Notes: generated by a model not told the origin, from the sequence alone. 64,000 bases of DNA from an uncultured Methanosarcinales archaeon (GCA_964564925.1 CAZMBY010000001.1:37929-101928); one strand, 5' to 3'. Counted from the first letter of the stretch, positions 1-64,000 are shown. Numbers and translations are program-made.

Positions 1-69
1 GTTTTATTCATCATTTAATATTTAATTCTACTTATATAATAAATATTAATAAATCAAATTTTTCCAAAG

Positions 70-108
70 GATACTTATATAATATGTAATTTAACTTATA
101 AAATATAA
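70..108 (+). promoter_or_regulatory. Putative archaeal TATA/BRE promoter upstream of the 109..618 / giant-gene operon
   Basis: AT-rich 'tacttatataata' (about 73-85) lies ~25-35 nt upstream of the ATG at 109, and a second 'cttataaaatataaatg' abuts the start. Seen by eye only. Confidence 0.3.
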
Positions 109-618
109 ATGCAAGAAAAAGAGGGGATTAAGCAGGCTGAAAAAAGAGTTTTGGATACATTAAACTATCTTAAAAAGCAGAAGTATACTCAAGAACAGAT
201 AAGTGAGATTGTTGGAAGAGTTCTAAGGATACAGCCAAAAGAAGAGGTCAAAGTGCCTATTTCTGTTTTCAAAAGTAACCATCTTGGCAGCTTGGAGACA
301 ATTGTAAAGTACCTTAGGGAAAACTTATTTCTTACCTTCAGGCAGATTGGCACCCTGACAAACAGAAATCAGGTGGCATTGGCTGTCACGTACAGAAATG
401 CAAAGAAAAAAGCGCACGCCAAATTTGCTGAAGAGGTGTCCCCTTATTCTATTCCTGTTTCGATTCTTCAGGACAGAAAGCTAAGCGTTCTCGAGAATAT
501 ATCTTCCTACTTAAAAGACACTTTTGGGCTTACTTATCATGCGGTTGCTGTGCTGCTGAACAGGGATGACAGAACAATCTGGACTGTTTACCAGAGGGCA
601 AAGAAAAAGAGAAAATGA
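109..618 (+). CDS. Small DNA-binding protein with two tandem HTH modules resembling sigma-70 region 4 (ECF-type)
   Basis: Internal duplication of a ~55-aa module: '...LGSLETIVKYLRENLFLTFRQIGTLTNRNQVALAVTYRNAKKK' and '...LSVLENISSYLKDTFGLTYHAVAVLLNRDDRTIWTVYQRAKKK'. These match the sigma70_r4 pattern (LxxLxxxxrxvfxLxxxxGlsxxEIAxxLgxsxgTVksrlxRArkkL). The stop overlaps the giant gene start by 4 nt (ATGA at 615-618). Confidence 0.45.
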   Translation: MQEKEGIKQAEKRVLDTLNYLKKQKYTQEQISEIVGRVLRIQPKEEVKVPISVFKSNHLGSLETIVKYLRENLFLTFRQIGTLTNRNQVALAVTYRNAKKKAHAKFAEEVSPYSIPVSILQDRKLSVLENISSYLKDTFGLTYHAVAVLLNRDDRTIWTVYQRAKKKRK

Positions 619-3600
619 ATAGAATACAAAATTTCGAAAAATACGGATATGTTTATGCAGCTGTGCTAGCTGTGATACTTCTTTCAGCAATAATACTCAT
701 TAACAAGCCCGCAACAACAGGATTTGCTGTTGCAAATGAATCTTCTGATGATAAGGCTAAAAGCAAGGATATTAACGAGAGTGTTGAGCCTGCTTCCAAG
801 AAAACAATTGAAATTCCAGCCATAAATGTGTCTGCAGTTGAAACTGGCAATAATGTAACAACAAATGAAACAAAAGATAAGTCAAAAGAGGAAAAACAGA
901 GTGAAAAAAAACCAGAAGACAAAACCATTGAAATAAAGCTTGATTACAAGAGCGGAACTCTGTATGACAGCGATGACGATGGTGTTGAAACAACAACGGG
1001 CATTGTGGACTTAAGCGTTGAAAACACAAAATTCGGCTGGGATGCAAAGGATGAGAACCTTTGCACGAGATGGGAAGTATACAGCATTGAAGATGCAGCT
1101 TCAACTATATTATGCTATGGAGGCGAAAAATGCTGCGAATTCGTCAATTTGCTGTCTTCGCGCCCAACTTGGAACGAGCCGTTTTATGCCAGCTACGGCT
1201 CTTATGGCGCAACCCTGCTCAACATTGTCAGTGCTCAAGTCTTATATGTCGACTACAGCCTGGATCCAAACGAGCCGTTTGCTGAGGTTTACAACAGCGA
1301 ATGGGAAAACTCAAGCGTACAGTTCTTTTCAGAGTACATCGACTTCAAGGACACTTGCATTGACACTTGCCTGCTAAGCGGCTTTAACGAAAGCTCATAT
1401 AAATTGATTTTTGAGATAAATAATTCTGTGCTGGTGCTTGACACATTGACTTATACAACAGTAGAAACCATAGACAAAGTCAGAGTCGATGTAGATGTTA
1501 AGGACAGCGAAGGAATTGCATCAGGCTCTTATAGTCTTTATAAGAATAATGATTTAGTCACAGGGGAATATGTAGAGCCTGATTATTACAATATTGAGAT
1601 TATCCCGAATGAAAAAATCATAGACAGATTAGTTGTCAGGCTCAATATATCAAAGCCATTGACAGCCAAAATAGGCCTTGATGATGTAACCAGGGATATT
1701 TCAATAGATTATGTTGACATAAAGAAGACCTTTGCTGCAAGCCTTGAGGATTTGCAGTTTGACGAGGCTGAGCTGGAAGCGACTGCAAGCGCAAATTCTT
1801 TGTATAGATGCAAGCAATGGGACTTTGAAAGGGAGCTGTGCTTTGGCTCATGGGAAAAAGTGATGGATTTGGCTGCTGGCCAGCAGTACAAGCTTTCATT
1901 GGCAAAGGAGGCTGCTGGATTTGTTGAGGGAAATGCAAACATAACAATATCAAATGCAACTGATTTAATTTTTGTTGCAAATATTCCCAACATAAGCATA
2001 GTCAAAAATGGCAATGCGACCATCAATTTGAGCCAATACTTCTCAAATATTGGCGATAAGACAACTTTCACTTATTATTTGCAAGACAACATGAGCATTC
2101 TGTTTGAAAATGACATTGCAACAATCATCCCCGGCAAGGATTTTGTTGGCAGAAGGATAACATTCATAATTGGAAACCAAAGCGACACAGTTGCTGTCTC
2201 AAACGTGTTCAGCATTAATCTTACAGAAGAAAATCCTGCCTTGAAGCGCGGTAAAAGAGGTCCTAACATATTCGAGGATGAAGATGTCCAATTTAGCCGA
2301 GATGGCATCATCTTTGAAACTCCACAAGGTGATTATTTAGAGACCAAGATTATTCCAGATTTGCCAACGCCTCATTCGCATGGTTATGAAATAAGCAGAA
2401 GAAAATTAGCGCAAAAATTTGCATTCAATGCCACAAATAACGGCATTGCCAATCAATTGAAAAATAAGGCTGTTAATGTAGCATATCAATTAAACTTTTT
2501 GCATGACATATCAGGAGAATATCTCTTTGACAAAATCAACCTTAAAGGCAACAGATTTTTCTTCAAGAAAGACTTCTACTGTAATGTGCAGACTGGCAGC
2601 AATCAGTATAATGTCAAAGGCAATATTTTAAATCAAAATTTGCTTGAAGGCGGAGAATCATTAGTCATAAATATTTCTTATTCATTGCCAGCAGACATTC
2701 AAAAAGATTCTGTGATTACATGCTACGACCCAGTCCAGCCCAACACAGATTATGTTGATGGCTCTGCAACTTTGATTGGGACTGGAAGCCCGGAAACAAC
2801 TCTTGCTTCTTTGGGTACTGACATTCCAGCAGGCACAAACGCTGTCTTAGTTTTTGCATACATGAATACAAGTAGTGCGTCAGACAGTGATACAACATTC
2901 ACACTGCGAAGAAATGGAAACCTGATATTAACAAGTGCTGGCGCATCCCAAATTGAGACTACCGCAGTAGCAGAGACAGAGCTATGGGCAGGAGTTTATC
3001 TCGATGAAAATGCTCCAGCCTCTCCATTATATGAATTGAATGCAACATCAACCCTTTCAAACGCAATAATAGGTGAGGCGAAGATCGCCGTGCTTAACGG
3101 AGTGACTGGATACTACAACAGGTCTTCCAGAACTCCTATCACAGTATCAACAACAGTTCCTACATCGCTTGCAATGGCAAAAACAAATTTACCTGCAGGA
3201 AACCATACAATAATTGCAATAGTCGAATATAATATGACAGGTGCGGCAGGAAGGAATATTGCTGCAAAGGGCCTTCAGTTGAGGAATGTTTCAGGGAACA
3301 CTTTCAGTGTGCTTGCACAGAATGAATATATCATAGAGTTATCCTCGTCTGGTGCTGCAGACAATTCCAGGGTTGCTGTGCTCACAGCCTATGATACAAA
3401 TGCTCCGGCAAATGCGCAATATAATCTGACCTCAGTGATAAGCGGCTCGTTAGTTGTGGGAACAGGCACAATACTGGTGCTGGATTCCAACAACATGTCG
3501 ATAGCATATTCCAACATTTCAAATAATTTAGGTATTACCGCAACTAATATAACAAGCTACACTACAGATTTTCCAGCTGACGGTGATTCAATCGTAATTG

Positions 3601-6600
3601 CAACGGCACAGGCAACATCTACTACATCAAACAAGTTTATACCGGCAGGCGGCCTGCAAATCAGGCAAAATAATGAATCGAGTGTGAACGGCACTTCAAG
3701 CGAATTTACTCTTATGGTTGATGTTGGCGTAGCTGGGAATTTTTTTGGACTTGTCAGAAAATATGGCAATATTTCAGCAAATCCTGATTACAGCCTGTTG
3801 AGCAACATATCAAGCACAGCACACGTAACCACAATGACAGGTAGATTGCTAGCCATAAGAGTGAAAAGCCCTACTGCCGATGTGACTTTCCCGATGGTCA
3901 ACACTTCTTTTAACATTTCAAGCCCGACAGCAGGCCAAGTGATAAACTTCACAGGCAATGCTACAGACGACATTGGATTGGTTGCAATGAACATAACCTA
4001 TAACCTATCGGGAATCATAACCTATCTTAATTTTTCATTGTCAGGCTTGCCAAAATTCCAGCAAGTGAGCAACGTTACCACACTTCCGGCAACAGCAGCA
4101 GTCCTTAATTTCACTTTGTATGCTACAGACATAGGGAATAATGTTAAGCAGAACAGCACTTTGATCAGTGTGACAACAGTAGACCAATTTCCATCATTAA
4201 AAATCAGCTTCAATCTTTCCTCCATACAGCAAGGGAATGTAATAAACTTTTCAGCCAATGCAACAGATGATGCTGGATTATTATTTATTAATTTGACAAA
4301 CAACCAGTCAGGGTCAGGGCAATTTATGAATTATTCAGTTTCTGGAATATCCTATAATGTTAGCAACACAACTTCTATAACTGCTGCCGCTGGAAATGTC
4401 ATCAACTTCACAGCTTATGCAACCGACTCAATAAACCAAGTCACTCAATTAAGCCAGTTGTTTACTGTTATTGAGAGCGCTGCACCTGTTGTCAACACTA
4501 CATTCAATATTTCATCTCCATTAATTAACAACGTGATTAACTTCACAGGAAACATAACAGATGAGAGTGGATTGCTGATGGCAAACATAACATGGAACAT
4601 AAGCGGGATAATCACTTATTCCAATTATACAATTAGTGGAACATCTGCACAAGTCAGCAATGCAACTCAATTAACATCATCTGGAGTATTCAATTTCACG
4701 ATGTTTGCTACAGACACAAGCAATAATGTCAAGCAGAATTCAACTTTGATAATAGTGCCATTTGGCACCTTCTACGTCAACATAAGCCTGCCATTAAATA
4801 ATTCGCAAGTTACAGTTAATACAACATTTTCCTTAATTGCCAATGTAACCTGTAAAAATGCAGATTGCGGCGTTGTTCAGGGGCTTGCAAGGTATAACGA
4901 TAGTGGAAGCAATATCAGCAACAAGAGCATTAGCACTGTAAAATTTGCAACTCCATTGTTTATTAATGGCTCTGGAAGCGGCATTAAGCAATACAATTTT
5001 GGCGGTGTCACCTATCCTGCAGCCATTACATCGAGTAATGCAACTTATGGGTATCATACTTCAACAAAACCACAATTTGTAAATTTAACATCAGAAACAG
5101 AATTTGGTGGTGGAGGGAACACTGCAAATAATTATACTAATATTTCAAGCTTGGATGAAGTTTATGCACTATCTACCGGAGGCTCTAGTAGATTTGTTGC
5201 ACATAAATTCATATTCAAAATTAATGAATCTGAAAGTGCGGTTTCAAAATTGACAATATTTTGGAATGGGACAGGAGGACGCTCAGGGGGCGATTTAGGC
5301 GGTCCTGATGTTAATATCAACTTATCAATTTGGGATAGCAATGCTTGGGAAGTTTTGGGAAATTGTACTAAACCTAATGTTAATCCTATTACAGATTCTG
5401 GTTGTGTGATTAACTCTACCATAATAACAAACATTGGAAATTATATCAATGAAACAGATAACAACGCAGTCTACATATTAGCTATATCATCATTCAGTGG
5501 ACAAGGTGGTCCTGGCGGTTATACCAGTGCTGTTAAAACCAACTACATAGAACTCAATGTTACTTCCACAGCACAAAACCCGCTCTCATGCGGCAATATG
5601 CTCCAAAACGACCAGTGCCAGTTGAACTGGACGATTAATGCTAGCGGTGATGTTGGCTCTCAATTAGTTGTTGATGTCAACTTCAGCTCTGACAATGCAA
5701 ATGTTGCTGCGAATGACACAGAGGATCATTTGATTATAATTGTCGGTGCAGCAGACACAACATTCCCAATAGTAAACACATCATTCAATATTTCATCTCC
5801 ATTAATTAACAATGTGATTAACTTTACTGGAAATATAACTGATGAGACTGGGTTGTTGATGGCAAACATAACATGGAACATAAGCGGGATAATCACTTAT
5901 TCAAACTACACAATCAGCGGAACTTCCGCTCAAGTAAGCAATGCAACTCAATTAACTTCATCCGGAGTATTCAATTTTACAATGTATGCTACTGATACTA
6001 ACAACAATGTAAAGCAGAATTCAACTTTGATAATAGTGCCGTTTGGTGGCTTACTTATCAACATAAGCCTGCCACTAAATAATTCGCAAGTAGTTGCTAA
6101 TACAACATTTTCCTTAATTGCTAATGTAACCTGCAAGAATGCAGATTGCGGCGTTGTTCAAGGAATTGCAAGGTACAACGATTCAGCAAGCAATGTTTCA
6201 AACAAGTCGATAAGCATAACATTTGGAGCAACTCCATTGTTTGTGAATGGCACAGGAGAGGTCATTAAACATTATGATTTTGGAGGAATCACTTATCCTT
6301 CTCCAGTTGCTTTAAGCAATGCAACATACGGCAATCATACTTCCACAAAGCCAGATTCCATAAATTTATCAGGGGAGTCTGAATTTGGAAGTGGTGGAAG
6401 CCTAAATATTAATTATTCAAATATCTCATCTCTTGATGATGTATTTGCTAAAACAAGGGACAACACTGCTAAGTTCGCAGCGCAAAAATTCACTTTCAAA
6501 ATCAATGAGTCCGAGGATGCAATATCCAGCTTAAAAATTCTTTGGAACGGTACAGGTGGTCGAGGAGCAGAAGGCGATTCACAAGGTGTGAATGTCAACG

Positions 6601-9600
6601 TTTCAATTTGGAATAGTAATGCTTGGGAGGCGATTGGAAACTGCACAAAACCGAGCGTAGACGCAAGTAGTGATACTGGCTGTGTCATAAATATATCCAT
6701 CACCTCAAATATTGCTAACTACATAAATGAAACGGACAATAATGCAGTTTATATATTGGCGTTATCAATGTTTCCTGGAAGCTTTGGAAGAGTGAGTGTG
6801 GTCAGGACCAACTATATAGAATTGAATGCAACAACTACAGCAGCAAATCCTCTTTCCTGCGGCAATATGCTCCAAAACGACCAGTGCCAGCTAAACTGGA
6901 CGATTAATGCAAGTGGGGATGTTGGCTCTCAGTTAGTTGTTGATGTCAACTTTAGCTCTGACAATGCAAATGTTGTTGCGAATGACACAGAAGATCATTT
7001 GATTACAATTGTAGGTGCAGCAGACACAACTCCACCAATCGTGAACACAACATTGAATGCAACAACAGGAGCAGATGGGTATCAATTCACTTCAAGGAAT
7101 ATAGATGTCTTGAACTTTACGGGAAATGTGACTGATGAGACAGCTTTGCTGTCTGCAAACTGGACAGTAAACTTCTCAAGCAACAAGCAGTTCATGAACT
7201 ACACTTTGTCTGGAACAAGTGCGCAGGCAAGCAACACAACGGATTTAAGGGGATTGGTTAATGGAAGTGTATTGAACTTTACATTATTTGCAACTGATAC
7301 TTCAAATAATGTAAAACAAAATTCTACTCTGCTGATCGTTACTGACGCTTTAGTGCCTGTTGTGAATACAACCTTAAATGCAACTCCAAGAATAAAAGAT
7401 GTCATAAACATAACAGCAAACATAACTGATGAAACAAGAATAATGACTGCTAACATAACAATCAACTTCACAACAGGGACTGTATACGTAAATTTCACTT
7501 CGACAAGCGCATCATCACAATTCAGCAACTCAAGCCAGATCCCAGACAACTGTGTTGGAGGCTGTGTGATAAACTACACAGTTTATGCCACAGACACGAG
7601 CAATAATGTTAAGCAAAACTCAACTGTTGTGACGGTTATAGACAATGTGTTCCCGATAGTAAATACTACATTCAATAAAACAAACCCTGCGGTTAATGAC
7701 ATAATCAACATCTCAGGAAACATAACGGATGAAACTGGCTTGCTTTCGGCGAACATCACATGGAACATATCAGGCATAATAACTTATTCAAACTATACTC
7801 TTTCCGGAACCTCGGCCCAATTATCCAATTCCACTGCCTTAGCCTGCACTGAGTCTTGTGTTATAAACTTTACAATGTATGCCACAGATGCATCTGCCAA
7901 TGTCAAGCAGAACAGCACATTGCTTATTATAAATGATTTAACTGCACCAGTTGCCAATACAACTTTTAACTCAACAATCCCAAGAAATATAGACATAATT
8001 AATTTCAGTGGCAATATAACTGACGGGATAGGATTGCTTTCTGCAAACTGGACAATAAATTATTCAAATAATAAGATTTACATGAACTATACTTTGTCGG
8101 GAACAACTGCGCAAGTGAGCAACACAACTGATTTAAGGGGATTGGTTAATGGAAGTGTATTAAACTTTACTTTATATGCAACAGACACTTCAAATAATGT
8201 CAAGCAGAATTCAACTCTGCTGATTGTTATTGATTCTTTAGCTCCTGTTGTAAATACGACATTCAATATTTCATCTCCATTCATTAACAACGTGATTAAC
8301 TTTACTGGAAACATAACAGATGAGAGTGGGTTGTTGATGGCAAACATAACTTGGAACATAAGCGGAATGATAACCTATTCTAATTACACTTTATCTGGGA
8401 CTAGCGCACAAGTAAGCAACGCGACAACTTTGCCTTCAACCCCTGCTGTAATTAACTTCACGATGTTTGCTACAGACACAAGCAATAATGTCAAGCAGAA
8501 CTCCACTTTGATTTCCGTAATTGATTTGATCCCAAGGATCAACGCTTCTTTGGATGATGCACTTCCATTCCAATTCTCAAGGGTAAACATGACTGCAAAT
8601 GTCAGCGATGAAACAGGATTGGCTTTCTGCCAGTTCATTGACAACCAAAGCCTCTCTAATGGGGCCAAGACTTACTTCAATACCTCTGTCACTGGAACAA
8701 GCGATCAATGCAGCCAAAACTATACGATAAGATTGGCTGCTGGAAGCGTGATTAACTTTACTGTTATTGTGAATGATACAAATAATAATATTAACGCTAG
8801 TGTTAATAGAAGTGATTCTGGTACTTTACATATTGGGCAGATTATAACTGTTAGATCTAATGCTATTAATAATTGTACCACACTTGATGCTCCAAATTCA
8901 GTTTTTAACTTAACGCAAGATGCAAATAGCGGGGAAACCTGCTTCTACATAGCTGCGAATAATGTAACTCTAGATTGCAAAGGTTTTGAGATTAATTATT
9001 CGCAAAGCGCTGTTGGGTATGGAATTAATATATCAAGCCAGAATTATTCTACTGTTAAAAGCTGCAATATTGTGCAGGCTGATTTATCTTCTGATACGGC
9101 AAATTCTTATGGGGTTTATGTATTTAAGAACTCGAGCAACAATACTTTCTACAATAATACAATAACAACTAGTGGGAGTAATGCTAATGGGGTGCATTTA
9201 ACTTCAACTGCTTATAATAATTCTGTTTATAGCAATACGATAGCAACTAGTGGTGCTGGGATTGGGGTGTATTTACTTTTAACTGCTTATGGCAATAATG
9301 TGCATAATAATAACATAACAATAACAACTAGTGATAGTAACGGGTTTGGGGTGTCTTTAAATTCAAATGCTTATAATAATTCTGTTTATGGCAATACGAT
9401 AATAACTAGCGGGAGTACTGGGTATGGGGTGTATTTACTATCAACTGCTTATAATAATTCTGTTTATAGCAATACGATAGCAACTAGTGGGGGTGTTGGG
9501 ATTGGGGTGTATTTAGACACAACTGCTTATGGTAATAATATTTATAGCAATAACATAACAACTACTGGGAGTAATGGGAATGGTGTGTGTTTAGACACAA

Positions 9601-12230
9601 CTGCTTATGGTAATAATGTATATGATAATAACATAACAACTAGCGGGAGTACTGGGTATGGGGTGTGTTTAGATACAACTGCTTATGGTAATAATATTTA
9701 TAGCAATAACATAACAACTAGCGGGAGTAACGGTTTTGGGGTGTATTTACTATCAACTGCTTATAATAATTCTGTTTATGGCAATACGATTGCAACTAGC
9801 GGGAGTACTGGGTATGGGGTGCGTTTAGCATCGACTACTTATGGTAATAATGTATATGATAATAACATAACAACTAGCGGGGGTAACGGTTTTGGGGTGT
9901 ATTTACAATCAACTGCTTATAATAATTCTGTTTATGGCAATACGATTGCAACTAGCGGGAGTACTGGGTATGGAGTGTATTTACTATCAACTGCTTATAA
10001 TAATTCTGTTTATAGCAATACTATCACAACATCCAATTTGTCCAGTCACGGTATTTATCTAAATAACAATGTTTTCAACAACACAATTTATGGCAACAAC
10101 ATTACAACAAAAAATACAAGCAGTTCTTATAGTATTTACTTGGAAAGGGGCGTAAACAACAATTCATTCTACAGGAATAGGATATCATCATTGGCAGCAG
10201 GAATTGTGATTAACGGAAGCACTCCGACAGATACTGAAGTGACAACATTCAATTCGTTCACAAACGATACAATAGTTCCATGCACAACAGGATGCGCTTC
10301 TAACTACCAAGATATTGTTCTGACAGCAAATGCAACCGATATAACATTCATTAATGCCAGCTTCAACAAGTCAAGAGTTGCATTTAGTCCTTTGGGATTA
10401 GCTGCGCCAAGAGAAAAAAACAACATGACGGTCCAATGGTTCCTTGATGTCAACGTAACAAATTCCTCAAACAATAATCCCATAGCAAATGCACAGGTTG
10501 TTATCAATGACACAAATGGCTTAAATATATTTAATGGCACGACAGATGCAACTGGAGGCATTCCCACACAGCTTGTCACAGAATTTACAATGAACGGCTC
10601 TGTCCCTTGGGGCAATAATGACAGCTGCAGGCAGGTATTAAACACTCTTATAACTGAAAACTTGACTTGCTTCACAACCTACAACATAAGCGTTAATTAT
10701 ACAGGTTATAATAATAACAACACAAAGGCTGATGTTAACAGCAGCAAGTTCTTGAATTTGAGCATGGCGATTATCGCAGACACAACATTCCCAATAGTCA
10801 ACACAACATTAAACGCGACAATTGCATCAGAAGGAACATCTCAGTTCACAGCAAGGAATATAGATGTGATTAATTTCACAGGCAACATCACAGATGAAAC
10901 TGGATTGTTGTCAGCAAACTGGACTGTAAATTTCTCAAACAATAAGCAGTTCATGAACTACACATTATCAGGCACTACAGCGCAAGTGAGCAACACAACT
11001 GATTTAAGGGGATTGGTAAATGGAAGCGTATTGAATTTCACTTTGTATGCAACTGACACTTCAAATAACGTAAAACAAAATTCAACTTTGCTTATCGTGA
11101 CAGACGCTTTAGTGCCTGTTGTTAACACAACTTTCAATATTTCATCTCCATTCATTAACAACGTGATTAACTTTACTGGAAACATAACTGATGAAAGTGG
11201 ATTGAAGTTTGTTAATGTGACTTACAATTTAAGTGGAGTAATAACATACGCAAACTACACTATTTCAGGAACAAGCATACAGATAAGCAATGTCACAACA
11301 TTGTGCAGCTCTGCTTGTGTATTAAACTTCACTATGTTTGCAACTGACACTTCGAGTAATGTCAAGCAGAACAGCACTTTGATCACAGTTACAAACAGAG
11401 CGCCAATAATCAAGCTCAACAACGTGACTGGTTTTGCTGTTGATCCTGTTGAAGCGGGAAATTCAATAATCTTGCTCTCATTCAATGTCACAGATTCTGA
11501 TGGAGCAGCAACAATCAATGCAAGCAAAGCGATTGTCAACCTGACTCTGGGAACAAATGATGGGCAGTTCAGGTTTAACATATCAAGGCCTGATAGCGAC
11601 TCAGAATTTGGCACATGCATCAATCACACAGAACCAGGTCCCGGCTCTGAAACTGCAAGAGTGGTAATAAACTGCACTGTTTTGTTAAGATACTATGAAA
11701 ATTCAAGCTCCAACTGGGTGATTAATATCAGTGTAAAGGATATATCAGGCTCGGCTGCAATAAATGACACTTTGAGATTTACTTATAATGTCTTGTCTGC
11801 GATTTCGTTGCCATACCAATCCATAAACTTCAGCACTGTAAACCTTGGGCAGCAGAATGTGAAGGCGTATCCGCATATCCTGATGAACAACACAGGCAAT
11901 GATGACTTCAACAGGATAAACATGAGCGCAGCTGCACTTGTCGGCACGACAACAGCATCTGAGAGTATTGGAGTCACTAACTTTGGCGTCAACTTGACAA
12001 ACAGCTCAACATCTGAAAACAAATACCTGGCATTCTCTGCTGATGGCACAGTTAATTTGAGAAATCCTCTTAATGGGAGCAACGCCTCTTTATATCACGG
12101 GCATACAAGCGCCTTCGCTCCAAACAATGACAAAGGGAACATAAGCGCTTTCATTTGGGTCAATGTGCCAAGCTCTGGATTGAGCGCGCAATTATACAAC
12201 GCGACCTGGAATATAACTGCTGTTTCTTGA
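615..12230 (+). CDS. Giant (3871 aa) secreted/cell-surface glycoprotein with N-terminal signal anchor, many Ig-like ~86-aa modules, lectin-like domains and an embedded right-handed beta-helix repeat domain
   Basis: Uninterrupted 11.6-kb ORF with an N-terminal hydrophobic segment (YVYAAVLAVILLSAIILI). Roughly 9 N-x-S/T sequons per 86-aa module, e.g. 'TTFNISSPLINNVINFTGNITDESGLLMANITWNISGIITYSNYTISGTSAQVSNATQL...FNFTMFATDTSNNVKQNSTLIIV' repeated more than 10 times. No C-terminal TM. Confidence 0.85.
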   Translation: MNRIQNFEKYGYVYAAVLAVILLSAIILINKPATTGFAVANESSDDKAKSKDINESVEPASKKTIEIPAINVSAVETGNNVTTNETKDKSKEEKQSEKKPEDKTIEIKLDYKSGTLYDSDDDGVETTTGIVDLSVENTKFGWDAKDENLCTRWEVYSIEDAASTILCYGGEKCCEFVNLLSSRPTWNEPFYASYGSYGATLLNIVSAQVLYVDYSLDPNEPFAEVYNSEWENSSVQFFSEYIDFKDTCIDTCLLSGFNESSYKLIFEINNSVLVLDTLTYTTVETIDKVRVDVDVKDSEGIASGSYSLYKNNDLVTGEYVEPDYYNIEIIPNEKIIDRLVVRLNISKPLTAKIGLDDVTRDISIDYVDIKKTFAASLEDLQFDEAELEATASANSLYRCKQWDFERELCFGSWEKVMDLAAGQQYKLSLAKEAAGFVEGNANITISNATDLIFVANIPNISIVKNGNATINLSQYFSNIGDKTTFTYYLQDNMSILFENDIATIIPGKDFVGRRITFIIGNQSDTVAVSNVFSINLTEENPALKRGKRGPNIFEDEDVQFSRDGIIFETPQGDYLETKIIPDLPTPHSHGYEISRRKLAQKFAFNATNNGIANQLKNKAVNVAYQLNFLHDISGEYLFDKINLKGNRFFFKKDFYCNVQTGSNQYNVKGNILNQNLLEGGESLVINISYSLPADIQKDSVITCYDPVQPNTDYVDGSATLIGTGSPETTLASLGTDIPAGTNAVLVFAYMNTSSASDSDTTFTLRRNGNLILTSAGASQIETTAVAETELWAGVYLDENAPASPLYELNATSTLSNAIIGEAKIAVLNGVTGYYNRSSRTPITVSTTVPTSLAMAKTNLPAGNHTIIAIVEYNMTGAAGRNIAAKGLQLRNVSGNTFSVLAQNEYIIELSSSGAADNSRVAVLTAYDTNAPANAQYNLTSVISGSLVVGTGTILVLDSNNMSIAYSNISNNLGITATNITSYTTDFPADGDSIVIATAQATSTTSNKFIPAGGLQIRQNNESSVNGTSSEFTLMVDVGVAGNFFGLVRKYGNISANPDYSLLSNISSTAHVTTMTGRLLAIRVKSPTADVTFPMVNTSFNISSPTAGQVINFTGNATDDIGLVAMNITYNLSGIITYLNFSLSGLPKFQQVSNVTTLPATAAVLNFTLYATDIGNNVKQNSTLISVTTVDQFPSLKISFNLSSIQQGNVINFSANATDDAGLLFINLTNNQSGSGQFMNYSVSGISYNVSNTTSITAAAGNVINFTAYATDSINQVTQLSQLFTVIESAAPVVNTTFNISSPLINNVINFTGNITDESGLLMANITWNISGIITYSNYTISGTSAQVSNATQLTSSGVFNFTMFATDTSNNVKQNSTLIIVPFGTFYVNISLPLNNSQVTVNTTFSLIANVTCKNADCGVVQGLARYNDSGSNISNKSISTVKFATPLFINGSGSGIKQYNFGGVTYPAAITSSNATYGYHTSTKPQFVNLTSETEFGGGGNTANNYTNISSLDEVYALSTGGSSRFVAHKFIFKINESESAVSKLTIFWNGTGGRSGGDLGGPDVNINLSIWDSNAWEVLGNCTKPNVNPITDSGCVINSTIITNIGNYINETDNNAVYILAISSFSGQGGPGGYTSAVKTNYIELNVTSTAQNPLSCGNMLQNDQCQLNWTINASGDVGSQLVVDVNFSSDNANVAANDTEDHLIIIVGAADTTFPIVNTSFNISSPLINNVINFTGNITDETGLLMANITWNISGIITYSNYTISGTSAQVSNATQLTSSGVFNFTMYATDTNNNVKQNSTLIIVPFGGLLINISLPLNNSQVVANTTFSLIANVTCKNADCGVVQGIARYNDSASNVSNKSISITFGATPLFVNGTGEVIKHYDFGGITYPSPVALSNATYGNHTSTKPDSINLSGESEFGSGGSLNINYSNISSLDDVFAKTRDNTAKFAAQKFTFKINESEDAISSLKILWNGTGGRGAEGDSQGVNVNVSIWNSNAWEAIGNCTKPSVDASSDTGCVINISITSNIANYINETDNNAVYILALSMFPGSFGRVSVVRTNYIELNATTTAANPLSCGNMLQNDQCQLNWTINASGDVGSQLVVDVNFSSDNANVVANDTEDHLITIVGAADTTPPIVNTTLNATTGADGYQFTSRNIDVLNFTGNVTDETALLSANWTVNFSSNKQFMNYTLSGTSAQASNTTDLRGLVNGSVLNFTLFATDTSNNVKQNSTLLIVTDALVPVVNTTLNATPRIKDVINITANITDETRIMTANITINFTTGTVYVNFTSTSASSQFSNSSQIPDNCVGGCVINYTVYATDTSNNVKQNSTVVTVIDNVFPIVNTTFNKTNPAVNDIINISGNITDETGLLSANITWNISGIITYSNYTLSGTSAQLSNSTALACTESCVINFTMYATDASANVKQNSTLLIINDLTAPVANTTFNSTIPRNIDIINFSGNITDGIGLLSANWTINYSNNKIYMNYTLSGTTAQVSNTTDLRGLVNGSVLNFTLYATDTSNNVKQNSTLLIVIDSLAPVVNTTFNISSPFINNVINFTGNITDESGLLMANITWNISGMITYSNYTLSGTSAQVSNATTLPSTPAVINFTMFATDTSNNVKQNSTLISVIDLIPRINASLDDALPFQFSRVNMTANVSDETGLAFCQFIDNQSLSNGAKTYFNTSVTGTSDQCSQNYTIRLAAGSVINFTVIVNDTNNNINASVNRSDSGTLHIGQIITVRSNAINNCTTLDAPNSVFNLTQDANSGETCFYIAANNVTLDCKGFEINYSQSAVGYGINISSQNYSTVKSCNIVQADLSSDTANSYGVYVFKNSSNNTFYNNTITTSGSNANGVHLTSTAYNNSVYSNTIATSGAGIGVYLLLTAYGNNVHNNNITITTSDSNGFGVSLNSNAYNNSVYGNTIITSGSTGYGVYLLSTAYNNSVYSNTIATSGGVGIGVYLDTTAYGNNIYSNNITTTGSNGNGVCLDTTAYGNNVYDNNITTSGSTGYGVCLDTTAYGNNIYSNNITTSGSNGFGVYLLSTAYNNSVYGNTIATSGSTGYGVRLASTTYGNNVYDNNITTSGGNGFGVYLQSTAYNNSVYGNTIATSGSTGYGVYLLSTAYNNSVYSNTITTSNLSSHGIYLNNNVFNNTIYGNNITTKNTSSSYSIYLERGVNNNSFYRNRISSLAAGIVINGSTPTDTEVTTFNSFTNDTIVPCTTGCASNYQDIVLTANATDITFINASFNKSRVAFSPLGLAAPREKNNMTVQWFLDVNVTNSSNNNPIANAQVVINDTNGLNIFNGTTDATGGIPTQLVTEFTMNGSVPWGNNDSCRQVLNTLITENLTCFTTYNISVNYTGYNNNNTKADVNSSKFLNLSMAIIADTTFPIVNTTLNATIASEGTSQFTARNIDVINFTGNITDETGLLSANWTVNFSNNKQFMNYTLSGTTAQVSNTTDLRGLVNGSVLNFTLYATDTSNNVKQNSTLLIVTDALVPVVNTTFNISSPFINNVINFTGNITDESGLKFVNVTYNLSGVITYANYTISGTSIQISNVTTLCSSACVLNFTMFATDTSSNVKQNSTLITVTNRAPIIKLNNVTGFAVDPVEAGNSIILLSFNVTDSDGAATINASKAIVNLTLGTNDGQFRFNISRPDSDSEFGTCINHTEPGPGSETARVVINCTVLLRYYENSSSNWVINISVKDISGSAAINDTLRFTYNVLSAISLPYQSINFSTVNLGQQNVKAYPHILMNNTGNDDFNRINMSAAALVGTTTASESIGVTNFGVNLTNSSTSENKYLAFSADGTVNLRNPLNGSNASLYHGHTSAFAPNNDKGNISAFIWVNVPSSGLSAQLYNATWNITAVS
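4480..7030 (+). repeat. Tandem intragenic duplication of a ~1.28-kb (~425-aa) segment within the giant gene (copy 1 ~4480-5756, copy 2 ~5757-7030)
   Basis: The protein segments 'FNISSPLINNVINFTGNITDE...CGNMLQNDQCQLNWTINASGDVGSQLVVDVNFSSDNANV..NDTEDHLI.IVGAADTT' occur twice back to back. They are ~80-85% identical at protein level and carry identical DNA stretches (e.g. 5571-5700 vs 6851-6980). Confidence 0.8.
9105..10200 (+). repeat. Array of ~15 near-identical 66-69-nt (22-23 aa) tandem repeats encoding parallel beta-helix (PbH1/pectate-lyase-like) rungs
   Basis: The protein repeats 'NNSVYGNTIATSGSTGYGVYLLSTAY' / 'GNNVYDNNITTSGSNGFGVYLxSTAY'. The DNA units at 9760-9830 and 9910-9980 are nearly identical. 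Confidence 0.8.
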
Positions 12231-12300
12231 ATCTATTGCAACTGCCCATGAACTACGAGGGAGAATAAATGCCTGAAAAACAAAAAGTTTAGGGGGTTTT

Positions 12301-12840
12301 TTACTCATATAATTCTTTGGGTATACTAAACTCTTTATTGGAAAACACTGTTTCTTCGCATTGGGATATAGCTTTCTTGCAAATATCCGTCATATACTTA
12401 TATTTGCCCATAATTTCCTGGCTCTTGATTGAAGAACCGTATCTGGCTTGTTCCCTTTCATCCACATCTGATTTTTCTGCTTTCTCCCTGTAAACCGTTA
12501 TTCTGTCAATAAAATCATCATCGTATTCTATGAGATTGCTGTCTTTGACATATCTCAGAAAAGCAGCGGTGCATTTTTGGCTTCTGCTTTCTATCCCAAA
12601 TTTTGACAAAATAGCAAGAGCACAATAATAAAGAGTGTAAAACCATTCTTCCGGAATCTTATAGTCAAATCCCTTCTCCTTGTAAAAGTCGCAAAGTTCC
12701 AAGTTCTTCTTTGCCTTGGCAATATACTCTTGTGCTTTTTTATCGTCCTGTGTAATGATAAGCAACCCTTTGTGCTTTTTTCCTTTTTTCTCGTCCTTTA
12801 TTGCTGTTATAAAACAATCTCTGACACTTTCTGGTTTCAT
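12301..12840 (-). CDS. HEPN-domain-like protein, putative toxin partner of the adjacent nucleotidyltransferase
   Basis: 179-aa ORF overlapping the upstream MNT gene by 4 nt. It is helical with a HEPN-like N-terminal helix, 'KKAQEYIAKAKKNLELCDFYKEKGFD'. The R-x(4-6)-H motif was not clearly located, so the call is architectural. Confidence 0.45.
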   Translation of the reverse strand: MKPESVRDCFITAIKDEKKGKKHKGLLIITQDDKKAQEYIAKAKKNLELCDFYKEKGFDYKIPEEWFYTLYYCALAILSKFGIESRSQKCTAAFLRYVKDSNLIEYDDDFIDRITVYREKAEKSDVDEREQARYGSSIKSQEIMGKYKYMTDICKKAISQCEETVFSNKEFSIPKELYE

Positions 12841-13439
12841 TTTCTGGCTATTCTTTTGAAGAATTCAATAAACCTTTCCTGGCCAAATAATACTATGCCT
12901 TTCTTTATTGCATCAATAAATGCCTTATTTGGCTTTTCAAGCTCCTGCTTGAATTCTAGCGGTGTAAAGTTTATAATATGTATTTTCTTGCTTAGGGTTT
13001 TTTGTATATTTTTTATTGTTTCCTCAATTTCTATAAACTTATTTTTTTTTGAGGTTATTCCCAAGACATCGACATCATCAGCTTCCTGCGGTGAATTGAT
13101 TATGCTGCCGTATAGAATAAAAAAATCTCCTTTGCTTTCAAGTTCCGCAAAATTATTTCGCCATCTTTGGTATTTTAAGGCATCTTCAGTCAAATGCAGT
13201 GCCAAATTTTTCTCCACAAGCGGGTTATCCCAATTCAAGCTTATATTGTAAGTGCTTGTTTTTCCGGAGCCGATTTTGGAAAGGATAATAAGCTTTTCAG
13301 ACTTCATTTTCTTAAGGATCTTCCATGTTCCTGGCCTGCTTAATCCAGCCTCATCTGCTAAATAGGTTATAGTTGGCTTTATTGCAGAATCTTTCAATAA
13401 TATTTTCAAAATTTTTGAGTTTGATTTTTTATGCTCCAT
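12837..13439 (-). CDS. Minimal nucleotidyltransferase (MNT/Pol-beta superfamily) with N-terminal winged HTH; putative antitoxin of a HEPN/MNT pair
   Basis: It carries a 'GS-x9-DxD' nucleotidyltransferase motif, 'ILYGSIINSPQEADDVDVLGI'. N-terminal 'ITYLADEAGLSRPGTWKILKKMKSEKLI' is HTH-like. Confidence 0.6.
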   Translation of the reverse strand: MEHKKSNSKILKILLKDSAIKPTITYLADEAGLSRPGTWKILKKMKSEKLIILSKIGSGKTSTYNISLNWDNPLVEKNLALHLTEDALKYQRWRNNFAELESKGDFFILYGSIINSPQEADDVDVLGITSKKNKFIEIEETIKNIQKTLSKKIHIINFTPLEFKQELEKPNKAFIDAIKKGIVLFGQERFIEFFKRIARK

Positions 13440-13527
13440 CGGCTATTTCCTTTTAGTTAATAGTTATTAACTTATCGTTAATAGTATATAAAAATGTTTC
13501 GGTTTTTTCTTTCATATACCGAGCTCT

Positions 13528-13590
13528 GGATTAAGCGCGCAATTATACAACGCAACTTGGAATATAACTGCTGTTTCTTGGATACTACTG
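13528..13590 (+). pseudogene. Orphan remnant of the 3' end of the surface-protein C-terminal cassette
   Basis: 'gagctctggattaagcgcgcaattatacaacgcaacttggaatataactgctgtttcttgg' is ~90% identical to the last ~60 nt of both 615..12230 and 14236..15180 (…SGLSAQLYNATWNITAVS*). It has no upstream ORF. Confidence 0.7.
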
Positions 13591-14235
13591 TATTGCTATT
13601 GAGTTGCGAAGAAGAAAAATAAACCATAACTCATTCATTTTGCTCTTGCTCAAGGCTTGACAATAATTTTTTCAGCTTCAATTTTGGCGTCTAAGTTTTT
13701 ATTGCAGCCCAGACAAGATTGCAGTCAATTCCAAAAATTGCATGATTGCTAAGCACTTTTAGCTTGTCTGCCTTCTTTACCTTAATAATGGTCAAAGCTA
13801 ATGGGTTATACTCAATCACCTTTTCACTTGTGGGATATTGAATTTCAAGTGCCACTTCCAATCATAAACTAGGATTATTTAAATATTTTTCTTGAAGTTT
13901 ACCTCTTTCTTGAAAAATACTCCAGGAAAGGCTCATCCACTTTTGGATGCCGTTTTACCTTTCTTTTCTTTTGCCTCAACATTATAATTATTTTATGAAA
14001 TTCGAATAAACCTTTGCGGATTTCGTTAACAATATTGGCAGTTTAACTTCAAAAAGCAAAACTTTTATATACAACTTATTGAATAAATCATTTATATAAT
14101 ATCTTAAAAGGTATACTTGATCCATATTATAAATAAGTTTCAATAGTTATAGGCCAAAATTGGTTTGTAGCCCATTAGCTTTTTCTTGGCTGTGAATCGC
14201 GGGGGAGTTTTGGGTTTATAACGAAAACCCCGAAA

Positions 14236-15180
14236 ATGATTGTAAGGATAAAAAAGAGGAGCCTGGCATTATTAGTTATACTTGCTATTGTCAGTGTATC
14301 TATAGTGTATGCAGCTTCCACTTCTGTTGTAAAAAAATTTAAGGTTGATCTTGTCATTACAAACAGAAATCCGCAGATTAATGTTTCTAATGTGAGCGGT
14401 TTTTCTGTTGATCCTTCAGAGGGAGGAAATTCAATTGTTTTGATTTCATTCAATGTCACAGACGCAGATGGAGCAGGCAATATAAACGCAAGCACAGCCA
14501 TAGTCAATTTCACGCTTGGCTCTCCGAATGGGCAGCATTACGCCAATGTATCTGCTGTAGCAAGCTCTGAATTCGGAACGTGCATAAACCATAGCGAATC
14601 GAGCACAGTAGTTGTGGTAAATTGCACTGTTGTAGTCCCATATTTCGCTAATTCCAGCTCTATTTGGGTTGTGAATATAAGCATTAGAGATATATTTGGC
14701 GGCTCAGCCACAAATGACACACTAAGGTTTACATATAACATCCTCTCAGCGTTGTCATTGCCCTATTCATTCACCAACTTCAGCACTGTAAACCTTGGGC
14801 AGCAGAATGTGAGGGCGTATCCGCATATCCTGATGAACAACACAGGCAATGATGACTTCAACAGGATAAACATGAGCGCAGCTGCACTTGTCGGCACGAC
14901 AACAGCATCTGAGAGTATTGGAGTCACTAACTTTGGCGTCAACTTGACAAACAGCTCAACATCTGAAAACAAATACCTGGCATTCTCTGCTGATGGCACA
15001 GTTAATTTGAGAAATCCTCTTAATGGGAGCAACGCCTCTTTATATCACGGGCATACAAGCGCCTTCGCTCCAAACAATGACAAAGGGAACATAAGCGCTT
15101 TCATTTGGGTCAATGTGCCAAGCTCTGGATTGAGCGCGCAATTATACAACGCGACCTGGAATATAACTGCTGTGTCGTAA
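14236..15180 (+). CDS. Secreted 314-aa paralog of the giant protein's C-terminal ~290 aa, with its own signal peptide
   Basis: N-terminal signal 'LALLVILAIVSVSIVYAAS'. Residues 40-175 are ~55% identical to the giant protein region 'NRAPIIKLNNVTGFAVDPVEAGNSIILLSFNVTDSDGAATINAS...'. The last ~135 aa are identical to the giant protein C-terminus. Confidence 0.8.
   Translation: MIVRIKKRSLALLVILAIVSVSIVYAASTSVVKKFKVDLVITNRNPQINVSNVSGFSVDPSEGGNSIVLISFNVTDADGAGNINASTAIVNFTLGSPNGQHYANVSAVASSEFGTCINHSESSTVVVVNCTVVVPYFANSSSIWVVNISIRDIFGGSATNDTLRFTYNILSALSLPYSFTNFSTVNLGQQNVRAYPHILMNNTGNDDFNRINMSAAALVGTTTASESIGVTNFGVNLTNSSTSENKYLAFSADGTVNLRNPLNGSNASLYHGHTSAFAPNNDKGNISAFIWVNVPSSGLSAQLYNATWNITAVS
14777..15175 (+). 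repeat. ~400-bp segment ~99% identical to 11827..12225 (3' end of the giant gene)
   Basis: Direct comparison of the two stretches shows one substitution (gaaggcg vs gagggcg) plus differences in the last two codons. Upstream flanks have diverged. Confidence 0.9.
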
Positions 15181-15220
15181 CTAAAAAAATTTATTAATAG
15201 AGCAAATCCTAACTAGGTGA

Positions 15221-15772
15221 ATGAAGCGTTTAATAGTTCTGGCAGCAGCTTTGATGATTGCGATTCCAATTGTAAATTCTCTTGGTGTAGTGTCTGATTA
15301 TTTGGAAGGAAACACTTTGGAGATAACAGAAGGCCAATCAAAGATTTTCAGCATAAGGCTCCAAAATCCAACTGAAAGCGAAATAGCTATTGTTTTGAAT
15401 TACGACAAGGCTTTTATGAAAGCTGTAGACTATAAAGAAGTTTATGTTTTGCCTGCCAAAACATCAGGATACAGGGTATTATTCAATGTAACAGCGCCAG
15501 GCAAGCCAGGCATGTACGCCATAAGCTATACTGTTGGCGAGGTAGAGCCAAGCGGCGGCGGAGGCTTGCCATTGCGCCTTAAGATAAGCAAAAATCTTAA
15601 TCTGAAGGTTGTTGAAGACCCAAACAAGCCAAAAGTCAGCCGCTCTAAGGATGACTTTATGGCAATATTGCTGATGATGGCAATGATTGCAGGCATTTTG
15701 ATAGTGTTTCTGTACAGAAAAAGCCGCAGAAGACATGCCAAAAGGTATACCAATAGAAAAGTAAATAAATGA
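15221..15772 (+). CDS. Small secreted protein with signal peptide and C-terminal TM anchor plus basic tail
   Basis: N-terminal 'LIVLAAALMIAIPIVNS', C-terminal 'ILLMMAMIAGILIVFLYRKSRRRHAKRY'. The ORF is clean, following a GGTGA-like RBS. Confidence 0.55.
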   Translation: MKRLIVLAAALMIAIPIVNSLGVVSDYLEGNTLEITEGQSKIFSIRLQNPTESEIAIVLNYDKAFMKAVDYKEVYVLPAKTSGYRVLFNVTAPGKPGMYAISYTVGEVEPSGGGGLPLRLKISKNLNLKVVEDPNKPKVSRSKDDFMAILLMMAMIAGILIVFLYRKSRRRHAKRYTNRKVNK

Positions 15773-15794
15773 TTAGTGTAAGGTTCTTGTAAAC

Positions 15795-16949
15795 ATGAGA
15801 AAGGCTTTGATATTATTATTTGTGGTTTTGAGCATATTTGTACTGCAAATTAAGCATGCGTACAGCCCATCAGTAGGCATAGGCTTGCAGATAAACTCAA
15901 CAGATAGCGGCTCGTCTTCCTCGACAAGCTCCAGCAGCTCAGGTGGTGGAGGAAGTTCTGGAGGAGCGGGAGGTGGGGGTGGAGGCGAGGTTCTTACACC
16001 AGTTGAGCCGGGATTTACCCTCAATAAGAATTCGCTTAAAGTGGTTTTAAGGCAGGGCGAACAAAAAGAGGATTCCTTTGAAATAAGGAATACCGGCAAC
16101 ACAATACTAGACATATCGACTGACCTTAAGAGCTTGAAGAAGTTTTTATTCTCTCCAACCCAAGACACTTTAAAGAATACATTAAATCCCGCTGAATCTG
16201 AGTCAGTAGACCTTGTCTTTGGCGCTGATGAGGAGATGAAGCCGGATGTTTACAGCGGCGAAATATCAGTAAAAAGCGGAGAATTGGAAAAGATAATCAA
16301 CACAATCATAGAGGTGGAGTCTGCCAAGCCGCTGTTTGATGTTGATGTGCAGGTATTGCCGGAATTCAAAAGCCTATATCCAGGAGACGAGATAACAATC
16401 CAGGTCTCTTTGTTTAATGTCAGGGGGTTTGGAAGGGTTGATGTGCTTATAGAATACTCTATAAGGGATTTTAAAGGCAATGTGATAGCTGCAGAGGAAG
16501 AAACTGTGGCTGTTGAAACCCAAGCCAAGTTTGTAAGGCAACTTTTAGTTCCAAGCGACCTGAAGCCAGGAACTTACATTTCCGCTGTTAAGGTCACTTT
16601 TGGGGATTCGGTGGGGACGAGCTCTGATTTGTTTGAAGTCAAAGCCAAAACCATAAAGCTGTATCCCACATTGCTGAAGAATTATAAGCCATATTTATTT
16701 GTTGGAATTGCATTTGCAGTCCTAGTGGCTTTTTTTCTTATAAGGTATGAATTCAATCCGAGAAAAAGGTATGTTCCTGTTACAAAAGAAGGTGCCAAAA
16801 AAGTGATTAGATCAGAGGCTAAGATGCAGAAACTGGGGAAGGAGCTTCGCGCTATAGAAGGCGCCTATAAATCAGGCTTCATTTCTAAGCAAACTTACTT
16901 AAAAGACAAGATTAGGGTGGAAAAAGAGCTGAAAAAGCTGGGGAGATAA
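15795..16949 (+). CDS. Surface protein with signal peptide, poly-Ser/poly-Gly linker, beta-rich ectodomain, C-terminal TM and short coiled/SHOCT-like cytoplasmic tail
   Basis: 'ALILLFVVLSIFVLQI' signal, then the 'DSGSSSSTSSSSSGGGGSSGGAGGGGGGE' linker. C-terminal TM 'YLFVGIAFAVLVAFFLI' is followed by '...GAYKSGFISKQTYLKDKIRVEKELKKLGR'. Confidence 0.6.
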   Translation: MRKALILLFVVLSIFVLQIKHAYSPSVGIGLQINSTDSGSSSSTSSSSSGGGGSSGGAGGGGGGEVLTPVEPGFTLNKNSLKVVLRQGEQKEDSFEIRNTGNTILDISTDLKSLKKFLFSPTQDTLKNTLNPAESESVDLVFGADEEMKPDVYSGEISVKSGELEKIINTIIEVESAKPLFDVDVQVLPEFKSLYPGDEITIQVSLFNVRGFGRVDVLIEYSIRDFKGNVIAAEEETVAVETQAKFVRQLLVPSDLKPGTYISAVKVTFGDSVGTSSDLFEVKAKTIKLYPTLLKNYKPYLFVGIAFAVLVAFFLIRYEFNPRKRYVPVTKEGAKKVIRSEAKMQKLGKELRAIEGAYKSGFISKQTYLKDKIRVEKELKKLGR

Positions 16950-17095
16950 ACAGGCAATAAAAGGAAAATTTTAAATTTTAGTTATATCAAACTAAATATT
17001 GAATTTCAAGCCCAAAAAAATTATGGATATTTCTTTTTCATCTTTTCTAAATTGTGAAATAGATAATTAATGAAAAACAAAAATTATTAAAGCGA

Positions 17096-18886
17096 ATGCA
17101 GTTACAGAAGGAAATGAGAATTTGGATTGTTTTCTTAATCGCAGTTTTGCTGGTAGCTCCAAATGCATTTGCCAAGCAGGGCCATATGAAGCTGCTTGCT
17201 GTCCGAGAGACAGAAAACGGGTATGAAGGCGGCATTGCGGACCTCTACTTGGAAATAAAGCCGGGCTCTGGCAGGGTTTTTTTGGAAACATTCCCCTTGA
17301 CAAAAACAGACACCCAAATGTCGACGAGGTTTGCGAAGGCGATAGCCTGTGACGCTCTAGAAAAGGATTGCGATGATGTTGATTTCTTTTACACAATAAC
17401 TGCGGACTCTGCCATAATAGCCGGGCCGAGCGCAGGCGCATCGATAGCAGTCCTTACGGTTGCAATGCTTGAAGGCCTGTCATTAAATGAGAAGTACGCG
17501 ATAACAGGAACAATAAATTCCGGAGGCCTCATAGGCCCTGTCGGCGGCTTAAAAGCAAAGGTTGAGGCTGCAAAAAGAGCAGGATTGAAGACGGTTTTCA
17601 TACCTGCAGGAGAGATAGTTGCAAAGGTGGACAACACGACAACAGACCTTAGAAACCTGTCAAGAGAGCTTGGCATAGGCATCGTTGAAGTATCAACTCT
17701 TGGAGAATCTGTCAAGAAGTTCACAGGCAGAGAAATAATTCAAAACTTCAAAGTTATAGATATAGACGAGCAGTATAAAACTACAATGAAGACTCTGGCA
17801 AATGACCTTTGCGACAGAAGCAATAAGCTGAAAGCAGAGGTAGAAAAGGTAGCCTTATCCGGCAATCTTTCTCAAATAAAGGAAATTGCCTACAACCTGA
17901 CCATAAAAGGCAAGGAAGCGTTTGAAAAGCAAACGTTTTACTCGTCTGCAAGCTACTGTTTTGGTGCAAATGTTGAGCTGTCTACCCTGCTGTTCATTCT
18001 CAAAAATTTTTCCAGGGACGCTGCAATCAAAGAGATGCATAAATTAAATGAGGAGATAGTCCAGTTCAGGACAAGAGTTGAAAAACAGGAGAGGAAGACA
18101 ATTACAGACTTGGAAGCCTATATTGTCGTGAAAGAAAGGCTTGCTGAAGCAGAAGATTCTGCCATTCAATCTATTGAGATATTGAACAGGACTAATAAAA
18201 CAGAGAGGGCTGCACGGTCTTTTGCGTATGCATCTGAGAGGGTTAACTCTGCCAATTCGTGGGCAACTTTTCTTGGAAAGAACGGCAAGTCTTTCAACTT
18301 AAACAAAGACGTGCTGAAAAAATCATGCCAAAACAAGATAAGCGAAGCTGACGAAAGAATGCAGTATGTTGAGCTTTATTTTCCCGCTACATTGGAGAGC
18401 ATAAAAAGAGAGATTGAAAAAGCCGGAAATGAGCTTGAAAATGGCAATTACGAGCTGTGCCTGTCTATGGCGAGCAGGGCAAAGGCTGATGTCGATATCA
18501 TACTCAGCGTATTTGGCGTTGACAGCTCACAGTTTGAGAATATTCTTGAAAGAAAGCTGGAAATAGTGAAAAACAGCATTGCAAGCGAAGCTGCCAAGGG
18601 CATTTTCCCGATACTGGGGTACAGCTATTATGAGTACGCGATCTCCCTAAAAGACAGCGACATATACTCCGCTCTGCTGTATTCTGAATATGCGCTGGAA
18701 CTTGGCAACCTGGACATCTACTTTAAGGAAGAAAAGGAAAAGGCCTCAGTAAAAAAAAGGTTAAATGTCGATAAGAAAATGGTTTCTGTCTTTCTCATAG
18801 GGGTTATTGTTGGGCTCGCAGCATCATATACCATTAAACTAAAAAGTGCTGATAGGGCAAGAAAAAAGAAGAGCAAGCGAAAATAA
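17096..18886 (+). CDS. Secreted/membrane-anchored Lon-like (S16 family) serine peptidase domain protein with long helical C-terminal region and C-terminal TM
   Basis: It has the Lon proteolytic-domain Ser motif 'IAGPSAGASIAVLTVAMLEG' and the Lys-containing 'GLIGPVGGLKAKVEAAKRAGLKTVFIPAGE'. N-terminal signal 'IVFLIAVLLVAPNAFA', C-terminal 'VFLIGVIVGLAASYTI'. No AAA+ module. Confidence 0.7.
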   Translation: MQLQKEMRIWIVFLIAVLLVAPNAFAKQGHMKLLAVRETENGYEGGIADLYLEIKPGSGRVFLETFPLTKTDTQMSTRFAKAIACDALEKDCDDVDFFYTITADSAIIAGPSAGASIAVLTVAMLEGLSLNEKYAITGTINSGGLIGPVGGLKAKVEAAKRAGLKTVFIPAGEIVAKVDNTTTDLRNLSRELGIGIVEVSTLGESVKKFTGREIIQNFKVIDIDEQYKTTMKTLANDLCDRSNKLKAEVEKVALSGNLSQIKEIAYNLTIKGKEAFEKQTFYSSASYCFGANVELSTLLFILKNFSRDAAIKEMHKLNEEIVQFRTRVEKQERKTITDLEAYIVVKERLAEAEDSAIQSIEILNRTNKTERAARSFAYASERVNSANSWATFLGKNGKSFNLNKDVLKKSCQNKISEADERMQYVELYFPATLESIKREIEKAGNELENGNYELCLSMASRAKADVDIILSVFGVDSSQFENILERKLEIVKNSIASEAAKGIFPILGYSYYEYAISLKDSDIYSALLYSEYALELGNLDIYFKEEKEKASVKKRLNVDKKMVSVFLIGVIVGLAASYTIKLKSADRARKKKSKRK

Positions 18887-19016
18887 CCCAAGCAGAACAA
18901 AATCGCATGCGAGCAAGCTCATTGTGAACTCGCTCACAACTCACGTTGTCCTGCCGGGAAAAAAAGAGGTGATAGATTGTTACTTTATAATGGATTAAAC
19001 ATATTATCACTATAAA

Positions 19017-20009
19017 ATGGATAAACTAATATTTAAACTTTTCTGTTTGGGAGCGCTTTCTTTCTTGGTTATATTTTCATCCGGGTGCAAAAATGCAACA
19101 AGTTACGCGACAAAAGAAATTCCCTATGAAATCAATAAAGAGCCTGAGGCATACTTTTGCCCAGAAGATGACTGCGGCAAAGCTTATATTGGTCAAATCA
19201 AGTCTGCCAATGCCACTGTTCATTGCGCGTTTTACGACATAGATTTAAAGGAAATGGTCAATGCTCTTTCAAATAAGAGCAAAACAGCTGATGTAAAAGT
19301 TGTCATGGACAGCTCAAATTATGACGGACAAATCAAAGGGAATGCTGTAAAGTTCGATGGAAATGAGCAGCTGATGCACAATAAATTTTGCGTAATTGAC
19401 AATGAGATTGTGATAACAGGATCATTCAACCCTACAGATAACGACAATTACAGGAACAACAATAATGTTGTAGTCATTTATTCCAAAACACTTGCTAAAA
19501 ATTATGAGAGTGAGTTCGATGAGCTGTGGAACGGCAAATTTGGCCAAGGGACTAATGTCAATAGCCCGATTGCTTATGTGAACAGCATAAGGATTGAAAA
19601 TTATTTTTGCCCGGAAGATGGATGCGCATTGCGCATAATTGACTTGATTAAGAATGCTAAAAGAAGCGTGCATTTCATGTCATTCAGTTTTACTCATGAG
19701 GGTATTGCCGATGCCATAATAAGAAAAGATAACATAGATATCAAGGGGATTTTTGATTCGCAGCAATCTGCCATTAAATATTCCCAGTTCAAAAGATTGA
19801 ATGGGTTTGGGATTGATGTGAAAAAAGACCTGAATAAATACAAAATGCACCATAAAGTGTTCATCATAGACAATGAGACAGTTGCAACCGGCAGCTTCAA
19901 CCCCACATTGAGCGCTGACACCAAGAATGATGAGAATCTGATTGTCATACATGACAGAAGAATTGCTGGCGAATTCATGAAAGAGTTCTACAGTTTATGG
20001 GAAGAGTGA
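19017..20009 (+). CDS. Secreted phospholipase D-superfamily protein (two HKD motifs; Nuc-like nuclease or PLD)
   Basis: It has two 'HxKxxxxD…GSxN' motifs: 'HNKFCVIDNEIVITGSFNPTDN' and 'HHKVFIIDNETVATGSFNPTLS'. N-terminal signal/lipobox-like 'LVIFSSGCKN'. Confidence 0.8.
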   Translation: MDKLIFKLFCLGALSFLVIFSSGCKNATSYATKEIPYEINKEPEAYFCPEDDCGKAYIGQIKSANATVHCAFYDIDLKEMVNALSNKSKTADVKVVMDSSNYDGQIKGNAVKFDGNEQLMHNKFCVIDNEIVITGSFNPTDNDNYRNNNNVVVIYSKTLAKNYESEFDELWNGKFGQGTNVNSPIAYVNSIRIENYFCPEDGCALRIIDLIKNAKRSVHFMSFSFTHEGIADAIIRKDNIDIKGIFDSQQSAIKYSQFKRLNGFGIDVKKDLNKYKMHHKVFIIDNETVATGSFNPTLSADTKNDENLIVIHDRRIAGEFMKEFYSLWEE

Positions 20010-20015
20010 TACGTT

Positions 20016-20210
20016 ATGAATTTTTCCAGAATAGAAAATTTTTTATATTATTTAGTAAAGTTATGGGATAAAATGGCCGAGAAAGAAGAGGAGTCAGACG
20101 CTTACAATGACTCTGAAAAGAAGGAAGATGAAGAGTATAATGATGACATACAGGATGAGGAGGACAGTAATGACGATGAGGATTCTGAAGAGGAAGGGGA
20201 TGAGGAATGA
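20016..20210 (+). CDS. Hypothetical small highly acidic protein
   Basis: 64-aa ORF rich in D/E (EEESDAYNDSEKKEDEEYNDDIQDEEDSNDDEDSEEEGDEE). It could be real or a chance ORF. Confidence 0.25.
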   Translation: MNFSRIENFLYYLVKLWDKMAEKEEESDAYNDSEKKEDEEYNDDIQDEEDSNDDEDSEEEGDEE

Positions 20211-20387
20211 GCATTGGCCTTGTCATAATATAGCAAACGACACAAGCGTTTATACAATGATAAGTCGTTTGCTTATTACGAGGAGGCAACTATTGTATAA
20301 TTATTTTTGTCTGCAAGTATAGTGTCCATATAGGCGGCAAATTCTGCATATGGCAAATTTTAAAAATACAGCAGAAACATCATTCTT

Positions 20388-21287
20388 ATGGCTGAAGTTT
20401 TAGTTCTAGGCACAATTGCACTGGACACTATCCAGACTCCTTTTGGCAGCGTTAGAAAAGCCTTGGGTGGCAGCGCAACATATGCTTCCTTTGCAGCCAG
20501 CTTTTTTGCCAAGCCTGCAATCATGTCGATTGTCGGAAACGATTTTCCAGCGGAGTATCTCGAATTGATTAAGGACAGAGGAATAAATCTACAGGGTGTC
20601 AAGATAAGCGGCAAGACTTTCCATTGGGACGGATTTTATGACTTTGACATGAACGAGGCCAAGACAAGAAAAACAGAGCTAAACTCTTTGGAGAGCTTCA
20701 AGGTTGACGTCCCAAAGGGATATGATGAAGTTGAGTATGTTTTCCTGGCAAATATCGATCCTGAGAGGCAGCTGGAAATGCTGAAGCAGCTTAAAAAGCC
20801 AAAGCTTGTCGTGATGGACACAATGAATTTTTGGATTAGCCACAAGAAAGATCTTTTGCTTGATGCTGTAAAGAAAGTTGATGTCCTGCTTCTTAACGAC
20901 GGAGAGGCGCGGCAGCTTTTCAGCACCATCAGCCTTGTTAAAGCTGCAAAGGATGCCTTAAAATTGGGCCCAAAAGCCGTGATAATAAAGAAAGGCGAGC
21001 ATGGCGCATTATTATTCACAAAAAACAGGCATTTCAATGCTCCAGGCTACCCGTTGGAGAACATAAAGGATCCTACTGGATGCGGGGACTGCTTTGGAGG
21101 GGGGTTTATCGGCTATATTGCAAAAACAGGGGATTTCAGCGAGAGAAATTTCAGGAAAGCGGTTGTTTATGGAAGCGTAGTCGCAAGCCACAATGCTGAG
21201 GATTTTGGATTGAGCAGGCTGAAATCGCTGACAATGAAAGACATAGAGAACAGGTACAAGGAGTTCCAGGAGATAAGGGAATTCTAG
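20388..21287 (+). CDS. PfkB/ribokinase-family carbohydrate or nucleoside kinase
   Basis: It has PfkB signature 2 'DPTGCGDCFGGGFIGYIA' and the N-terminal 'VLVLGTIALD' fold start. Length is ~300 aa. Confidence 0.85.
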   Translation: MAEVLVLGTIALDTIQTPFGSVRKALGGSATYASFAASFFAKPAIMSIVGNDFPAEYLELIKDRGINLQGVKISGKTFHWDGFYDFDMNEAKTRKTELNSLESFKVDVPKGYDEVEYVFLANIDPERQLEMLKQLKKPKLVVMDTMNFWISHKKDLLLDAVKKVDVLLLNDGEARQLFSTISLVKAAKDALKLGPKAVIIKKGEHGALLFTKNRHFNAPGYPLENIKDPTGCGDCFGGGFIGYIAKTGDFSERNFRKAVVYGSVVASHNAEDFGLSRLKSLTMKDIENRYKEFQEIREF

Positions 21288-21385
21288 GATTGTAATGTCA
21301 AGGCAAGCCAAATGCTATAGGCATTTCTAAGATTCTTTTCATGGCAAAGTTCTATCAACAAAATTTGCGGGCTGGATAAAGCTGA

Positions 21386-22111
21386 TTATTGCTTGCAAAC
21401 AAAACACTGCCCTGTGAACAAAGGTATAGGAACCTCACTCTTGTCCTCAAAAAACTCGTCTATGGCTTCTTTCGCTCCTGCACAAGACATGAAGCTGTAG
21501 TCATCAAATAATATGATTCCGCCTTTGGCCATCTTATCATAAAAGTATTCACAGCCATCCATCATAGACTTGTAGATATCCACGTCAATATGCACAAGAG
21601 AATATCCCATGCCATCAGGCACGTTCCTTGCCGACTCTGGAAACAATCCTTTGAATATTTTAAAATTTTTTTCATGCAGGAAAGTCCTTACATCCCAGTG
21701 ATTTGCATTCAAATCGCCTTCCTGCCAGAAATTATCTTTAGCTTCGTTCACGCCAGGCATGCCTTCAAATGTGTCAAAGCAATAGATGTCTTTCTGTTTA
21801 TTGGAAGCCTCGTACATGATTCTTGCACTTCCCCCTCTATAAACTCCAAGCTCTGCAAAAACACCGTCTAATTCCCTGCAGTTTCTACAAAATTTGTAAA
21901 GAACGAAAGCCCTTTTCTTGTCCAATAGCATCCTTGACTTAACCTTTTGATAAACATGGTTGAACTCTGCATTCTTATCCCATATATAGTCCATGCCTTG
22001 AAATATTTTGCCAGTAAAATTAACTACATCCGGAAACGTTTTAGTTGCCAGTTTCCATCTTAATTCATCCGGCACCAGCCTGCTTGTTAAATGCCTTATT
22101 TGTTTAATCAT
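21386..22111 (-). CDS. TylF/MycF-family class I SAM-dependent O-methyltransferase (macrocin-O-methyltransferase-like; sugar O-methylation)
   Basis: 'GVFAELGVYRGGSARIM' Gly-rich SAM motif, 'DTFEGMP', '..GGIILFDDY'. These are features characteristic of Methyltransf_24/TylF proteins. Confidence 0.7.
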   Translation of the reverse strand: MIKQIRHLTSRLVPDELRWKLATKTFPDVVNFTGKIFQGMDYIWDKNAEFNHVYQKVKSRMLLDKKRAFVLYKFCRNCRELDGVFAELGVYRGGSARIMYEASNKQKDIYCFDTFEGMPGVNEAKDNFWQEGDLNANHWDVRTFLHEKNFKIFKGLFPESARNVPDGMGYSLVHIDVDIYKSMMDGCEYFYDKMAKGGIILFDDYSFMSCAGAKEAIDEFFEDKSEVPIPLFTGQCFVCKQ

Positions 22112-22184
22112 TGATATAATCCTCCTTTTCGGTATTTTGATTATTTTATTCTTGTATTTTTCTTAATAAACAGGATGAATTGCA

Positions 22185-22658
22185 TCATATCTCTTCTTTC
22201 AAATTTGCAGTTGCGACCATTGTCAATGTGGATTGTATCTCTTTCTTGTCCTTTCTGAAGTCCAGGACAAACTTGTGGAACTCTTCCACATCCCTGAATT
22301 TTAATTTTATCAGCACGTCGTACTCGCCTGTTATTCCAAAAACTTCCTTCACGTGCCTGCTGTTGATCACTTTGCTGTCTATATAGTCTGAAGTGCTGCC
22401 CTTGACAAGCATTATCACAATGAAGTTTTCCCCGATGGCTTTGTCGTTTAATTTTATGGTAAATCTTTCAATTGATTTATTCCCAATCAGCTTTTGTATT
22501 CTCTGGTGGACTGTGCTAGGCCTTATCATGGTAAGCTTTGTGATTTCCCGTATAGATGCCCTAGAGTCATGCTTCAGGATTTCTATTATTTTTCGGTCTT
22601 TTGCATCTATAATCATATGGCCAAAAGGCCCTCTGTCTCTTGTTTGGGGGTAAATCAT
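22185..22658 (-). CDS. Lrp/AsnC-family transcriptional regulator
   Basis: N-terminal HTH 'DAKDRKIIEILKHDSRASIREITKLTMIRPSTVHQRIQKL' is followed by a RAM-like domain '..FIVIMLVKG...EVFGITGEYDVLIKLKFRDVEEF'. Confidence 0.8.
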   Translation of the reverse strand: MIYPQTRDRGPFGHMIIDAKDRKIIEILKHDSRASIREITKLTMIRPSTVHQRIQKLIGNKSIERFTIKLNDKAIGENFIVIMLVKGSTSDYIDSKVINSRHVKEVFGITGEYDVLIKLKFRDVEEFHKFVLDFRKDKKEIQSTLTMVATANLKEEI

Positions 22659-22775
22659 TCTCGAGAGCCTTTTAAAATAGAAATTTTATAGGAAATATTT
22701 AAATATATCTATTTTTGTTCATAAAAAATGAAAGAAAATAGATATTTTACAAGTTTTGGCTAAAAAAGTATATAA

Positions 22776-24074
22776 ATGTGCGTAAAGTTGCTTGTTCAGG
22801 TGATGGTCATGGACAAAGGCAAAGATTATGAGGTCAAAGACATAGGATTGGCAGAGCAAGGATTCCTGAATTTGGAGATTGCAGAATCAAGGATGCAGGC
22901 TCTAATGAGGATAAAGGAACGATTCAAAAGAGAGAAGCCTCTGGATGGCGTCAGAATAGGAATGGCGCTTCACGTAACAAAGGAAACAGGAGTTCTTGTA
23001 AGAACCTTGATAGCTGGAGGAGCAGAAGTCGCAATCACAGGATGCAACCCATTAAGCACGCAAGACGATGTTGCTGCTGCATTGGCAAAGGAGAATGTCA
23101 AGGTCTGGGCTTACAAGGGTGAAACGAAAGAGGATTATTACAAATACCTAAACAATGTCATAGCGTTCAAGCCAAACATAACAATCGATGATGGCTGTGA
23201 CTTGGTGTCTGAAATCCACAAAAAGCACCAGCATTTGATTAAAGGCATGATTGCAGGATGCGAGGAAACAACAACAGGCGTGATAAGGCTGAAAGCCATG
23301 GAAAAAGACAATGCCTTAAGATATCCCATGATTGCAGTCAATGACAATAAGACAAAGCATTTGCTGGACAATTACATAGGGACAGGGGAATCTACATGGG
23401 ACGGGATTAAGAGAGGGACTAACGTGCTGGTTGCGGGAAAAAATGTTGTTGTGGCTGGATATGGGGACTGCGGAAAAGGAGTTTCCTTAAAGGCAAAAGG
23501 TATGGGCGCAAGAGTAATAGTGACAGAAGTGAATTCATTCAGGGCGCTGCAGGCTTTCTATGATGGATATCAAGTCATGAAAATGGACGATGCGGCAAAG
23601 ATTGGCGATATTTTTGTTACAGTTACTGGGAATAAGCATATCATAAAAGTTGAGCACATGAATCTAATGAAAGATGGGGCCATATTGGCAAATTCAGGCC
23701 ACTTCGACATAGAGATAGACTATGCAGGGCTAAAAAAGGCGGCAAAGAAAGTGAGAGAGATAAGGCCGCTGGTGGAGGAATTCACATTAAAGAATGGTAA
23801 AAAGATATTGACATTGGGACAATGCAGGCTTGTAAACCTATCCTTAGCGGAAGGGCACCCAAGCGAAGTCATGGATACTAGCTTCTGCGGCCAGTCTCTT
23901 GCATGCGAATATGCATCCAAGAACAGGGGCAGACTGCCAGCCAAAGTTATCGATCTTCCGGAGGAGATTGATGATGAAATTGCGCAGCTGAAATTAGAGG
24001 CTTATGGGGTTAGAATTGATAAGTTGGATAAGGAGCAGATTGAATACCTCAACTCCTGGGAAGAAGGGACTTAA
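22776..24074 (+). CDS. ahcY: S-adenosyl-L-homocysteine hydrolase
   Basis: NAD-binding 'VVVAGYGDCGKGVSLKAKGMGARVIVTEV', 'HFDIEID', and N-terminal 'YEVKDIGLAEQGFLNLEIAESRMQALM'. The true start may be the internal Met at ~22806. Confidence 0.9.
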   Translation: MCVKLLVQVMVMDKGKDYEVKDIGLAEQGFLNLEIAESRMQALMRIKERFKREKPLDGVRIGMALHVTKETGVLVRTLIAGGAEVAITGCNPLSTQDDVAAALAKENVKVWAYKGETKEDYYKYLNNVIAFKPNITIDDGCDLVSEIHKKHQHLIKGMIAGCEETTTGVIRLKAMEKDNALRYPMIAVNDNKTKHLLDNYIGTGESTWDGIKRGTNVLVAGKNVVVAGYGDCGKGVSLKAKGMGARVIVTEVNSFRALQAFYDGYQVMKMDDAAKIGDIFVTVTGNKHIIKVEHMNLMKDGAILANSGHFDIEIDYAGLKKAAKKVREIRPLVEEFTLKNGKKILTLGQCRLVNLSLAEGHPSEVMDTSFCGQSLACEYASKNRGRLPAKVIDLPEEIDDEIAQLKLEAYGVRIDKLDKEQIEYLNSWEEGT

Positions 24075-24280
24075 TTTATTGATTTTTATGCCGATAAAAA
24101 AGAAGGGAAAGCTCACTTTGCACGTCCTCAGGATTGGTATTTTAGACGAGCTACATGACTTCTATATATTCAACTTAGAAAGAATTCCCGAGAATAATTT
24201 AAAACTTAAATTTAATTGTACTTAAATAATTCTCAGCGCACCAATTGTTGCAATCACAAGAATAATCGACAATGTAAATC

Positions 24281-25021
24281 TCACTTAAACCCGGTTTCCT
24301 CTTTCTCCACCAAAGAAAACGGAGTCTGGTCGAATAGAACTTTCAGCCCGTCTTTGCCTATGGTGATAGGATAGACATCAAGGCTGTGGTCCTGGCCTCT
24401 GAGCTTTGCTACTGTGATAACTCGCTCAAAATAAGAGCCTTTCCTTATCCTTGAAAGCACGATAATTCCTTCAAAAACAAAATCCATCATATCAAATGTC
24501 AGCCTGTCAAAATCAGTGACAGACCTTTCAGAAGCCACCAAGAAAGTCACTCCGGCTTTTTTCATCTGCTGCATGAATATCAGGACCTGCCTTCTGAATT
24601 CCATCTTATTTCCATCAAACTTTGGATAAAGGTACTCAAAAAAAATTAGGGAGTCAAGCGCAACTCTCTTTATATTGTTCTTTTTTATTGCATCGAGCAA
24701 TCCCTTGATAGAAGAGATTCCTCCTTTTAATTCTGCTATCGGCTTTTGCACAAAAAATATCCTGCCTTTTTTTGTCATGGATTCAAGGTCCATTCCAAGG
24801 TTATTTGCGGTCTGATTCATCACCTCAAGGCTTTCCTCTGTTGAAATGAAAATGCCGTTCTCATTGCAGTCTTTTGCACCATAGTAGATAAACTGCAATG
24901 CGAGTATTGTCTTGCCTGTTCCGGGCGCCCCAGTCACTAAAATAGAAGAATTCTTCCTCAAGCCTCCTTTTAATACTTGATCTAGGCCCGAGACGCCTGT
25001 CTTTATCAGCTCTACTGCCAA
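24281..25021 (-). CDS. Single-domain KaiC/RecA-superfamily ATPase (FlaH/ArlH-like)
   Basis: 'GVSGLDQVLKGGLRKNSSILVTGAPGTGKTILALQFIYYGA' (Walker A) and Walker B-like 'RVALDSL'. Length is ~246 aa. Confidence 0.8.
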   Translation of the reverse strand: MAVELIKTGVSGLDQVLKGGLRKNSSILVTGAPGTGKTILALQFIYYGAKDCNENGIFISTEESLEVMNQTANNLGMDLESMTKKGRIFFVQKPIAELKGGISSIKGLLDAIKKNNIKRVALDSLIFFEYLYPKFDGNKMEFRRQVLIFMQQMKKAGVTFLVASERSVTDFDRLTFDMMDFVFEGIIVLSRIRKGSYFERVITVAKLRGQDHSLDVYPITIGKDGLKVLFDQTPFSLVEKEETGFK

Positions 25022-25073
25022 AATATCACCCTTTTTGCTGTTTCAGTTCAAACTTATATAAAAGGCTTATGTT

Positions 25074-25703
25074 TTGCGGCTGCAATACGAAAAGTTTATA
25101 TTTAGAGTGATAGAGTTCATGCTTAAAAAAGTGGTGGAGATGCTCGAATTTAAAGAAACTTTTGATAATGAGGTTAAAAGCCTAAAGGACTACATACTTC
25201 TTATAACAGTTGATGCAAAAAATTACCAAAAAACAGCTATCGATATTGTCAGGTCCTTAATAAATGAGCAGAATGTCCCGGGCGTTTATGTGACATTGAA
25301 TAAGCCATACGAAATAGCCCAGAGATTGCTTTTGGGCAATGGAATAGACCCCAGGCTGATCATCTTTATAGATGCTGCAACCAGAGCAGAAATCCCAAAG
25401 AAAGTTGAAAATTGCCTGTACATCGGAAGCCCGGAAAAATTAAGTGACATGTCTGTTGCTATGGACCAGGCTGTCAAGGCATTAACTACTGAAGAAAAAT
25501 TCTTGATTTTTGACTCCTTAAACACATTGGCTATCTTTAACAAGCCTGCAACTGTGGCCCGCTTCATATATTTTTTGACGGCAAAAATGCGGGAATGGAG
25601 GGTAAAAGGGATAGTGATCACGCTTGAAAAGGAGACTGACCAAGTGATTCTTGACCAACTTACACAGTCATCTGATTTTAGGATTGACATAGGAGGTGAC
25701 TAA
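25074..25703 (+). CDS. Degenerate KaiC/RecA-like domain protein lacking Walker A (pseudo-ATPase)
   Basis: Same fold cues (..VYVTLNKPYEIAQRLL..IIFIDAAT..FLIFDSLNTLAIFNK..) but no GxxGxGKT. Divergently arranged with the KaiC-like gene. An alternative start is at the internal Met (MLKKVVEM). Confidence 0.45.
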   Translation: MRLQYEKFIFRVIEFMLKKVVEMLEFKETFDNEVKSLKDYILLITVDAKNYQKTAIDIVRSLINEQNVPGVYVTLNKPYEIAQRLLLGNGIDPRLIIFIDAATRAEIPKKVENCLYIGSPEKLSDMSVAMDQAVKALTTEEKFLIFDSLNTLAIFNKPATVARFIYFLTAKMREWRVKGIVITLEKETDQVILDQLTQSSDFRIDIGGD

Positions 25704-25705
25704 GA

Positions 25706-26113
25706 GTGGCGTATTTAGTCATAGTCAGCGTAACAACTGTGATATTCGGGATTGCATCGCTTTTGCTGATTTCAAAAGCAAGAAGCAGGCTAAGTGACGG
25801 GTCTATAAGGAGGTATTTGGATAATTTTGCCATATGCCTTGCATTTATGGTGATCTTTTCTGTATGGCAAAGTGCCAGAAATATTTTTGTTGACGGTGCA
25901 GCTGTCAGGGAGCATTCCCAGTATTTAACATACCCCGAGTACATATTTATCGTATTTGCCTATATAGCATTCATCATAGCATCATTCAGGGTAATCAAGA
26001 TAAGCCAGGAATTTGGATTCAAAGAAGATGGCAAGAGAATAGGCCATTTAATAGAAGAAAAAAGGGCTGTTAAAAAAATCGAAATCAAGAAGCGCATGGC
26101 TAAGAAAAAATAG
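25706..26113 (+). CDS. Small membrane protein (3 predicted TM helices) with basic C-terminus
   Basis: Hydrophobic stretches 'LVIVSVTTVIFGIASLLLI', 'LAFMVIFSVW' and 'IFIVFAYIAFIIASF'. Start codon overlaps the upstream gene. Confidence 0.45.
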   Translation: MAYLVIVSVTTVIFGIASLLLISKARSRLSDGSIRRYLDNFAICLAFMVIFSVWQSARNIFVDGAAVREHSQYLTYPEYIFIVFAYIAFIIASFRVIKISQEFGFKEDGKRIGHLIEEKRAVKKIEIKKRMAKKK

Positions 26114-26160
26114 GAATAGCCAAGCTTAAGAAAATCGCAATTGACTGGTATTCTAATAAA

Positions 26161-26571
26161 ATGGCGCATAAATCCCAAATTAGCGTAGAATACATGCTTG
26201 TTATAGGTTTCGCAACGCTGATGTCAATACCTTTGCTCATAATCTATTATACATATTACGCCGAGACAAATGATAGTGTGGCAGCTGGCCAAGCATTGCA
26301 GATAGCTAGAAAGGTGATTGATGCATCTGAATCGGTGTATTATCTTGGAAAGCCATCGCAAACAACTTTAAAGCTGAATTTTCCAAGCAATATCTTTTCA
26401 ACAAACCTGTCAAATAAAGAGGTTGTCTTCAAAATCAATACAAGAAATGGGGTGACTGACATTGTGCAGGTCTCTTCTGTGAATATGAGCGGAAGCCTGC
26501 CTAAAAGCCAAGGTGTCCATATTCTCACACTAAAAGCTGAAGACGGTTATGTTCAAATAACATCAAACTAA
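26161..26571 (+). CDS. Pilin-like protein with class III (type IV pilin-like) N-terminal signal/TM
   Basis: 'MAHKSQISVEYMLVIGFATLMSIPLLIIYY': a short basic N-terminus, then Q and a hydrophobic helix. ~136 aa. Confidence 0.5.
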   Translation: MAHKSQISVEYMLVIGFATLMSIPLLIIYYTYYAETNDSVAAGQALQIARKVIDASESVYYLGKPSQTTLKLNFPSNIFSTNLSNKEVVFKINTRNGVTDIVQVSSVNMSGSLPKSQGVHILTLKAEDGYVQITSN

Positions 26572-26578
26572 AAAAGAG

Positions 26579-26965
26579 GTGGCATTCATCAAGGCGCAAA
26601 TCAGTGCTGAATTTTCCATATTTATAGCTTTAGGCCTGCTGATTGCGATAGCATTCGAAATAGCTTCTTTAAATCAGTTAAATGCTTATCGGCTGCAGAA
26701 GGAAAATGAAGCGGTGAGGGATCTTGCGCTAAAGCTGCAAAAAGAGCTGCTTATAGCCGCTTCTGTCGAGGACGGCTACGTAAGGGTCTTTGAAGTGCCT
26801 GACAACCTTGATACAATAAACTATTCTATAACTACTCAAAACTCAACTCTTTTTGTCCAGTCAAAAAACGGTTTTCATTTTGTGGCAATCCCGAAAATAG
26901 TCGGCAATGTCACCAAAGGCACTAACCTGATAAACAAGACGGAGGGAGTGATTTATGTCAACTGA
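26579..26965 (+). CDS. Pilin-like protein with class III signal peptide (GTG start)
   Basis: 'M(V)AFIKAQISAEFSIFIALGLLIAIAF'. RBS 'aagaggtg' upstream; GTG initiation codon. Confidence 0.5.
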   Translation: MAFIKAQISAEFSIFIALGLLIAIAFEIASLNQLNAYRLQKENEAVRDLALKLQKELLIAASVEDGYVRVFEVPDNLDTINYSITTQNSTLFVQSKNGFHFVAIPKIVGNVTKGTNLINKTEGVIYVN

Positions 26966-27042
26966 TATTCTATGCAAAAAAGAGTTATTTTCAAATGGAA
27001 GAGCAGCAGTTGGAAATTGTTTAGTACACAAAGAGGTGTTAT

Positions 27043-28218
27043 ATGAATTCTAGGGCGCAAGCTTCTTACCTGGATTTTGCAATAGGCATGCTGCTTTTCA
27101 TAATCACATTAGTTGTTTACTACAGCTATACAAATAACATTCAGAAGGAAGAAAAAGATGTGCTAGATGTTATGCTTACCGAAGCTCAATCAATCTCCTC
27201 CTCATTGCTGCTGAGCGGATACCCGGAAGATTGGGACAACAATACTGTTGTGAGAATTGGAGTAGCCGATGATCAAAGGTTAAATGCAGGCAAGCTAAGG
27301 AGCTTCAAGAGATTAAATTATACCAGAACAAAACAAAGCTTTGGAACTCCTTATGAATACTTCGCCTATTTCGTCGGAAAAGATAATGCAGTACTTAACA
27401 TAAATGGAATTTGTGGTGTAGGCCACCCGCTTGTGAATTTGACTTATAAAACAAAAAGTGCATATTATTACCAGGACCCTTCAGATTCCTTCCTCAAGGA
27501 CTTCATGATCAATTCATTTAAGGCTGATTTGTATTTTGACGAAGACCCCGACGATACATATGATATAGATGGGCTGGCAAGCAATCTTACCAAATATGAC
27601 TTGGTTGTCATGGAACACCCAAAGCTGCAGCCATCTAAACTCGACCAGAATTACAGGGAGTTCAACAATTATACTGCAAGGGGTGGCAATTTAATAATAG
27701 GGGGCCTGTTAGTGGATGCTGCCTCTGGATTGGATCTTAATGGGATTACTTTTGACAAAAAAACCGGGCAGTCAGAGCCACAAAGAATAGCCGTTGTGAA
27801 CAACACTGATGTATTATTAGGCTTAGAAATAAATCAGACCATGACTTTCAACCAGTACTACTTTGTCTACAATGACACACCGCCAGTAATTGTTACCGAC
27901 CAAAGCGATGACGACTACAATCCAGTGCCTGCTGATAATTACGAGATATTAGCCGCATACAACAAAACACCAGAGGACGAGGCAATTGCAAAATGGCAGT
28001 ATGGCAATGGAACAGTGTATTTTTTCAGCGATTTCGACGTGATAAATTTTGACAGCAACTTCATAGAAATAATTGAAGATGTTGCTAAAGGCTTGGCTGG
28101 CGGCAACTGCATCTCTATAAATCTAACCGGGATTAATGTAAAGAACCTTGTGAAGACCGAGCGGTACTTGATATACGGGTCCGATATAGTCAAGATGGTG
28201 GTGTATGTATGGCAGTGA
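27043..28218 (+). CDS. Pilin-like N-terminus fused to a ~360-aa globular domain (minor pilin/pilus-associated protein)
   Basis: 'MNSRAQASYLDFAIGMLLFIITLVVYY' class III-like N-terminus. Overlaps the next gene by 10 nt. Confidence 0.5.
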   Translation: MNSRAQASYLDFAIGMLLFIITLVVYYSYTNNIQKEEKDVLDVMLTEAQSISSSLLLSGYPEDWDNNTVVRIGVADDQRLNAGKLRSFKRLNYTRTKQSFGTPYEYFAYFVGKDNAVLNINGICGVGHPLVNLTYKTKSAYYYQDPSDSFLKDFMINSFKADLYFDEDPDDTYDIDGLASNLTKYDLVVMEHPKLQPSKLDQNYREFNNYTARGGNLIIGGLLVDAASGLDLNGITFDKKTGQSEPQRIAVVNNTDVLLGLEINQTMTFNQYYFVYNDTPPVIVTDQSDDDYNPVPADNYEILAAYNKTPEDEAIAKWQYGNGTVYFFSDFDVINFDSNFIEIIEDVAKGLAGGNCISINLTGINVKNLVKTERYLIYGSDIVKMVVYVWQ

Positions 28219-31200
28219 AGAAAGGCATTTTTTTCACAATCGACAGCCTGCTTGCATCAGGAATTGTGATACTGACAGTTCTTCTTGTTTCAACATTTTA
28301 CATAAATGAGCATAAGAAAGTAAATGTAAGCTATGCCTCGCAGGATTTGGTCAGGGTTTTTTCCACTCTTAAAATAGGCGAGGTTGACAATGAGTATGTT
28401 GCGAGCCTTATTTCTTCAGGCGAGATTACAAATGTCAACTACACAATAATTGAGCAGATTGGCGACTTTTGGGCGCAAGACAGGATGGATTTGGCTCAAA
28501 AAATTGCGATTAATTTGACTCATGACTTGATCCCTGCAGCTTATGGGTTCAGCCTGCTTATTGACGAGGAGGAGATATATAGCAGAAATGTGCAATTAAG
28601 AAAAGCACTTGTTTCGTCAAGAAAGCTTGTGACAGGCATAACAAAGGCCCAGCCTACAGACGGATTCAGCGCAAGAGTGCTGCTCCAGGGAATCAAAAGC
28701 AAAAAAACAAATGCTTATGTTTACTTTGGCGGCTATGAGGGGGACGGAAATTTAACAAAAAAACTGACTCTTCCTAATGATGTAACTTCATTCGAAAGCG
28801 CGTATCTTGAAGTCGATGCTGGCGGAAATTTTACCTTGTATATTAATGGATTCGAATCTGGCGATTTCGTCAAGGGTTCAGCTGGCGGGGGGAGCCTATT
28901 GGCTGATAAGTGGAACTTAACAAGTAAAAATCTTACATTCTTCAAAGCAGGAGAAAACACTGTCACTTTAAATTTCACCTCAGACCAAAGTTATATTGCA
29001 GGAGGATTTCTTAAAGTGAAGTATGAAACTTCTTCGTTCAATGGGACTGAGGTGCCGGGATATGAAAAAAATTTGTTGCCGGGAATTGATGGGCTGATCA
29101 ATCTTTACTCTTCTGTTTATTTTCCAAGCAATTTAACTAACATGAGTGTGTACCTTCATTTTAAAAGCTCCAATCCTCTTTATTTGACGATAGGAAACAG
29201 CACAGTATTTGAGTATGGAGGATCTAACCAGATAGTGGAATTTACTCTGAATAGCAGTAATTTGTCAGAATCCATGAAAAGCAGCGCTTTGAGCTACGAT
29301 TTCCTAAAAGGAAAAACTGTCCCATTCAGGCTTGGATTGAGTAGCGGAATTCTTGCAGTTGGGGGGGCTGATTCCATACTGATCACAGACAGAACAAATA
29401 GCATGAGCAAATGCGATGTGCCTGCCAGCTGCTCGTTGTCAGGTTTATGCGACACAAACCCCAATGGGGGGTGCCACATGAGAAGAATTGATGCCGCTGC
29501 TGATAGTGACAGAAAATATATTGAAATTATGCTGAACGAAACAAAAAAAAACAATAAAGTCGGATTGGTGGGATTTGGCTTTGACACAAACCCTGTCTGT
29601 GACATTCGGGACTTTAGCCAAGACAACAGCTCATTAGCCAACTGGACAACATACTACAAGAGAAATGCCTGGTGCGGGAACACCTGCATCTCATGCGGCG
29701 TTTATTCCGCAACACAGATGTTGACAGAAAACGAGAAATTACATGGGTTTAATAAGATCACATTCAATGAGCCAAAGGAGTATAAGCTTGGAGTGAGCAA
29801 TTTCAATTCTGTCACAGTTTATGTCAATACAACATTCAATCCAAGCAATATTGTAAAAGCAAGGCTGTCAATTTTTGGCGATAAAGTTGATGTGGATAGC
29901 GGCCGCCAGGATTGCATATACTTCAATAATCGCTATATTGGGAGAATGTGTGAAACGAAAGGCGTAAAGCTAAGCTACCATACATGCCAGTATGTGATTA
30001 AGCCGGAATGGTTCAATACAGACGATTTGAGTAAAAACAACATAACAGTTACTGCCGGCACCAACTCAAACTGCTTTGGAGGGGCTGGAACAGAGGACAA
30101 TTGGAATTTAACTGATATAACCTTGATTGCATGGGAAGCTGATGAACCCCCAAGCATAATTTTCAATTCGACTTATGATAATGCCCAATATGCAGACGGC
30201 ATAGAGCTCAGCAAGACGCAAATAACAAATTCAACAACTTTCAACATAAGTAACGTGGTCTACATTGAAGAAAACAAAACTAAAATCAAGTCAGCCTGGT
30301 TAGAATTTGAGGCTGCAAATGGGAGCCTTGATAATTTCAATTGCGTGTACGTTAATGGGAATTTTATCGGAAGAGTTGATGCCCAGGAATGGAATTCGAC
30401 AAACAACAACAAATGGCAAAAGGTGATGTTTGATGTTCCAGATATTTTCCTGCGAAACGGCACAAATGAAGTAAACTTGACAAGCGGCACGTCTCAAAAC
30501 TGCAAGGGTTCAACTGGTAATACCCATGACAAGTGGCGCTTTAGGAATTTGAGCCTGACAGTTTTATGGTCAGATGCCAATTCAAAATATAACAGGCACA
30601 AGTCAATGCTCGTCATGAGCGATGGCATAGCAACCGAGGTGCTAGACAGAAGAAACGCCCAATATGCTGAAGCAAGGGATGAAGTTGTTGACAAGGCTTG
30701 CGAAGCACATAACCTCTTCAATATATCAATTTATACTGTAGCAATGGGTGATGCCGCTGACGCTCCAACACAGATGATGCAGGACGCTGCATGCTGTGAT
30801 AATTGCTCACATTATTATCGAGCAGAATCGCTTGATGAATTGCTAAATGTCTATGGGGAGATTGCAGCACTGTTGTCGAATGTAGCTTTTGAAGAAGGCT
30901 CTCAAACAGCGTTCTCCGGCTCCTTTTTTGAAAGGACGTCGTTGTTCCCGGACTCGTTCATCGATTTCAATTACACCTTGCCGGATTTTGAATTCAATAG
31001 GCTGCCTTTGGTTTTCGAAACAAACAGGTTCGGCAACGACATATCTTCCGGGCCATTAACAATATACCAAAACACCACATTTTCTGAAGGCAAGGTAACT
31101 TCTTATTCCAGTTCAATGTGGACTGACAAAGTGCTTGTGAACGGGACTTTAACATTCGATCTGGGAATATATGGGAATTACTCATCAAATGATCCAACAA

Positions 31201-31694
31201 TGACGAAGGTCTATAGAAACATCGGGGATCCGTTCACAGTGAATATACCTGCCAGTATGATTGATGAAGGAATTTATAATATTACTGTAAGCACAGGGAC
31301 AAACTCCTCAAACCCAACAAATGGCTCAGCGGATAACATGGTAATATACACGTTGCTCTTAAACACATTCACAGACTACAGCCCGGTTGTTGCAGAATCC
31401 GATGGCTGCTCCTGGACTGTGGAATTTCAGGATGGCACGTCATCATTAATCGACATTCCATTGGGCTATAACGGGCCCGATACCTGCAGCTTTACTGCAG
31501 CATTGAAAAAATACAGCTCGAATGATTCTGTGGAAACTGTGGTATTTCAGCTGTTCAAGAACCTCGACATAGACAAGGACGGCAGGCTTGACGTGAACAT
31601 TGACGCAAGCAGTCTGGAGGTCAACACCCTGACCATTTCAAAAGTGCCGTCTTTATGGGGACCTGCTGTTGTTGAAATCAGCGTATGGGAGTGA
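28209..31694 (+). CDS. 1161-aa pilin-like N-terminus protein containing a von Willebrand factor A (VWA) domain; candidate pilus-tip adhesin
   Basis: N-terminal 'MAVKKGIFFTIDSLLASGIVILTVLLV'. VWA/MIDAS-like motifs 'ILITDRTNSMSKCD' (DxTxS), 'MLVMSDGIATEV' and 'IYTVAMGDAAD' are separated by a large insertion. Many Cys and N-x-S/T sequons. Confidence 0.65.
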   Translation: MAVKKGIFFTIDSLLASGIVILTVLLVSTFYINEHKKVNVSYASQDLVRVFSTLKIGEVDNEYVASLISSGEITNVNYTIIEQIGDFWAQDRMDLAQKIAINLTHDLIPAAYGFSLLIDEEEIYSRNVQLRKALVSSRKLVTGITKAQPTDGFSARVLLQGIKSKKTNAYVYFGGYEGDGNLTKKLTLPNDVTSFESAYLEVDAGGNFTLYINGFESGDFVKGSAGGGSLLADKWNLTSKNLTFFKAGENTVTLNFTSDQSYIAGGFLKVKYETSSFNGTEVPGYEKNLLPGIDGLINLYSSVYFPSNLTNMSVYLHFKSSNPLYLTIGNSTVFEYGGSNQIVEFTLNSSNLSESMKSSALSYDFLKGKTVPFRLGLSSGILAVGGADSILITDRTNSMSKCDVPASCSLSGLCDTNPNGGCHMRRIDAAADSDRKYIEIMLNETKKNNKVGLVGFGFDTNPVCDIRDFSQDNSSLANWTTYYKRNAWCGNTCISCGVYSATQMLTENEKLHGFNKITFNEPKEYKLGVSNFNSVTVYVNTTFNPSNIVKARLSIFGDKVDVDSGRQDCIYFNNRYIGRMCETKGVKLSYHTCQYVIKPEWFNTDDLSKNNITVTAGTNSNCFGGAGTEDNWNLTDITLIAWEADEPPSIIFNSTYDNAQYADGIELSKTQITNSTTFNISNVVYIEENKTKIKSAWLEFEAANGSLDNFNCVYVNGNFIGRVDAQEWNSTNNNKWQKVMFDVPDIFLRNGTNEVNLTSGTSQNCKGSTGNTHDKWRFRNLSLTVLWSDANSKYNRHKSMLVMSDGIATEVLDRRNAQYAEARDEVVDKACEAHNLFNISIYTVAMGDAADAPTQMMQDAACCDNCSHYYRAESLDELLNVYGEIAALLSNVAFEEGSQTAFSGSFFERTSLFPDSFIDFNYTLPDFEFNRLPLVFETNRFGNDISSGPLTIYQNTTFSEGKVTSYSSSMWTDKVLVNGTLTFDLGIYGNYSSNDPTMTKVYRNIGDPFTVNIPASMIDEGIYNITVSTGTNSSNPTNGSADNMVIYTLLLNTFTDYSPVVAESDGCSWTVEFQDGTSSLIDIPLGYNGPDTCSFTAALKKYSSNDSVETVVFQLFKNLDIDKDGRLDVNIDASSLEVNTLTISKVPSLWGPAVVEISVWE

Positions 31695-31719
31695 AGGTAT
31701 AATGGAGTGAATATTTAGA

Positions 31720-32646
31720 ATGAACAAGAAAGCAATAATCTATACTGCTGCCGCAATAGCGCTGACCATTGTAATTGTTTTGACATACAGCTCTTATACT
31801 TCCTTCAGGTTAAATGAGAGAATGAGCCCTATACAGACAAGGATCGAGACAGTCAATTTCTTCATCAAGGATGTTGAAAACGATTTGGGAAAGGGAATTT
31901 TCATTGCCGGATTCAGGACGTTGCTCAGTCTCAACCAATTCATCGCCACAAATGGGACATTTATTGATGACGTAAATGAAAGGTTCAAAGAAGCCTTTCT
32001 CAACGGCACTATCAAAAATATTTCGTTCAGCTTAATGCAGGACTCCACTTTTACCGATTGGGCTGACAAGATTTCAGCTCAGGCAGATAAGGTTGATGTG
32101 ACATTTAATTATTCAATAAATGATATAAAATTGAACCAGAGTAGTCCGTGGTCTGTAGAGATTGGAGTCAATATAACTTTGGAGATAAGTGACAAGCGAA
32201 ATACAAGCTATTGGGTTAGGGACAGATTCCTGATTACAAAAATAAGCATAATAGACTTTGAAGATCCGCTTTATATAGTACATAGCGGTGGAAGAGTTAC
32301 AAATACCATAAGAATTTCAAATATCACAAAGTTTGTGGTTAACGGGGATGTTGAAAACCTTCTTGTGCATACTAATGAGTCATTTTATATTGTCCACAAC
32401 GACAGCCCAAGCTTCTTGATGAGATTGGAAGGCGAAATAGGGAATTCAAGTGCCGGCATAGAAAGCCTTGTTAACTTAGATGAATTTATCGGACAAGGCC
32501 TGCCAGTCAAGGACAGGAGCATAGTAGACTCCATATATTTTGGAACACAAAGTACGGTTAATTACAGGATTAACAAAACACCCGAATGGTTCAAAATTGA
32601 CCAGGACCATCTTGATATTTACCAGGTGACAAATATCACCATCTAA
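31720..32646 (+). CDS. Pilin-like N-terminus protein (308 aa), pilus-associated
   Basis: 'MNKKAIIYTAAAIALTIVIVLTY' followed by a beta-rich domain. Confidence 0.5.
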   Translation: MNKKAIIYTAAAIALTIVIVLTYSSYTSFRLNERMSPIQTRIETVNFFIKDVENDLGKGIFIAGFRTLLSLNQFIATNGTFIDDVNERFKEAFLNGTIKNISFSLMQDSTFTDWADKISAQADKVDVTFNYSINDIKLNQSSPWSVEIGVNITLEISDKRNTSYWVRDRFLITKISIIDFEDPLYIVHSGGRVTNTIRISNITKFVVNGDVENLLVHTNESFYIVHNDSPSFLMRLEGEIGNSSAGIESLVNLDEFIGQGLPVKDRSIVDSIYFGTQSTVNYRINKTPEWFKIDQDHLDIYQVTNITI

Positions 32647-32689
32647 AAACATAAGATTTTTATATGCATAAACAAAAAATTTTAACAAA

Positions 32690-33835
32690 ATGGAAATTGA
32701 AAGCAGCATAATAGAGACCGGTGTTGACAAGCTGGTAAGTTTGGTTAAAGTAAGAGGCAAAATAGCCCTGTCAGATGCTGCGAAAGAACTTGGAGTCAGC
32801 ACAACTGTAGTCCAGGAATGGGTCGATTTTCTCGAAGATGAGGGGATTATAAGCGTTGAGTACAAACTAACAAAGCCCTTCCTTGTAGAAAGGAAACTTA
32901 CTAAAAAAGAGGTTGATGCGAAGGCAAAGGAGTTTATAGGCAAAAAAGATGTTTTTGTTAGGAAAGCTGAAGTGAACCTTAGCTTTCTTGAAAAACAGGC
33001 AGACGAGCTAAGGAAAGTGAAAGAGGAATTTGAGAAATTAAAAAAAGACCTTGGCTTGGATCTTGGAACTCTAAAAGATGAGTTAAATGAGATTGAAAGG
33101 TATCAGCAGTTAAAGGAGGAAGTGCAAAAACAGGCGGAAGAGCAAAAGAAAGAGGCCCAATTGAGGATAGTCCAACTGGCAAAAGAGATTGAAAGAGAGC
33201 AAAAGAAATATCAGGAGTTTGTATCTGAAGTCAATATCGAAAGAGAACAATTGCTCAAAGAAAAGAAAGAAGCAGTTTCCATAGAGGAAAGCGAAGAAGC
33301 ATTAAACGCCAGATTGATTGAACTGAAAGACATGGTGGGCAAGCTGGAAAAAAAGCTTTCAGATGAAGGTGTCGCAGTAAAAAATTCAGAAGCGCATATA
33401 CAGAGGCTAAACCTCCTTATGGAAGAGGTAAAGCAACGCGTTGCAGAGGAAAAGGGGATAGTCGAGCCTTTAATAGAAAAAAATAAGGAGCAGGAACGAA
33501 AAATACTTGACCTTCAGGATCAAGTCCTGAAGAAGATAAGTGAAAATGAAAAAAGAGCGTCAAATGCCAAGGATCTGACAAAGAGATTTAAAGTTATTTT
33601 TGAGAAAAGAGTGGGTGCATTGGATTTGATTTACAAAGTGAACAAAGACCGTGATGAATTGGAAAAAAACCTTATGGAATTGATAAGGAAAGCCAAGTCT
33701 TTTCAGCTGACCATGAAAAAAGGAGATGTAAGCAAGGAAATGATTGAGCTGGAGAAAAAATTCAGCGAAGTTAACCAAAAAAAGAGCATTTTTGAAGAGG
33801 AGCTTAAGAAGCTAACATCATTTTTTAGGATGTAA
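32690..33835 (+). CDS. Winged-helix plus long coiled-coil protein (pilus/archaellum accessory, FlaC/D/E-like?)
   Basis: N-terminal 'KIALSDAAKELGVSTTVVQEWVDFLEDEGIISVEY' wHTH, then ~300 aa of heptad-rich K/E sequence. Confidence 0.5.
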   Translation: MEIESSIIETGVDKLVSLVKVRGKIALSDAAKELGVSTTVVQEWVDFLEDEGIISVEYKLTKPFLVERKLTKKEVDAKAKEFIGKKDVFVRKAEVNLSFLEKQADELRKVKEEFEKLKKDLGLDLGTLKDELNEIERYQQLKEEVQKQAEEQKKEAQLRIVQLAKEIEREQKKYQEFVSEVNIEREQLLKEKKEAVSIEESEEALNARLIELKDMVGKLEKKLSDEGVAVKNSEAHIQRLNLLMEEVKQRVAEEKGIVEPLIEKNKEQERKILDLQDQVLKKISENEKRASNAKDLTKRFKVIFEKRVGALDLIYKVNKDRDELEKNLMELIRKAKSFQLTMKKGDVSKEMIELEKKFSEVNQKKSIFEEELKKLTSFFRM

Positions 33836-33861
33836 ATTATTTATCAAAAGAGGTGTAGATT

Positions 33862-35541
33862 TTGTTTAAAAAATTCAGCTTGAATAGAAGTAAAGAGGAC
33901 AAAAAGATAACAACGGCTAAAGAGGAGCATATAAATGAGGAAAGCAAACCTCATGTAAAGGGTCAAGCAGTAAAATTAACGGGCCTGCCTCCAATTGAAA
34001 TAAAGCCGAAGGCTATTGAAAAAAAGCATGCGGATAAACAAGCACTTCATGCCAAGAAAGAAGATGCCAACTTGCTTGCAACATACAACTTTGTATCGGA
34101 CAACATACCCATCATCATCAATATTTACAAAAAAAAAGGCGAATTTGTCCCCATATATGAAGTTTCAATATCAAGCATAAGCAAAAATACTGAGATTATT
34201 CTTGAAAAGATCAGGGAAGAATTGACCACCCAAGTGAGTTTAGGCATGGTCGACATTCTTGCAACAAAGGACACAGGGATCGTTGAGCAGAGGTTCATGG
34301 AGGCAATAACCCTGTTGGTCAACAAGCATTTCCCAGATGCTGACGACCAAACGGTGAATTTCCTCAAATCTTACGTGATACAAAGGAGCCTTGGGCTGGG
34401 CAGCGTGGAAATTCTCATGGATGACAACAACCTTGAGGAGATAGCCATAAATAACGCAGACGAGCCGGTATGGGTCTATCACATCAAATTCGGCTGGCTT
34501 AAGACAAGTGTTATGCTGCAAAGTGAGGACCAGATAAGGCATTACGCCACGATGATTGGAAGAAGGGTAGGGAGGCAGATAACAATACTTGAGCCTTTGA
34601 TGGATGCCCATCTCAGGGGGGGCGATAGGGTGAATGCAACGCTTGAGCCGATTTCTGTCCAAGGAAATACAATTACTTTAAGAAAATTCGCAGCCAAGCC
34701 CTGGACGATTACTGACTTCATAAAAAGCAATGCAATCTCATCAGAAGCTGCTGCGCTAATATGGCTGGGGGTGCAATTCGAACTCTCAGCATTAATATCC
34801 GGCGGAACAGCGACTGGAAAAACCTCTATGCTGAATGTTGTCGCAAATTTCTTTCCCCCTAACCAAAGGATCATAAGCATAGAGGATACACGGGAGATAC
34901 AGCTCCCAAAATTCCTGCATTGGCTCCCAATGGTAACAAGGCTTCCAAATCCGGAAGGCAAAGGCGAGGTTTCAATGCTTGACTTGCTGGTTAACTCTTT
35001 AAGGATGAGGCCTGACAGGATTATAGTTGGGGAAATAAGAAGGAAAAGGGAAGCAGAGGTGCTTTTTGAAGCCATCCATACTGGCCATTCAGTTTATGCA
35101 ACTGTCCACGCAAATGACACTCAGGAGACGATAACCAGGCTGTCAAACCCGCCAATAGAGATTCCAAAAACAATGCTGCCTGCTATATCGATGATTGTTG
35201 TGCAGTATAGAAACAGAAGAACAGGCGTAAGAAAAACATTCCAAATAGCTGAAATTTTACCTGATTCCGAGCCTAATGTGCTTTTGCAATTGGATATAAG
35301 GCAAGGTGTTTTAAAAAAAATTGCAGAATCAAAAGCTTTGCTAGGCACAATTGAAATGTTCACAGGCTTTACAAGAAACGAATTGAAGGGCTCTTTGCAG
35401 GAGAAAGAGGATATTTTGAAATGGCTTGCAAAGAACAGCATTAACACTGTGGACACTGTAGGAAGAGTAATGGCTGAGTATTACACAAATAAGGACAATC
35501 TAATGAAATACGTCAAAAGCAACAGGATATTGGGCGACTAA
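33862..35541 (+). CDS. FlaI/ArlI-TadA-VirB11 family secretion ATPase (type IV pilus/archaellum assembly ATPase)
   Basis: Walker A 'ISGGTATGKTSMLN', Asp box 'IISIEDTREIQ', Walker B 'RPDRIIVGEIR', His box 'HTGHSVYATVHAN'. Confidence 0.85.
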   Translation: MFKKFSLNRSKEDKKITTAKEEHINEESKPHVKGQAVKLTGLPPIEIKPKAIEKKHADKQALHAKKEDANLLATYNFVSDNIPIIINIYKKKGEFVPIYEVSISSISKNTEIILEKIREELTTQVSLGMVDILATKDTGIVEQRFMEAITLLVNKHFPDADDQTVNFLKSYVIQRSLGLGSVEILMDDNNLEEIAINNADEPVWVYHIKFGWLKTSVMLQSEDQIRHYATMIGRRVGRQITILEPLMDAHLRGGDRVNATLEPISVQGNTITLRKFAAKPWTITDFIKSNAISSEAAALIWLGVQFELSALISGGTATGKTSMLNVVANFFPPNQRIISIEDTREIQLPKFLHWLPMVTRLPNPEGKGEVSMLDLLVNSLRMRPDRIIVGEIRRKREAEVLFEAIHTGHSVYATVHANDTQETITRLSNPPIEIPKTMLPAISMIVVQYRNRRTGVRKTFQIAEILPDSEPNVLLQLDIRQGVLKKIAESKALLGTIEMFTGFTRNELKGSLQEKEDILKWLAKNSINTVDTVGRVMAEYYTNKDNLMKYVKSNRILGD

Positions 35542-35542
35542 A

Positions 35543-36370
35543 ATGAGGACTGACATATTCAAGACTCTGTTCCAGCGGGTTTCAAAGTCATTTCCAAACC
35601 TTAGGCTGAAGCTGAAGCAGGCTGGCATGGATGACAAGCCAGATTTGTTTATCAAGAAAACTTTTGTCACGTCATTCTATATGACAACAGGGGTCGTTGT
35701 TTCGTTATTTCTGGTGCTCGCTAAATTGGACGTCCTAAAGGGAGTGATATTCCTGATTATACCTGTTATTTTTGTTGTGATGCTTTTTTATCTTATGAGG
35801 CTCCCGGATGCAAAAATATCAAGGAAAGAAAGGGAGATAAGCAAGGAAATTGTCTTTGCAGGAAGGTTCATCATAATAGAGCTGGAGTCCGGCGTGCCTC
35901 TCTATAATGCAATGGTCAATGTTTCAAAAAACTATGAGATTATAGGGAAATACTTCAAGGAGATAACAGACAAAGTCGACCTTGGAACAAGCATTGAGGA
36001 TGCATTGAATGAAGCGGTAGAGTTCATCCCCTCAAATGACTTCAGAAAAATACTTTGGCAAATCATAAACTCGATAAGGACAGGCTCCAATGTTGCAAAG
36101 GCGCTTTACTCTGTGATGGAGCAAATCACAAAAGACCAGATAACAGAGGTCAACAGGTACGGTAAAAAGCTGAACCCGTTAGCGATGTTCTATATGATAG
36201 TGGCAGTTATTTTGCCGTCCTTGGGAATGACAATGCTGATAATACTGTCTTCTTTCATACAATTTGAGCTAAGCCTCACCATTTTGATTGCGCTTGCAGG
36301 CTTTTTGGGATTTGTGCAGTTCATGTTCATATCATTGGTTAAGTTCTCAAGGCCTGCCATTGAGTTTTAA
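35543..36370 (+). CDS. FlaJ/TadB-like polytopic membrane platform protein (first of two separate genes)
   Basis: T2SSF-like domain 'EIVFAGRFIIIELESGVPLYNAMVNVS...IEDALNEAV...VAKALYSVMEQI' flanked by TM helices. Starts 2 nt after the ATPase stop. Confidence 0.7.
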   Translation: MRTDIFKTLFQRVSKSFPNLRLKLKQAGMDDKPDLFIKKTFVTSFYMTTGVVVSLFLVLAKLDVLKGVIFLIIPVIFVVMLFYLMRLPDAKISRKEREISKEIVFAGRFIIIELESGVPLYNAMVNVSKNYEIIGKYFKEITDKVDLGTSIEDALNEAVEFIPSNDFRKILWQIINSIRTGSNVAKALYSVMEQITKDQITEVNRYGKKLNPLAMFYMIVAVILPSLGMTMLIILSSFIQFELSLTILIALAGFLGFVQFMFISLVKFSRPAIEF

Positions 36371-36416
36371 CTTGCATGCGAGTTTTTCTCGCGTGCCACA
36401 GCTTCCATTAAGCACA

Positions 36417-37517
36417 ATGTTCAACCTCAAAAACATATTGAAGAAAAAAAGCGGTGCAGATAAGCAAGAAACTAGAATTGAGTTTTTCAAGAAAAAATTC
36501 AAGAAGGCCCAGGAAAAAAGGACATTATCAGCCCAAAGGAAGCAAAGAATCAGGGAGTATATAGAAAGAGCCGGTCTTGAAGCGAATCCACAAAAGCTTT
36601 CGAAGATTTTTTTTAATACTGCCATTATAATAAACCTTGCAATATCTGCCTATCTTATCTATTACTTCTCTGTCAATTATGGGATTGAGTGGAGCGCGAT
36701 TGTAACTTCTATGCTGGTCCTATGGATCTTTATCTTTATATTCCTGGTTTTTGCATTGTGGATTATATTCTACATAGCAGTGGATTTGAAGATTTTCAGG
36801 AGAAGGGTCGATTTGGAGGATGTCTTACCTGATTTCCTGCAGTTGACTGCCGCAAACATAAATGCAGGCATGACCATTGACAGGGCATTATGGTATTCTG
36901 TCAGGCCAAGATTTGGAGTGCTTGCCAAAGAGATAGAGATGGTTGCCAAGGAAACAATGAGCGGGGTCGATTTGAAGGTTGCATTGGACAAATTTGCTGC
37001 AAGGTATGACTCCGCAATTCTCAAGAGGTCTATCAGCATGATCAATGAAGGAATAGAAGCTGGCGGGCAAATAGGAGATTTGCTTAACAGGATAGCTGTC
37101 AATATCCAGGAGCAGAAATCAATGATGAATGAGATGTCTGCAAACGTCACAACTTATGTGATATTCATAACATTTGCAACAATAGCTGCCGCGCCCTTCC
37201 TGTTCGCCATGTCAGGAGTCTTAATAGGCGTGGTAAAGACGATAGGCACTTCATTGGGCTCAGCGACAACTGCGGCTGCAAGCGCCGGCGTGCCAATAAT
37301 GTTCCAAGGCACAGGCATATCTGAGTCAGATTTTAAGATTTTTTCCGTTGTATCGCTGATAATAACTTCATCATTCTCTGCCATGATGGTATCCACAATA
37401 AAAAAAGGGAACATAAAATCAGGGATAAAATACATACCCATCTTCATAATTGTAACTTTATCGATATATTTCATTGTGCAGGGAGTTTCACAGAAATTGT
37501 TTGTATTTTTTGTTTAA
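36417..37517 (+). CDS. FlaJ/TadC-like polytopic membrane platform protein (second gene)
   Basis: 'DFLQLTAANINAGMTIDRALWYSVRPRFGVLAKEIEMVAKETMSGVDLKVALDKFAARYDSAILKRSISMINEGIEAGGQIGDLLNRIA' T2SSF-like domain plus TM helices. The ORF track starts at 36288. That extension overlaps the upstream gene and a GCATGCGAG…CTCGC hairpin, so the Met at 36417 is preferred. Confidence 0.65.
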   Translation: MFNLKNILKKKSGADKQETRIEFFKKKFKKAQEKRTLSAQRKQRIREYIERAGLEANPQKLSKIFFNTAIIINLAISAYLIYYFSVNYGIEWSAIVTSMLVLWIFIFIFLVFALWIIFYIAVDLKIFRRRVDLEDVLPDFLQLTAANINAGMTIDRALWYSVRPRFGVLAKEIEMVAKETMSGVDLKVALDKFAARYDSAILKRSISMINEGIEAGGQIGDLLNRIAVNIQEQKSMMNEMSANVTTYVIFITFATIAAAPFLFAMSGVLIGVVKTIGTSLGSATTAAASAGVPIMFQGTGISESDFKIFSVVSLIITSSFSAMMVSTIKKGNIKSGIKYIPIFIIVTLSIYFIVQGVSQKLFVFFV

Positions 37518-37640
37518 ATCCTGCAATTAAATGTTTCGAACATTAATTGTGCTGCAATTCAAGCAATTACGGGAATTCACCCGCATCAATCCATATTATT
37601 GATTAGCATGGGAAAGATTTATATATTAGCTATTTAATTG

Positions 37641-37680
37641 ATATATAAAATAAAAATGGAATTTAAATGAGGTGAAGTTA
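37641..37680 (+). promoter_or_regulatory. Putative promoter (TATA 'atatataaaa') and SD-like 'aggtga' for the pilin gene pair
   Basis: The TATA-like box is at 37641-37650, ~35 nt upstream of ATG 37681. 'gaggtgaag' sits 5-9 nt upstream of that ATG. Confidence 0.3.
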
Positions 37681-38133
37681 ATGAGTGATTCTCCTTTGTT
37701 CAAGCCGAAAAAATCCCAAGCTGCCATGGAATTCTTGATGACCTATGGCTGGGCTATACTTGTTGTTCTTGCTGCTATTGCTGCTCTTGCCTATTTTGGC
37801 GTTTTAAGCCCGGAAAAATTTCTTCCGGAAAAGTGCCTTGTAGAGACAGGGTTCACCTGCATAAGCTCAAAGGTAGAGTCTAGCCAATCCACTATCGTGC
37901 TTCAAAACAGCTACGGGAGGAGTGTTGTCATTGACAATATCCAGATTGGCAGCTGTTCCACTGCATTCACAACAACTCTGACAAGCGAGGATCAAAACAA
38001 TTTTGTGCTGACTGGCTGCAGCAACGGCGATGTAAAGGAAGTATTCAAAGGTGAGGTGATTATTAAGTACACGGAAAAGAACACCAATCTTTCAAAAACT
38101 GCATACGGCCAAATAAACACTAAAATAGAATAA
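37681..38133 (+). CDS. Archaeal type IV pilin (class III signal peptide, major pilin candidate)
   Basis: 'MSDSPLFKPKKSQ^AAMEFLMTYGWAILVVLAAIAALAYFG' is a canonical archaeal prepilin processing site (K-S-Q/AA) plus hydrophobic helix, then a ~110-aa beta domain. The ORF track begins at an upstream GTG (37672). Confidence 0.7.
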   Translation: MSDSPLFKPKKSQAAMEFLMTYGWAILVVLAAIAALAYFGVLSPEKFLPEKCLVETGFTCISSKVESSQSTIVLQNSYGRSVVIDNIQIGSCSTAFTTTLTSEDQNNFVLTGCSNGDVKEVFKGEVIIKYTEKNTNLSKTAYGQINTKIE

Positions 38134-38183
38134 ATTTAAATACTAATGATTTTATAAAAAGAATGATAGAGGTGAATTGAATC

Positions 38184-38618
38184 ATGAACCGAAAATCCCA
38201 AGCTGCACTTGAATTTATTATGACTTATGGCTGGGCCATTCTTGTTGTTTTAGTTGCCATAGGCGCCTTGGCATATTTTGGGGTATTAAGCCCTGACAGG
38301 TTCTTGCCGTCAAAATGTGTTCTTCAATCGGGAATAGCATGTGTTGACCACAAAGCTACCTCAACATCGCTTACTGTAGTTGCTCAGAACTCTTTTGGGT
38401 ATGACTTAACGATAACTGATGTCAAAGCCCAGCAGTGCACAGCACAAACTGGATTGACAACATCATTTCCCAATGGGGGGCAGGCAACACTCGTCATGGT
38501 GTGTACAAATTCCGGAAGCAAGTACAATGGTCAGTTTAATATAACCTACAATACACCATCTGATGTTGGCGGCATTTCCCATACTAATATTGGGCAAGTG
38601 ACAACAAGAATTGAGTGA
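38184..38618 (+). CDS. Archaeal type IV pilin paralog
   Basis: 'MNRKSQ^AALEFIMTYGWAILVVLVAIGALAYFG'. ~45% identical to the upstream pilin; RBS 'gaggtga' at 38169-38175. Confidence 0.7.
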   Translation: MNRKSQAALEFIMTYGWAILVVLVAIGALAYFGVLSPDRFLPSKCVLQSGIACVDHKATSTSLTVVAQNSFGYDLTITDVKAQQCTAQTGLTTSFPNGGQATLVMVCTNSGSKYNGQFNITYNTPSDVGGISHTNIGQVTTRIE

Positions 38619-38843
38619 ACGAACTAATTCTTTTTTATTTTTATATTTTGCTTATAAAATCGTATGGCGAATACCCACAGATTACTTTGAAATGACTTAA
38701 AATTTCAAAGTTCACAGAAAATGCAAAGCAATTTCTTAGGACATCAAGAATCTTTGGTTTTTGAGTGATTTCCTAAAAGATAATCTGGGGGCTGAAAACC
38801 AAAACTTTAAGTAATCAAAATTATCTATAATAAAATTCAATTA

Positions 38844-39422
<579 letters not shown>

Positions 39423-39792
39423 ATTTTGCACCAGGAAGGCAAGGAAGCATACATTCTTTATTTTTCTGCACCCAAACAATCCAAAACCCGGGAGTAAATG
39501 GTTGAAAAAAGTATGCAGCAAATTCTCAATGGAAATGGATAAAATGATCAGTAAATTCGATAACAAACGCTCGGTTGCGCCTCGTTCCACTCAAATTTGA
39601 CTTCGCATGTATCGTTAGGGTTTCTCGTTTAGCGAACCATACATTAAACTTTTAGCGTAGCGACCTCTGCAAGAAGGGAAAGTTCAAGGTGAATGGTTTG
39701 CGTCAGAAACCCCCCAGCCTTAGCTGGATTAAAAGGGTGTATATGCCAATGACTAGAGCAAGGTATAGGAAAGAGAAGAGGTTGGGTGCCAG

Positions 39793-40368
39793 CTAATCAC
39801 AATATACATACTTTATCGGAAAACTGCATCCAACAGCAGCGCATGACTCGGGAGTCAATCTATTGTCTTGGTCAATTTTATCCTGTATTTTTTCACCCTT
39901 GGAATGATATAAGCATTCAACTTTGGCAATCTCTTCAAGTCGCTTATCAAAGACGCAGCATCCACAGCCGCAGGAGATGTAGTATTCTGGCTCCGGGCCT
40001 TCTTTAGCAGAATTGTTCATTTCTTTCACATAAGCACATTTATTAGAAACACATCTTGCTTCAGGAGCTGGAGCACATTCATTAATCATTCTTGAGCATT
40101 TGGAAGCATATTTTTGCATTTTGCCATAGAATAATTCTTTATCAACTTCCTTATTAATGAAATGATAGCATCCAAATTCAATATAGCTCCCTCCCAATAT
40201 CAAAATATCGCAATCAGAATCAATTTGGCAGTAGTTGGCTTTGTCGATTTCACTTTCTATATCATCATGTTGATTTTGGCAAGAAAGAGGCTGATTCAGA
40301 AAAAAATAGCCTGATCCAGCGACTATAAAGATTGAAGCAATTATAATAAAAATATGTTTCTTCTCCAT
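39793..40368 (-). CDS. Cys-rich secreted/lipoprotein-like protein (191 aa)
   Basis: N-terminal 'HIFIIIASIFIVAGSGYFFL', then 14 Cys including CGCGCC and CxxC-like pairs. Function unknown. Confidence 0.45.
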   Translation of the reverse strand: MEKKHIFIIIASIFIVAGSGYFFLNQPLSCQNQHDDIESEIDKANYCQIDSDCDILILGGSYIEFGCYHFINKEVDKELFYGKMQKYASKCSRMINECAPAPEARCVSNKCAYVKEMNNSAKEGPEPEYYISCGCGCCVFDKRLEEIAKVECLYHSKGEKIQDKIDQDNRLTPESCAAVGCSFPIKYVYCD

Positions 40369-40399
40369 AATTCAACAATAAAAAGTTAAAAAAGAAGTA

Positions 40400-43300
40400 T
40401 TAATATTCCCCTTTTCTCTTTTGCCAAGCAAAGTAGCCAATACCTGCCGCTACAACAATTAACAAGACTACAATCCATCCCATTGATGTCCTGCTTAATC
40501 CTCCCTCTGGTGCAACTGCTGTTGGTGTGGATGGTTGTGCTGTTGGAGGCTGCTCTGTTGGTGTAGTTGGAGGCTGCTCTGTTGGCGGCTGTGTAGTTGG
40601 AGGCTGCTCTGTTGGAGCTGCTTCTTTAGTTCCTATGGCAAATGTGCTTGTTCCTGGTGATGTTGATTGATAGCTGACATAATCTGCATCGCTTCCTGAC
40701 TTGGTTGTTGGCAATGGGTTCCACTGGCCATCGCTGTACCTGTACAGCACTATATCATCTTCAGAAGCCCCATTGCTTACCAGCCATGATTTTGGCACTC
40801 TGAAGTTAATTGTTGTGCTTGACGTGTCTAAATCTGCAAAATTGCTCTTTGTTATCTGCAGGTATTGGAATACTTTTGCTGCTGCAGCTGTTGAATATGG
40901 ATTTGCTTTCAGGCTATCCACACTTAATGATGGGTTTGAAACAGCATTAGCAATTCCGATTATTACTGCAGTAAAGGCTATATTCTGGTTGTTGATAGTT
41001 AAAGTTGCTGTTGAGCCTGCAGCTAACTGGTCCCATACTCTACCGACATTTGCTTCTACATTGCTTACCACTCCTCCTCCGCCTCCTCCCCCACCGCCGC
41101 TACTGCTTGAGGAGCTTGAGCTTGAAGAAGAAGCTGCTGAGCTTGTACTAAAGTTAAATGTTCCGTTCTTAGCGCAGTTTCCATTGTTGTCGCATATTGT
41201 TACGTTGAAATGGTATGTTGTAGAGGCAGTTAGTCCAGTTATTTCTACATCCTGTGAGGCATTAAAATCAGTTTGCATGGCAGCAACAGTATTAACTATT
41301 GCCCCTACTGAAGTGCCATAGTACACTGTTGCATTTACCGATTCATTGATGCCGCTTATTGTAATTGTAGCTGTTGTTGTGCCGCCGCTTGCTGAAACTG
41401 CAGTTAGATTCGGCACGTTTGGAGCTGCAGTGTCTGAAACGTTGAACTGCCACAAGTAATTGTTAACGTTGCTATCCGAGTCAGTAACCGTGAAGGTAAT
41501 ATTGAATAGGTTGTCTCCACCAGCATTATTTATTGTATTATTAAACCTCTCGGTTGAGCCAAGGCATATTCCGCTGCTCAAAGTCATTGTTTTGTTGGAA
41601 ACAGACGAGTTTATTGAGTATTTGCAACTTATGGCGTCTGCTGTTACTGATATGTTTGGAACAAACATGCCTACTAACTGGTCTAAAGCTGGTGTTGTGA
41701 CATTTACCAATGGGATTGCTGAATTGTTCACAAACCCTAATCCACTGAAATGGGGCAAATATACCCTTATCGAGCTGTTGTCTGTGTAATTCCAGCAGGC
41801 TGAAGCAGTAAAGCTTGGACTAAATCCTGCTGCGCATTCAGACAAGTTACTCTCTGCGGTGACATCATCAATGTCCGGGAAATACCATAATTCGAATTTG
41901 CCACCAATCTCGTATTGGCTCGCATTGTTAATCCTGTAATTTATTATTCCATAATATGAATTATTGTTGGGGAGGAAATCGTGAATTGTCTTATCAAACC
42001 ATATAAGCTCCTGAACTTCTGAAGTAAAGTTATTGTTTATTTGAGTCATTGTAAGCGAATTATTCATCAGGAAAGTAAAGTTCCTGTCCCAGTTTGCAGC
42101 GGAACCGTTAAATACAACAGTAACATTGTCTATTCTCTGCGAGCCGTTCATGTCCATAAACAGTTTCCAGGTCGAGTCATTAACAACCCTAAAACTGTTG
42201 CTTCCATTATTTAATGTTTCACCTGAAGCATCAGTCAAGTTGACAAAAGATATATTAGTATTGGTAACAAGCAACGATGTATTCACATAGTCTGAAAAGT
42301 TCAGAGGACCTGTTATTGTGAAAGTCAATTGGGTTGCATTTACTACATTACCTAAAGAATCATTCGCTGTCAGCTTTAGCGTATGGGTTCCGGGCGTGAA
42401 GAAGAACCACGTGCTGTTGCCATAAGTGTTATTGACACCTTGGCCGCCTGTGCCTCCTGATGTGCTTGTGTTTATTGCAATCGGTGCAGATACATTGTCA
42501 AGGTAATAACCTACAAAGGATATAGAACTGTCTTGGTCAATTGCTGAGAAATTTATTGATACGTTGCTGTTCGTAAAGGATTGTCCATTTGTTGGTGCGT
42601 AAACATAAATTGAAGGAGCCACATTATCAACAAGGAATCCAAATGTTGTTGCATTTGAGTTTCCTGCTGTGTCTGTTACAGTTACTTTTAACGACCTATT
42701 GCCCGATGTTGTTGGGCATGTTGATGCATTGAATGGGAATACCACAGTGTTGTTTTGGAAATAAACTGTTGTGCTTGAATCACAACTCGAAACATAAGAT
42801 AGGTTAGCGACACTTGCTCCTGATCCAGCAATTCCAAGCCCATAAAACCCAAGTCCCTTAACATTGTCTCTTAATATGCTTGAAGTCAGGTTTGTCTCAT
42901 TTACAGCAGCGGTAGTAATAAGATTATTGGCAGTTACGTTGCTAAAGTTTAATGCTGGAACGCCTCCGCTTTGAACCGTGAAAGTGTGATTTCTGGCTTC
43001 AATATTTCCCCATGTATCTCTTGTTTGTACTAAGATGAAGTGTGACCCATTTACCAATGTGCATGATGGATCGTTTGTTGGTGTGAATGAGCTATTTCTA
43101 AAGGCATCTGCGTTGCCATCAGAAGCGCTTGCGGTTGTAAATCTCTTGAACTTGTTGCAGCCAACTAACACCCCATCAAGGCTGACGTTGATTTCTGCCA
43201 TGCCGCTTGTTTCAATTACAGACCAGCTTACCAATGGCAATGTGGCTGTTGAACCTGTTAGATTAGAGCCGTTTACTGAAACTGTCCCATTGATTGTTAT

Positions 43301-44647
43301 AGCTGACTTTGTCGTATCATTGATGTTCACAGTGATGTTTCGTGCTGCGCCAGATTCATGAGAGGCATTAGTATTTCTATTGCCAAGCGTGTCATTAACT
43401 AATATTCTAAAGGTTATATTCTTGCCTTCAAATTCATTGCGGCCTTTTGAGGGCATGAAACTGAAATTAATACTTGCATTGGTATTTGTTCCAGCATTTG
43501 TTATATTACCCGATATATAATTATTTGTGGTATTTACAGTCTGCCAAGAATTAGCAGTTACATTAAAGAACTGCAAGTCTGCATGGGACGGTTGTGTCAA
43601 GTTATCAGTAAAATTTGCTAATACAAAGATTCTTTTGCCTTGCGCGCCTGAGCCTCCACTAGTCTGCACATCTGATGGCGCACTTGCACCATATCTATCA
43701 CAATAAGACTCTATTGCTGAGGAGCCTGTTTCATTAGTGCAAATAGTGAGATTAACGACATATGGTGGTATCTGGTCAACTGTGACTCGTGATGAAATGC
43801 CTGTGCTATAGGTGCCAAGAGCGTCCATTGCCGATATGTTTAATAGATATGTTCCGTTGCTAGTGAAACTCCTATAAGTAGCATTACAGGTTGTGGCAGC
43901 AGTGCTGATATCACCATTTGTCGCTGAACAGCTTAAGTTGGTTGTATCGCTTCGGTTTATATAGGTGAAAATCCTCACTTGCGCTCCGCCATAGAATATG
44001 GATAGGTTAATAGAATTATTTATAGTCATATTCAACCCTTGCCCAGAATCATTAACTTTGAATTGTATCGATAAAACCTCTGTTGAAGAGGAAGTGTTCA
44101 AGGATGAATTAACTGTTTGATCAGGGACTGTAAAGTTGAATTGTGGCGCGGATGAATCAAGGAAAAAAGTCAAGTTTGTGCTATTAAAGAACAAATCAAC
44201 TTGCGTGCCATTAGAGCTATTAAGGCAGCCAATGTTCCAAGTAAAGTTGCCATTTGTGCTGAATGTGTAGTTAATGTAGCTTATACTGTTATTAATAATG
44301 CCATCAGTATTTGCATTAATTCCTGTCCCATTTGTTCTGTTTGCTGCACCAACCCAGCCGTTATTTCCATTGAAACCACTGATAGCACTTGTTGTATTGA
44401 TGTACAATGTACAATTCGACTGATTTTCAGAGGCACGATCCCAAGTTACATTAAATGTGAAATTTACGTTCCTGCCGATAGAATTATTATAAGTATTGTT
44501 CAATGGCGCTAGCAATTTTATTGACATTGCTTGAGTATAGAAAACAGTCATTAAGAAAATCAGAGCTATGCATAAAAACAGCGCAGTATTCACTTTCGCA
44601 TCTTTAGAATTAACTATAGCGCTAAAACCCTCTTTTTTCATTATCAC
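40400..44647 (-). CDS. Giant (1415 aa) S-layer-like surface glycoprotein with signal peptide, N/T/S-rich beta-rich ectodomain, poly-Ser/poly-Gly spacer, Pro/Thr/Gln-rich repeat stalk and C-terminal TM anchor
   Basis: Signal 'ALFLCIALIFLMTVFYTQA', very dense N-x-S/T sequons, and '…SSSSSSSSSSSSGGGGGGGGG…'. The stalk repeats 'PTEQPPTTQPPTEQPPTTPTEQPPTAQPSTPT' (27-nt DNA repeats ~40500-40620). C-terminal 'MGWIVVLLIVVAAGIGYFAWQKRKGEY'. Confidence 0.85.
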   Translation of the reverse strand: MIMKKEGFSAIVNSKDAKVNTALFLCIALIFLMTVFYTQAMSIKLLAPLNNTYNNSIGRNVNFTFNVTWDRASENQSNCTLYINTTSAISGFNGNNGWVGAANRTNGTGINANTDGIINNSISYINYTFSTNGNFTWNIGCLNSSNGTQVDLFFNSTNLTFFLDSSAPQFNFTVPDQTVNSSLNTSSSTEVLSIQFKVNDSGQGLNMTINNSINLSIFYGGAQVRIFTYINRSDTTNLSCSATNGDISTAATTCNATYRSFTSNGTYLLNISAMDALGTYSTGISSRVTVDQIPPYVVNLTICTNETGSSAIESYCDRYGASAPSDVQTSGGSGAQGKRIFVLANFTDNLTQPSHADLQFFNVTANSWQTVNTTNNYISGNITNAGTNTNASINFSFMPSKGRNEFEGKNITFRILVNDTLGNRNTNASHESGAARNITVNINDTTKSAITINGTVSVNGSNLTGSTATLPLVSWSVIETSGMAEINVSLDGVLVGCNKFKRFTTASASDGNADAFRNSSFTPTNDPSCTLVNGSHFILVQTRDTWGNIEARNHTFTVQSGGVPALNFSNVTANNLITTAAVNETNLTSSILRDNVKGLGFYGLGIAGSGASVANLSYVSSCDSSTTVYFQNNTVVFPFNASTCPTTSGNRSLKVTVTDTAGNSNATTFGFLVDNVAPSIYVYAPTNGQSFTNSNVSINFSAIDQDSSISFVGYYLDNVSAPIAINTSTSGGTGGQGVNNTYGNSTWFFFTPGTHTLKLTANDSLGNVVNATQLTFTITGPLNFSDYVNTSLLVTNTNISFVNLTDASGETLNNGSNSFRVVNDSTWKLFMDMNGSQRIDNVTVVFNGSAANWDRNFTFLMNNSLTMTQINNNFTSEVQELIWFDKTIHDFLPNNNSYYGIINYRINNASQYEIGGKFELWYFPDIDDVTAESNLSECAAGFSPSFTASACWNYTDNSSIRVYLPHFSGLGFVNNSAIPLVNVTTPALDQLVGMFVPNISVTADAISCKYSINSSVSNKTMTLSSGICLGSTERFNNTINNAGGDNLFNITFTVTDSDSNVNNYLWQFNVSDTAAPNVPNLTAVSASGGTTTATITISGINESVNATVYYGTSVGAIVNTVAAMQTDFNASQDVEITGLTASTTYHFNVTICDNNGNCAKNGTFNFSTSSAASSSSSSSSSSSGGGGGGGGGVVSNVEANVGRVWDQLAAGSTATLTINNQNIAFTAVIIGIANAVSNPSLSVDSLKANPYSTAAAAKVFQYLQITKSNFADLDTSSTTINFRVPKSWLVSNGASEDDIVLYRYSDGQWNPLPTTKSGSDADYVSYQSTSPGTSTFAIGTKEAAPTEQPPTTQPPTEQPPTTPTEQPPTAQPSTPTAVAPEGGLSRTSMGWIVVLLIVVAAGIGYFAWQKRKGEY

Positions 44648-44822
44648 TCCTCTTTAATGTAGCAACTTATGTGGCAAATGATAATTGTTTGGGCAACATA
44701 TATTTAAACTTTTTGATTTTGATGATATTGAAACATATCCCGATTCCGCATAAGTTTAAGAATATTAGAACTTTGGTGATATTTGCCATAAGTGCCTCAA
44801 AAAATCCTTCAATTAGCTCAAA

Positions 44823-45164
44823 ATGATAAGAAACCTGACAAAAAAGAAGATTATAGCTGAAAATACCAGAATCTGCGGTGATATTTTCTCAAAATTTATG
44901 GGATTGATGCTCTCAAAGAAACAGGAAAAGGCATTAGTCTTTGAATTTGAAAAGGAAAAGAGCATCTCATTGCACATGTTTTTTGTCTTTTATTCAATAG
45001 ATGTATTGTTTCTGAACGAGGGTAAGATTGTTGTCGATAAGAAAGAAAGCTTCAGGCCGTTTACACTCTATAAATCAAGGAAAAAAGCGATGTACGCTGT
45101 TGAACTGCCGAATGGAACCATAAAGATGACAAAAACTGAGATAGGCGATAAAATTGAGTTTTGA
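44823..45164 (+). CDS. DUF192-family (COG1430-like) small conserved protein
   Basis: It matches the DUF192 pattern: 'FMGLMLSK…ALVFEF…ISLHMFFVFYSIDVLFLNEGKIVV…AMYAVELPNGT…GDKIEF'. Confidence 0.6.
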   Translation: MIRNLTKKKIIAENTRICGDIFSKFMGLMLSKKQEKALVFEFEKEKSISLHMFFVFYSIDVLFLNEGKIVVDKKESFRPFTLYKSRKKAMYAVELPNGTIKMTKTEIGDKIEF

Positions 45165-45309
45165 TTTTTTTGTATATTTTATTTTTGAATTTGTTATTGA
45201 ATAAAATTTATTGATTAAGCAAAGTCTACGATGAATAAATTCAATATGCTATACGTTTAAAAAAACAATAATCTTTAAATAACGAGAATAAAAACTATGT
45301 TACCATATC

Positions 45310-45499
45310 GGGGATGTAGTACAATCTGGCCAGTATAGCCGCCTCCAGTTCATCTGGAAATCTGAGCTGGTGATATGCGAGTGAGCTCGTGCAAACTCGC
45401 TCACAGATGCACAGCGATGAAATGATTAAGGCGATAGCGGCTGATTTTCAGTGGAATCACTCAAAAGCCGAAATTAGGGTTCAAATCCCTACATCCCCA
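45310..45499 (+). tRNA. tRNA-Trp (anticodon CCA at 45345-45347) interrupted by long intron sequence (~115 nt total; one long or two introns)
   Basis: Acceptor GGGGATG(45310-16)/CATCCCC(45492-98), discriminator A. D-arm GTAC/GTAT with loop AATCTGGCCA. Anticodon stem 5' GCCGC(45338-42), loop CTCCAG. T-arm TAGGG-TTCAAAT-CCCTA (45475-91). The 3' anticodon-stem partner GCGGC is at 45437-41, so the intron follows G37 (45348). A further ~28 extra nt lie before the T-arm. A T-rich terminator follows. Confidence 0.7.
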
Positions 45500-45512
45500 C
45501 TTTTTATTTTTT
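45500..45512 (+). terminator. T-rich archaeal-type terminator after tRNA
   Basis: 'ctttttatttttt' immediately 3' of the discriminator base. Confidence 0.4.
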
Positions 45513-45566
45513 ACTCATTAACTTTATTGAAGTTCTAAAGAATTAAAAAAATCAAGAAAAAATAAT

Positions 45567-47966
45567 CTAATAGTAAGCTTCCCCTTCTGTCTGGTCCGGG
45601 ATCTCTTCGCTGAATTCTTCGCTTGGCTCCAGCCATTTCTTTATGCCAAAAGCAAGCCCAATCCCGGCAAGCAATACTGCGATGCCTATCAGGGTTATTT
45701 CTAGGATGTTTTTAAGGCTGGCATTCAAAAATGCGCTTGACGCTACATTTCCCTTGAGCGCAATATCCTTCAGCACTTTATCATTGCTTTTTATTGTAAC
45801 AAGGAAAATCTGCTCGCCTTTCACTTTTGCAGTTGTTGACGCGAATATATTGATTGCTTTTGTTTCTTTTGGCCTTATGACAAACGTGTTTGAGTCGCTT
45901 AATCTTAAGCTGGCCCAGTCTGCCCCGTCCAGCAATACAGTATAAGCATTGGCATCAGGCCCCTGGTTTGTCAGCATCAAGGTGTATATGACTTCGCTGC
46001 CGTCATTACGCATGTCCTGCTTAAGTATCGGGACATTTATCAAAAGCTTGTCATTGACCACTTGCTTTGTCTGGTCATCCGTTCCTGTAACTAGTATAGG
46101 CATTTCTTTTGTTTCGCTTTCGCTTCCGAATTGGGACATTATTTCTGATCTCAATGTGTATGTGCCTGTTTGGGCATCATCAGGGATTTTGAGGACAAAA
46201 TCTTCCTCTATTTCGGATTTCTTTCCTTTGTTTGCAAGCTGGTCAGCAAACCTTGTTGCTGAAACTCCAAGCTCTGGAATGCTTACCTCTGCCCTTATCC
46301 CTTCAAGCGGAACCACACCGCTGTTCTTGAACCTTAAGCTCACGACAAGGCTTTTGCCTGCTGCCACATTATCTTCAGGCATTAGCATCAAGCTGCTTAT
46401 TACAAATGGGAATTCCTTCTGGCTTATCTTCAATCCATATACTTTCTCTTCAAAGTCGCCTTCGGCATCGACAACTTTAACTCTGAGCTTGAAGCTATTC
46501 TGCTCAAAAGGCCCGATCAATGGCAGCTCAAGCTTCTTTAATGTGCTCTCGTCTTTGCCCATATCAAAAGTTGTTGTCGCATCTGCAACCACATCGCCGT
46601 TTTCAAAGGCCAAAACAGCGTCTATGTGGGCATTCTCAACATTTTCAAGCGCTGTCAGCCTTACCCTCAATCCAATTTCTTTTTCGCCTTCTCCAATTAC
46701 AAGAAAATTATTTTCGTCTGCCGCCAATATCTTGCTTTCCACCTCGACACTGTCAACAGAAACGTCCAATGCTCTTCCGGCTGCTCCGCTAACTAGATTT
46801 CTGCCGTTCATTGTGAGCCCGTATATCTGCTTTATTGAGGTGCCTTCTGCATCCACAATCTTTATCGTTAATTCAAAGGAATTGCTCTGCTTCAGCTTAT
46901 TTATCAATTCAAGCGTCAAAAGCCTAGAGTCGCTTGTGTCTTCATCCATATCAAAATTTGGAGAAGCATCGGCTATAACAGCACCGCTCTTGAGGTCTTT
47001 TAAAACTGCCTCGACATGCGCATCTTCCAAATCTTCCAGAGTTGTGAACTCTACAAGGACATCAAATTCGTTGTCTTCATCAATAAAATTTGTCTTCGAT
47101 TCTGCAACTACTTTACTATTGACTTTCACCCTGTCTATTGAGACATCCAATCCTGTTCTTGCTGCTGAAGAGTCTGTTGCCAATCCATATGCTTTCTGCT
47201 CAACATTGCCCTCTGCATCAATAATCTTTATTGTCAAGCTAAAGCTGCCTTCCCTCTTAAGGTCGTCGATAAGCCTTAAAGTCAAAGTTGCAGATGATTT
47301 CTTGTCATTGCCCAAATCAAAAGTTGCTGTCGCATCAGAAACAACCTTGCCGCTGCTTTTTCCCTGAAGGATTGCCTCGACATGCGCATCTTCCAGATCC
47401 TCAAGCGCTGTAAACTCGACTAAGGCAGAGTACACATCAGCATCATCAACAAGGTTTTCTTTTGAGCTTGCAAGAACAACCCCATTTAAAATAACCCTGT
47501 CGATGGATACATCAAAACCATCGCCTTTGACATCATCAAAAGCAATGAAATAGATTTTGCTTTCAAGCTTGCCTTGGTCATTGCCAACTTTGATTTCCAG
47601 CTTGAATCTTTCATCTCCTAGATCGCTGACGTCAAGAAGCAAAAGAGCAGATGTCTTATGGCCATCAAACAAAGTAAAGGGCACTGTGGAATCGGACACC
47701 GTAAGTCCGGTCTTTAAGTCTGTAAGCACAGCATCTACCTTCAGATTCTGCAAGTCTGCAAAAGCAGCCAAGTCAACATATGTGTTGAAGATAAAAGCTT
47801 CAGGGATAAGGTTTGTCTTGCCTTCCGCCAATGTGTGCCTGTTGACCCTGACCTCATCAATTGAAATTTTATCAGAGCCTGACGCTGAGCTTGCATAAGC
47901 GAAGCTAGCAAACAAAGGAATAAGCAAAATCATCAACATTCCTAAACTTAGTATTTTTCTAGTCAT
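45567..47966 (-). CDS. 799-aa surface protein with signal peptide, four ~110-aa internal repeats, and C-terminal TM anchor with acidic tail
   Basis: Signal 'LGMLMILLIPLFASFAYAS'. Repeats 'GLDVSIDRVKVNSKVVAESK.NF.D…FTTLEDLEDAHVEAVL….TIKI.DAEG' occur at least 4 times. C-terminal 'ITLIGIAVLLAGIGLAFGIKKW…EEIPDQTEGEAYY'. Confidence 0.8.
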   Translation of the reverse strand: MTRKILSLGMLMILLIPLFASFAYASSASGSDKISIDEVRVNRHTLAEGKTNLIPEAFIFNTYVDLAAFADLQNLKVDAVLTDLKTGLTVSDSTVPFTLFDGHKTSALLLLDVSDLGDERFKLEIKVGNDQGKLESKIYFIAFDDVKGDGFDVSIDRVILNGVVLASSKENLVDDADVYSALVEFTALEDLEDAHVEAILQGKSSGKVVSDATATFDLGNDKKSSATLTLRLIDDLKREGSFSLTIKIIDAEGNVEQKAYGLATDSSAARTGLDVSIDRVKVNSKVVAESKTNFIDEDNEFDVLVEFTTLEDLEDAHVEAVLKDLKSGAVIADASPNFDMDEDTSDSRLLTLELINKLKQSNSFELTIKIVDAEGTSIKQIYGLTMNGRNLVSGAAGRALDVSVDSVEVESKILAADENNFLVIGEGEKEIGLRVRLTALENVENAHIDAVLAFENGDVVADATTTFDMGKDESTLKKLELPLIGPFEQNSFKLRVKVVDAEGDFEEKVYGLKISQKEFPFVISSLMLMPEDNVAAGKSLVVSLRFKNSGVVPLEGIRAEVSIPELGVSATRFADQLANKGKKSEIEEDFVLKIPDDAQTGTYTLRSEIMSQFGSESETKEMPILVTGTDDQTKQVVNDKLLINVPILKQDMRNDGSEVIYTLMLTNQGPDANAYTVLLDGADWASLRLSDSNTFVIRPKETKAINIFASTTAKVKGEQIFLVTIKSNDKVLKDIALKGNVASSAFLNASLKNILEITLIGIAVLLAGIGLAFGIKKWLEPSEEFSEEIPDQTEGEAYY

Positions 47967-48214
47967 TTACCGCGACTGCCCCAACAAATTTTTATTATTA
48001 GACAGTAATTACAATTTTTGAAGTATCTATAAGCTACTATATAAAGTTTTCGGTTTTAACCATTTGAAAGTAGGTACATATCCTTAAAGTAGAGGTTTAC
48101 ATATTTAAAGATTTATCTGGGATTAGATTGAATTGTTATTTTATTTCTATATTGAAAATAAATTAAAGGATATTTTTAATCATCTATATATATAAGATTG
48201 CAATTCTATACGGC

Positions 48215-49306
48215 ATGATTACTATAATAGGGGCCGGGCCTGCGGGAAGCTATTTGGCTTACTTGCTGGCAAAACAGGGTGAAAAAACAGTGATAATAGA
48301 AGAGCATGACACTGTTGGCAAGCCAATTCAATGTACAGGCATAGTCACCCATTCAATTGAAAAATTTTTCAGGCTGAAGAAGGGAATAGTTGCTAATAAG
48401 CTTGACAAGGTGATTGTCAACAGCAAAAGCAATAAAATCACAGTCAATGTTGATGAAATTGTGATGTGGCGTGACAAATTTGACCAGTTTGTTGCCGAGA
48501 TGGCGCAGGAAGCCGGAGCTGAAATGCTGCTTAACCACAAGTTTCTGGATTTCAATGGGAAGGACCTTATAAAAATAAAGGACAAAAAAAGCAATAAAAC
48601 AAAGGACATCAGGACAGACATTGTTATTGGAGCTGACGGCCCATATTCTTCTGTGGCTAAAGCTTGCGGCATGGCTCAAGACCAGAGGAATTATATTGGA
48701 ATGCAGGCGAAAGTAAACCTTAGCATGGACAACACAGCCTTCGAAACGTATTTTGGCAGTGATTTTCCAAATTTTTTTGGCTGGTGCGTGCCAGAATCTG
48801 ATGGTACTGCGAGGATTGGCATTGGCTGCTTTGAAAATGCTCAAGAGCATTTCTACAGGTTTTTGCAGAAAAGGACAGGTAAAAAAGAAGTGCTGTGCTG
48901 GGAATCCGGCTTAATTCCCGTGTATAATCCAAAGAAACAGCTGCAAAAAGGCAATGTCTATTTGATAGGCGATGCTGCAACCCAAGCCAAAGCAACAACT
49001 GGAGGCGGGATAATACCATCCTTAAAAGCAGCCCATACATTGTGCGATTGCATTATCGGCAAGAAAGACTACAATAAGGAATTCAAAAGGCAGTCTGGAA
49101 AGGAATTGCTTTTGCACTTGAGGATTAGGAATCTGTTAAACAAATTCAGCGACAGGGATTACGACAGGCTATTGGGACTCATGGATAAAGAGAAGGTAAG
49201 AAAAATACTAAAAAAATATGACAGGGACACTCCAATACCTCTTGTGGCAAACTTGCTGCTCAAGGAGCCCGGATTTCTTTACTTCTCAAAGCTGCTCTTT
49301 GCTTAA
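48215..49306 (+). CDS. FAD-dependent geranylgeranyl reductase family oxidoreductase (archaeal lipid/isoprenoid saturation)
   Basis: Rossmann motif 'MITIIGAGPAGSYLAYLLAKQG', plus 'IGADGPYSSVAK' and 'GNVYLIGDAA' typical of the GGR/FixC-like family. Confidence 0.8.
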   Translation: MITIIGAGPAGSYLAYLLAKQGEKTVIIEEHDTVGKPIQCTGIVTHSIEKFFRLKKGIVANKLDKVIVNSKSNKITVNVDEIVMWRDKFDQFVAEMAQEAGAEMLLNHKFLDFNGKDLIKIKDKKSNKTKDIRTDIVIGADGPYSSVAKACGMAQDQRNYIGMQAKVNLSMDNTAFETYFGSDFPNFFGWCVPESDGTARIGIGCFENAQEHFYRFLQKRTGKKEVLCWESGLIPVYNPKKQLQKGNVYLIGDAATQAKATTGGGIIPSLKAAHTLCDCIIGKKDYNKEFKRQSGKELLLHLRIRNLLNKFSDRDYDRLLGLMDKEKVRKILKKYDRDTPIPLVANLLLKEPGFLYFSKLLFA

Positions 49307-49311
49307 AGGCT

Positions 49312-52300
49312 TTGCACAATAACCCGCTCTTGAATCTCGTTTTTGCCATCGACTCAGCTGCAATGTATGGGATAATGGCATTTTTCTATCTGGAACCTCG
49401 AAAAATGCTAAAACAATGTCCGGATTGGCTTCGCATTTTGATGGCAAAACTACTTTTTGTGCAAAGCCTTTCTAACAAAAGCTTTTTAATGATGCGCCAT
49501 TTCCCTTCCAAAGGGTGTATTTTGTTTATGGAGTCAAAAGAAGACGAAGAAATTTCTATAAGTGCTAAGAAATCAAAGATTTCTGGCATCTCCGAAAATT
49601 CAGACGAGGAATTTTCGATAGATTTTGGCAAGATAAAGAAGTTTTTCAAGGGCAAGGGAGAGAAGGAGCCTGAAGATAGCCCAAAAACCGAGAAAACCGA
49701 AGATGAAGAGATTGCAGTAGATTTCAGCAAAGTCAAGAATTTCTTTAAATCTGGCGAAAAGGAAAGAGGAAGCGAGGATATAAACGTAGACTGGTCAAAA
49801 TTTGCTGATTTCTTTAAAACATATGGCATCGTATTAATTGCCTTGATTCCAATAATACTTTCAATCTATGTCAGAATGCAGGCTGATACCCTGCCATTCG
49901 CTGATGATTGGGCATCAAATAGCGTGTTCAACAACATCAGAAACCAGATAAGGAATAGCATAGACCAGCAATACCCAAATTTGCCAAGTGCAAACAAGGA
50001 TGCTTTGGTTGAAACAGAGATGCAGAATTTTATCAATCAGAACAAGCAGCAGATTGACCAGCAGGTGAAAGGGACATCAGACTACGTCAAGTCATTCTTC
50101 CAGGACGAGAATGGCAATAATTACATGCCAGACATTGATCCTTATTATTGGGTCAGGTATGCTGACAATATTGTCGATCATGGTTATCCTGGCGATGTCT
50201 TGGTTGAAGGGAAATCTTATGACAACAGGCAAGTAGCTCCAAAAGGAAGGTTTGTAACTGGCGACATGTTTCATTCATACTTCTTGGCATATTTTTACAA
50301 GTTCTTGCATTTATTTTCGCCAAGCCTGACTCTGATTCGCTCATCATTTTATGCTCCTGTATTTTTGTCGGCTTTGTGTGTCTTGCTTGTTTTCCTAATA
50401 GCAAGGAAAATTGCCGGAAACACAGGCGCTCTCATGGCGGGGTTGATAATGGCAGTAAATTCCGCATTCTTAGGAAGAACTATGTTTGGGCATGCTGACA
50501 ATGATGGGTGGGTTATCTTCTTTCCGCTGATCGTCACCTGGCTGTTCATTCAGACTATTGACGCCACAAGCATAGCCAAGGTCATTATTTCTGCTGCTCT
50601 GGCAGGTTTCTTCACAGGCTTGTTCACTTTAGCATGGAGCGGCTGGTGGTTCATTTTTGATTTTCTCCTCATTACTGTAGCAGTGACATTCCTATACCTA
50701 GTGCTTACAAACCTTCTGGACATCAGGAAAAATCTTAGATTCTTATTCCAGAATACTGTTATCAGGGATATAATAATTTTTGGCATTGTTTATTTCATTG
50801 CAACTGCAATGTTCACCACTTTCTTTTCTGGATGGGGCCAGTTCAGCAACAGCTTTCTTGGCCCTTTAAGCTTTAAGTCAATCAAAGAGCCGGTGAGCAG
50901 CGGCTCATTGTGGCCAAATGTATTGACCACAGTTGCAGAATTGAATGAAGGCTCCTTCAATGGCATTGCCAATTCAGTTGGAGGGTACCTATTCTTCTAC
51001 ATAAGCTTAATCGGATTGCTTTTGGCAGTCTCAAGAACAGAGGGCCTGAGGAAGTTTGATTTTTATTACAACGTTGCTGGATTTATTTATTATGCTGCAT
51101 TCCTGCAGCTTGTGAAAGCAGAAACTATAAACTCAATATATACCATAATGGCAGGAGTCCTGCTTCCAGTTGCGGTAAGGATGATTATTCTGATATACCA
51201 CAAAGACAGATCCTATGATTTCAAACTTTCCCTGTTGCTTTCGCTGTGGATTGTATCAACTATTTTCGCGAGCATAAAAGGAATTAGATTCACATTGCTT
51301 CTTGCTCCTGCATTCAGCGTTGCGTTTGGTGTTGCGCTTGGGAAGCTGTATATGTTTAGCTCAAAATTATTGAACAAAGAGCTGAAAATTAACAAGATTG
51401 TCGGCAACTCTGTCCTTATTTTATTGATATTGTCTTTGGTTTATGTGAATCCCACAAAGGCTGCCATAGGCGCTTCAAGTTCTGATCCGCCAATTGTCAA
51501 TGACGCTTGGTACTCTGCTTTGACCGCAATAAAGGAGGATTCAAAGCCAGATGCAATAATAACATCGTGGTGGGATTTTGGACATCATTTCAAGTCAATA
51601 ACTGACAGGAGGGTCACATTTGACGGAACAACTCAAACCTATCCACCGGCTCACTGGGTTGGCAAGCTGTTGATGTCGGACAATGAAAACCAATCTCTTG
51701 GAATTCTGAGAATGATGGATTGCAGCAGCAATGATGCCTATGTTTTGCTGCAAAAATTAGATGGCAACGACACTCACTTATCTATTAAGATAATAAATGA
51801 AATTGTAGGGCTTGACAAAAAAAGTGCCGAGAAAAAATTAATGGGCTATAAATTTAGTGATGAAAAAATCAAGGAGCTTCTTTCATATACCCATTGCGAT
51901 CCTGCAGAAGGCTACTTCATTGCCTCAGATGACATGATTGGAAAAAGCGGTGTTTGGGGCCATTTCGGCAGCTGGAATTTTGAAAGAGCTGACATATGGC
52001 AGAATGCAAGGAACATGGCTGAAGAAGACGCTGTCCAATATATGGCAGCCAAGTTTAACTATAGCAGGCAAAATGCGCAAAACCTATACGTTGAAATGCA
52101 GGAGATATTGGGCATAGATGACGCAAACAAACTTAACAGGAAGGCAAATGAATGGGTTGCTCCATGGCCGGGGTATGCAGGCACAATAAACTGTGCAAGG
52201 AATGGAGATGGTATTTTTGAATGCCCTCAACTGAGCGTTGGCAAGGACAATTCCGGCAGGGATGTATATGCCTCATTTTTCATAAATATGACCGGCTATG

Positions 52301-52701
52301 ACGTCTTTGGCAAGGTTGGCGGCACTGAGATAAGGGCAAATCCAGTTGCGTTCACCACAGAGGATGGCATTTACAAAAAACAATTTGACGGGAATACATT
52401 CGGCCTTGGGTTTACAGTAATTCCGGCAGGTGAAGACAGCGTCTTGGTTGTGATGTCCAGCCCGCAGCTTGTAGGCTCAATGTTCACGAGAATGTTTTAC
52501 ATGCAGGGGCATGGGCTTAAGTATTTTAAATTATTTAATCATCCTTCAAGAGGCTTGACAGGAACTGACATTTATGTTTACAAGGTTGATTGGGATGGAA
52601 AGAATGCGACTATTGTTGAACCCTATGTCGATAATTTGAGAAAACAAACCGAAGCAACAGCCATCATTCCTTCGGCAGAGCCTGCAGCAAACAGCTCCTA
52701 G
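49312..52701 (+). CDS. aglB: AglB/STT3 oligosaccharyltransferase
   Basis: Catalytic 'WWDFGHH' (WWDYG motif) at ~51567-51590. It has about 13 N-terminal TM helices and a large C-terminal soluble domain. The ORF-track N-terminus (49312-49527) lacks features; the start is probably the Met at 49528 (MESKEDEE…). Confidence 0.85.
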   Translation: MHNNPLLNLVFAIDSAAMYGIMAFFYLEPRKMLKQCPDWLRILMAKLLFVQSLSNKSFLMMRHFPSKGCILFMESKEDEEISISAKKSKISGISENSDEEFSIDFGKIKKFFKGKGEKEPEDSPKTEKTEDEEIAVDFSKVKNFFKSGEKERGSEDINVDWSKFADFFKTYGIVLIALIPIILSIYVRMQADTLPFADDWASNSVFNNIRNQIRNSIDQQYPNLPSANKDALVETEMQNFINQNKQQIDQQVKGTSDYVKSFFQDENGNNYMPDIDPYYWVRYADNIVDHGYPGDVLVEGKSYDNRQVAPKGRFVTGDMFHSYFLAYFYKFLHLFSPSLTLIRSSFYAPVFLSALCVLLVFLIARKIAGNTGALMAGLIMAVNSAFLGRTMFGHADNDGWVIFFPLIVTWLFIQTIDATSIAKVIISAALAGFFTGLFTLAWSGWWFIFDFLLITVAVTFLYLVLTNLLDIRKNLRFLFQNTVIRDIIIFGIVYFIATAMFTTFFSGWGQFSNSFLGPLSFKSIKEPVSSGSLWPNVLTTVAELNEGSFNGIANSVGGYLFFYISLIGLLLAVSRTEGLRKFDFYYNVAGFIYYAAFLQLVKAETINSIYTIMAGVLLPVAVRMIILIYHKDRSYDFKLSLLLSLWIVSTIFASIKGIRFTLLLAPAFSVAFGVALGKLYMFSSKLLNKELKINKIVGNSVLILLILSLVYVNPTKAAIGASSSDPPIVNDAWYSALTAIKEDSKPDAIITSWWDFGHHFKSITDRRVTFDGTTQTYPPAHWVGKLLMSDNENQSLGILRMMDCSSNDAYVLLQKLDGNDTHLSIKIINEIVGLDKKSAEKKLMGYKFSDEKIKELLSYTHCDPAEGYFIASDDMIGKSGVWGHFGSWNFERADIWQNARNMAEEDAVQYMAAKFNYSRQNAQNLYVEMQEILGIDDANKLNRKANEWVAPWPGYAGTINCARNGDGIFECPQLSVGKDNSGRDVYASFFINMTGYDVFGKVGGTEIRANPVAFTTEDGIYKKQFDGNTFGLGFTVIPAGEDSVLVVMSSPQLVGSMFTRMFYMQGHGLKYFKLFNHPSRGLTGTDIYVYKVDWDGKNATIVEPYVDNLRKQTEATAIIPSAEPAANSS

Positions 52702-53370
52702 ATGAAAATGAACAATGTCTGGGCCATAACACCGGCACACAACGAGGAAAGGGACATAGCCTTGATTATCAAGAAAACCAAGAGATATGCAGATGAAGTT
52801 GTGATTGTTGACGATGGGAGCATGGACAGGACAAGCATTTATGCAAAGAAGGCAGGTGCAATTGTTTTGAGGCACATTGTCAACCTGGGCAAGGGCGCTG
52901 CACTTAAAACAGGCTGTGACTATGCTATTAAGAAAGGTGCAAAATTGATTGTTGTGCTTGATGCTGATGCGCAGCACAACCCTGACAACATTCCAAGGTT
53001 TCTGGACAAATTGAAAAAATATAGCATCGTGTTTAGCTACAGGAAGCTAAGCAGGAAGATGCCGATTGTGCTGCGCTTCGGAAACTGGTTCATATCAGGC
53101 ATTGTCAGCCTGTTTTACGGCGTCAGCTTGAAGGACACCCAATGCGGATTCAGGGCATTCACCGCAGATGCGTACAAAAAAATAAGGTGGAATGCAAGCG
53201 ACTATTCAATGGAATCTGAGATGATAGCAAGGGCAGGAAAGCAAAACTTAAAATATGTGCAGATTCCAATTGAAACAATCTATTCCGACAGGTACAAGGG
53301 CACAACAATTGTAGACGGCATAAAAATTGTAATGAATATGCTTTGGTGGAGGCTGTTTAACACGAAATAA
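52702..53370 (+). CDS. GT2-family dolichyl-phosphate sugar transferase (DPM1/AglD-like)
   Basis: 'ITPAHNEERDI', 'VVIVDDGSMDRT', 'IVVLDADAQHNP' (DxD) and 'QCGFRAF' are hallmarks of GT2 Dol-P-Man/Glc synthases. Confidence 0.8.
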   Translation: MKMNNVWAITPAHNEERDIALIIKKTKRYADEVVIVDDGSMDRTSIYAKKAGAIVLRHIVNLGKGAALKTGCDYAIKKGAKLIVVLDADAQHNPDNIPRFLDKLKKYSIVFSYRKLSRKMPIVLRFGNWFISGIVSLFYGVSLKDTQCGFRAFTADAYKKIRWNASDYSMESEMIARAGKQNLKYVQIPIETIYSDRYKGTTIVDGIKIVMNMLWWRLFNTK

Positions 53371-53371
53371 A

Positions 53372-53713
53372 ATGGCGAATATCCTTGGAATTCAGATTGC
53401 AGGCTCGCTTTTTGGGCTGTTTATGATCTACTATTCTTTTTTGAACTACAAAAGGAAGCAGTTCACAACAAAAGAGTTTGGATTTTGGCTTCTGCTGTGG
53501 GTACTTTTTATTTTGGTTTCGCTGTTTCCGTTTTTGCTTGACCCTGTTGTCAAGCCCGCAGGGTTTTTGAGAGCGCTGGATTTGTTAACAATTACCGGCT
53601 TTATATTTCTGATAGGTGCTGTGTTTTATACATACACCCTGACAAGGAAAAATCAGAAGCAGCTTGAAGAGATTGTAAGAATCGTTGCAATGAAAAAAAG
53701 CAGGAAGAAGTAG
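53372..53713 (+). CDS. Small 3-TM membrane protein co-transcribed with the GT2 gene (DUF2304-like)
   Basis: 113 aa. 'IAGSLFGLFMIYYSF', 'FWLLLWVLFILVSLFPFLL', 'LLTITGFIFLIGAVFY'. Start is 2 nt after the GT2 stop. Confidence 0.5.
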   Translation: MANILGIQIAGSLFGLFMIYYSFLNYKRKQFTTKEFGFWLLLWVLFILVSLFPFLLDPVVKPAGFLRALDLLTITGFIFLIGAVFYTYTLTRKNQKQLEEIVRIVAMKKSRKK

Positions 53714-53825
53714 GCTAAGGACACCAATCCTTAATCATTATTAAATATCCATGCTTTTGCTGCCCTTGGAATGAATTCAGCAAAAAAAATAAATTGAAAT
53801 GCGCTTCATCTGTTTATTCTTAATC

Positions 53826-54494
53826 TTAGAAAAACTTGTACCGAGCAAAGGCAATAATAAATGTTATTATAATTGATAATGCCTGCAGGGAAAAAACAAC
53901 AGGATATTTTTTCCAGCTCATGCTCCTGTTGGGATATATTTCCTTGAATTTATTCTCAAAAAGCAGGATTGAGCCATGCAGTGTAAAAAGCATCAGAAAG
54001 CCTGCTAAAATAAAGCCAACTATCTGGCCCTGAAAAACCAATTCCTTGAAGTGCGCCCAATTGTCGACAAAAATTGCCCAGAAAATCCAGATAATAAATC
54101 CCAGCTCAAATACTGATATTTCATAATGCCGAATTGACCATGCAAATACAGCAGCCAGTACAATATAATATGGAAGGCTCATTAACAGGTCAGCAAAAAT
54201 GCTGCTTGTAGCAAACAAATAAGCTGTTTCTCCAGCTCTAATCTTATCCAAGTTGCTTAAGAAAGCGAGCACTTCAACAAATAAGCCGTTCAGGACCACA
54301 GCTATTCCGTAAGAAAGAAGCGGCCTTTTTATTTTTGGGATTATTGCCTTTTCAATTGGCGCATGGAATATGAAAAAAAGGCCATAGACAATTCCTGCCA
54401 AATATAATATTCTCTCCGAGCCTTTTGCCATGGCAATGCCAAAAAACAAGGAAAAGAGTATTGCAAAAATCCCGAATTTTTGGTATTTATCCAT
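53826..54494 (-). CDS. Polytopic membrane protein of unknown function (~6 TM)
   Basis: 222 aa, almost entirely hydrophobic helices (e.g. 'FGIFAILFSLFFGIAMA', 'IIWIFWAIFVDNWAHF'). Confidence 0.45.
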   Translation of the reverse strand: MDKYQKFGIFAILFSLFFGIAMAKGSERILYLAGIVYGLFFIFHAPIEKAIIPKIKRPLLSYGIAVVLNGLFVEVLAFLSNLDKIRAGETAYLFATSSIFADLLMSLPYYIVLAAVFAWSIRHYEISVFELGFIIWIFWAIFVDNWAHFKELVFQGQIVGFILAGFLMLFTLHGSILLFENKFKEIYPNRSMSWKKYPVVFSLQALSIIITFIIAFARYKFF

Positions 54495-54626
54495 TTTTTA
54501 TTTGTCAGAAAATTTTTGAACATTTTATGAATTTGGTTTTCATGCTTGATTCAGAAGCGCCTATGTGGGACGTCTGACTTCCAAGGCATTCTGTACGACG
54601 GAAAAATATGGCGTGATATGTGGAAC

Positions 54627-55910
54627 TCATCGCACCGGCTGCCACGAATATCTCTGTGGACCTATTCCCGGCACAGTAAAAAGCACATGACGATTTGTGC
54701 CGTCGAGATTTGTAGCCCCTACTCCAATCGGCTCAGGATTCTCCCCATAGATCGGAAGAGTTGGGTGAAGAATCATTTTACTGTCTGGGGACCATGCTGG
54801 ATCATCACCTTGCGTAAGCATTCTCTTGTTCGTTCCATCAGCATCCATCACCCAGATATGCCAGGTTGCCATGATATTGCGGTCGCGTGCTGTAGGCTGG
54901 CTAGTGCCTTTCCTGGTGGCTTCGCTCAATTCAAACATCTCTACACCTTGCCAATAAGCAATGTATTTTCCGTCTGGAGACCATGCGGGGACTTTTTGCT
55001 CGACAGGGGCACCAATCGAGTTATCATACGACGACTCGGTTAATGCAACTGGATTTTTACCGTCAGAATCCATCACCCAAATGCGGAATTTGTCCCAGTC
55101 GCGATCCGAAGCGAATGCAATGCGTTTCCCATCAGGTGACCAACTCGGAACTGCGTCAGAATCATTTCCAAAAGTAAGCTGTTTTTTATTAGAACCATCG
55201 GCATCAATTACAAAGATTTTGACATTCATGATATCCATTGGGTCTTTTTTTCCAGATGCCAGTTCCTGCTCCATGTCTGGAGTTATTAAGCCAGCAGTAT
55301 AAGCAATATGTTCGCCATCCGGAGACCAATCTGGGAGTAAACTCATACTACCGGAGCGCTTTTCGGTGATGGCCTTGTTATCAGAGCCATCAGCATTCAT
55401 CACGTGGAAGACAATTCCATTTTGGGCCTCTGATTGTGTCATATATGCGATTTTCTTTCCATCAGGAGACCACTTTGGCGCAACGTTGCCGTTGCCATCA
55501 TTTGTCAATTGCTTTCGGTTTGAGCCATCAGGAGAAACTGTAAAAATCTGATAGCGCCCTTTTTCATCTTGATAGGAAACTGCAATGAGTCCGCTTGCCG
55601 TGCCGTTTGCCGTTGATGTGCCAAACTGCTCCTGATTTTTTTTATCAAGGAGTAAAAGAACTCTGTCCAAAATATTTTCAGCGTCGTCATATTTTTTCGC
55701 TTTCAATAAAGGATCAAGCTCCTGAAGCTGATTTTGCACTTGTGTTGGGTCGCCTCCTGCAGAGATTAATTTTTCAATTCCTGCTTGGACTTTATTGGCT
55801 TTCTCCTGTATTCTCAATTGGGTTTCAGAAGGACGATTGATTAGAATGAAAATGGCTATTCCAATTATAAAAATAATTCCAATGACAATTAAAATAATTT
55901 TTGGTTTCAT
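54627..55910 (-). CDS. N-terminally membrane-anchored TolB-like (PD40) beta-propeller protein
   Basis: TM 'IILIVIGIIFIIGIAIFILI', a helical ~90-aa linker, then repeated 'PDWSPDGEHIAY', 'PSWSPDGKRIAF', 'PAWSPDGKYIAYW' and 'PKWSPDGKKIAY' blades. Confidence 0.75.
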   Translation of the reverse strand: MKPKIILIVIGIIFIIGIAIFILINRPSETQLRIQEKANKVQAGIEKLISAGGDPTQVQNQLQELDPLLKAKKYDDAENILDRVLLLLDKKNQEQFGTSTANGTASGLIAVSYQDEKGRYQIFTVSPDGSNRKQLTNDGNGNVAPKWSPDGKKIAYMTQSEAQNGIVFHVMNADGSDNKAITEKRSGSMSLLPDWSPDGEHIAYTAGLITPDMEQELASGKKDPMDIMNVKIFVIDADGSNKKQLTFGNDSDAVPSWSPDGKRIAFASDRDWDKFRIWVMDSDGKNPVALTESSYDNSIGAPVEQKVPAWSPDGKYIAYWQGVEMFELSEATRKGTSQPTARDRNIMATWHIWVMDADGTNKRMLTQGDDPAWSPDSKMILHPTLPIYGENPEPIGVGATNLDGTNRHVLFTVPGIGPQRYSWQPVR

Positions 55911-55914
55911 GTTT

Positions 55915-57489
55915 TTACAATTGACCGCTCAAGAATTTCTTGTACGCTTCAATAGCTTCCTTGCTTTTTGTCGCCTTTCCGTATGGCCCTCCTGAATCAA
56001 TTGGCTCCTGCCAGGCAAAGATATTGACAAGCGAAGCGCCATGCGAAAAAAAGTTTGAGAGATACTGTTCCCACGATAGGCCAACTGCTCCACTCCCAAC
56101 GGCAGTGTTCGTCCCTTCTGCCATTGCCCAGTGCGGATTACCCTGCCTTTCCAGCTCGTTGTAGATATTTGCAAAAGTCGCTTCAGTACCATTTACTTTC
56201 AAAATATTAGGATAAACACTAAACCCGGCCCGGGCGTTTGCAGTAAAGCCAACTGAAGGCACAGCATGCCCAACCATAGCTGAATATGAAAAATTAGTAA
56301 TATCTGTTTGCTTTTTAATCTGATCGATAAAGGAGGGAGTAAACAATTCTCTTGGAGGGAAGGCAATGTGGCTGTAAATCCTATCCTTTGGAATACCTGA
56401 TAAAAATAAACTATTCGTCCATAAATCAATCCAATTATTGAGAACTTCTTCCAATGCCTTGTCGAAATCAGCAGGCGGGTTTGAGGCGCTGTATCCTGAG
56501 TTTGTTAGCGAACAGTAGCCTATCCTCTTTTTCACAATTTTCAGATTATTCGCTGCATCGTCATTCTTTCCAATATAGCTCGGGTCAGGAAGATGAGTCT
56601 CCCAGCCGGCTATGACCCCGGCAAAAAGAGATTCCTTGTGTTTTGCTACAAGCCCATCTATTCCTTTTTTTATTTCTGCTCCGATGACATCCTTGGCAAT
56701 GCGCCTGATTTCTTGGCGAAGTGTCGGGCTTGAATAGCACATCTGAGGAGCAAGTTTTATATTAATCCAGCCAACAAAGCGCTGGGGATGAATCGTTCCA
56801 TCCCAATCAGTCCATTCCACATTTTGTGGATCGCTCCACAAATCCTTTCGGTTAATCCAAAACATCGAATCGTCAATGTGAAACGCAACTGCCACATTTT
56901 TCTCCTCGGCAATTTTGAATGATTCTCGAATCATAGTACGCAATTCCTCATCGGTGTGGTCAAGCGCCAAAGGCCCAATCGAAACTCCAAGCTGGCGCGT
57001 CTTTCCATCTCCGCGATTATTATTAACTGCCTTAAGAATATCATCAATATTATTTCTTATGTCTTTTCCATCAAAAGGCTGTGTTTTTCCTTCAGGGCTT
57101 GGCGCATATGTAAAAAGCTGGAAAATGAGATATTGTATTTCATCGCTTTTAATACTTGGAAATTGAGAGTTAGTTTGTGTAAAATTTTTATTGATATCGA
57201 TTTCTTTTTCGCTTTCAAGCATTTCAATTGCCTTGTCTAATACCGCTTCAGCTTCTTTATATTTTCCAGATTTCATCAGCGGATCAATTTCCTGAAGAAT
57301 CGCTGAAATTGGAGATGGATTTTTTCCTTCACTTACCCATTTTTCCATGCCTTTTTGTACTTGTTCTGCTTTTTTCGGAAAGCTTTCTGGAGGATGATTT
57401 GAAAAAATTAAAAAAGCAACCACAGAAATAATCAAAACTCCGATAACTATAAAAACAATTTTTGTTTTCATCAGGTTTTTATCGCACAA
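55915..57489 (-). CDS. Membrane-anchored protein: same N-terminal anchor+linker as 54627..55910, fused to a ~400-aa conserved domain also found at the C-terminus of 60120..63560
   Basis: N-terminal 'MKTKIVFIVIGVLIISVVAFLIF…AEQVQKGMEKWVSEG…LQEIDPLMKSGKYKEAEAVLDKAIEMLE' parallels the neighbour's N-terminus. C-terminal domain motifs 'GPLALDHTDEELRTMIRESFKIAEEKNVAVAFHIDDSMFW', 'VEWTDWDG' and 'GWETHLPDP' match the 1146-aa protein. Fold unknown (possibly glycosidase-like). Confidence 0.7.
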   Translation of the reverse strand: MCDKNLMKTKIVFIVIGVLIISVVAFLIFSNHPPESFPKKAEQVQKGMEKWVSEGKNPSPISAILQEIDPLMKSGKYKEAEAVLDKAIEMLESEKEIDINKNFTQTNSQFPSIKSDEIQYLIFQLFTYAPSPEGKTQPFDGKDIRNNIDDILKAVNNNRGDGKTRQLGVSIGPLALDHTDEELRTMIRESFKIAEEKNVAVAFHIDDSMFWINRKDLWSDPQNVEWTDWDGTIHPQRFVGWINIKLAPQMCYSSPTLRQEIRRIAKDVIGAEIKKGIDGLVAKHKESLFAGVIAGWETHLPDPSYIGKNDDAANNLKIVKKRIGYCSLTNSGYSASNPPADFDKALEEVLNNWIDLWTNSLFLSGIPKDRIYSHIAFPPRELFTPSFIDQIKKQTDITNFSYSAMVGHAVPSVGFTANARAGFSVYPNILKVNGTEATFANIYNELERQGNPHWAMAEGTNTAVGSGAVGLSWEQYLSNFFSHGASLVNIFAWQEPIDSGGPYGKATKSKEAIEAYKKFLSGQL

Positions 57490-58963
57490 TCACAGACACA
57501 GTCGTTTTCATCATATTTCCAGCGGCATCAAACGCCTTGGCTTTCAGCTTATATGCCTTGGCGACCTTCGGAGTCCATGTGCATTTGTATGGTGGAGCTG
57601 AAACGGTGCAAAGAAGTTCTGTATCAGCGAGGAATTCCACATGTGTAACTCCGATGTTATCCGATGCAGTTGCTTTGATGATAGTTGATATTCCTTTCTT
57701 AATGACGGCTTTATTCAACGGTTTGGTTATGGAGACGGAAGGAATCTGGTTGTCTGGTGGAAAATTATTACATAGAGGGAAATTGAAAGTTTTTCCTGTG
57801 GGAGGGATTGCAACGGCGATGGAGCCAACTGGATACCAATAAGCCGAACGTTTAGTGCCCGCAAAGTAAAGAAGCGGCTTACATGAAGATTCATCAAGGA
57901 AAAACGAAGGCGTCCCATGAAACCACGAGTCCCAATCCTGGCCGGATAGTCGAGTGATAGGAATAAACTGTGCATCCCATAAACTGTTTTTATCCCGCGA
58001 ACGGCCCTGGATTCCGAAGTATGTTTCCGCAGACCCACCGAAACCGTTTTGAAGTACTACGACTTGCATTTCGTCATACATTAACTTCGGAGTGTTTAAG
58101 TCGGCCGTGCCGACGGTATCCATCTGCTCGGTCCGAATGGGTGATGACTCTGGTAACTGATCTAATCTTGTTACAGGCGTGCTTTGAAATACTTTTGAAA
58201 AAACATCAAACCATAATCTTGTCTCGCCCAGACTAATCCATTGCAGGTCTGGTCGCGAATACCCAGTATGATTCGCATCACACGCGCTCAAACCATTTAG
58301 ATATTTATCATTTCGGAAGAGCAGATTATAATTCTTATCAAAGGAGGCAATGCCAATATTTCCGCAACTATCTCCATTTGGAATTTCCGGATGCCACTCG
58401 GCAGCGGTATAGAGAACCCACAAATTTTTTTCACCGGAAGTTGCAGAATCTTGCACAAATAGCGAGGGATCGTTCACCTGATGGATGATACCGGTAGGCC
58501 ATTGAGTCGAACTTGTCTCACATGCCTTGTGATCGGGCCGGAGAATGAATTTTTTGAATGTCCAATTAAGACCATCACTCGACTCTGCAAGCCCAATCGC
58601 ATCCTGTGAGCCAGGACCACATGGAATAACACCGGCACCGAACATCATGACATACTTGCCGTTGTACTTTACGACGCTTGGTGAATAGATAGTTACGATT
58701 CCCAGTTGAGTTCCCAATGGCTCTAATCCAGTAGTCGGAATATCTTCAATTCCAAAAATCTTCTTATATGTCCAATTTACATTTTTTAATTGATTGATGA
58801 TTGACTCTGTCGGTAGCGGAAGTTTATTAGCCCTTCCAACTAAATTGCGTGAGTTTTCAGAATAAATGAAACTCATTGAATCATCTTGAAAGTCATGAAA
58901 TGAGAAAAAAGTGAAAATTGTAGCTGAGAATAAAACCAGAAAAAGAGAAGTTAAATTTTTCAT
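57479..58963 (-). CDS. Secreted five-bladed beta-propeller glycoside-hydrolase-like protein (GH43/GH32 clan-like) with C-terminal Ig-like domain
   Basis: Signal 'LFLVLFSATIFTFFSF'. 'VTIYSPSVVKYNGKYVMMFGA' and 'QVNDPSLF' resemble GH43-type propeller motifs. The C-terminal ~90 aa are Big/Ig-like ('..ATASDNIGVTHVEFLADTELLCTVSAPPYKCTWTP'). Confidence 0.5.
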   Translation of the reverse strand: MKNLTSLFLVLFSATIFTFFSFHDFQDDSMSFIYSENSRNLVGRANKLPLPTESIINQLKNVNWTYKKIFGIEDIPTTGLEPLGTQLGIVTIYSPSVVKYNGKYVMMFGAGVIPCGPGSQDAIGLAESSDGLNWTFKKFILRPDHKACETSSTQWPTGIIHQVNDPSLFVQDSATSGEKNLWVLYTAAEWHPEIPNGDSCGNIGIASFDKNYNLLFRNDKYLNGLSACDANHTGYSRPDLQWISLGETRLWFDVFSKVFQSTPVTRLDQLPESSPIRTEQMDTVGTADLNTPKLMYDEMQVVVLQNGFGGSAETYFGIQGRSRDKNSLWDAQFIPITRLSGQDWDSWFHGTPSFFLDESSCKPLLYFAGTKRSAYWYPVGSIAVAIPPTGKTFNFPLCNNFPPDNQIPSVSITKPLNKAVIKKGISTIIKATASDNIGVTHVEFLADTELLCTVSAPPYKCTWTPKVAKAYKLKAKAFDAAGNMMKTTVSVIVR

Positions 58964-59027
58964 TTCGTAAATTAATCCTTATACCCATTTAATAAATTTT
59001 TGGTTTCGTGTGGTTTTCCAAAAAAGA

Positions 59028-60107
59028 TTATTGGAGCATCTTTGCTCTCCACGGTCTTCTGCCGGCTCCATATGCGAACGGCAGGAGCACTCTTGGGTTG
59101 CTGCCGTCGGCATTCATTATCCATGTTTGAGCGCCGCTATTGTTCTTATAGGGGTTGGGGTTGCGATTGGATTCAAATATAATGCTCTTTCCGTCTGGGG
59201 ACCAGCTAGGATTATCACTATTAATATTAACCTGGGTCTCGAAGGTAATCTGTGTGCGGCCTGTGCCGTCGGCATTTATCACCCAAATATTCCCGTACTC
59301 TGTCTCGTACCCAGACCAAAAAGCAATCTTTTTTCCGTCCGGAGACCATGCCGGAGCATTGGCATCAGGAGCGGTAGGGTTTTCTGGAAACGTGAGCTGT
59401 GTCTGGTTCGTTCCGTCGGCATTCATCACCCATATCTCGGAGTTGCCGCTCTGGGTTGACGCGTAAGCTATTCTCTTTCCATCGGGGGAAAATGAAGAAT
59501 GGATGCTCCACCTTATGGGGCCATGAGTCCTCGTGAATGAACTCTTGGTAGTGGTCGTCAGCTGACGCTTATCAGTACCATCACTATTCATGACCACAAT
59601 TTCAGGATGGCCGCTTTGAATGGAAGCATACATGACCTTTGAACCATCAGGGGAGAATGCAGGCGAAATTCCACCATCAGGGGGAAACGTCAACTGCTTT
59701 TTATTTCTGCCATCTGCATCCATTGTCCATATCTGCGGATTTTCTCCTTGCTTCTGCATATAAACGATTCTGTTGCCATCATAAGACCAAGCAGGCAATC
59801 CGTTCATTCCTCCGTTCGTCAGATTGCGCCTACCGCTTCCATCAATCTGTATTACGAATATATCTGACGTACTACTATCACCGGGATCCGCAGAAAATGA
59901 ACCACTTCCCATGACTAACTCTCCAGAGGAGTATTGCAAATCTTTCAGTGAACTATTTTTTTCTGTTGGCTCGGGTCGCTGGGATATTGGGAACGTACCA
60001 GAACCAGGCGACATGGCTGGAGAATTCAAAAGCAATAAATACCCTGCGCCAAGAAGCATGAGAACTCCGATTACAATAAATACGATCTTCATGGAATTGG
60101 CTGCCAC
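59028..60107 (-). CDS. Membrane-anchored TolB-like (PD40) beta-propeller protein
   Basis: TM 'IVFIVIGVLMLLGAGYLLLL', then 'PAWSYDGNRIVYMQ', 'PAFSPDGSKVMYAS', 'SSFSPDGKRIAYAS', 'PAWSPDGKKIAFWS' and 'PSWSPDGKSIIFES'. Confidence 0.75.
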   Translation of the reverse strand: MAANSMKIVFIVIGVLMLLGAGYLLLLNSPAMSPGSGTFPISQRPEPTEKNSSLKDLQYSSGELVMGSGSFSADPGDSSTSDIFVIQIDGSGRRNLTNGGMNGLPAWSYDGNRIVYMQKQGENPQIWTMDADGRNKKQLTFPPDGGISPAFSPDGSKVMYASIQSGHPEIVVMNSDGTDKRQLTTTTKSSFTRTHGPIRWSIHSSFSPDGKRIAYASTQSGNSEIWVMNADGTNQTQLTFPENPTAPDANAPAWSPDGKKIAFWSGYETEYGNIWVINADGTGRTQITFETQVNINSDNPSWSPDGKSIIFESNRNPNPYKNNSGAQTWIMNADGSNPRVLLPFAYGAGRRPWRAKMLQ

Positions 60108-60119
60108 GCGGCATCTCCT

Positions 60120-63100
60120 CTACTCGGAAAGATTCTTGCCATTTAGGAATTTTTTATACGCCTTGATGGAATCTGGCCCTTCTGTCGCAATGCGGAAAGG
60201 ATCGTTCTTTGTTGCATTGCCGCCGATGCCCCATGCAAATATATTAACCAAAGTTGCTCCATGCCCGAACATCCTCGCAAGATAAGATTCCATGGAGCTT
60301 CGCTGATAATCCATATTTGTTCCCTCGGCCATAGCCCATGATGGATTGCCGCTGATGCCGAAAAGCTCATAGAGTTCATCAATCCCACCAGTAGAATACA
60401 AACTATAACCCGGATGCAGGTATTCGCTTATTACAACTTCCGGAGGTGCAGACCAAACCATTTGTGAATATGTTTCATTATATTTTAATTCACCTTTTGA
60501 TTTTTTATCATTATATGCGACTTTAGGAAAGAATGCCACATGGCCATAAACCTTTTCCTTTTGGACACCTCCTGCTATAAGGTTTTTTGCCCAAAGCTCG
60601 ATAAATTCATGGACGATTTTCTCTCGTTCCTTATCAAGATCAGGAGGTGGGTTTGTCTTGTTGAAGCCGCGATTAGTGAATCCACAATAACCGAGAACCT
60701 TGTCTTCGGCATCAAAATCCCTCCCCATACCAGTTTCCCATCCGGTAATGACTCCTGCAAGTAAATCCTGTTTCCCTTTTTTTGTAAGTCGATTAACACC
60801 ATCCGCTATTTCTTGGCCAATGACATCGCGCGCAAGCCGCTTCACTTCCTGCTTGACAGCTTTGCTGTTAAAACACATCTGAGGCCCGATTTTAACGGGT
60901 TGAGGGCCCCAAGCGAGTTTTAGCCCAGTGCTTGGCTTGCCATTCCAATTGCGCCATTCGACGTTTTGGGAGTTGCTCCAGAGGTCGCTCCTTCTAACCC
61001 AGAATTTAGAATCGTCAATATGAAAGCCGATAGATACATTTTTCTCGAGCGCAATAGCAAATGAATCCCTTATAATCTGCCTCATTTGCTCATCAGTCTG
61101 ATCGAGCGCTAAAGGCCCCATGATGAATCCAAGTTTTCTTTCATTGTTTCCTTTTGTGCCAATGGTGTCAATGACGTTTTGAATCATTCCAGCCATAGCG
61201 GTTTTTGATGGAGGGGCTTTCATGGGTGATTCACCGATAGGAACTGCTGGATCATGGTCGGAAGTGAAGATTTGAAAAGTAAGGTATTGGATTGCATTGC
61301 TAGTAGGAGGAGCAACATCTTTGGGTATCCACTTAGGAGCGTTCGCTTGCGCTTTGATTCTGGTTGGAATTTGCTTCGCCCCGTCCAAACTAACCACTGA
61401 TGCGAATGCGCCTTGGTCAGTAATTTCCGTGAAGAGCGCATCACTACCATTTAGGTTCGGAGCTATTGTAAGAAATGCGGGTTTTGTAAGACGGCGTAGT
61501 CCTGTGGTATCAATATTGATGATCCAGAGATTATTTTTATACGGGCCGGTTCCGGGAATCGTACTCGGCTGGTCGGAATTCCAGCGGCTGAATACGACTC
61601 TCTGATTGTCAGATGAGACCTCTGGATCATGGACGCTTGCGACTCCAAGAGGGCCTGCGTTGTCGATGACCATTCGAGGATTAGTACCATCGGAATTCAT
61701 AACCCACAGCTGGTCATAATTCTTGCCCGCAGGAACCCGAAGAAATGCAACCAAGCTGCCATCTTCAGAGACGCCAGGGTCTCCTTCGCGCGAGTTAGGT
61801 GTATCGGTAAGTTGGGTCAGGCCGGTGCCATCGTATTTAATCTTGTAGAGTTCAATAGCATAGGCATCGTCCGGGCTCAGATCGCGAGATCCAGCAAAGT
61901 ATATGAAGCCATGCTGATCAAAACCAACCCCGCCATCTCCTGCAGCGGCGAACTCCGGTACAAGCTGCGCTTCTGTCCCCTTTTCAAGGTCAAAAAGGAA
62001 CATCCGAGCGAGACCGGCATCGTTGCCAAGCAGAGGACGGGGATGGTCATCTATAACCACATATCGGTGATCATATGAGACGGCAACATGCTCAATATTC
62101 CTCGGATTTTCAAAAGTGATTTGAGCTAAATTTCCCCCACTTCTATTCATAGTATAGATAAGACCATTAGAGTGGTACACGATATCAGCATTATCCGGAA
62201 TTTTGCCGAGTTTGACTGGTGTGGGGAGGGAAATACTAATTTCAACAGTATTTTTTACCGGCTGCCATGAAAGCCCGTCAATAGTCCCTTTTGCCCTGAA
62301 AAGAAGCCGTTTATCTGAGCCGTTTGGGCCAACGGCTACAACAGAAATTGCATCTCCAGGCTCCAAGCCACAACTGCGTTCAACAGGATCCCCCTTTTCA
62401 TCAGCGCAGCCAGAATGAATGATTGTGCTTCCATCAGGGGACCATTTAGGGTCATCGCCTGTGCCAAGTTTTCTTTGGTTGCTGCCGTCAGCGTTCATAA
62501 TCCAGACATCGCGTGGCAGGCCACGCCTGGGATCAGTGGCTTCAACGCCAGCCCAATACGCTATGTATTTGCCGTCAGGAGACCACGCAGGAACCTTCTG
62601 TTCAATATCTGCTTGCAGTTTTTCGTCGTAGTATGCCCTCGTGAGAAGCTTTGGATTCTTTCCCTTTGCATTCATAACCCAAATCTGATACCTGCCACCA
62701 TCCCGATTTGAGGTGAAAGCAATTTTTGTTCCATCTGGAGACCAAGTCGGAATATTGTCATCAAAGGGCCCTAGCGTAATCTGCCGACGGTTTGAGCCAT
62801 TTGAATTCATTACCCAGATTTTTAGGGCTTGAGATCCGGTATTGCTTGAATAGGCGATTTTCTGGCCATCAGGGGACCACGAAGGCGCCAGAGCACCGAC
62901 ACCAGCAAGTGTCTCAGTTAACTGTTTCTTATTATCGCCATTAGAGTCCATGACCCAAATTTGCATACCTCCGGATTGACGTGAAACGTAAGCAATTTTT
63001 TTGCCATCAGGAGACCATGCAGGCATCCAACTATGGTTATTGTCACTTGTCAGCTGTTTCCAACTTGACCCATTAGAGGTAACACTAAATATCTGAACTT

Positions 63101-63560
63101 GACCTTGCGCATCTTTATCTGCTATTGTTATCAGCCCGTTCGAGTTTTTTGATGCCTGATTAACATTCAAAACTCCAAGGCTATTTGATTGCTGGCAACA
63201 TTTGCTTGATGAATCAGCAAAAGTGCTGCAGCGGACAGTTCCTCCCGTATTTCCTGCTGTGCAGTCAAAATTGGCTTTTGTTCCATTAAATCCGATAAAT
63301 TTGCATGTTCCTGAAGGTATTTCTGGAGAAATGCAATCCACAACCTTGCCAAAATTGCATGATATAGTATACTTTTCACCGTTTGATACATGCGAGGCAT
63401 TCATACTTCCGCCAATGTAAGACAGGGATTTGCATTTGGCAGCTGAGCTGGCTTTTCCTGACAAGTCACTGTTTTCTGTTAGTAAGCTGCATCCAATCAA
63501 AGCAAGAGAAAATGAAACTAAAAAAAGAAATATTTTTGATCTCTTCATTTGAAATCTCAT
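60120..63560 (-). CDS. 1146-aa lipoprotein/secreted fusion: Cys-rich N-terminal module + TolB-like beta-propeller(s) + C-terminal ~400-aa domain paralogous to 55915..57489
   Basis: Signal plus 'LIGCS' lipobox-like. Blades 'PAWSPDGKKIAYVS', 'PSWSPDGQKIAYSS', 'PTWSPDGTKIAFTS', 'PAWSPDGKYIAYWAG', 'PKWSPDGSTIIHSG'. C-terminal 'GPLALDQTDEQMRQIIRDSFAIALEKNVSIGFHIDDSKFW…VEWRNWNG…GWETGM'. Confidence 0.8.
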   Translation of the reverse strand: MRFQMKRSKIFLFLVSFSLALIGCSLLTENSDLSGKASSAAKCKSLSYIGGSMNASHVSNGEKYTISCNFGKVVDCISPEIPSGTCKFIGFNGTKANFDCTAGNTGGTVRCSTFADSSSKCCQQSNSLGVLNVNQASKNSNGLITIADKDAQGQVQIFSVTSNGSSWKQLTSDNNHSWMPAWSPDGKKIAYVSRQSGGMQIWVMDSNGDNKKQLTETLAGVGALAPSWSPDGQKIAYSSNTGSQALKIWVMNSNGSNRRQITLGPFDDNIPTWSPDGTKIAFTSNRDGGRYQIWVMNAKGKNPKLLTRAYYDEKLQADIEQKVPAWSPDGKYIAYWAGVEATDPRRGLPRDVWIMNADGSNQRKLGTGDDPKWSPDGSTIIHSGCADEKGDPVERSCGLEPGDAISVVAVGPNGSDKRLLFRAKGTIDGLSWQPVKNTVEISISLPTPVKLGKIPDNADIVYHSNGLIYTMNRSGGNLAQITFENPRNIEHVAVSYDHRYVVIDDHPRPLLGNDAGLARMFLFDLEKGTEAQLVPEFAAAGDGGVGFDQHGFIYFAGSRDLSPDDAYAIELYKIKYDGTGLTQLTDTPNSREGDPGVSEDGSLVAFLRVPAGKNYDQLWVMNSDGTNPRMVIDNAGPLGVASVHDPEVSSDNQRVVFSRWNSDQPSTIPGTGPYKNNLWIINIDTTGLRRLTKPAFLTIAPNLNGSDALFTEITDQGAFASVVSLDGAKQIPTRIKAQANAPKWIPKDVAPPTSNAIQYLTFQIFTSDHDPAVPIGESPMKAPPSKTAMAGMIQNVIDTIGTKGNNERKLGFIMGPLALDQTDEQMRQIIRDSFAIALEKNVSIGFHIDDSKFWVRRSDLWSNSQNVEWRNWNGKPSTGLKLAWGPQPVKIGPQMCFNSKAVKQEVKRLARDVIGQEIADGVNRLTKKGKQDLLAGVITGWETGMGRDFDAEDKVLGYCGFTNRGFNKTNPPPDLDKEREKIVHEFIELWAKNLIAGGVQKEKVYGHVAFFPKVAYNDKKSKGELKYNETYSQMVWSAPPEVVISEYLHPGYSLYSTGGIDELYELFGISGNPSWAMAEGTNMDYQRSSMESYLARMFGHGATLVNIFAWGIGGNATKNDPFRIATEGPDSIKAYKKFLNGKNLSE

Positions 63561-63799
63561 TTTTCTTTATCTGAGTAGCAGATTAATATAGTTTTGGTTT
63601 TTATTTTTACTTTAATGTTTATGTTAAACGGCAGAAATAGAGGCAAGGAACATCAATCTATTTTATTGTGGCAATATTTAAATATTGTATATAGTTAGCA
63701 ACTTCCATGTTTATGCTAATAAAACTTGTAGATAGGTACATAGGGGGCTTTATCTGTAATTTTCTTGGATTTTTCAATAGGAAGAAGCAGATTGAAGGG

Positions 63800-64000
63800 A
63801 TGGAATTTGGCAAGATACTGGTTGTGCAGCTTTGGGGAATTGGGGAAACAATCCTGACTTTGCCGGCCATTGAAGCCCTGAGGAAGAAGTATCCCAAAGC
63901 AGAGATAAATGTGCTTGCAACTTCAAGAAACAAAGATGTTTTCTTTAAAAATGGAAACTTGGATAAGATTGTGGAAATGAAAGTGAATCCATTCTCTGTA
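63800..64000 (+). CDS. Partial (N-terminal) GT9-family glycosyltransferase (heptosyltransferase-like)
   Basis: 'KILVVQLWGIGETILTLPAIEALRKKYPKAEINVLA' matches the GT9 N-terminal pattern (ILvirlgalGDvilTlPalraLr…P.A.I). The ORF is truncated by the window end. Confidence 0.5.
   Translation, partial: MEFGKILVVQLWGIGETILTLPAIEALRKKYPKAEINVLATSRNKDVFFKNGNLDKIVEMKVNPFSV

Follow-up and report, generated by a model that had tools for sequence, protein, structure and literature searches.

We find that the AglB (N-glycosylation) locus of a Woesearchaeota archaeon contains a block of about 9 kb, encoding five proteins predicted to be exported or membrane-anchored, which its closest relatives lack at this position. 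Taken as a whole, the evidence makes it probable that this is a surface-glycan block derived from CPR bacteria. All coordinates refer to the window, which is the whole 64,000-nucleotide (64-kb) stretch of DNA that was analysed.

We assign the host to the Woesearchaeota (DPANN) on the basis of sequence matches. The taxon-labelled matches of its AglB at 51-61% identity are Woesearchaeota (the closest matches lie at 62-72%), and weaker matches are labelled Nanoarchaeia, Nanoarchaeota and Aenigmarchaeota. FlaI/ArlJ-like and geranylgeranyl-reductase genes are also present in the window.

Gene content and insertion site

The block is operon-like, with five co-directional minus-strand genes in the order E-D-C-B-A between 54627 and 63560 and inter-gene gaps of 12, 64, 7 and 4 bp (Table 1). 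These are the five genes described in an earlier note on this DNA. The start given there, 54546, is that of a spurious plus-strand ORF; the island itself begins at 54627, the end of its first gene. Each of the five products has a single hydrophobic segment, N-terminal in every case (aa 6-24 in A), and through it all five are predicted to be exported or anchored in the membrane. The segment of E, read by eye, is a lipobox-like signal (LIGC), unlike a plain anchor, and the anchor and stalk of A and B share 33% identity. The spacer upstream of E presumably holds the putative island promoter; it does not align with the 213-bp spacer that separates DUF2304 from GT9 in the relatives.

Table 1. Features of the block and its flanks; positions are counted from the first letter of the window.
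Feature	Position	Strand	Description
AglB/STT3 oligosaccharyltransferase	49312-52701	+	Pfam STT3; native left flank, 62-68% identity to L081-L085
GT2	52702-53370	+	Pfam Glycos_transf_2; native left flank, 73-79% identity to L081-L085
DUF2304	53372-53713	+	Pfam DUF2304; native left flank, 73-87% identity to L081-L085
222-aa multi-pass membrane protein	53826-54494	-	inside inserted interval; host-like codon use (codon z=+1.65)
Gene A	54627-55910	-	N-terminal TM anchor, ~70-aa helical stalk, PD40 beta-propeller (aa ~100-427)
Gene B	55915-57489, probable start ATG 57471	-	TM anchor, helical stalk, domain X (55918-57177)
Gene C	57479-58963	-	signal/anchor, predicted GH130-like five-bladed beta-propeller (aa ~60-400), Big_7 Ig-like domain (aa 408-474)
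Gene D	59028-60107, probable start ATG 60092	-	TM anchor, PD40 beta-propeller
Gene E (1146 aa)	60120-63560	-	lipobox-like signal (LIGC), Cys-rich region (aa 25-135), propeller(s), domain X
Gene E, domain X	60135-61301 (aa 754-1142)	-	candidate catalytic Glu942 and Glu1079
Gene E, second PD40-like region	61311-62240 (aa 440-750)	-	weak PD40 match
Gene E, PD40 propeller 1	62253-63155 (aa 136-436)	-	PD40 match
Intergenic E/GT9	63561-63706	.	AT-rich, divergent; sequence read directly
GT9 5' end	63707-64000	+	native right flank; truncated by window end

On the left of the block, the order of AglB, GT2 and DUF2304 is conserved in the Woesearchaeota contigs L081-L085. On the right, the plus-strand gene that begins at 63707 is probably the start of a GT9: all 98 aa of the fragment align at 72% (L081-83) or 64% (L084) identity with 379-aa proteins that match PF01075 (Glyco_transf_9). 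The fragment itself has no Pfam match and scores 27.5 bits with a heptosyltransferase III model whose cut-off is 170. This gene had been counted as part of the acquired module. However, because DUF2304 and GT9 lie only 213 bp apart in the closest relatives (L081-83), against roughly 10 kb here, GT9 is a native flank outside the island and a conserved neighbour of AglB-GT2-DUF2304 in related Woesearchaeota.

No homologue of A-E or of the 222-aa membrane protein gene is found on L081-L085, and L084 carries four other genes between DUF2304 and GT9. The DUF2304-GT9 interval is thus a variable spot in the Woesearchaeota AglB locus. The 222-aa protein has no Pfam or NCBIfam match and forms a singleton cluster; despite its location in the inserted interval it may or may not belong to the island. 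The relatives' spacer gave no alignment with the island junctions, and a search of the insertion for an integrase, a transposase, a tRNA and convincing flanking direct repeats found none of them. The repeat families detected at the island are all PD40 coding repeats.

Propellers and the predicted glycosidase domain

Three of the five products, A, D and E, carry several PD40 (PF07676) repeats, with Pfam scores of 80, 120 (in five stretches) and 132 bits against a gathering cut-off of 20.9 bits. PD40 repeats are absent from B and C in the same search. The earlier description of propeller repeats on membrane anchors therefore holds for A, D and E and fails for B, which is anchored without PD40. 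Propeller 1 of E is 41% identical to gene A.

These propellers had been called TolB-type, and TIGR02800 (TolB) is the NCBIfam model that A, D and E each match best. A role as periplasmic, Tol-Pal-type components of envelope integrity is nevertheless scarcely credible. While the PD40-repeat beta-propeller is common to TolB and the island proteins, their scores (138.5, 178 and 158 bits, respectively) fall far below the equivalog cut-off of 343 bits. None of them matches the TolB N-terminal alpha/beta domain in Pfam at E<=0.01, and their N-termini consist instead of a TM anchor with a helical stalk or a Cys-rich region. Neither the island nor its flanks contain tolQ, tolR, tolA or pal; the neighbours are AglB, GT2, DUF2304, the 222-aa membrane protein and GT9. 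The cell envelope also differs, the host being an archaeon for whose lineage neither an outer membrane nor peptidoglycan is known to us, and the propellers of related loci occur fused with, or next to, a predicted glycosidase.

Gene C had been read as a GH43-like propeller protein with an Ig-like tail. The tail is a Big_7 domain (58 bits in Pfam), and the AF2 model (pLDDT 86.6) predicts an N-terminal five-bladed propeller of the GH130/117/62/43 type, so that both the tail and the fold stand. The assignment to GH43 is less well placed: C has no match to any GH Pfam model, including PF04616 (GH43), which is matched by one of 31 relatives at E=0.026. The best Foldseek matches of the model are GH130 structures (5ay9, 5a7v, 3wau; 5ay9 at E=3e-10 and TM 0.52), followed by GH117, GH62 and GH43, and nine of the 31 family members match PF04041 (GH130) weakly (best 5e-8), C itself not being among them. 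The family of C thus leans to GH130 over GH43 on the predicted fold. C shares its predicted five-bladed fold with the GH130 beta-mannoside phosphorylases/hydrolases and with GH43, GH62 and GH117. It differs from them in having no GH Pfam match and in belonging to a very rare family, for which a search of 1.84e9 proteins returned 48 representatives at E<=1e-10.

Genes B and E share a further domain, here called domain X, a predicted glycosidase domain that the earlier note had missed. It spans 410 aa in B and recurs at the C-terminus of E with 40% identity. The AF2 model (pLDDT 94.3, pTM 0.93) has eight strand-helix units, and its top Foldseek matches are GH14, GH42, GH66, GH5, GH164 and GH35 structures (probability 1.00, TM ~0.5), to which sequence identity is about 10%. 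Domain X is accordingly predicted to form a (beta/alpha)8 barrel resembling the glycosidases of clan GH-A. The same (beta/alpha)8 fold is found in that clan (the 4/7 superfamily, with GH5, GH42, GH35 and GH164) and in GH14 beta-amylase. No Pfam match was returned even at E<=1 for 35 members, and domain X has neither an NCBIfam match nor a sequence relative in the PDB.

Two glutamates of domain X, E193 (in GWET) and E354 (in AEGTN), are invariant in 35 sequences. Placed by this invariance and by the DSSP strands of the AF2 model, E193 lies just after strand 185-190 and E354 within strand 350-355; the corresponding candidate catalytic residues of gene B are Glu297 and Glu458. Invariant or near-invariant residues (two His, Tyr and Trp) also occur at or after strands 3, 5, 6 and 8. 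An invariant Glu after strand 4 and another at strand 7 are as in clan GH-A, and the model together with these residues suggests that domain X is a putative retaining, clan-GH-A-like glycoside hydrolase. It departs from the clan in having Trp-Glu, not Asn-Glu, at strand 4, and the TM-score is only about 0.5.

We further note that domain X is widespread in bacteria and lies, in some genomes, inside exopolysaccharide clusters. It has at least 335 homologues, every one of which that carries a taxon name is bacterial, and it also occurs in fusions with T9SS tails, PG_binding_1 and a polysaccharide deacetylase. PslG (GH39) and BcsZ (GH8) are glycosidases whose genes lie within exopolysaccharide clusters. 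Much like these enzymes, domain X has GT4, GT2, Wzy (Wzy_C), Wzz and Wzx genes as neighbours, in some 8-11 bacterial loci. It falls outside the sequence families of PslG and BcsZ, and its partners in the archaeon and in CPR bacteria are PD40 propellers instead of a polysaccharide synthesis cluster. As a large, mostly bacterial and uncharacterised family, domain X offers enzymology a concrete target and may be a new CAZy family.

Composition, nearest relatives and origin

The block had been described as visibly GC-richer than its surroundings. This is true overall (GC 0.442 at 54546-63600 against 0.397 in the rest of the window) and of 58991-63600, where a GC of 0.458 exceeds the maximum of any 2-kb window elsewhere (0.428), but not of the 54.6-59 kb half, whose GC is no higher than that of other parts of the window. 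Moreover, island GC3 (0.41) is host-like (0.42); the excess sits at codon positions 1 and 2 and therefore reflects amino-acid content.

The diagnostic foreign signal is synonymous codon use, and the GC argument is weak. Under a host model, the synonymous-codon log-likelihoods of A-E give z=-3.2 to -8.3, whereas 28 of the 35 other window genes have |z|<=1.65 and the sole comparable negative outlier is 38844-39422 (z=-4.1). Arg is encoded by AGR in 42/104 island codons (40%) against 451/516 in the host (87%, p=7e-23), leaving CGN at 60% and 13%, respectively, and Ile by ATA in 41/211 against 607/1325 (p=8e-14). Tetranucleotide usage, as expected from the foreign origin proposed earlier, also sets the island apart: it correlates with that of the remaining window at 0.54-0.62, against 0.80-0.94 for most windows. 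Codon use in the island is intermediate between that of the host (r=0.83) and that of the CPR locus L004 (0.78), which correlate with each other at 0.60. In the CPR loci, where GC3 is 0.52-0.60, AGR use is about 14% in the homologues and their neighbours alike, and island-type genes thus look native there. On both archaeal contigs (this one and L001), such genes deviate from their neighbours' codon use. Atypical codon use could partly stem from expression level or from the repetitive PD40 sequence. These patterns are also a caution for genome scans: raised GC can, as here, reflect amino-acid composition, and it is synonymous codons together with synteny that are diagnostic.

The nearest homologues are found in the CPR bacterial loci L004, L087 and L015, consistent with the bacterial affinity proposed earlier. 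In L004 (Sungbacteria), one 1135-aa protein combines a TM segment, a propeller, domain X and a second propeller, with 74% identity to E propeller 1, 57% to the domain X of B and 82% to the propeller of A; the last match covers aa 816-1134 and extends to 77% nucleotide identity over 955 nt. L087 encodes a propeller-Big_7 fusion (73% to E propeller 1 and 76.5% to the Big_7 tail of C) and, in a separate gene, a protein 79% identical to A, and L015 (Lloydbacteria, a 68.6-kb contig) encodes one at 69%. L004 (9.2 kb) and L087 (5.6 kb) are short MAG/metagenome pieces from Rifle groundwater, so their taxonomic label hinges on binning. Domain arrangement in the CPR loci differs from that of the island. 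Gene D is 63% identical to its homologue on the archaeal contig L001 and 55% to that of the bacterial locus L016, where that homologue also precedes a domain X gene. PD40 and domain X are fused or adjacent in L016, L026, L055 and L010. Archaeal pilus-like genes with archaeal codon use adjoin the homologues of D and B (the latter an orthologue at 88% amino-acid and 87% nucleotide identity) on L001, an independent assembly. Among genome loci that bear domain X, 75 of 77 are bacterial. In a neighbour-joining tree without support values, the X domains of B and E each fall among bacterial sequences, in different clades. By sequence identity, that of E is nearest to Anaerolineae sequences (48-51%).

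The block is thus absent from the syntenic site in relatives, deviates in codon use and composition and has its nearest homologues in a distant lineage, CPR bacteria, observations that support the earlier reading of an envelope-associated module gained horizontally from bacteria. It was most likely acquired from CPR bacteria (Parcubacteria, Sungbacteria-like), a direction of transfer that we infer. Identities to the CPR loci are uneven, since the propellers reach 82 and 74% and the X of B 57%, while the X of E belongs to another subfamily, a pattern for which one simple transfer does not fully account.

Two precise misjoins would be needed if 54.6-63.6 kb were a CPR contig piece inserted into an archaeal contig by an assembly or binning artefact, because DUF2304 and GT9 are both native and syntenic with the relatives. 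The source is a metagenome assembly, a single 104-kb contig, and the bacterial nearest relatives and atypical codon use would fit such a chimera, which the earlier note had raised as an alternative. Yet the GC3 of the island is that of the host, not of CPR, at the nucleotide level the closest CPR loci reach only 70-77% identity, and homologues of D and B stand beside archaeal genes in the independent assembly L001, which together make a misjoin extremely unlikely. We also regard it as very unlikely that these are native, vertically inherited archaeal genes that were lost in relatives and owe their composition to PD40 or amino-acid content or to expression. PD40 proteins occur in many archaea and PD40 repeats by themselves are no bacterial hallmark; the confinement of the GC excess to codon positions 1 and 2 with a host-like GC3, and the variability of the DUF2304-GT9 site in L084, would also agree with native genes. 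Against this, the deviation concerns the choice among synonymous codons for a given amino acid (as in the shift to Arg CGN), it extends to B and C, which lack PD40 repeats, and the 73-82% protein identity to CPR homologues far exceeds what is plausible for vertical descent across domains.

Transfer in the reverse direction, from Woesearchaeota to CPR, or independent gain by both from a third, unsampled donor is unlikely. Close homologues are known from only a handful of CPR loci, two of them on short contigs, and the mosaic identities (57-82%) permit more than one source. However, it is the archaeal copies that deviate from their neighbours' codon use while the CPR genes match theirs, archaeal relatives are without the block at the DUF2304-GT9 site, and the pairing of PD40 with an overwhelmingly bacterial domain X recurs across several lineages, both of CPR and of other bacteria. 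Acquisition from CPR bacteria remains the reading that we prefer.

A possible apparatus for surface glycans

Building on the observed gene anatomy, insertion site, composition, nearest relatives and conserved residues, and on the predicted models of the folds of X and C, we propose that the ancestor of the block would have been a PD40-propeller-rich surface-protein locus of CPR type (Parcubacteria, Sungbacteria-like), acquired across domains into the AglB locus between DUF2304 and GT9. Domain-level rearrangement, with genes split and re-fused, would have followed, and codon use would have drifted partway to that of the host. The transfer is well delimited, since conserved native flanks and donor-like loci of up to 82% protein identity make the insertion, the splitting and re-fusing of domains and the partial codon shift readable from sequence.

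The PD40 propellers of A, D and E may serve as binding platforms, and in the X domains of B and E the Glu after strand 4 would act as acid/base and the Glu at strand 7 as nucleophile. Together the products would form a surface apparatus that binds and cleaves extracellular glycans, and we infer from sequence and models that surface glycan binding and hydrolysis is their likely role. Possible targets are exopolysaccharide, cell-wall glycans of neighbour or host cells and, perhaps, glycans on the surface of the archaeon itself.

RuBisCO genes are known to have passed laterally between CPR and DPANN (Jaffe et al., 2019, PMC6389311), and bacterial protein families occur in DPANN, among them, in Woesearchaeota, extracellular murein-transglycosylase proteins of large size (Castelle et al., 2021, PMC8204110). 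As in these cases, the partners here are CPR or other bacteria and DPANN, the products are extracellular and possibly interaction-related, and the habitat type is the same (the Rifle groundwater contigs L004 and L087). Unlike in these cases, the cargo consists of PD40 propellers, an unannotated predicted TIM-barrel domain and a GH130-like propeller, the insertion site is pinned between two native genes, and domains appear to have been split and re-fused. The block is thus a clear yet not unprecedented case of gene transfer between a bacterium and an archaeon.

Cargo made up entirely of surface proteins fits the view that CPR and DPANN have common tools for a surface-attached, scavenging life. 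A bolder and more doubtful proposal, which we offer tentatively, is that PD40-X is an unrecognised glycan-binding or glycan-harvesting surface apparatus exchanged between CPR and DPANN and that domain X founds a new GH family. If true, PD40-X would be used by ultra-small episymbionts to attach to, or feed on, the surface polysaccharides of host or neighbour cells.

A five-gene block in a woesearchaeal AglB locus

The genes of the window include AglB/STT3, a geranylgeranyl-reductase family member, and FlaI-like and ArlJ-like genes. The closest homologues of its AglB are 62-72% identical; the named homologues at 51-61% identity all bear the label Candidatus Woesearchaeota, and weaker matches are labelled Nanoarchaeia, Nanoarchaeota or Aenigmarchaeota. 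Three contigs from independent samples (L081-L083), whose AglB is 68% identical to that of the window, share one gene order: a 1411-aa protein, a 683-aa protein, the geranylgeranyl reductase, AglB, a GT2, a DUF2304 protein, a 213-bp spacer (14134-14348 in L081) and a GT9 of 379 aa (PF01075). The flanks in the window match these contigs gene for gene (geranylgeranyl reductase 75%, GT2 79%, DUF2304 87%), and the plus-strand ORF that starts at 63707, with 72% identity to their GT9 over its full 98 residues, is by this match the 5' end of a GT9 gene. Where the relatives have the 213-bp spacer, 9,993 bp (53714-63706) stand in the window. No homologue of genes A-E, or of the 222-aa membrane protein beside them, is found on L081-L083 or on the further woesearchaeal contigs L084 and L085.

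We further note that a more distant woesearchaeote (L084, GCA_016187465.1) carries a methyltransferase, an epimerase, a GT2 and a 601-aa protein between DUF2304 and GT9 (13859-18827). The DUF2304-GT9 site, filled by 213 bp, four unrelated genes or a 10-kb block, is thus variable within Woesearchaeota. Since the flanks are conserved in the relatives, the GT9, which the earlier note had counted as part of the acquired module, is a native neighbour outside it. The same synteny on both sides speaks against a chimeric contig, the artefact of which that note had warned, because two exact misjoins would be required. Scans of the 64-kb window for tRNA and Rfam families gave no match, and no integrase was seen to mark the insertion. 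A repeat search returned PD40 coding repeats and chance pairs only, with no att-like flanking repeats; at the island junctions, no alignment to the spacer of the relatives was obtained and no usable boundary emerged. Elsewhere in the window lies an archaeal type-IV-pilus or archaellum-like locus with unannotated genes upstream of the FlaI-/ArlJ-like pair, one of which encodes a 1161-aa protein.

Coordinates of the island genes and of other features of the window
Feature	Position	Strand	Description
Giant gene	615-12230	plus	ORF, 3871 aa
Type-IV-pilus or archaellum-like locus	27043-37517	plus	
FlaI-like ATPase	33862-35541	plus	within pilus/archaellum-like locus
ArlJ-like membrane protein	36288-37517	plus	within pilus/archaellum-like locus
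DUF4256 gene	38844-39422	plus	192 aa
Orphan membrane protein	53826-54494	minus	222 aa, multi-pass
Gene A	54627-55910	minus	ORF, 427 aa
Gene B	55915-57489	minus	ORF; database version 518 aa, from ATG 57471
Gene C	57479-58963	minus	ORF, 494 aa
Gene D	59028-60107	minus	ORF, 359 aa
Gene E	60120-63560	minus	ORF, 1146 aa
Lipoprotein-like signal of E	63489-63560	minus	residues 1-24 of E

Genes A-E form a co-directional block arranged head to tail, with gaps of 12, 64, 7 and 4 bp, and each product has a single N-terminal export or anchor signal, seen as one strongly hydrophobic 19-residue window. The earlier reading of propellers on single N-terminal anchors holds for this N-terminal segment. Pfam recognises PD40 repeats in three of the proteins (A, 80 bits; D, 120 bits; E, 132 bits) and assigns C a Big_7 Ig-like domain (58 bits), but B lacks PD40 and has no Pfam domain at all. 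A and B share 33% identity over their first ~100 residues, which comprise a TM anchor and a helical stalk. Residues 136-436 of E align with the propeller of A (41% identity) and residues 754-1142 with residues 115-523 of B (40%), so that A and B resemble a split E; the ~410-aa unit common to B and E is referred to as domain X. The N-terminus of E looks like a bacterial lipoprotein signal with L-I-G-C at its end (lipobox read by eye); its Sungbacteria homologue has a plain TM anchor instead. The orphan membrane protein gene lies within the inserted stretch, shares the strand of A and follows it after 132 bp; it has host-like synonymous codons (z=+1.65), and neither a homologue nor a family was found for its product.

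Predicted glycosidases and propellers

The AlphaFold2 model of domain X, based on a 35-sequence alignment (pLDDT 94.3, pTM 0.93), contains eight strand-helix units. In the PDB, Foldseek matches it best to TIM-barrel glycosidases, led by GH14 beta-amylase (E=1.7e-8, TM 0.54) and including GH42, GH66, GH5, GH164 and GH35, at a sequence identity of ~10%. Searching PDB sequences with the X profile found no relative, and among 35 family members none matched a Pfam or NCBIfam model, with E up to 1 allowed. Two glutamates are invariant: E193, within GWET and three residues past strand 185-190, and E354, within AEGTN and inside strand 350-355 (Glu297 and Glu458 in B; Glu942 and Glu1079 in E). H100, H270, Y322 and W389, located at or after strands 3, 5, 6 and 8, are invariant or nearly so. 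The "4/7" retaining glycosidases of clan GH-A carry two glutamates at strands 4 and 7, and, judged from conservation and predicted strand positions, the candidate catalytic pair of X is arranged in the same way. In about 8-11 bacterial loci, X lies amid GT4, GT2, Wzy_C, Wzz/GNVR and Wzx-type (flippase) genes; these are Wzx/Wzy exopolysaccharide clusters of Proteobacteria and some other bacteria (L017, L040 and L041, for example). Some X-family proteins also bear T9SS sorting tails, a PG_binding_1 domain or a polysaccharide deacetylase domain. We infer that X is a putative extracellular polysaccharide hydrolase.

The AlphaFold2 model of C is an all-beta propeller (pLDDT 86.6) that is closest by Foldseek to GH130 mannoside phosphorylases/hydrolases (E=3e-10, TM 0.52), followed by GH117, GH62 and GH43. 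Nine of 31 members of the C family weakly match PF04041 (GH130) and one matches GH43. The previous label, GH43-like, fits the five-bladed-type fold of the model, but the family leans towards GH130, and GH130-like is the better label for this predicted enzyme. The PD40 proteins, for their part, had been described as TolB-type. They differ from TolB in scoring 138-178 bits against TIGR02800 (cut-off 343), in having no match to the TolB N-domain and in the absence of Tol-Pal genes from the island and its flanks; by these sequence comparisons A, D and E are predicted PD40 propellers and not TolB.

Codon usage, distribution and origin of the island

The island is GC-richer than the remaining window, as first noticed (0.442 at 54546-63600 versus 0.397), but only its 59-63.6 kb half (0.458 alone) tops all 2-kb windows elsewhere (maximum 0.428). 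The excess falls in codon positions 1 and 2 because the island is richer in Gly, Pro, Trp and Asp, while GC3 is host-like (0.41 versus 0.42); split in this way, GC was discarded as a signal of transfer. Tetranucleotide usage also sets the island apart (r=0.54-0.62 against the rest of the window), but a giant repeat-rich gene at 5-12.5 kb deviates too (r=0.65-0.71), so that this departure, though real, is unspecific by itself. Of the compositional measures, synonymous codon choice is the informative one. With codons scored by a host model that is conditioned on the amino acid, z is -5.3, -3.2, -8.3, -6.0 and -8.0 for the five genes; 28 of 35 other genes lie within |z|<=1.65, with values of +1.98, +2.76, +3.22 and -4.1 beyond it. 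Island genes use AGA or AGG (AGR) for 42 of their 104 Arg codons, host genes for 451 of 516 (Fisher p=7e-23); for Ile, the ATA counts are 41 of 211 in the island and 607 of 1325 in the host (p=8e-14).

The sole strongly negative codon outlier outside the island (z=-4.1) encodes a DUF4256 protein (303 bits) with an AGR fraction of 0.5, and may be a second, separate bacterial acquisition. The giant gene, a 3871-aa ORF with host-like codon use and almost no domain matches, recalls the giant surface proteins that have been described from DPANN.

Domain X has more than 335 homologues, and all named ones are bacterial. Scanning GTDB with one genome for each species gave 77 loci, 75 in bacteria of many phyla and two, the only non-bacterial matches, on contigs of one 'uncultured Methanosarcinales archaeon' MAG (L022 and L029; 41-43% identical to B); these two may stem from misbinning or from a further transfer. 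A metagenome contig search with B found nothing close. The loci closest to the island come from CPR bacteria of Rifle groundwater, although the CPR labels of short contigs depend on binning. L004, a 9.2-kb contig of Candidatus Sungbacteria (GC 0.51), encodes a single 1135-aa protein with a TM anchor, a propeller, X and a second propeller. One propeller is 74% identical to propeller 1 of E (70% in nucleotides), its X is 57% identical to that of B, and the end of X passes straight into a propeller 82% identical to that of A (77% over 955 nt), the same order as B then A here. L087 (GC 0.55), whose propeller-coding stretches are 82-87% identical in nucleotides to L004, has four PD40 genes in tandem, including a propeller-Big_7 fusion (73% to propeller 1 of E, 76.5% to the Ig tail of C) and a gene 79% identical to A. 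Identity to A reaches 69% in L015, a 68.6-kb contig of Lloydbacteria, and X is flanked by or fused to PD40 genes in L016, L026 (Saccharibacteria), L055 and L010.

Residence of the module in archaea is further supported at the sequence level by L001, a contig of an independent ENA assembly, which has a D homologue (63% aa) and, directly after it, a homologue of B (88% aa, 87% nt) but neither C nor A. The D-B pair and pilus-like genes span 1-6460. These downstream genes have archaeal pilin-type signal peptides (read by eye) and are only 25-40% identical to the pilus-like locus of the window (31.7-34.3 kb). Their codon use is of archaeal style, with an AGR fraction of 0.84-0.91 against 0.53 for the B and 0.25 for the D homologue. 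L001 suggests that the module occupies different sites in different Woesearchaeota, and it may be mobile within the phylum.

The acquisition from bacteria proposed in the earlier note is supported by the atypical synonymous codons, the empty site in L081-L083 and the CPR affinity of the closest loci. In the CPR loci, the island homologues and their neighbours use one codon style (AGR ~0.14), whereas on both archaeal contigs, the window and L001, the island genes or their homologues differ from their neighbours, and codon use of the island falls between host and L004. By these sequence patterns, CPR is the likelier donor and the archaeon the likelier recipient, with codon use having since moved part of the way towards that of the host. 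Simple uptake of a fused gene of the Sungbacteria type was rejected: X of E belongs to another subfamily with nearest sequences in Anaerolineae (48-51%), separated from X of B in a neighbour-joining tree without support values, and the rare relatives of the C catalytic domain occur in other contexts. A word-indexed search gave only two such relatives, and 1.84 billion proteins yielded 48 cluster representatives at E<=1e-10. The history of the island is not one clean event. One of the two close C relatives (37% identical; L003, 10001-11308) lies on a low-GC contig (0.34) beside TruB, a PF04013 RNA methyltransferase and a class-II tRNA synthetase. Such an archaeal-looking setting hints that, in contrast to the other parts of the island, the family of the C propeller may be in circulation among DPANN.

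Proposed function and significance

The products of A-E would stand on the outside of the membrane, with A and B raised on helical stalks of ~70 aa and E possibly lipid-anchored. There, the PD40 propellers would bind a ligand, and both X domains and C would cleave glycans; in CPR bacteria, PD40 and X are repeatedly fused or side by side, which speaks for a joint function. The cell's own glycans as target are compatible with the position of the island in an AglB locus. A foreign polysaccharide is the more attractive target, given that X sits in exopolysaccharide clusters of bacteria and that these lineages have been proposed to live as episymbionts (PMC8204110).

Gene exchange between CPR and DPANN has been documented for RuBisCO (PMC6389311), and bacterial protein families in DPANN, including extracellular enzymes of Woesearchaeota, have also been described (PMC8204110). 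The island is a further case of such exchange. Its insertion site and donor-like loci are unusually well defined, and as cargo it carries two predicted glycosidase families that are as yet uncharacterised.
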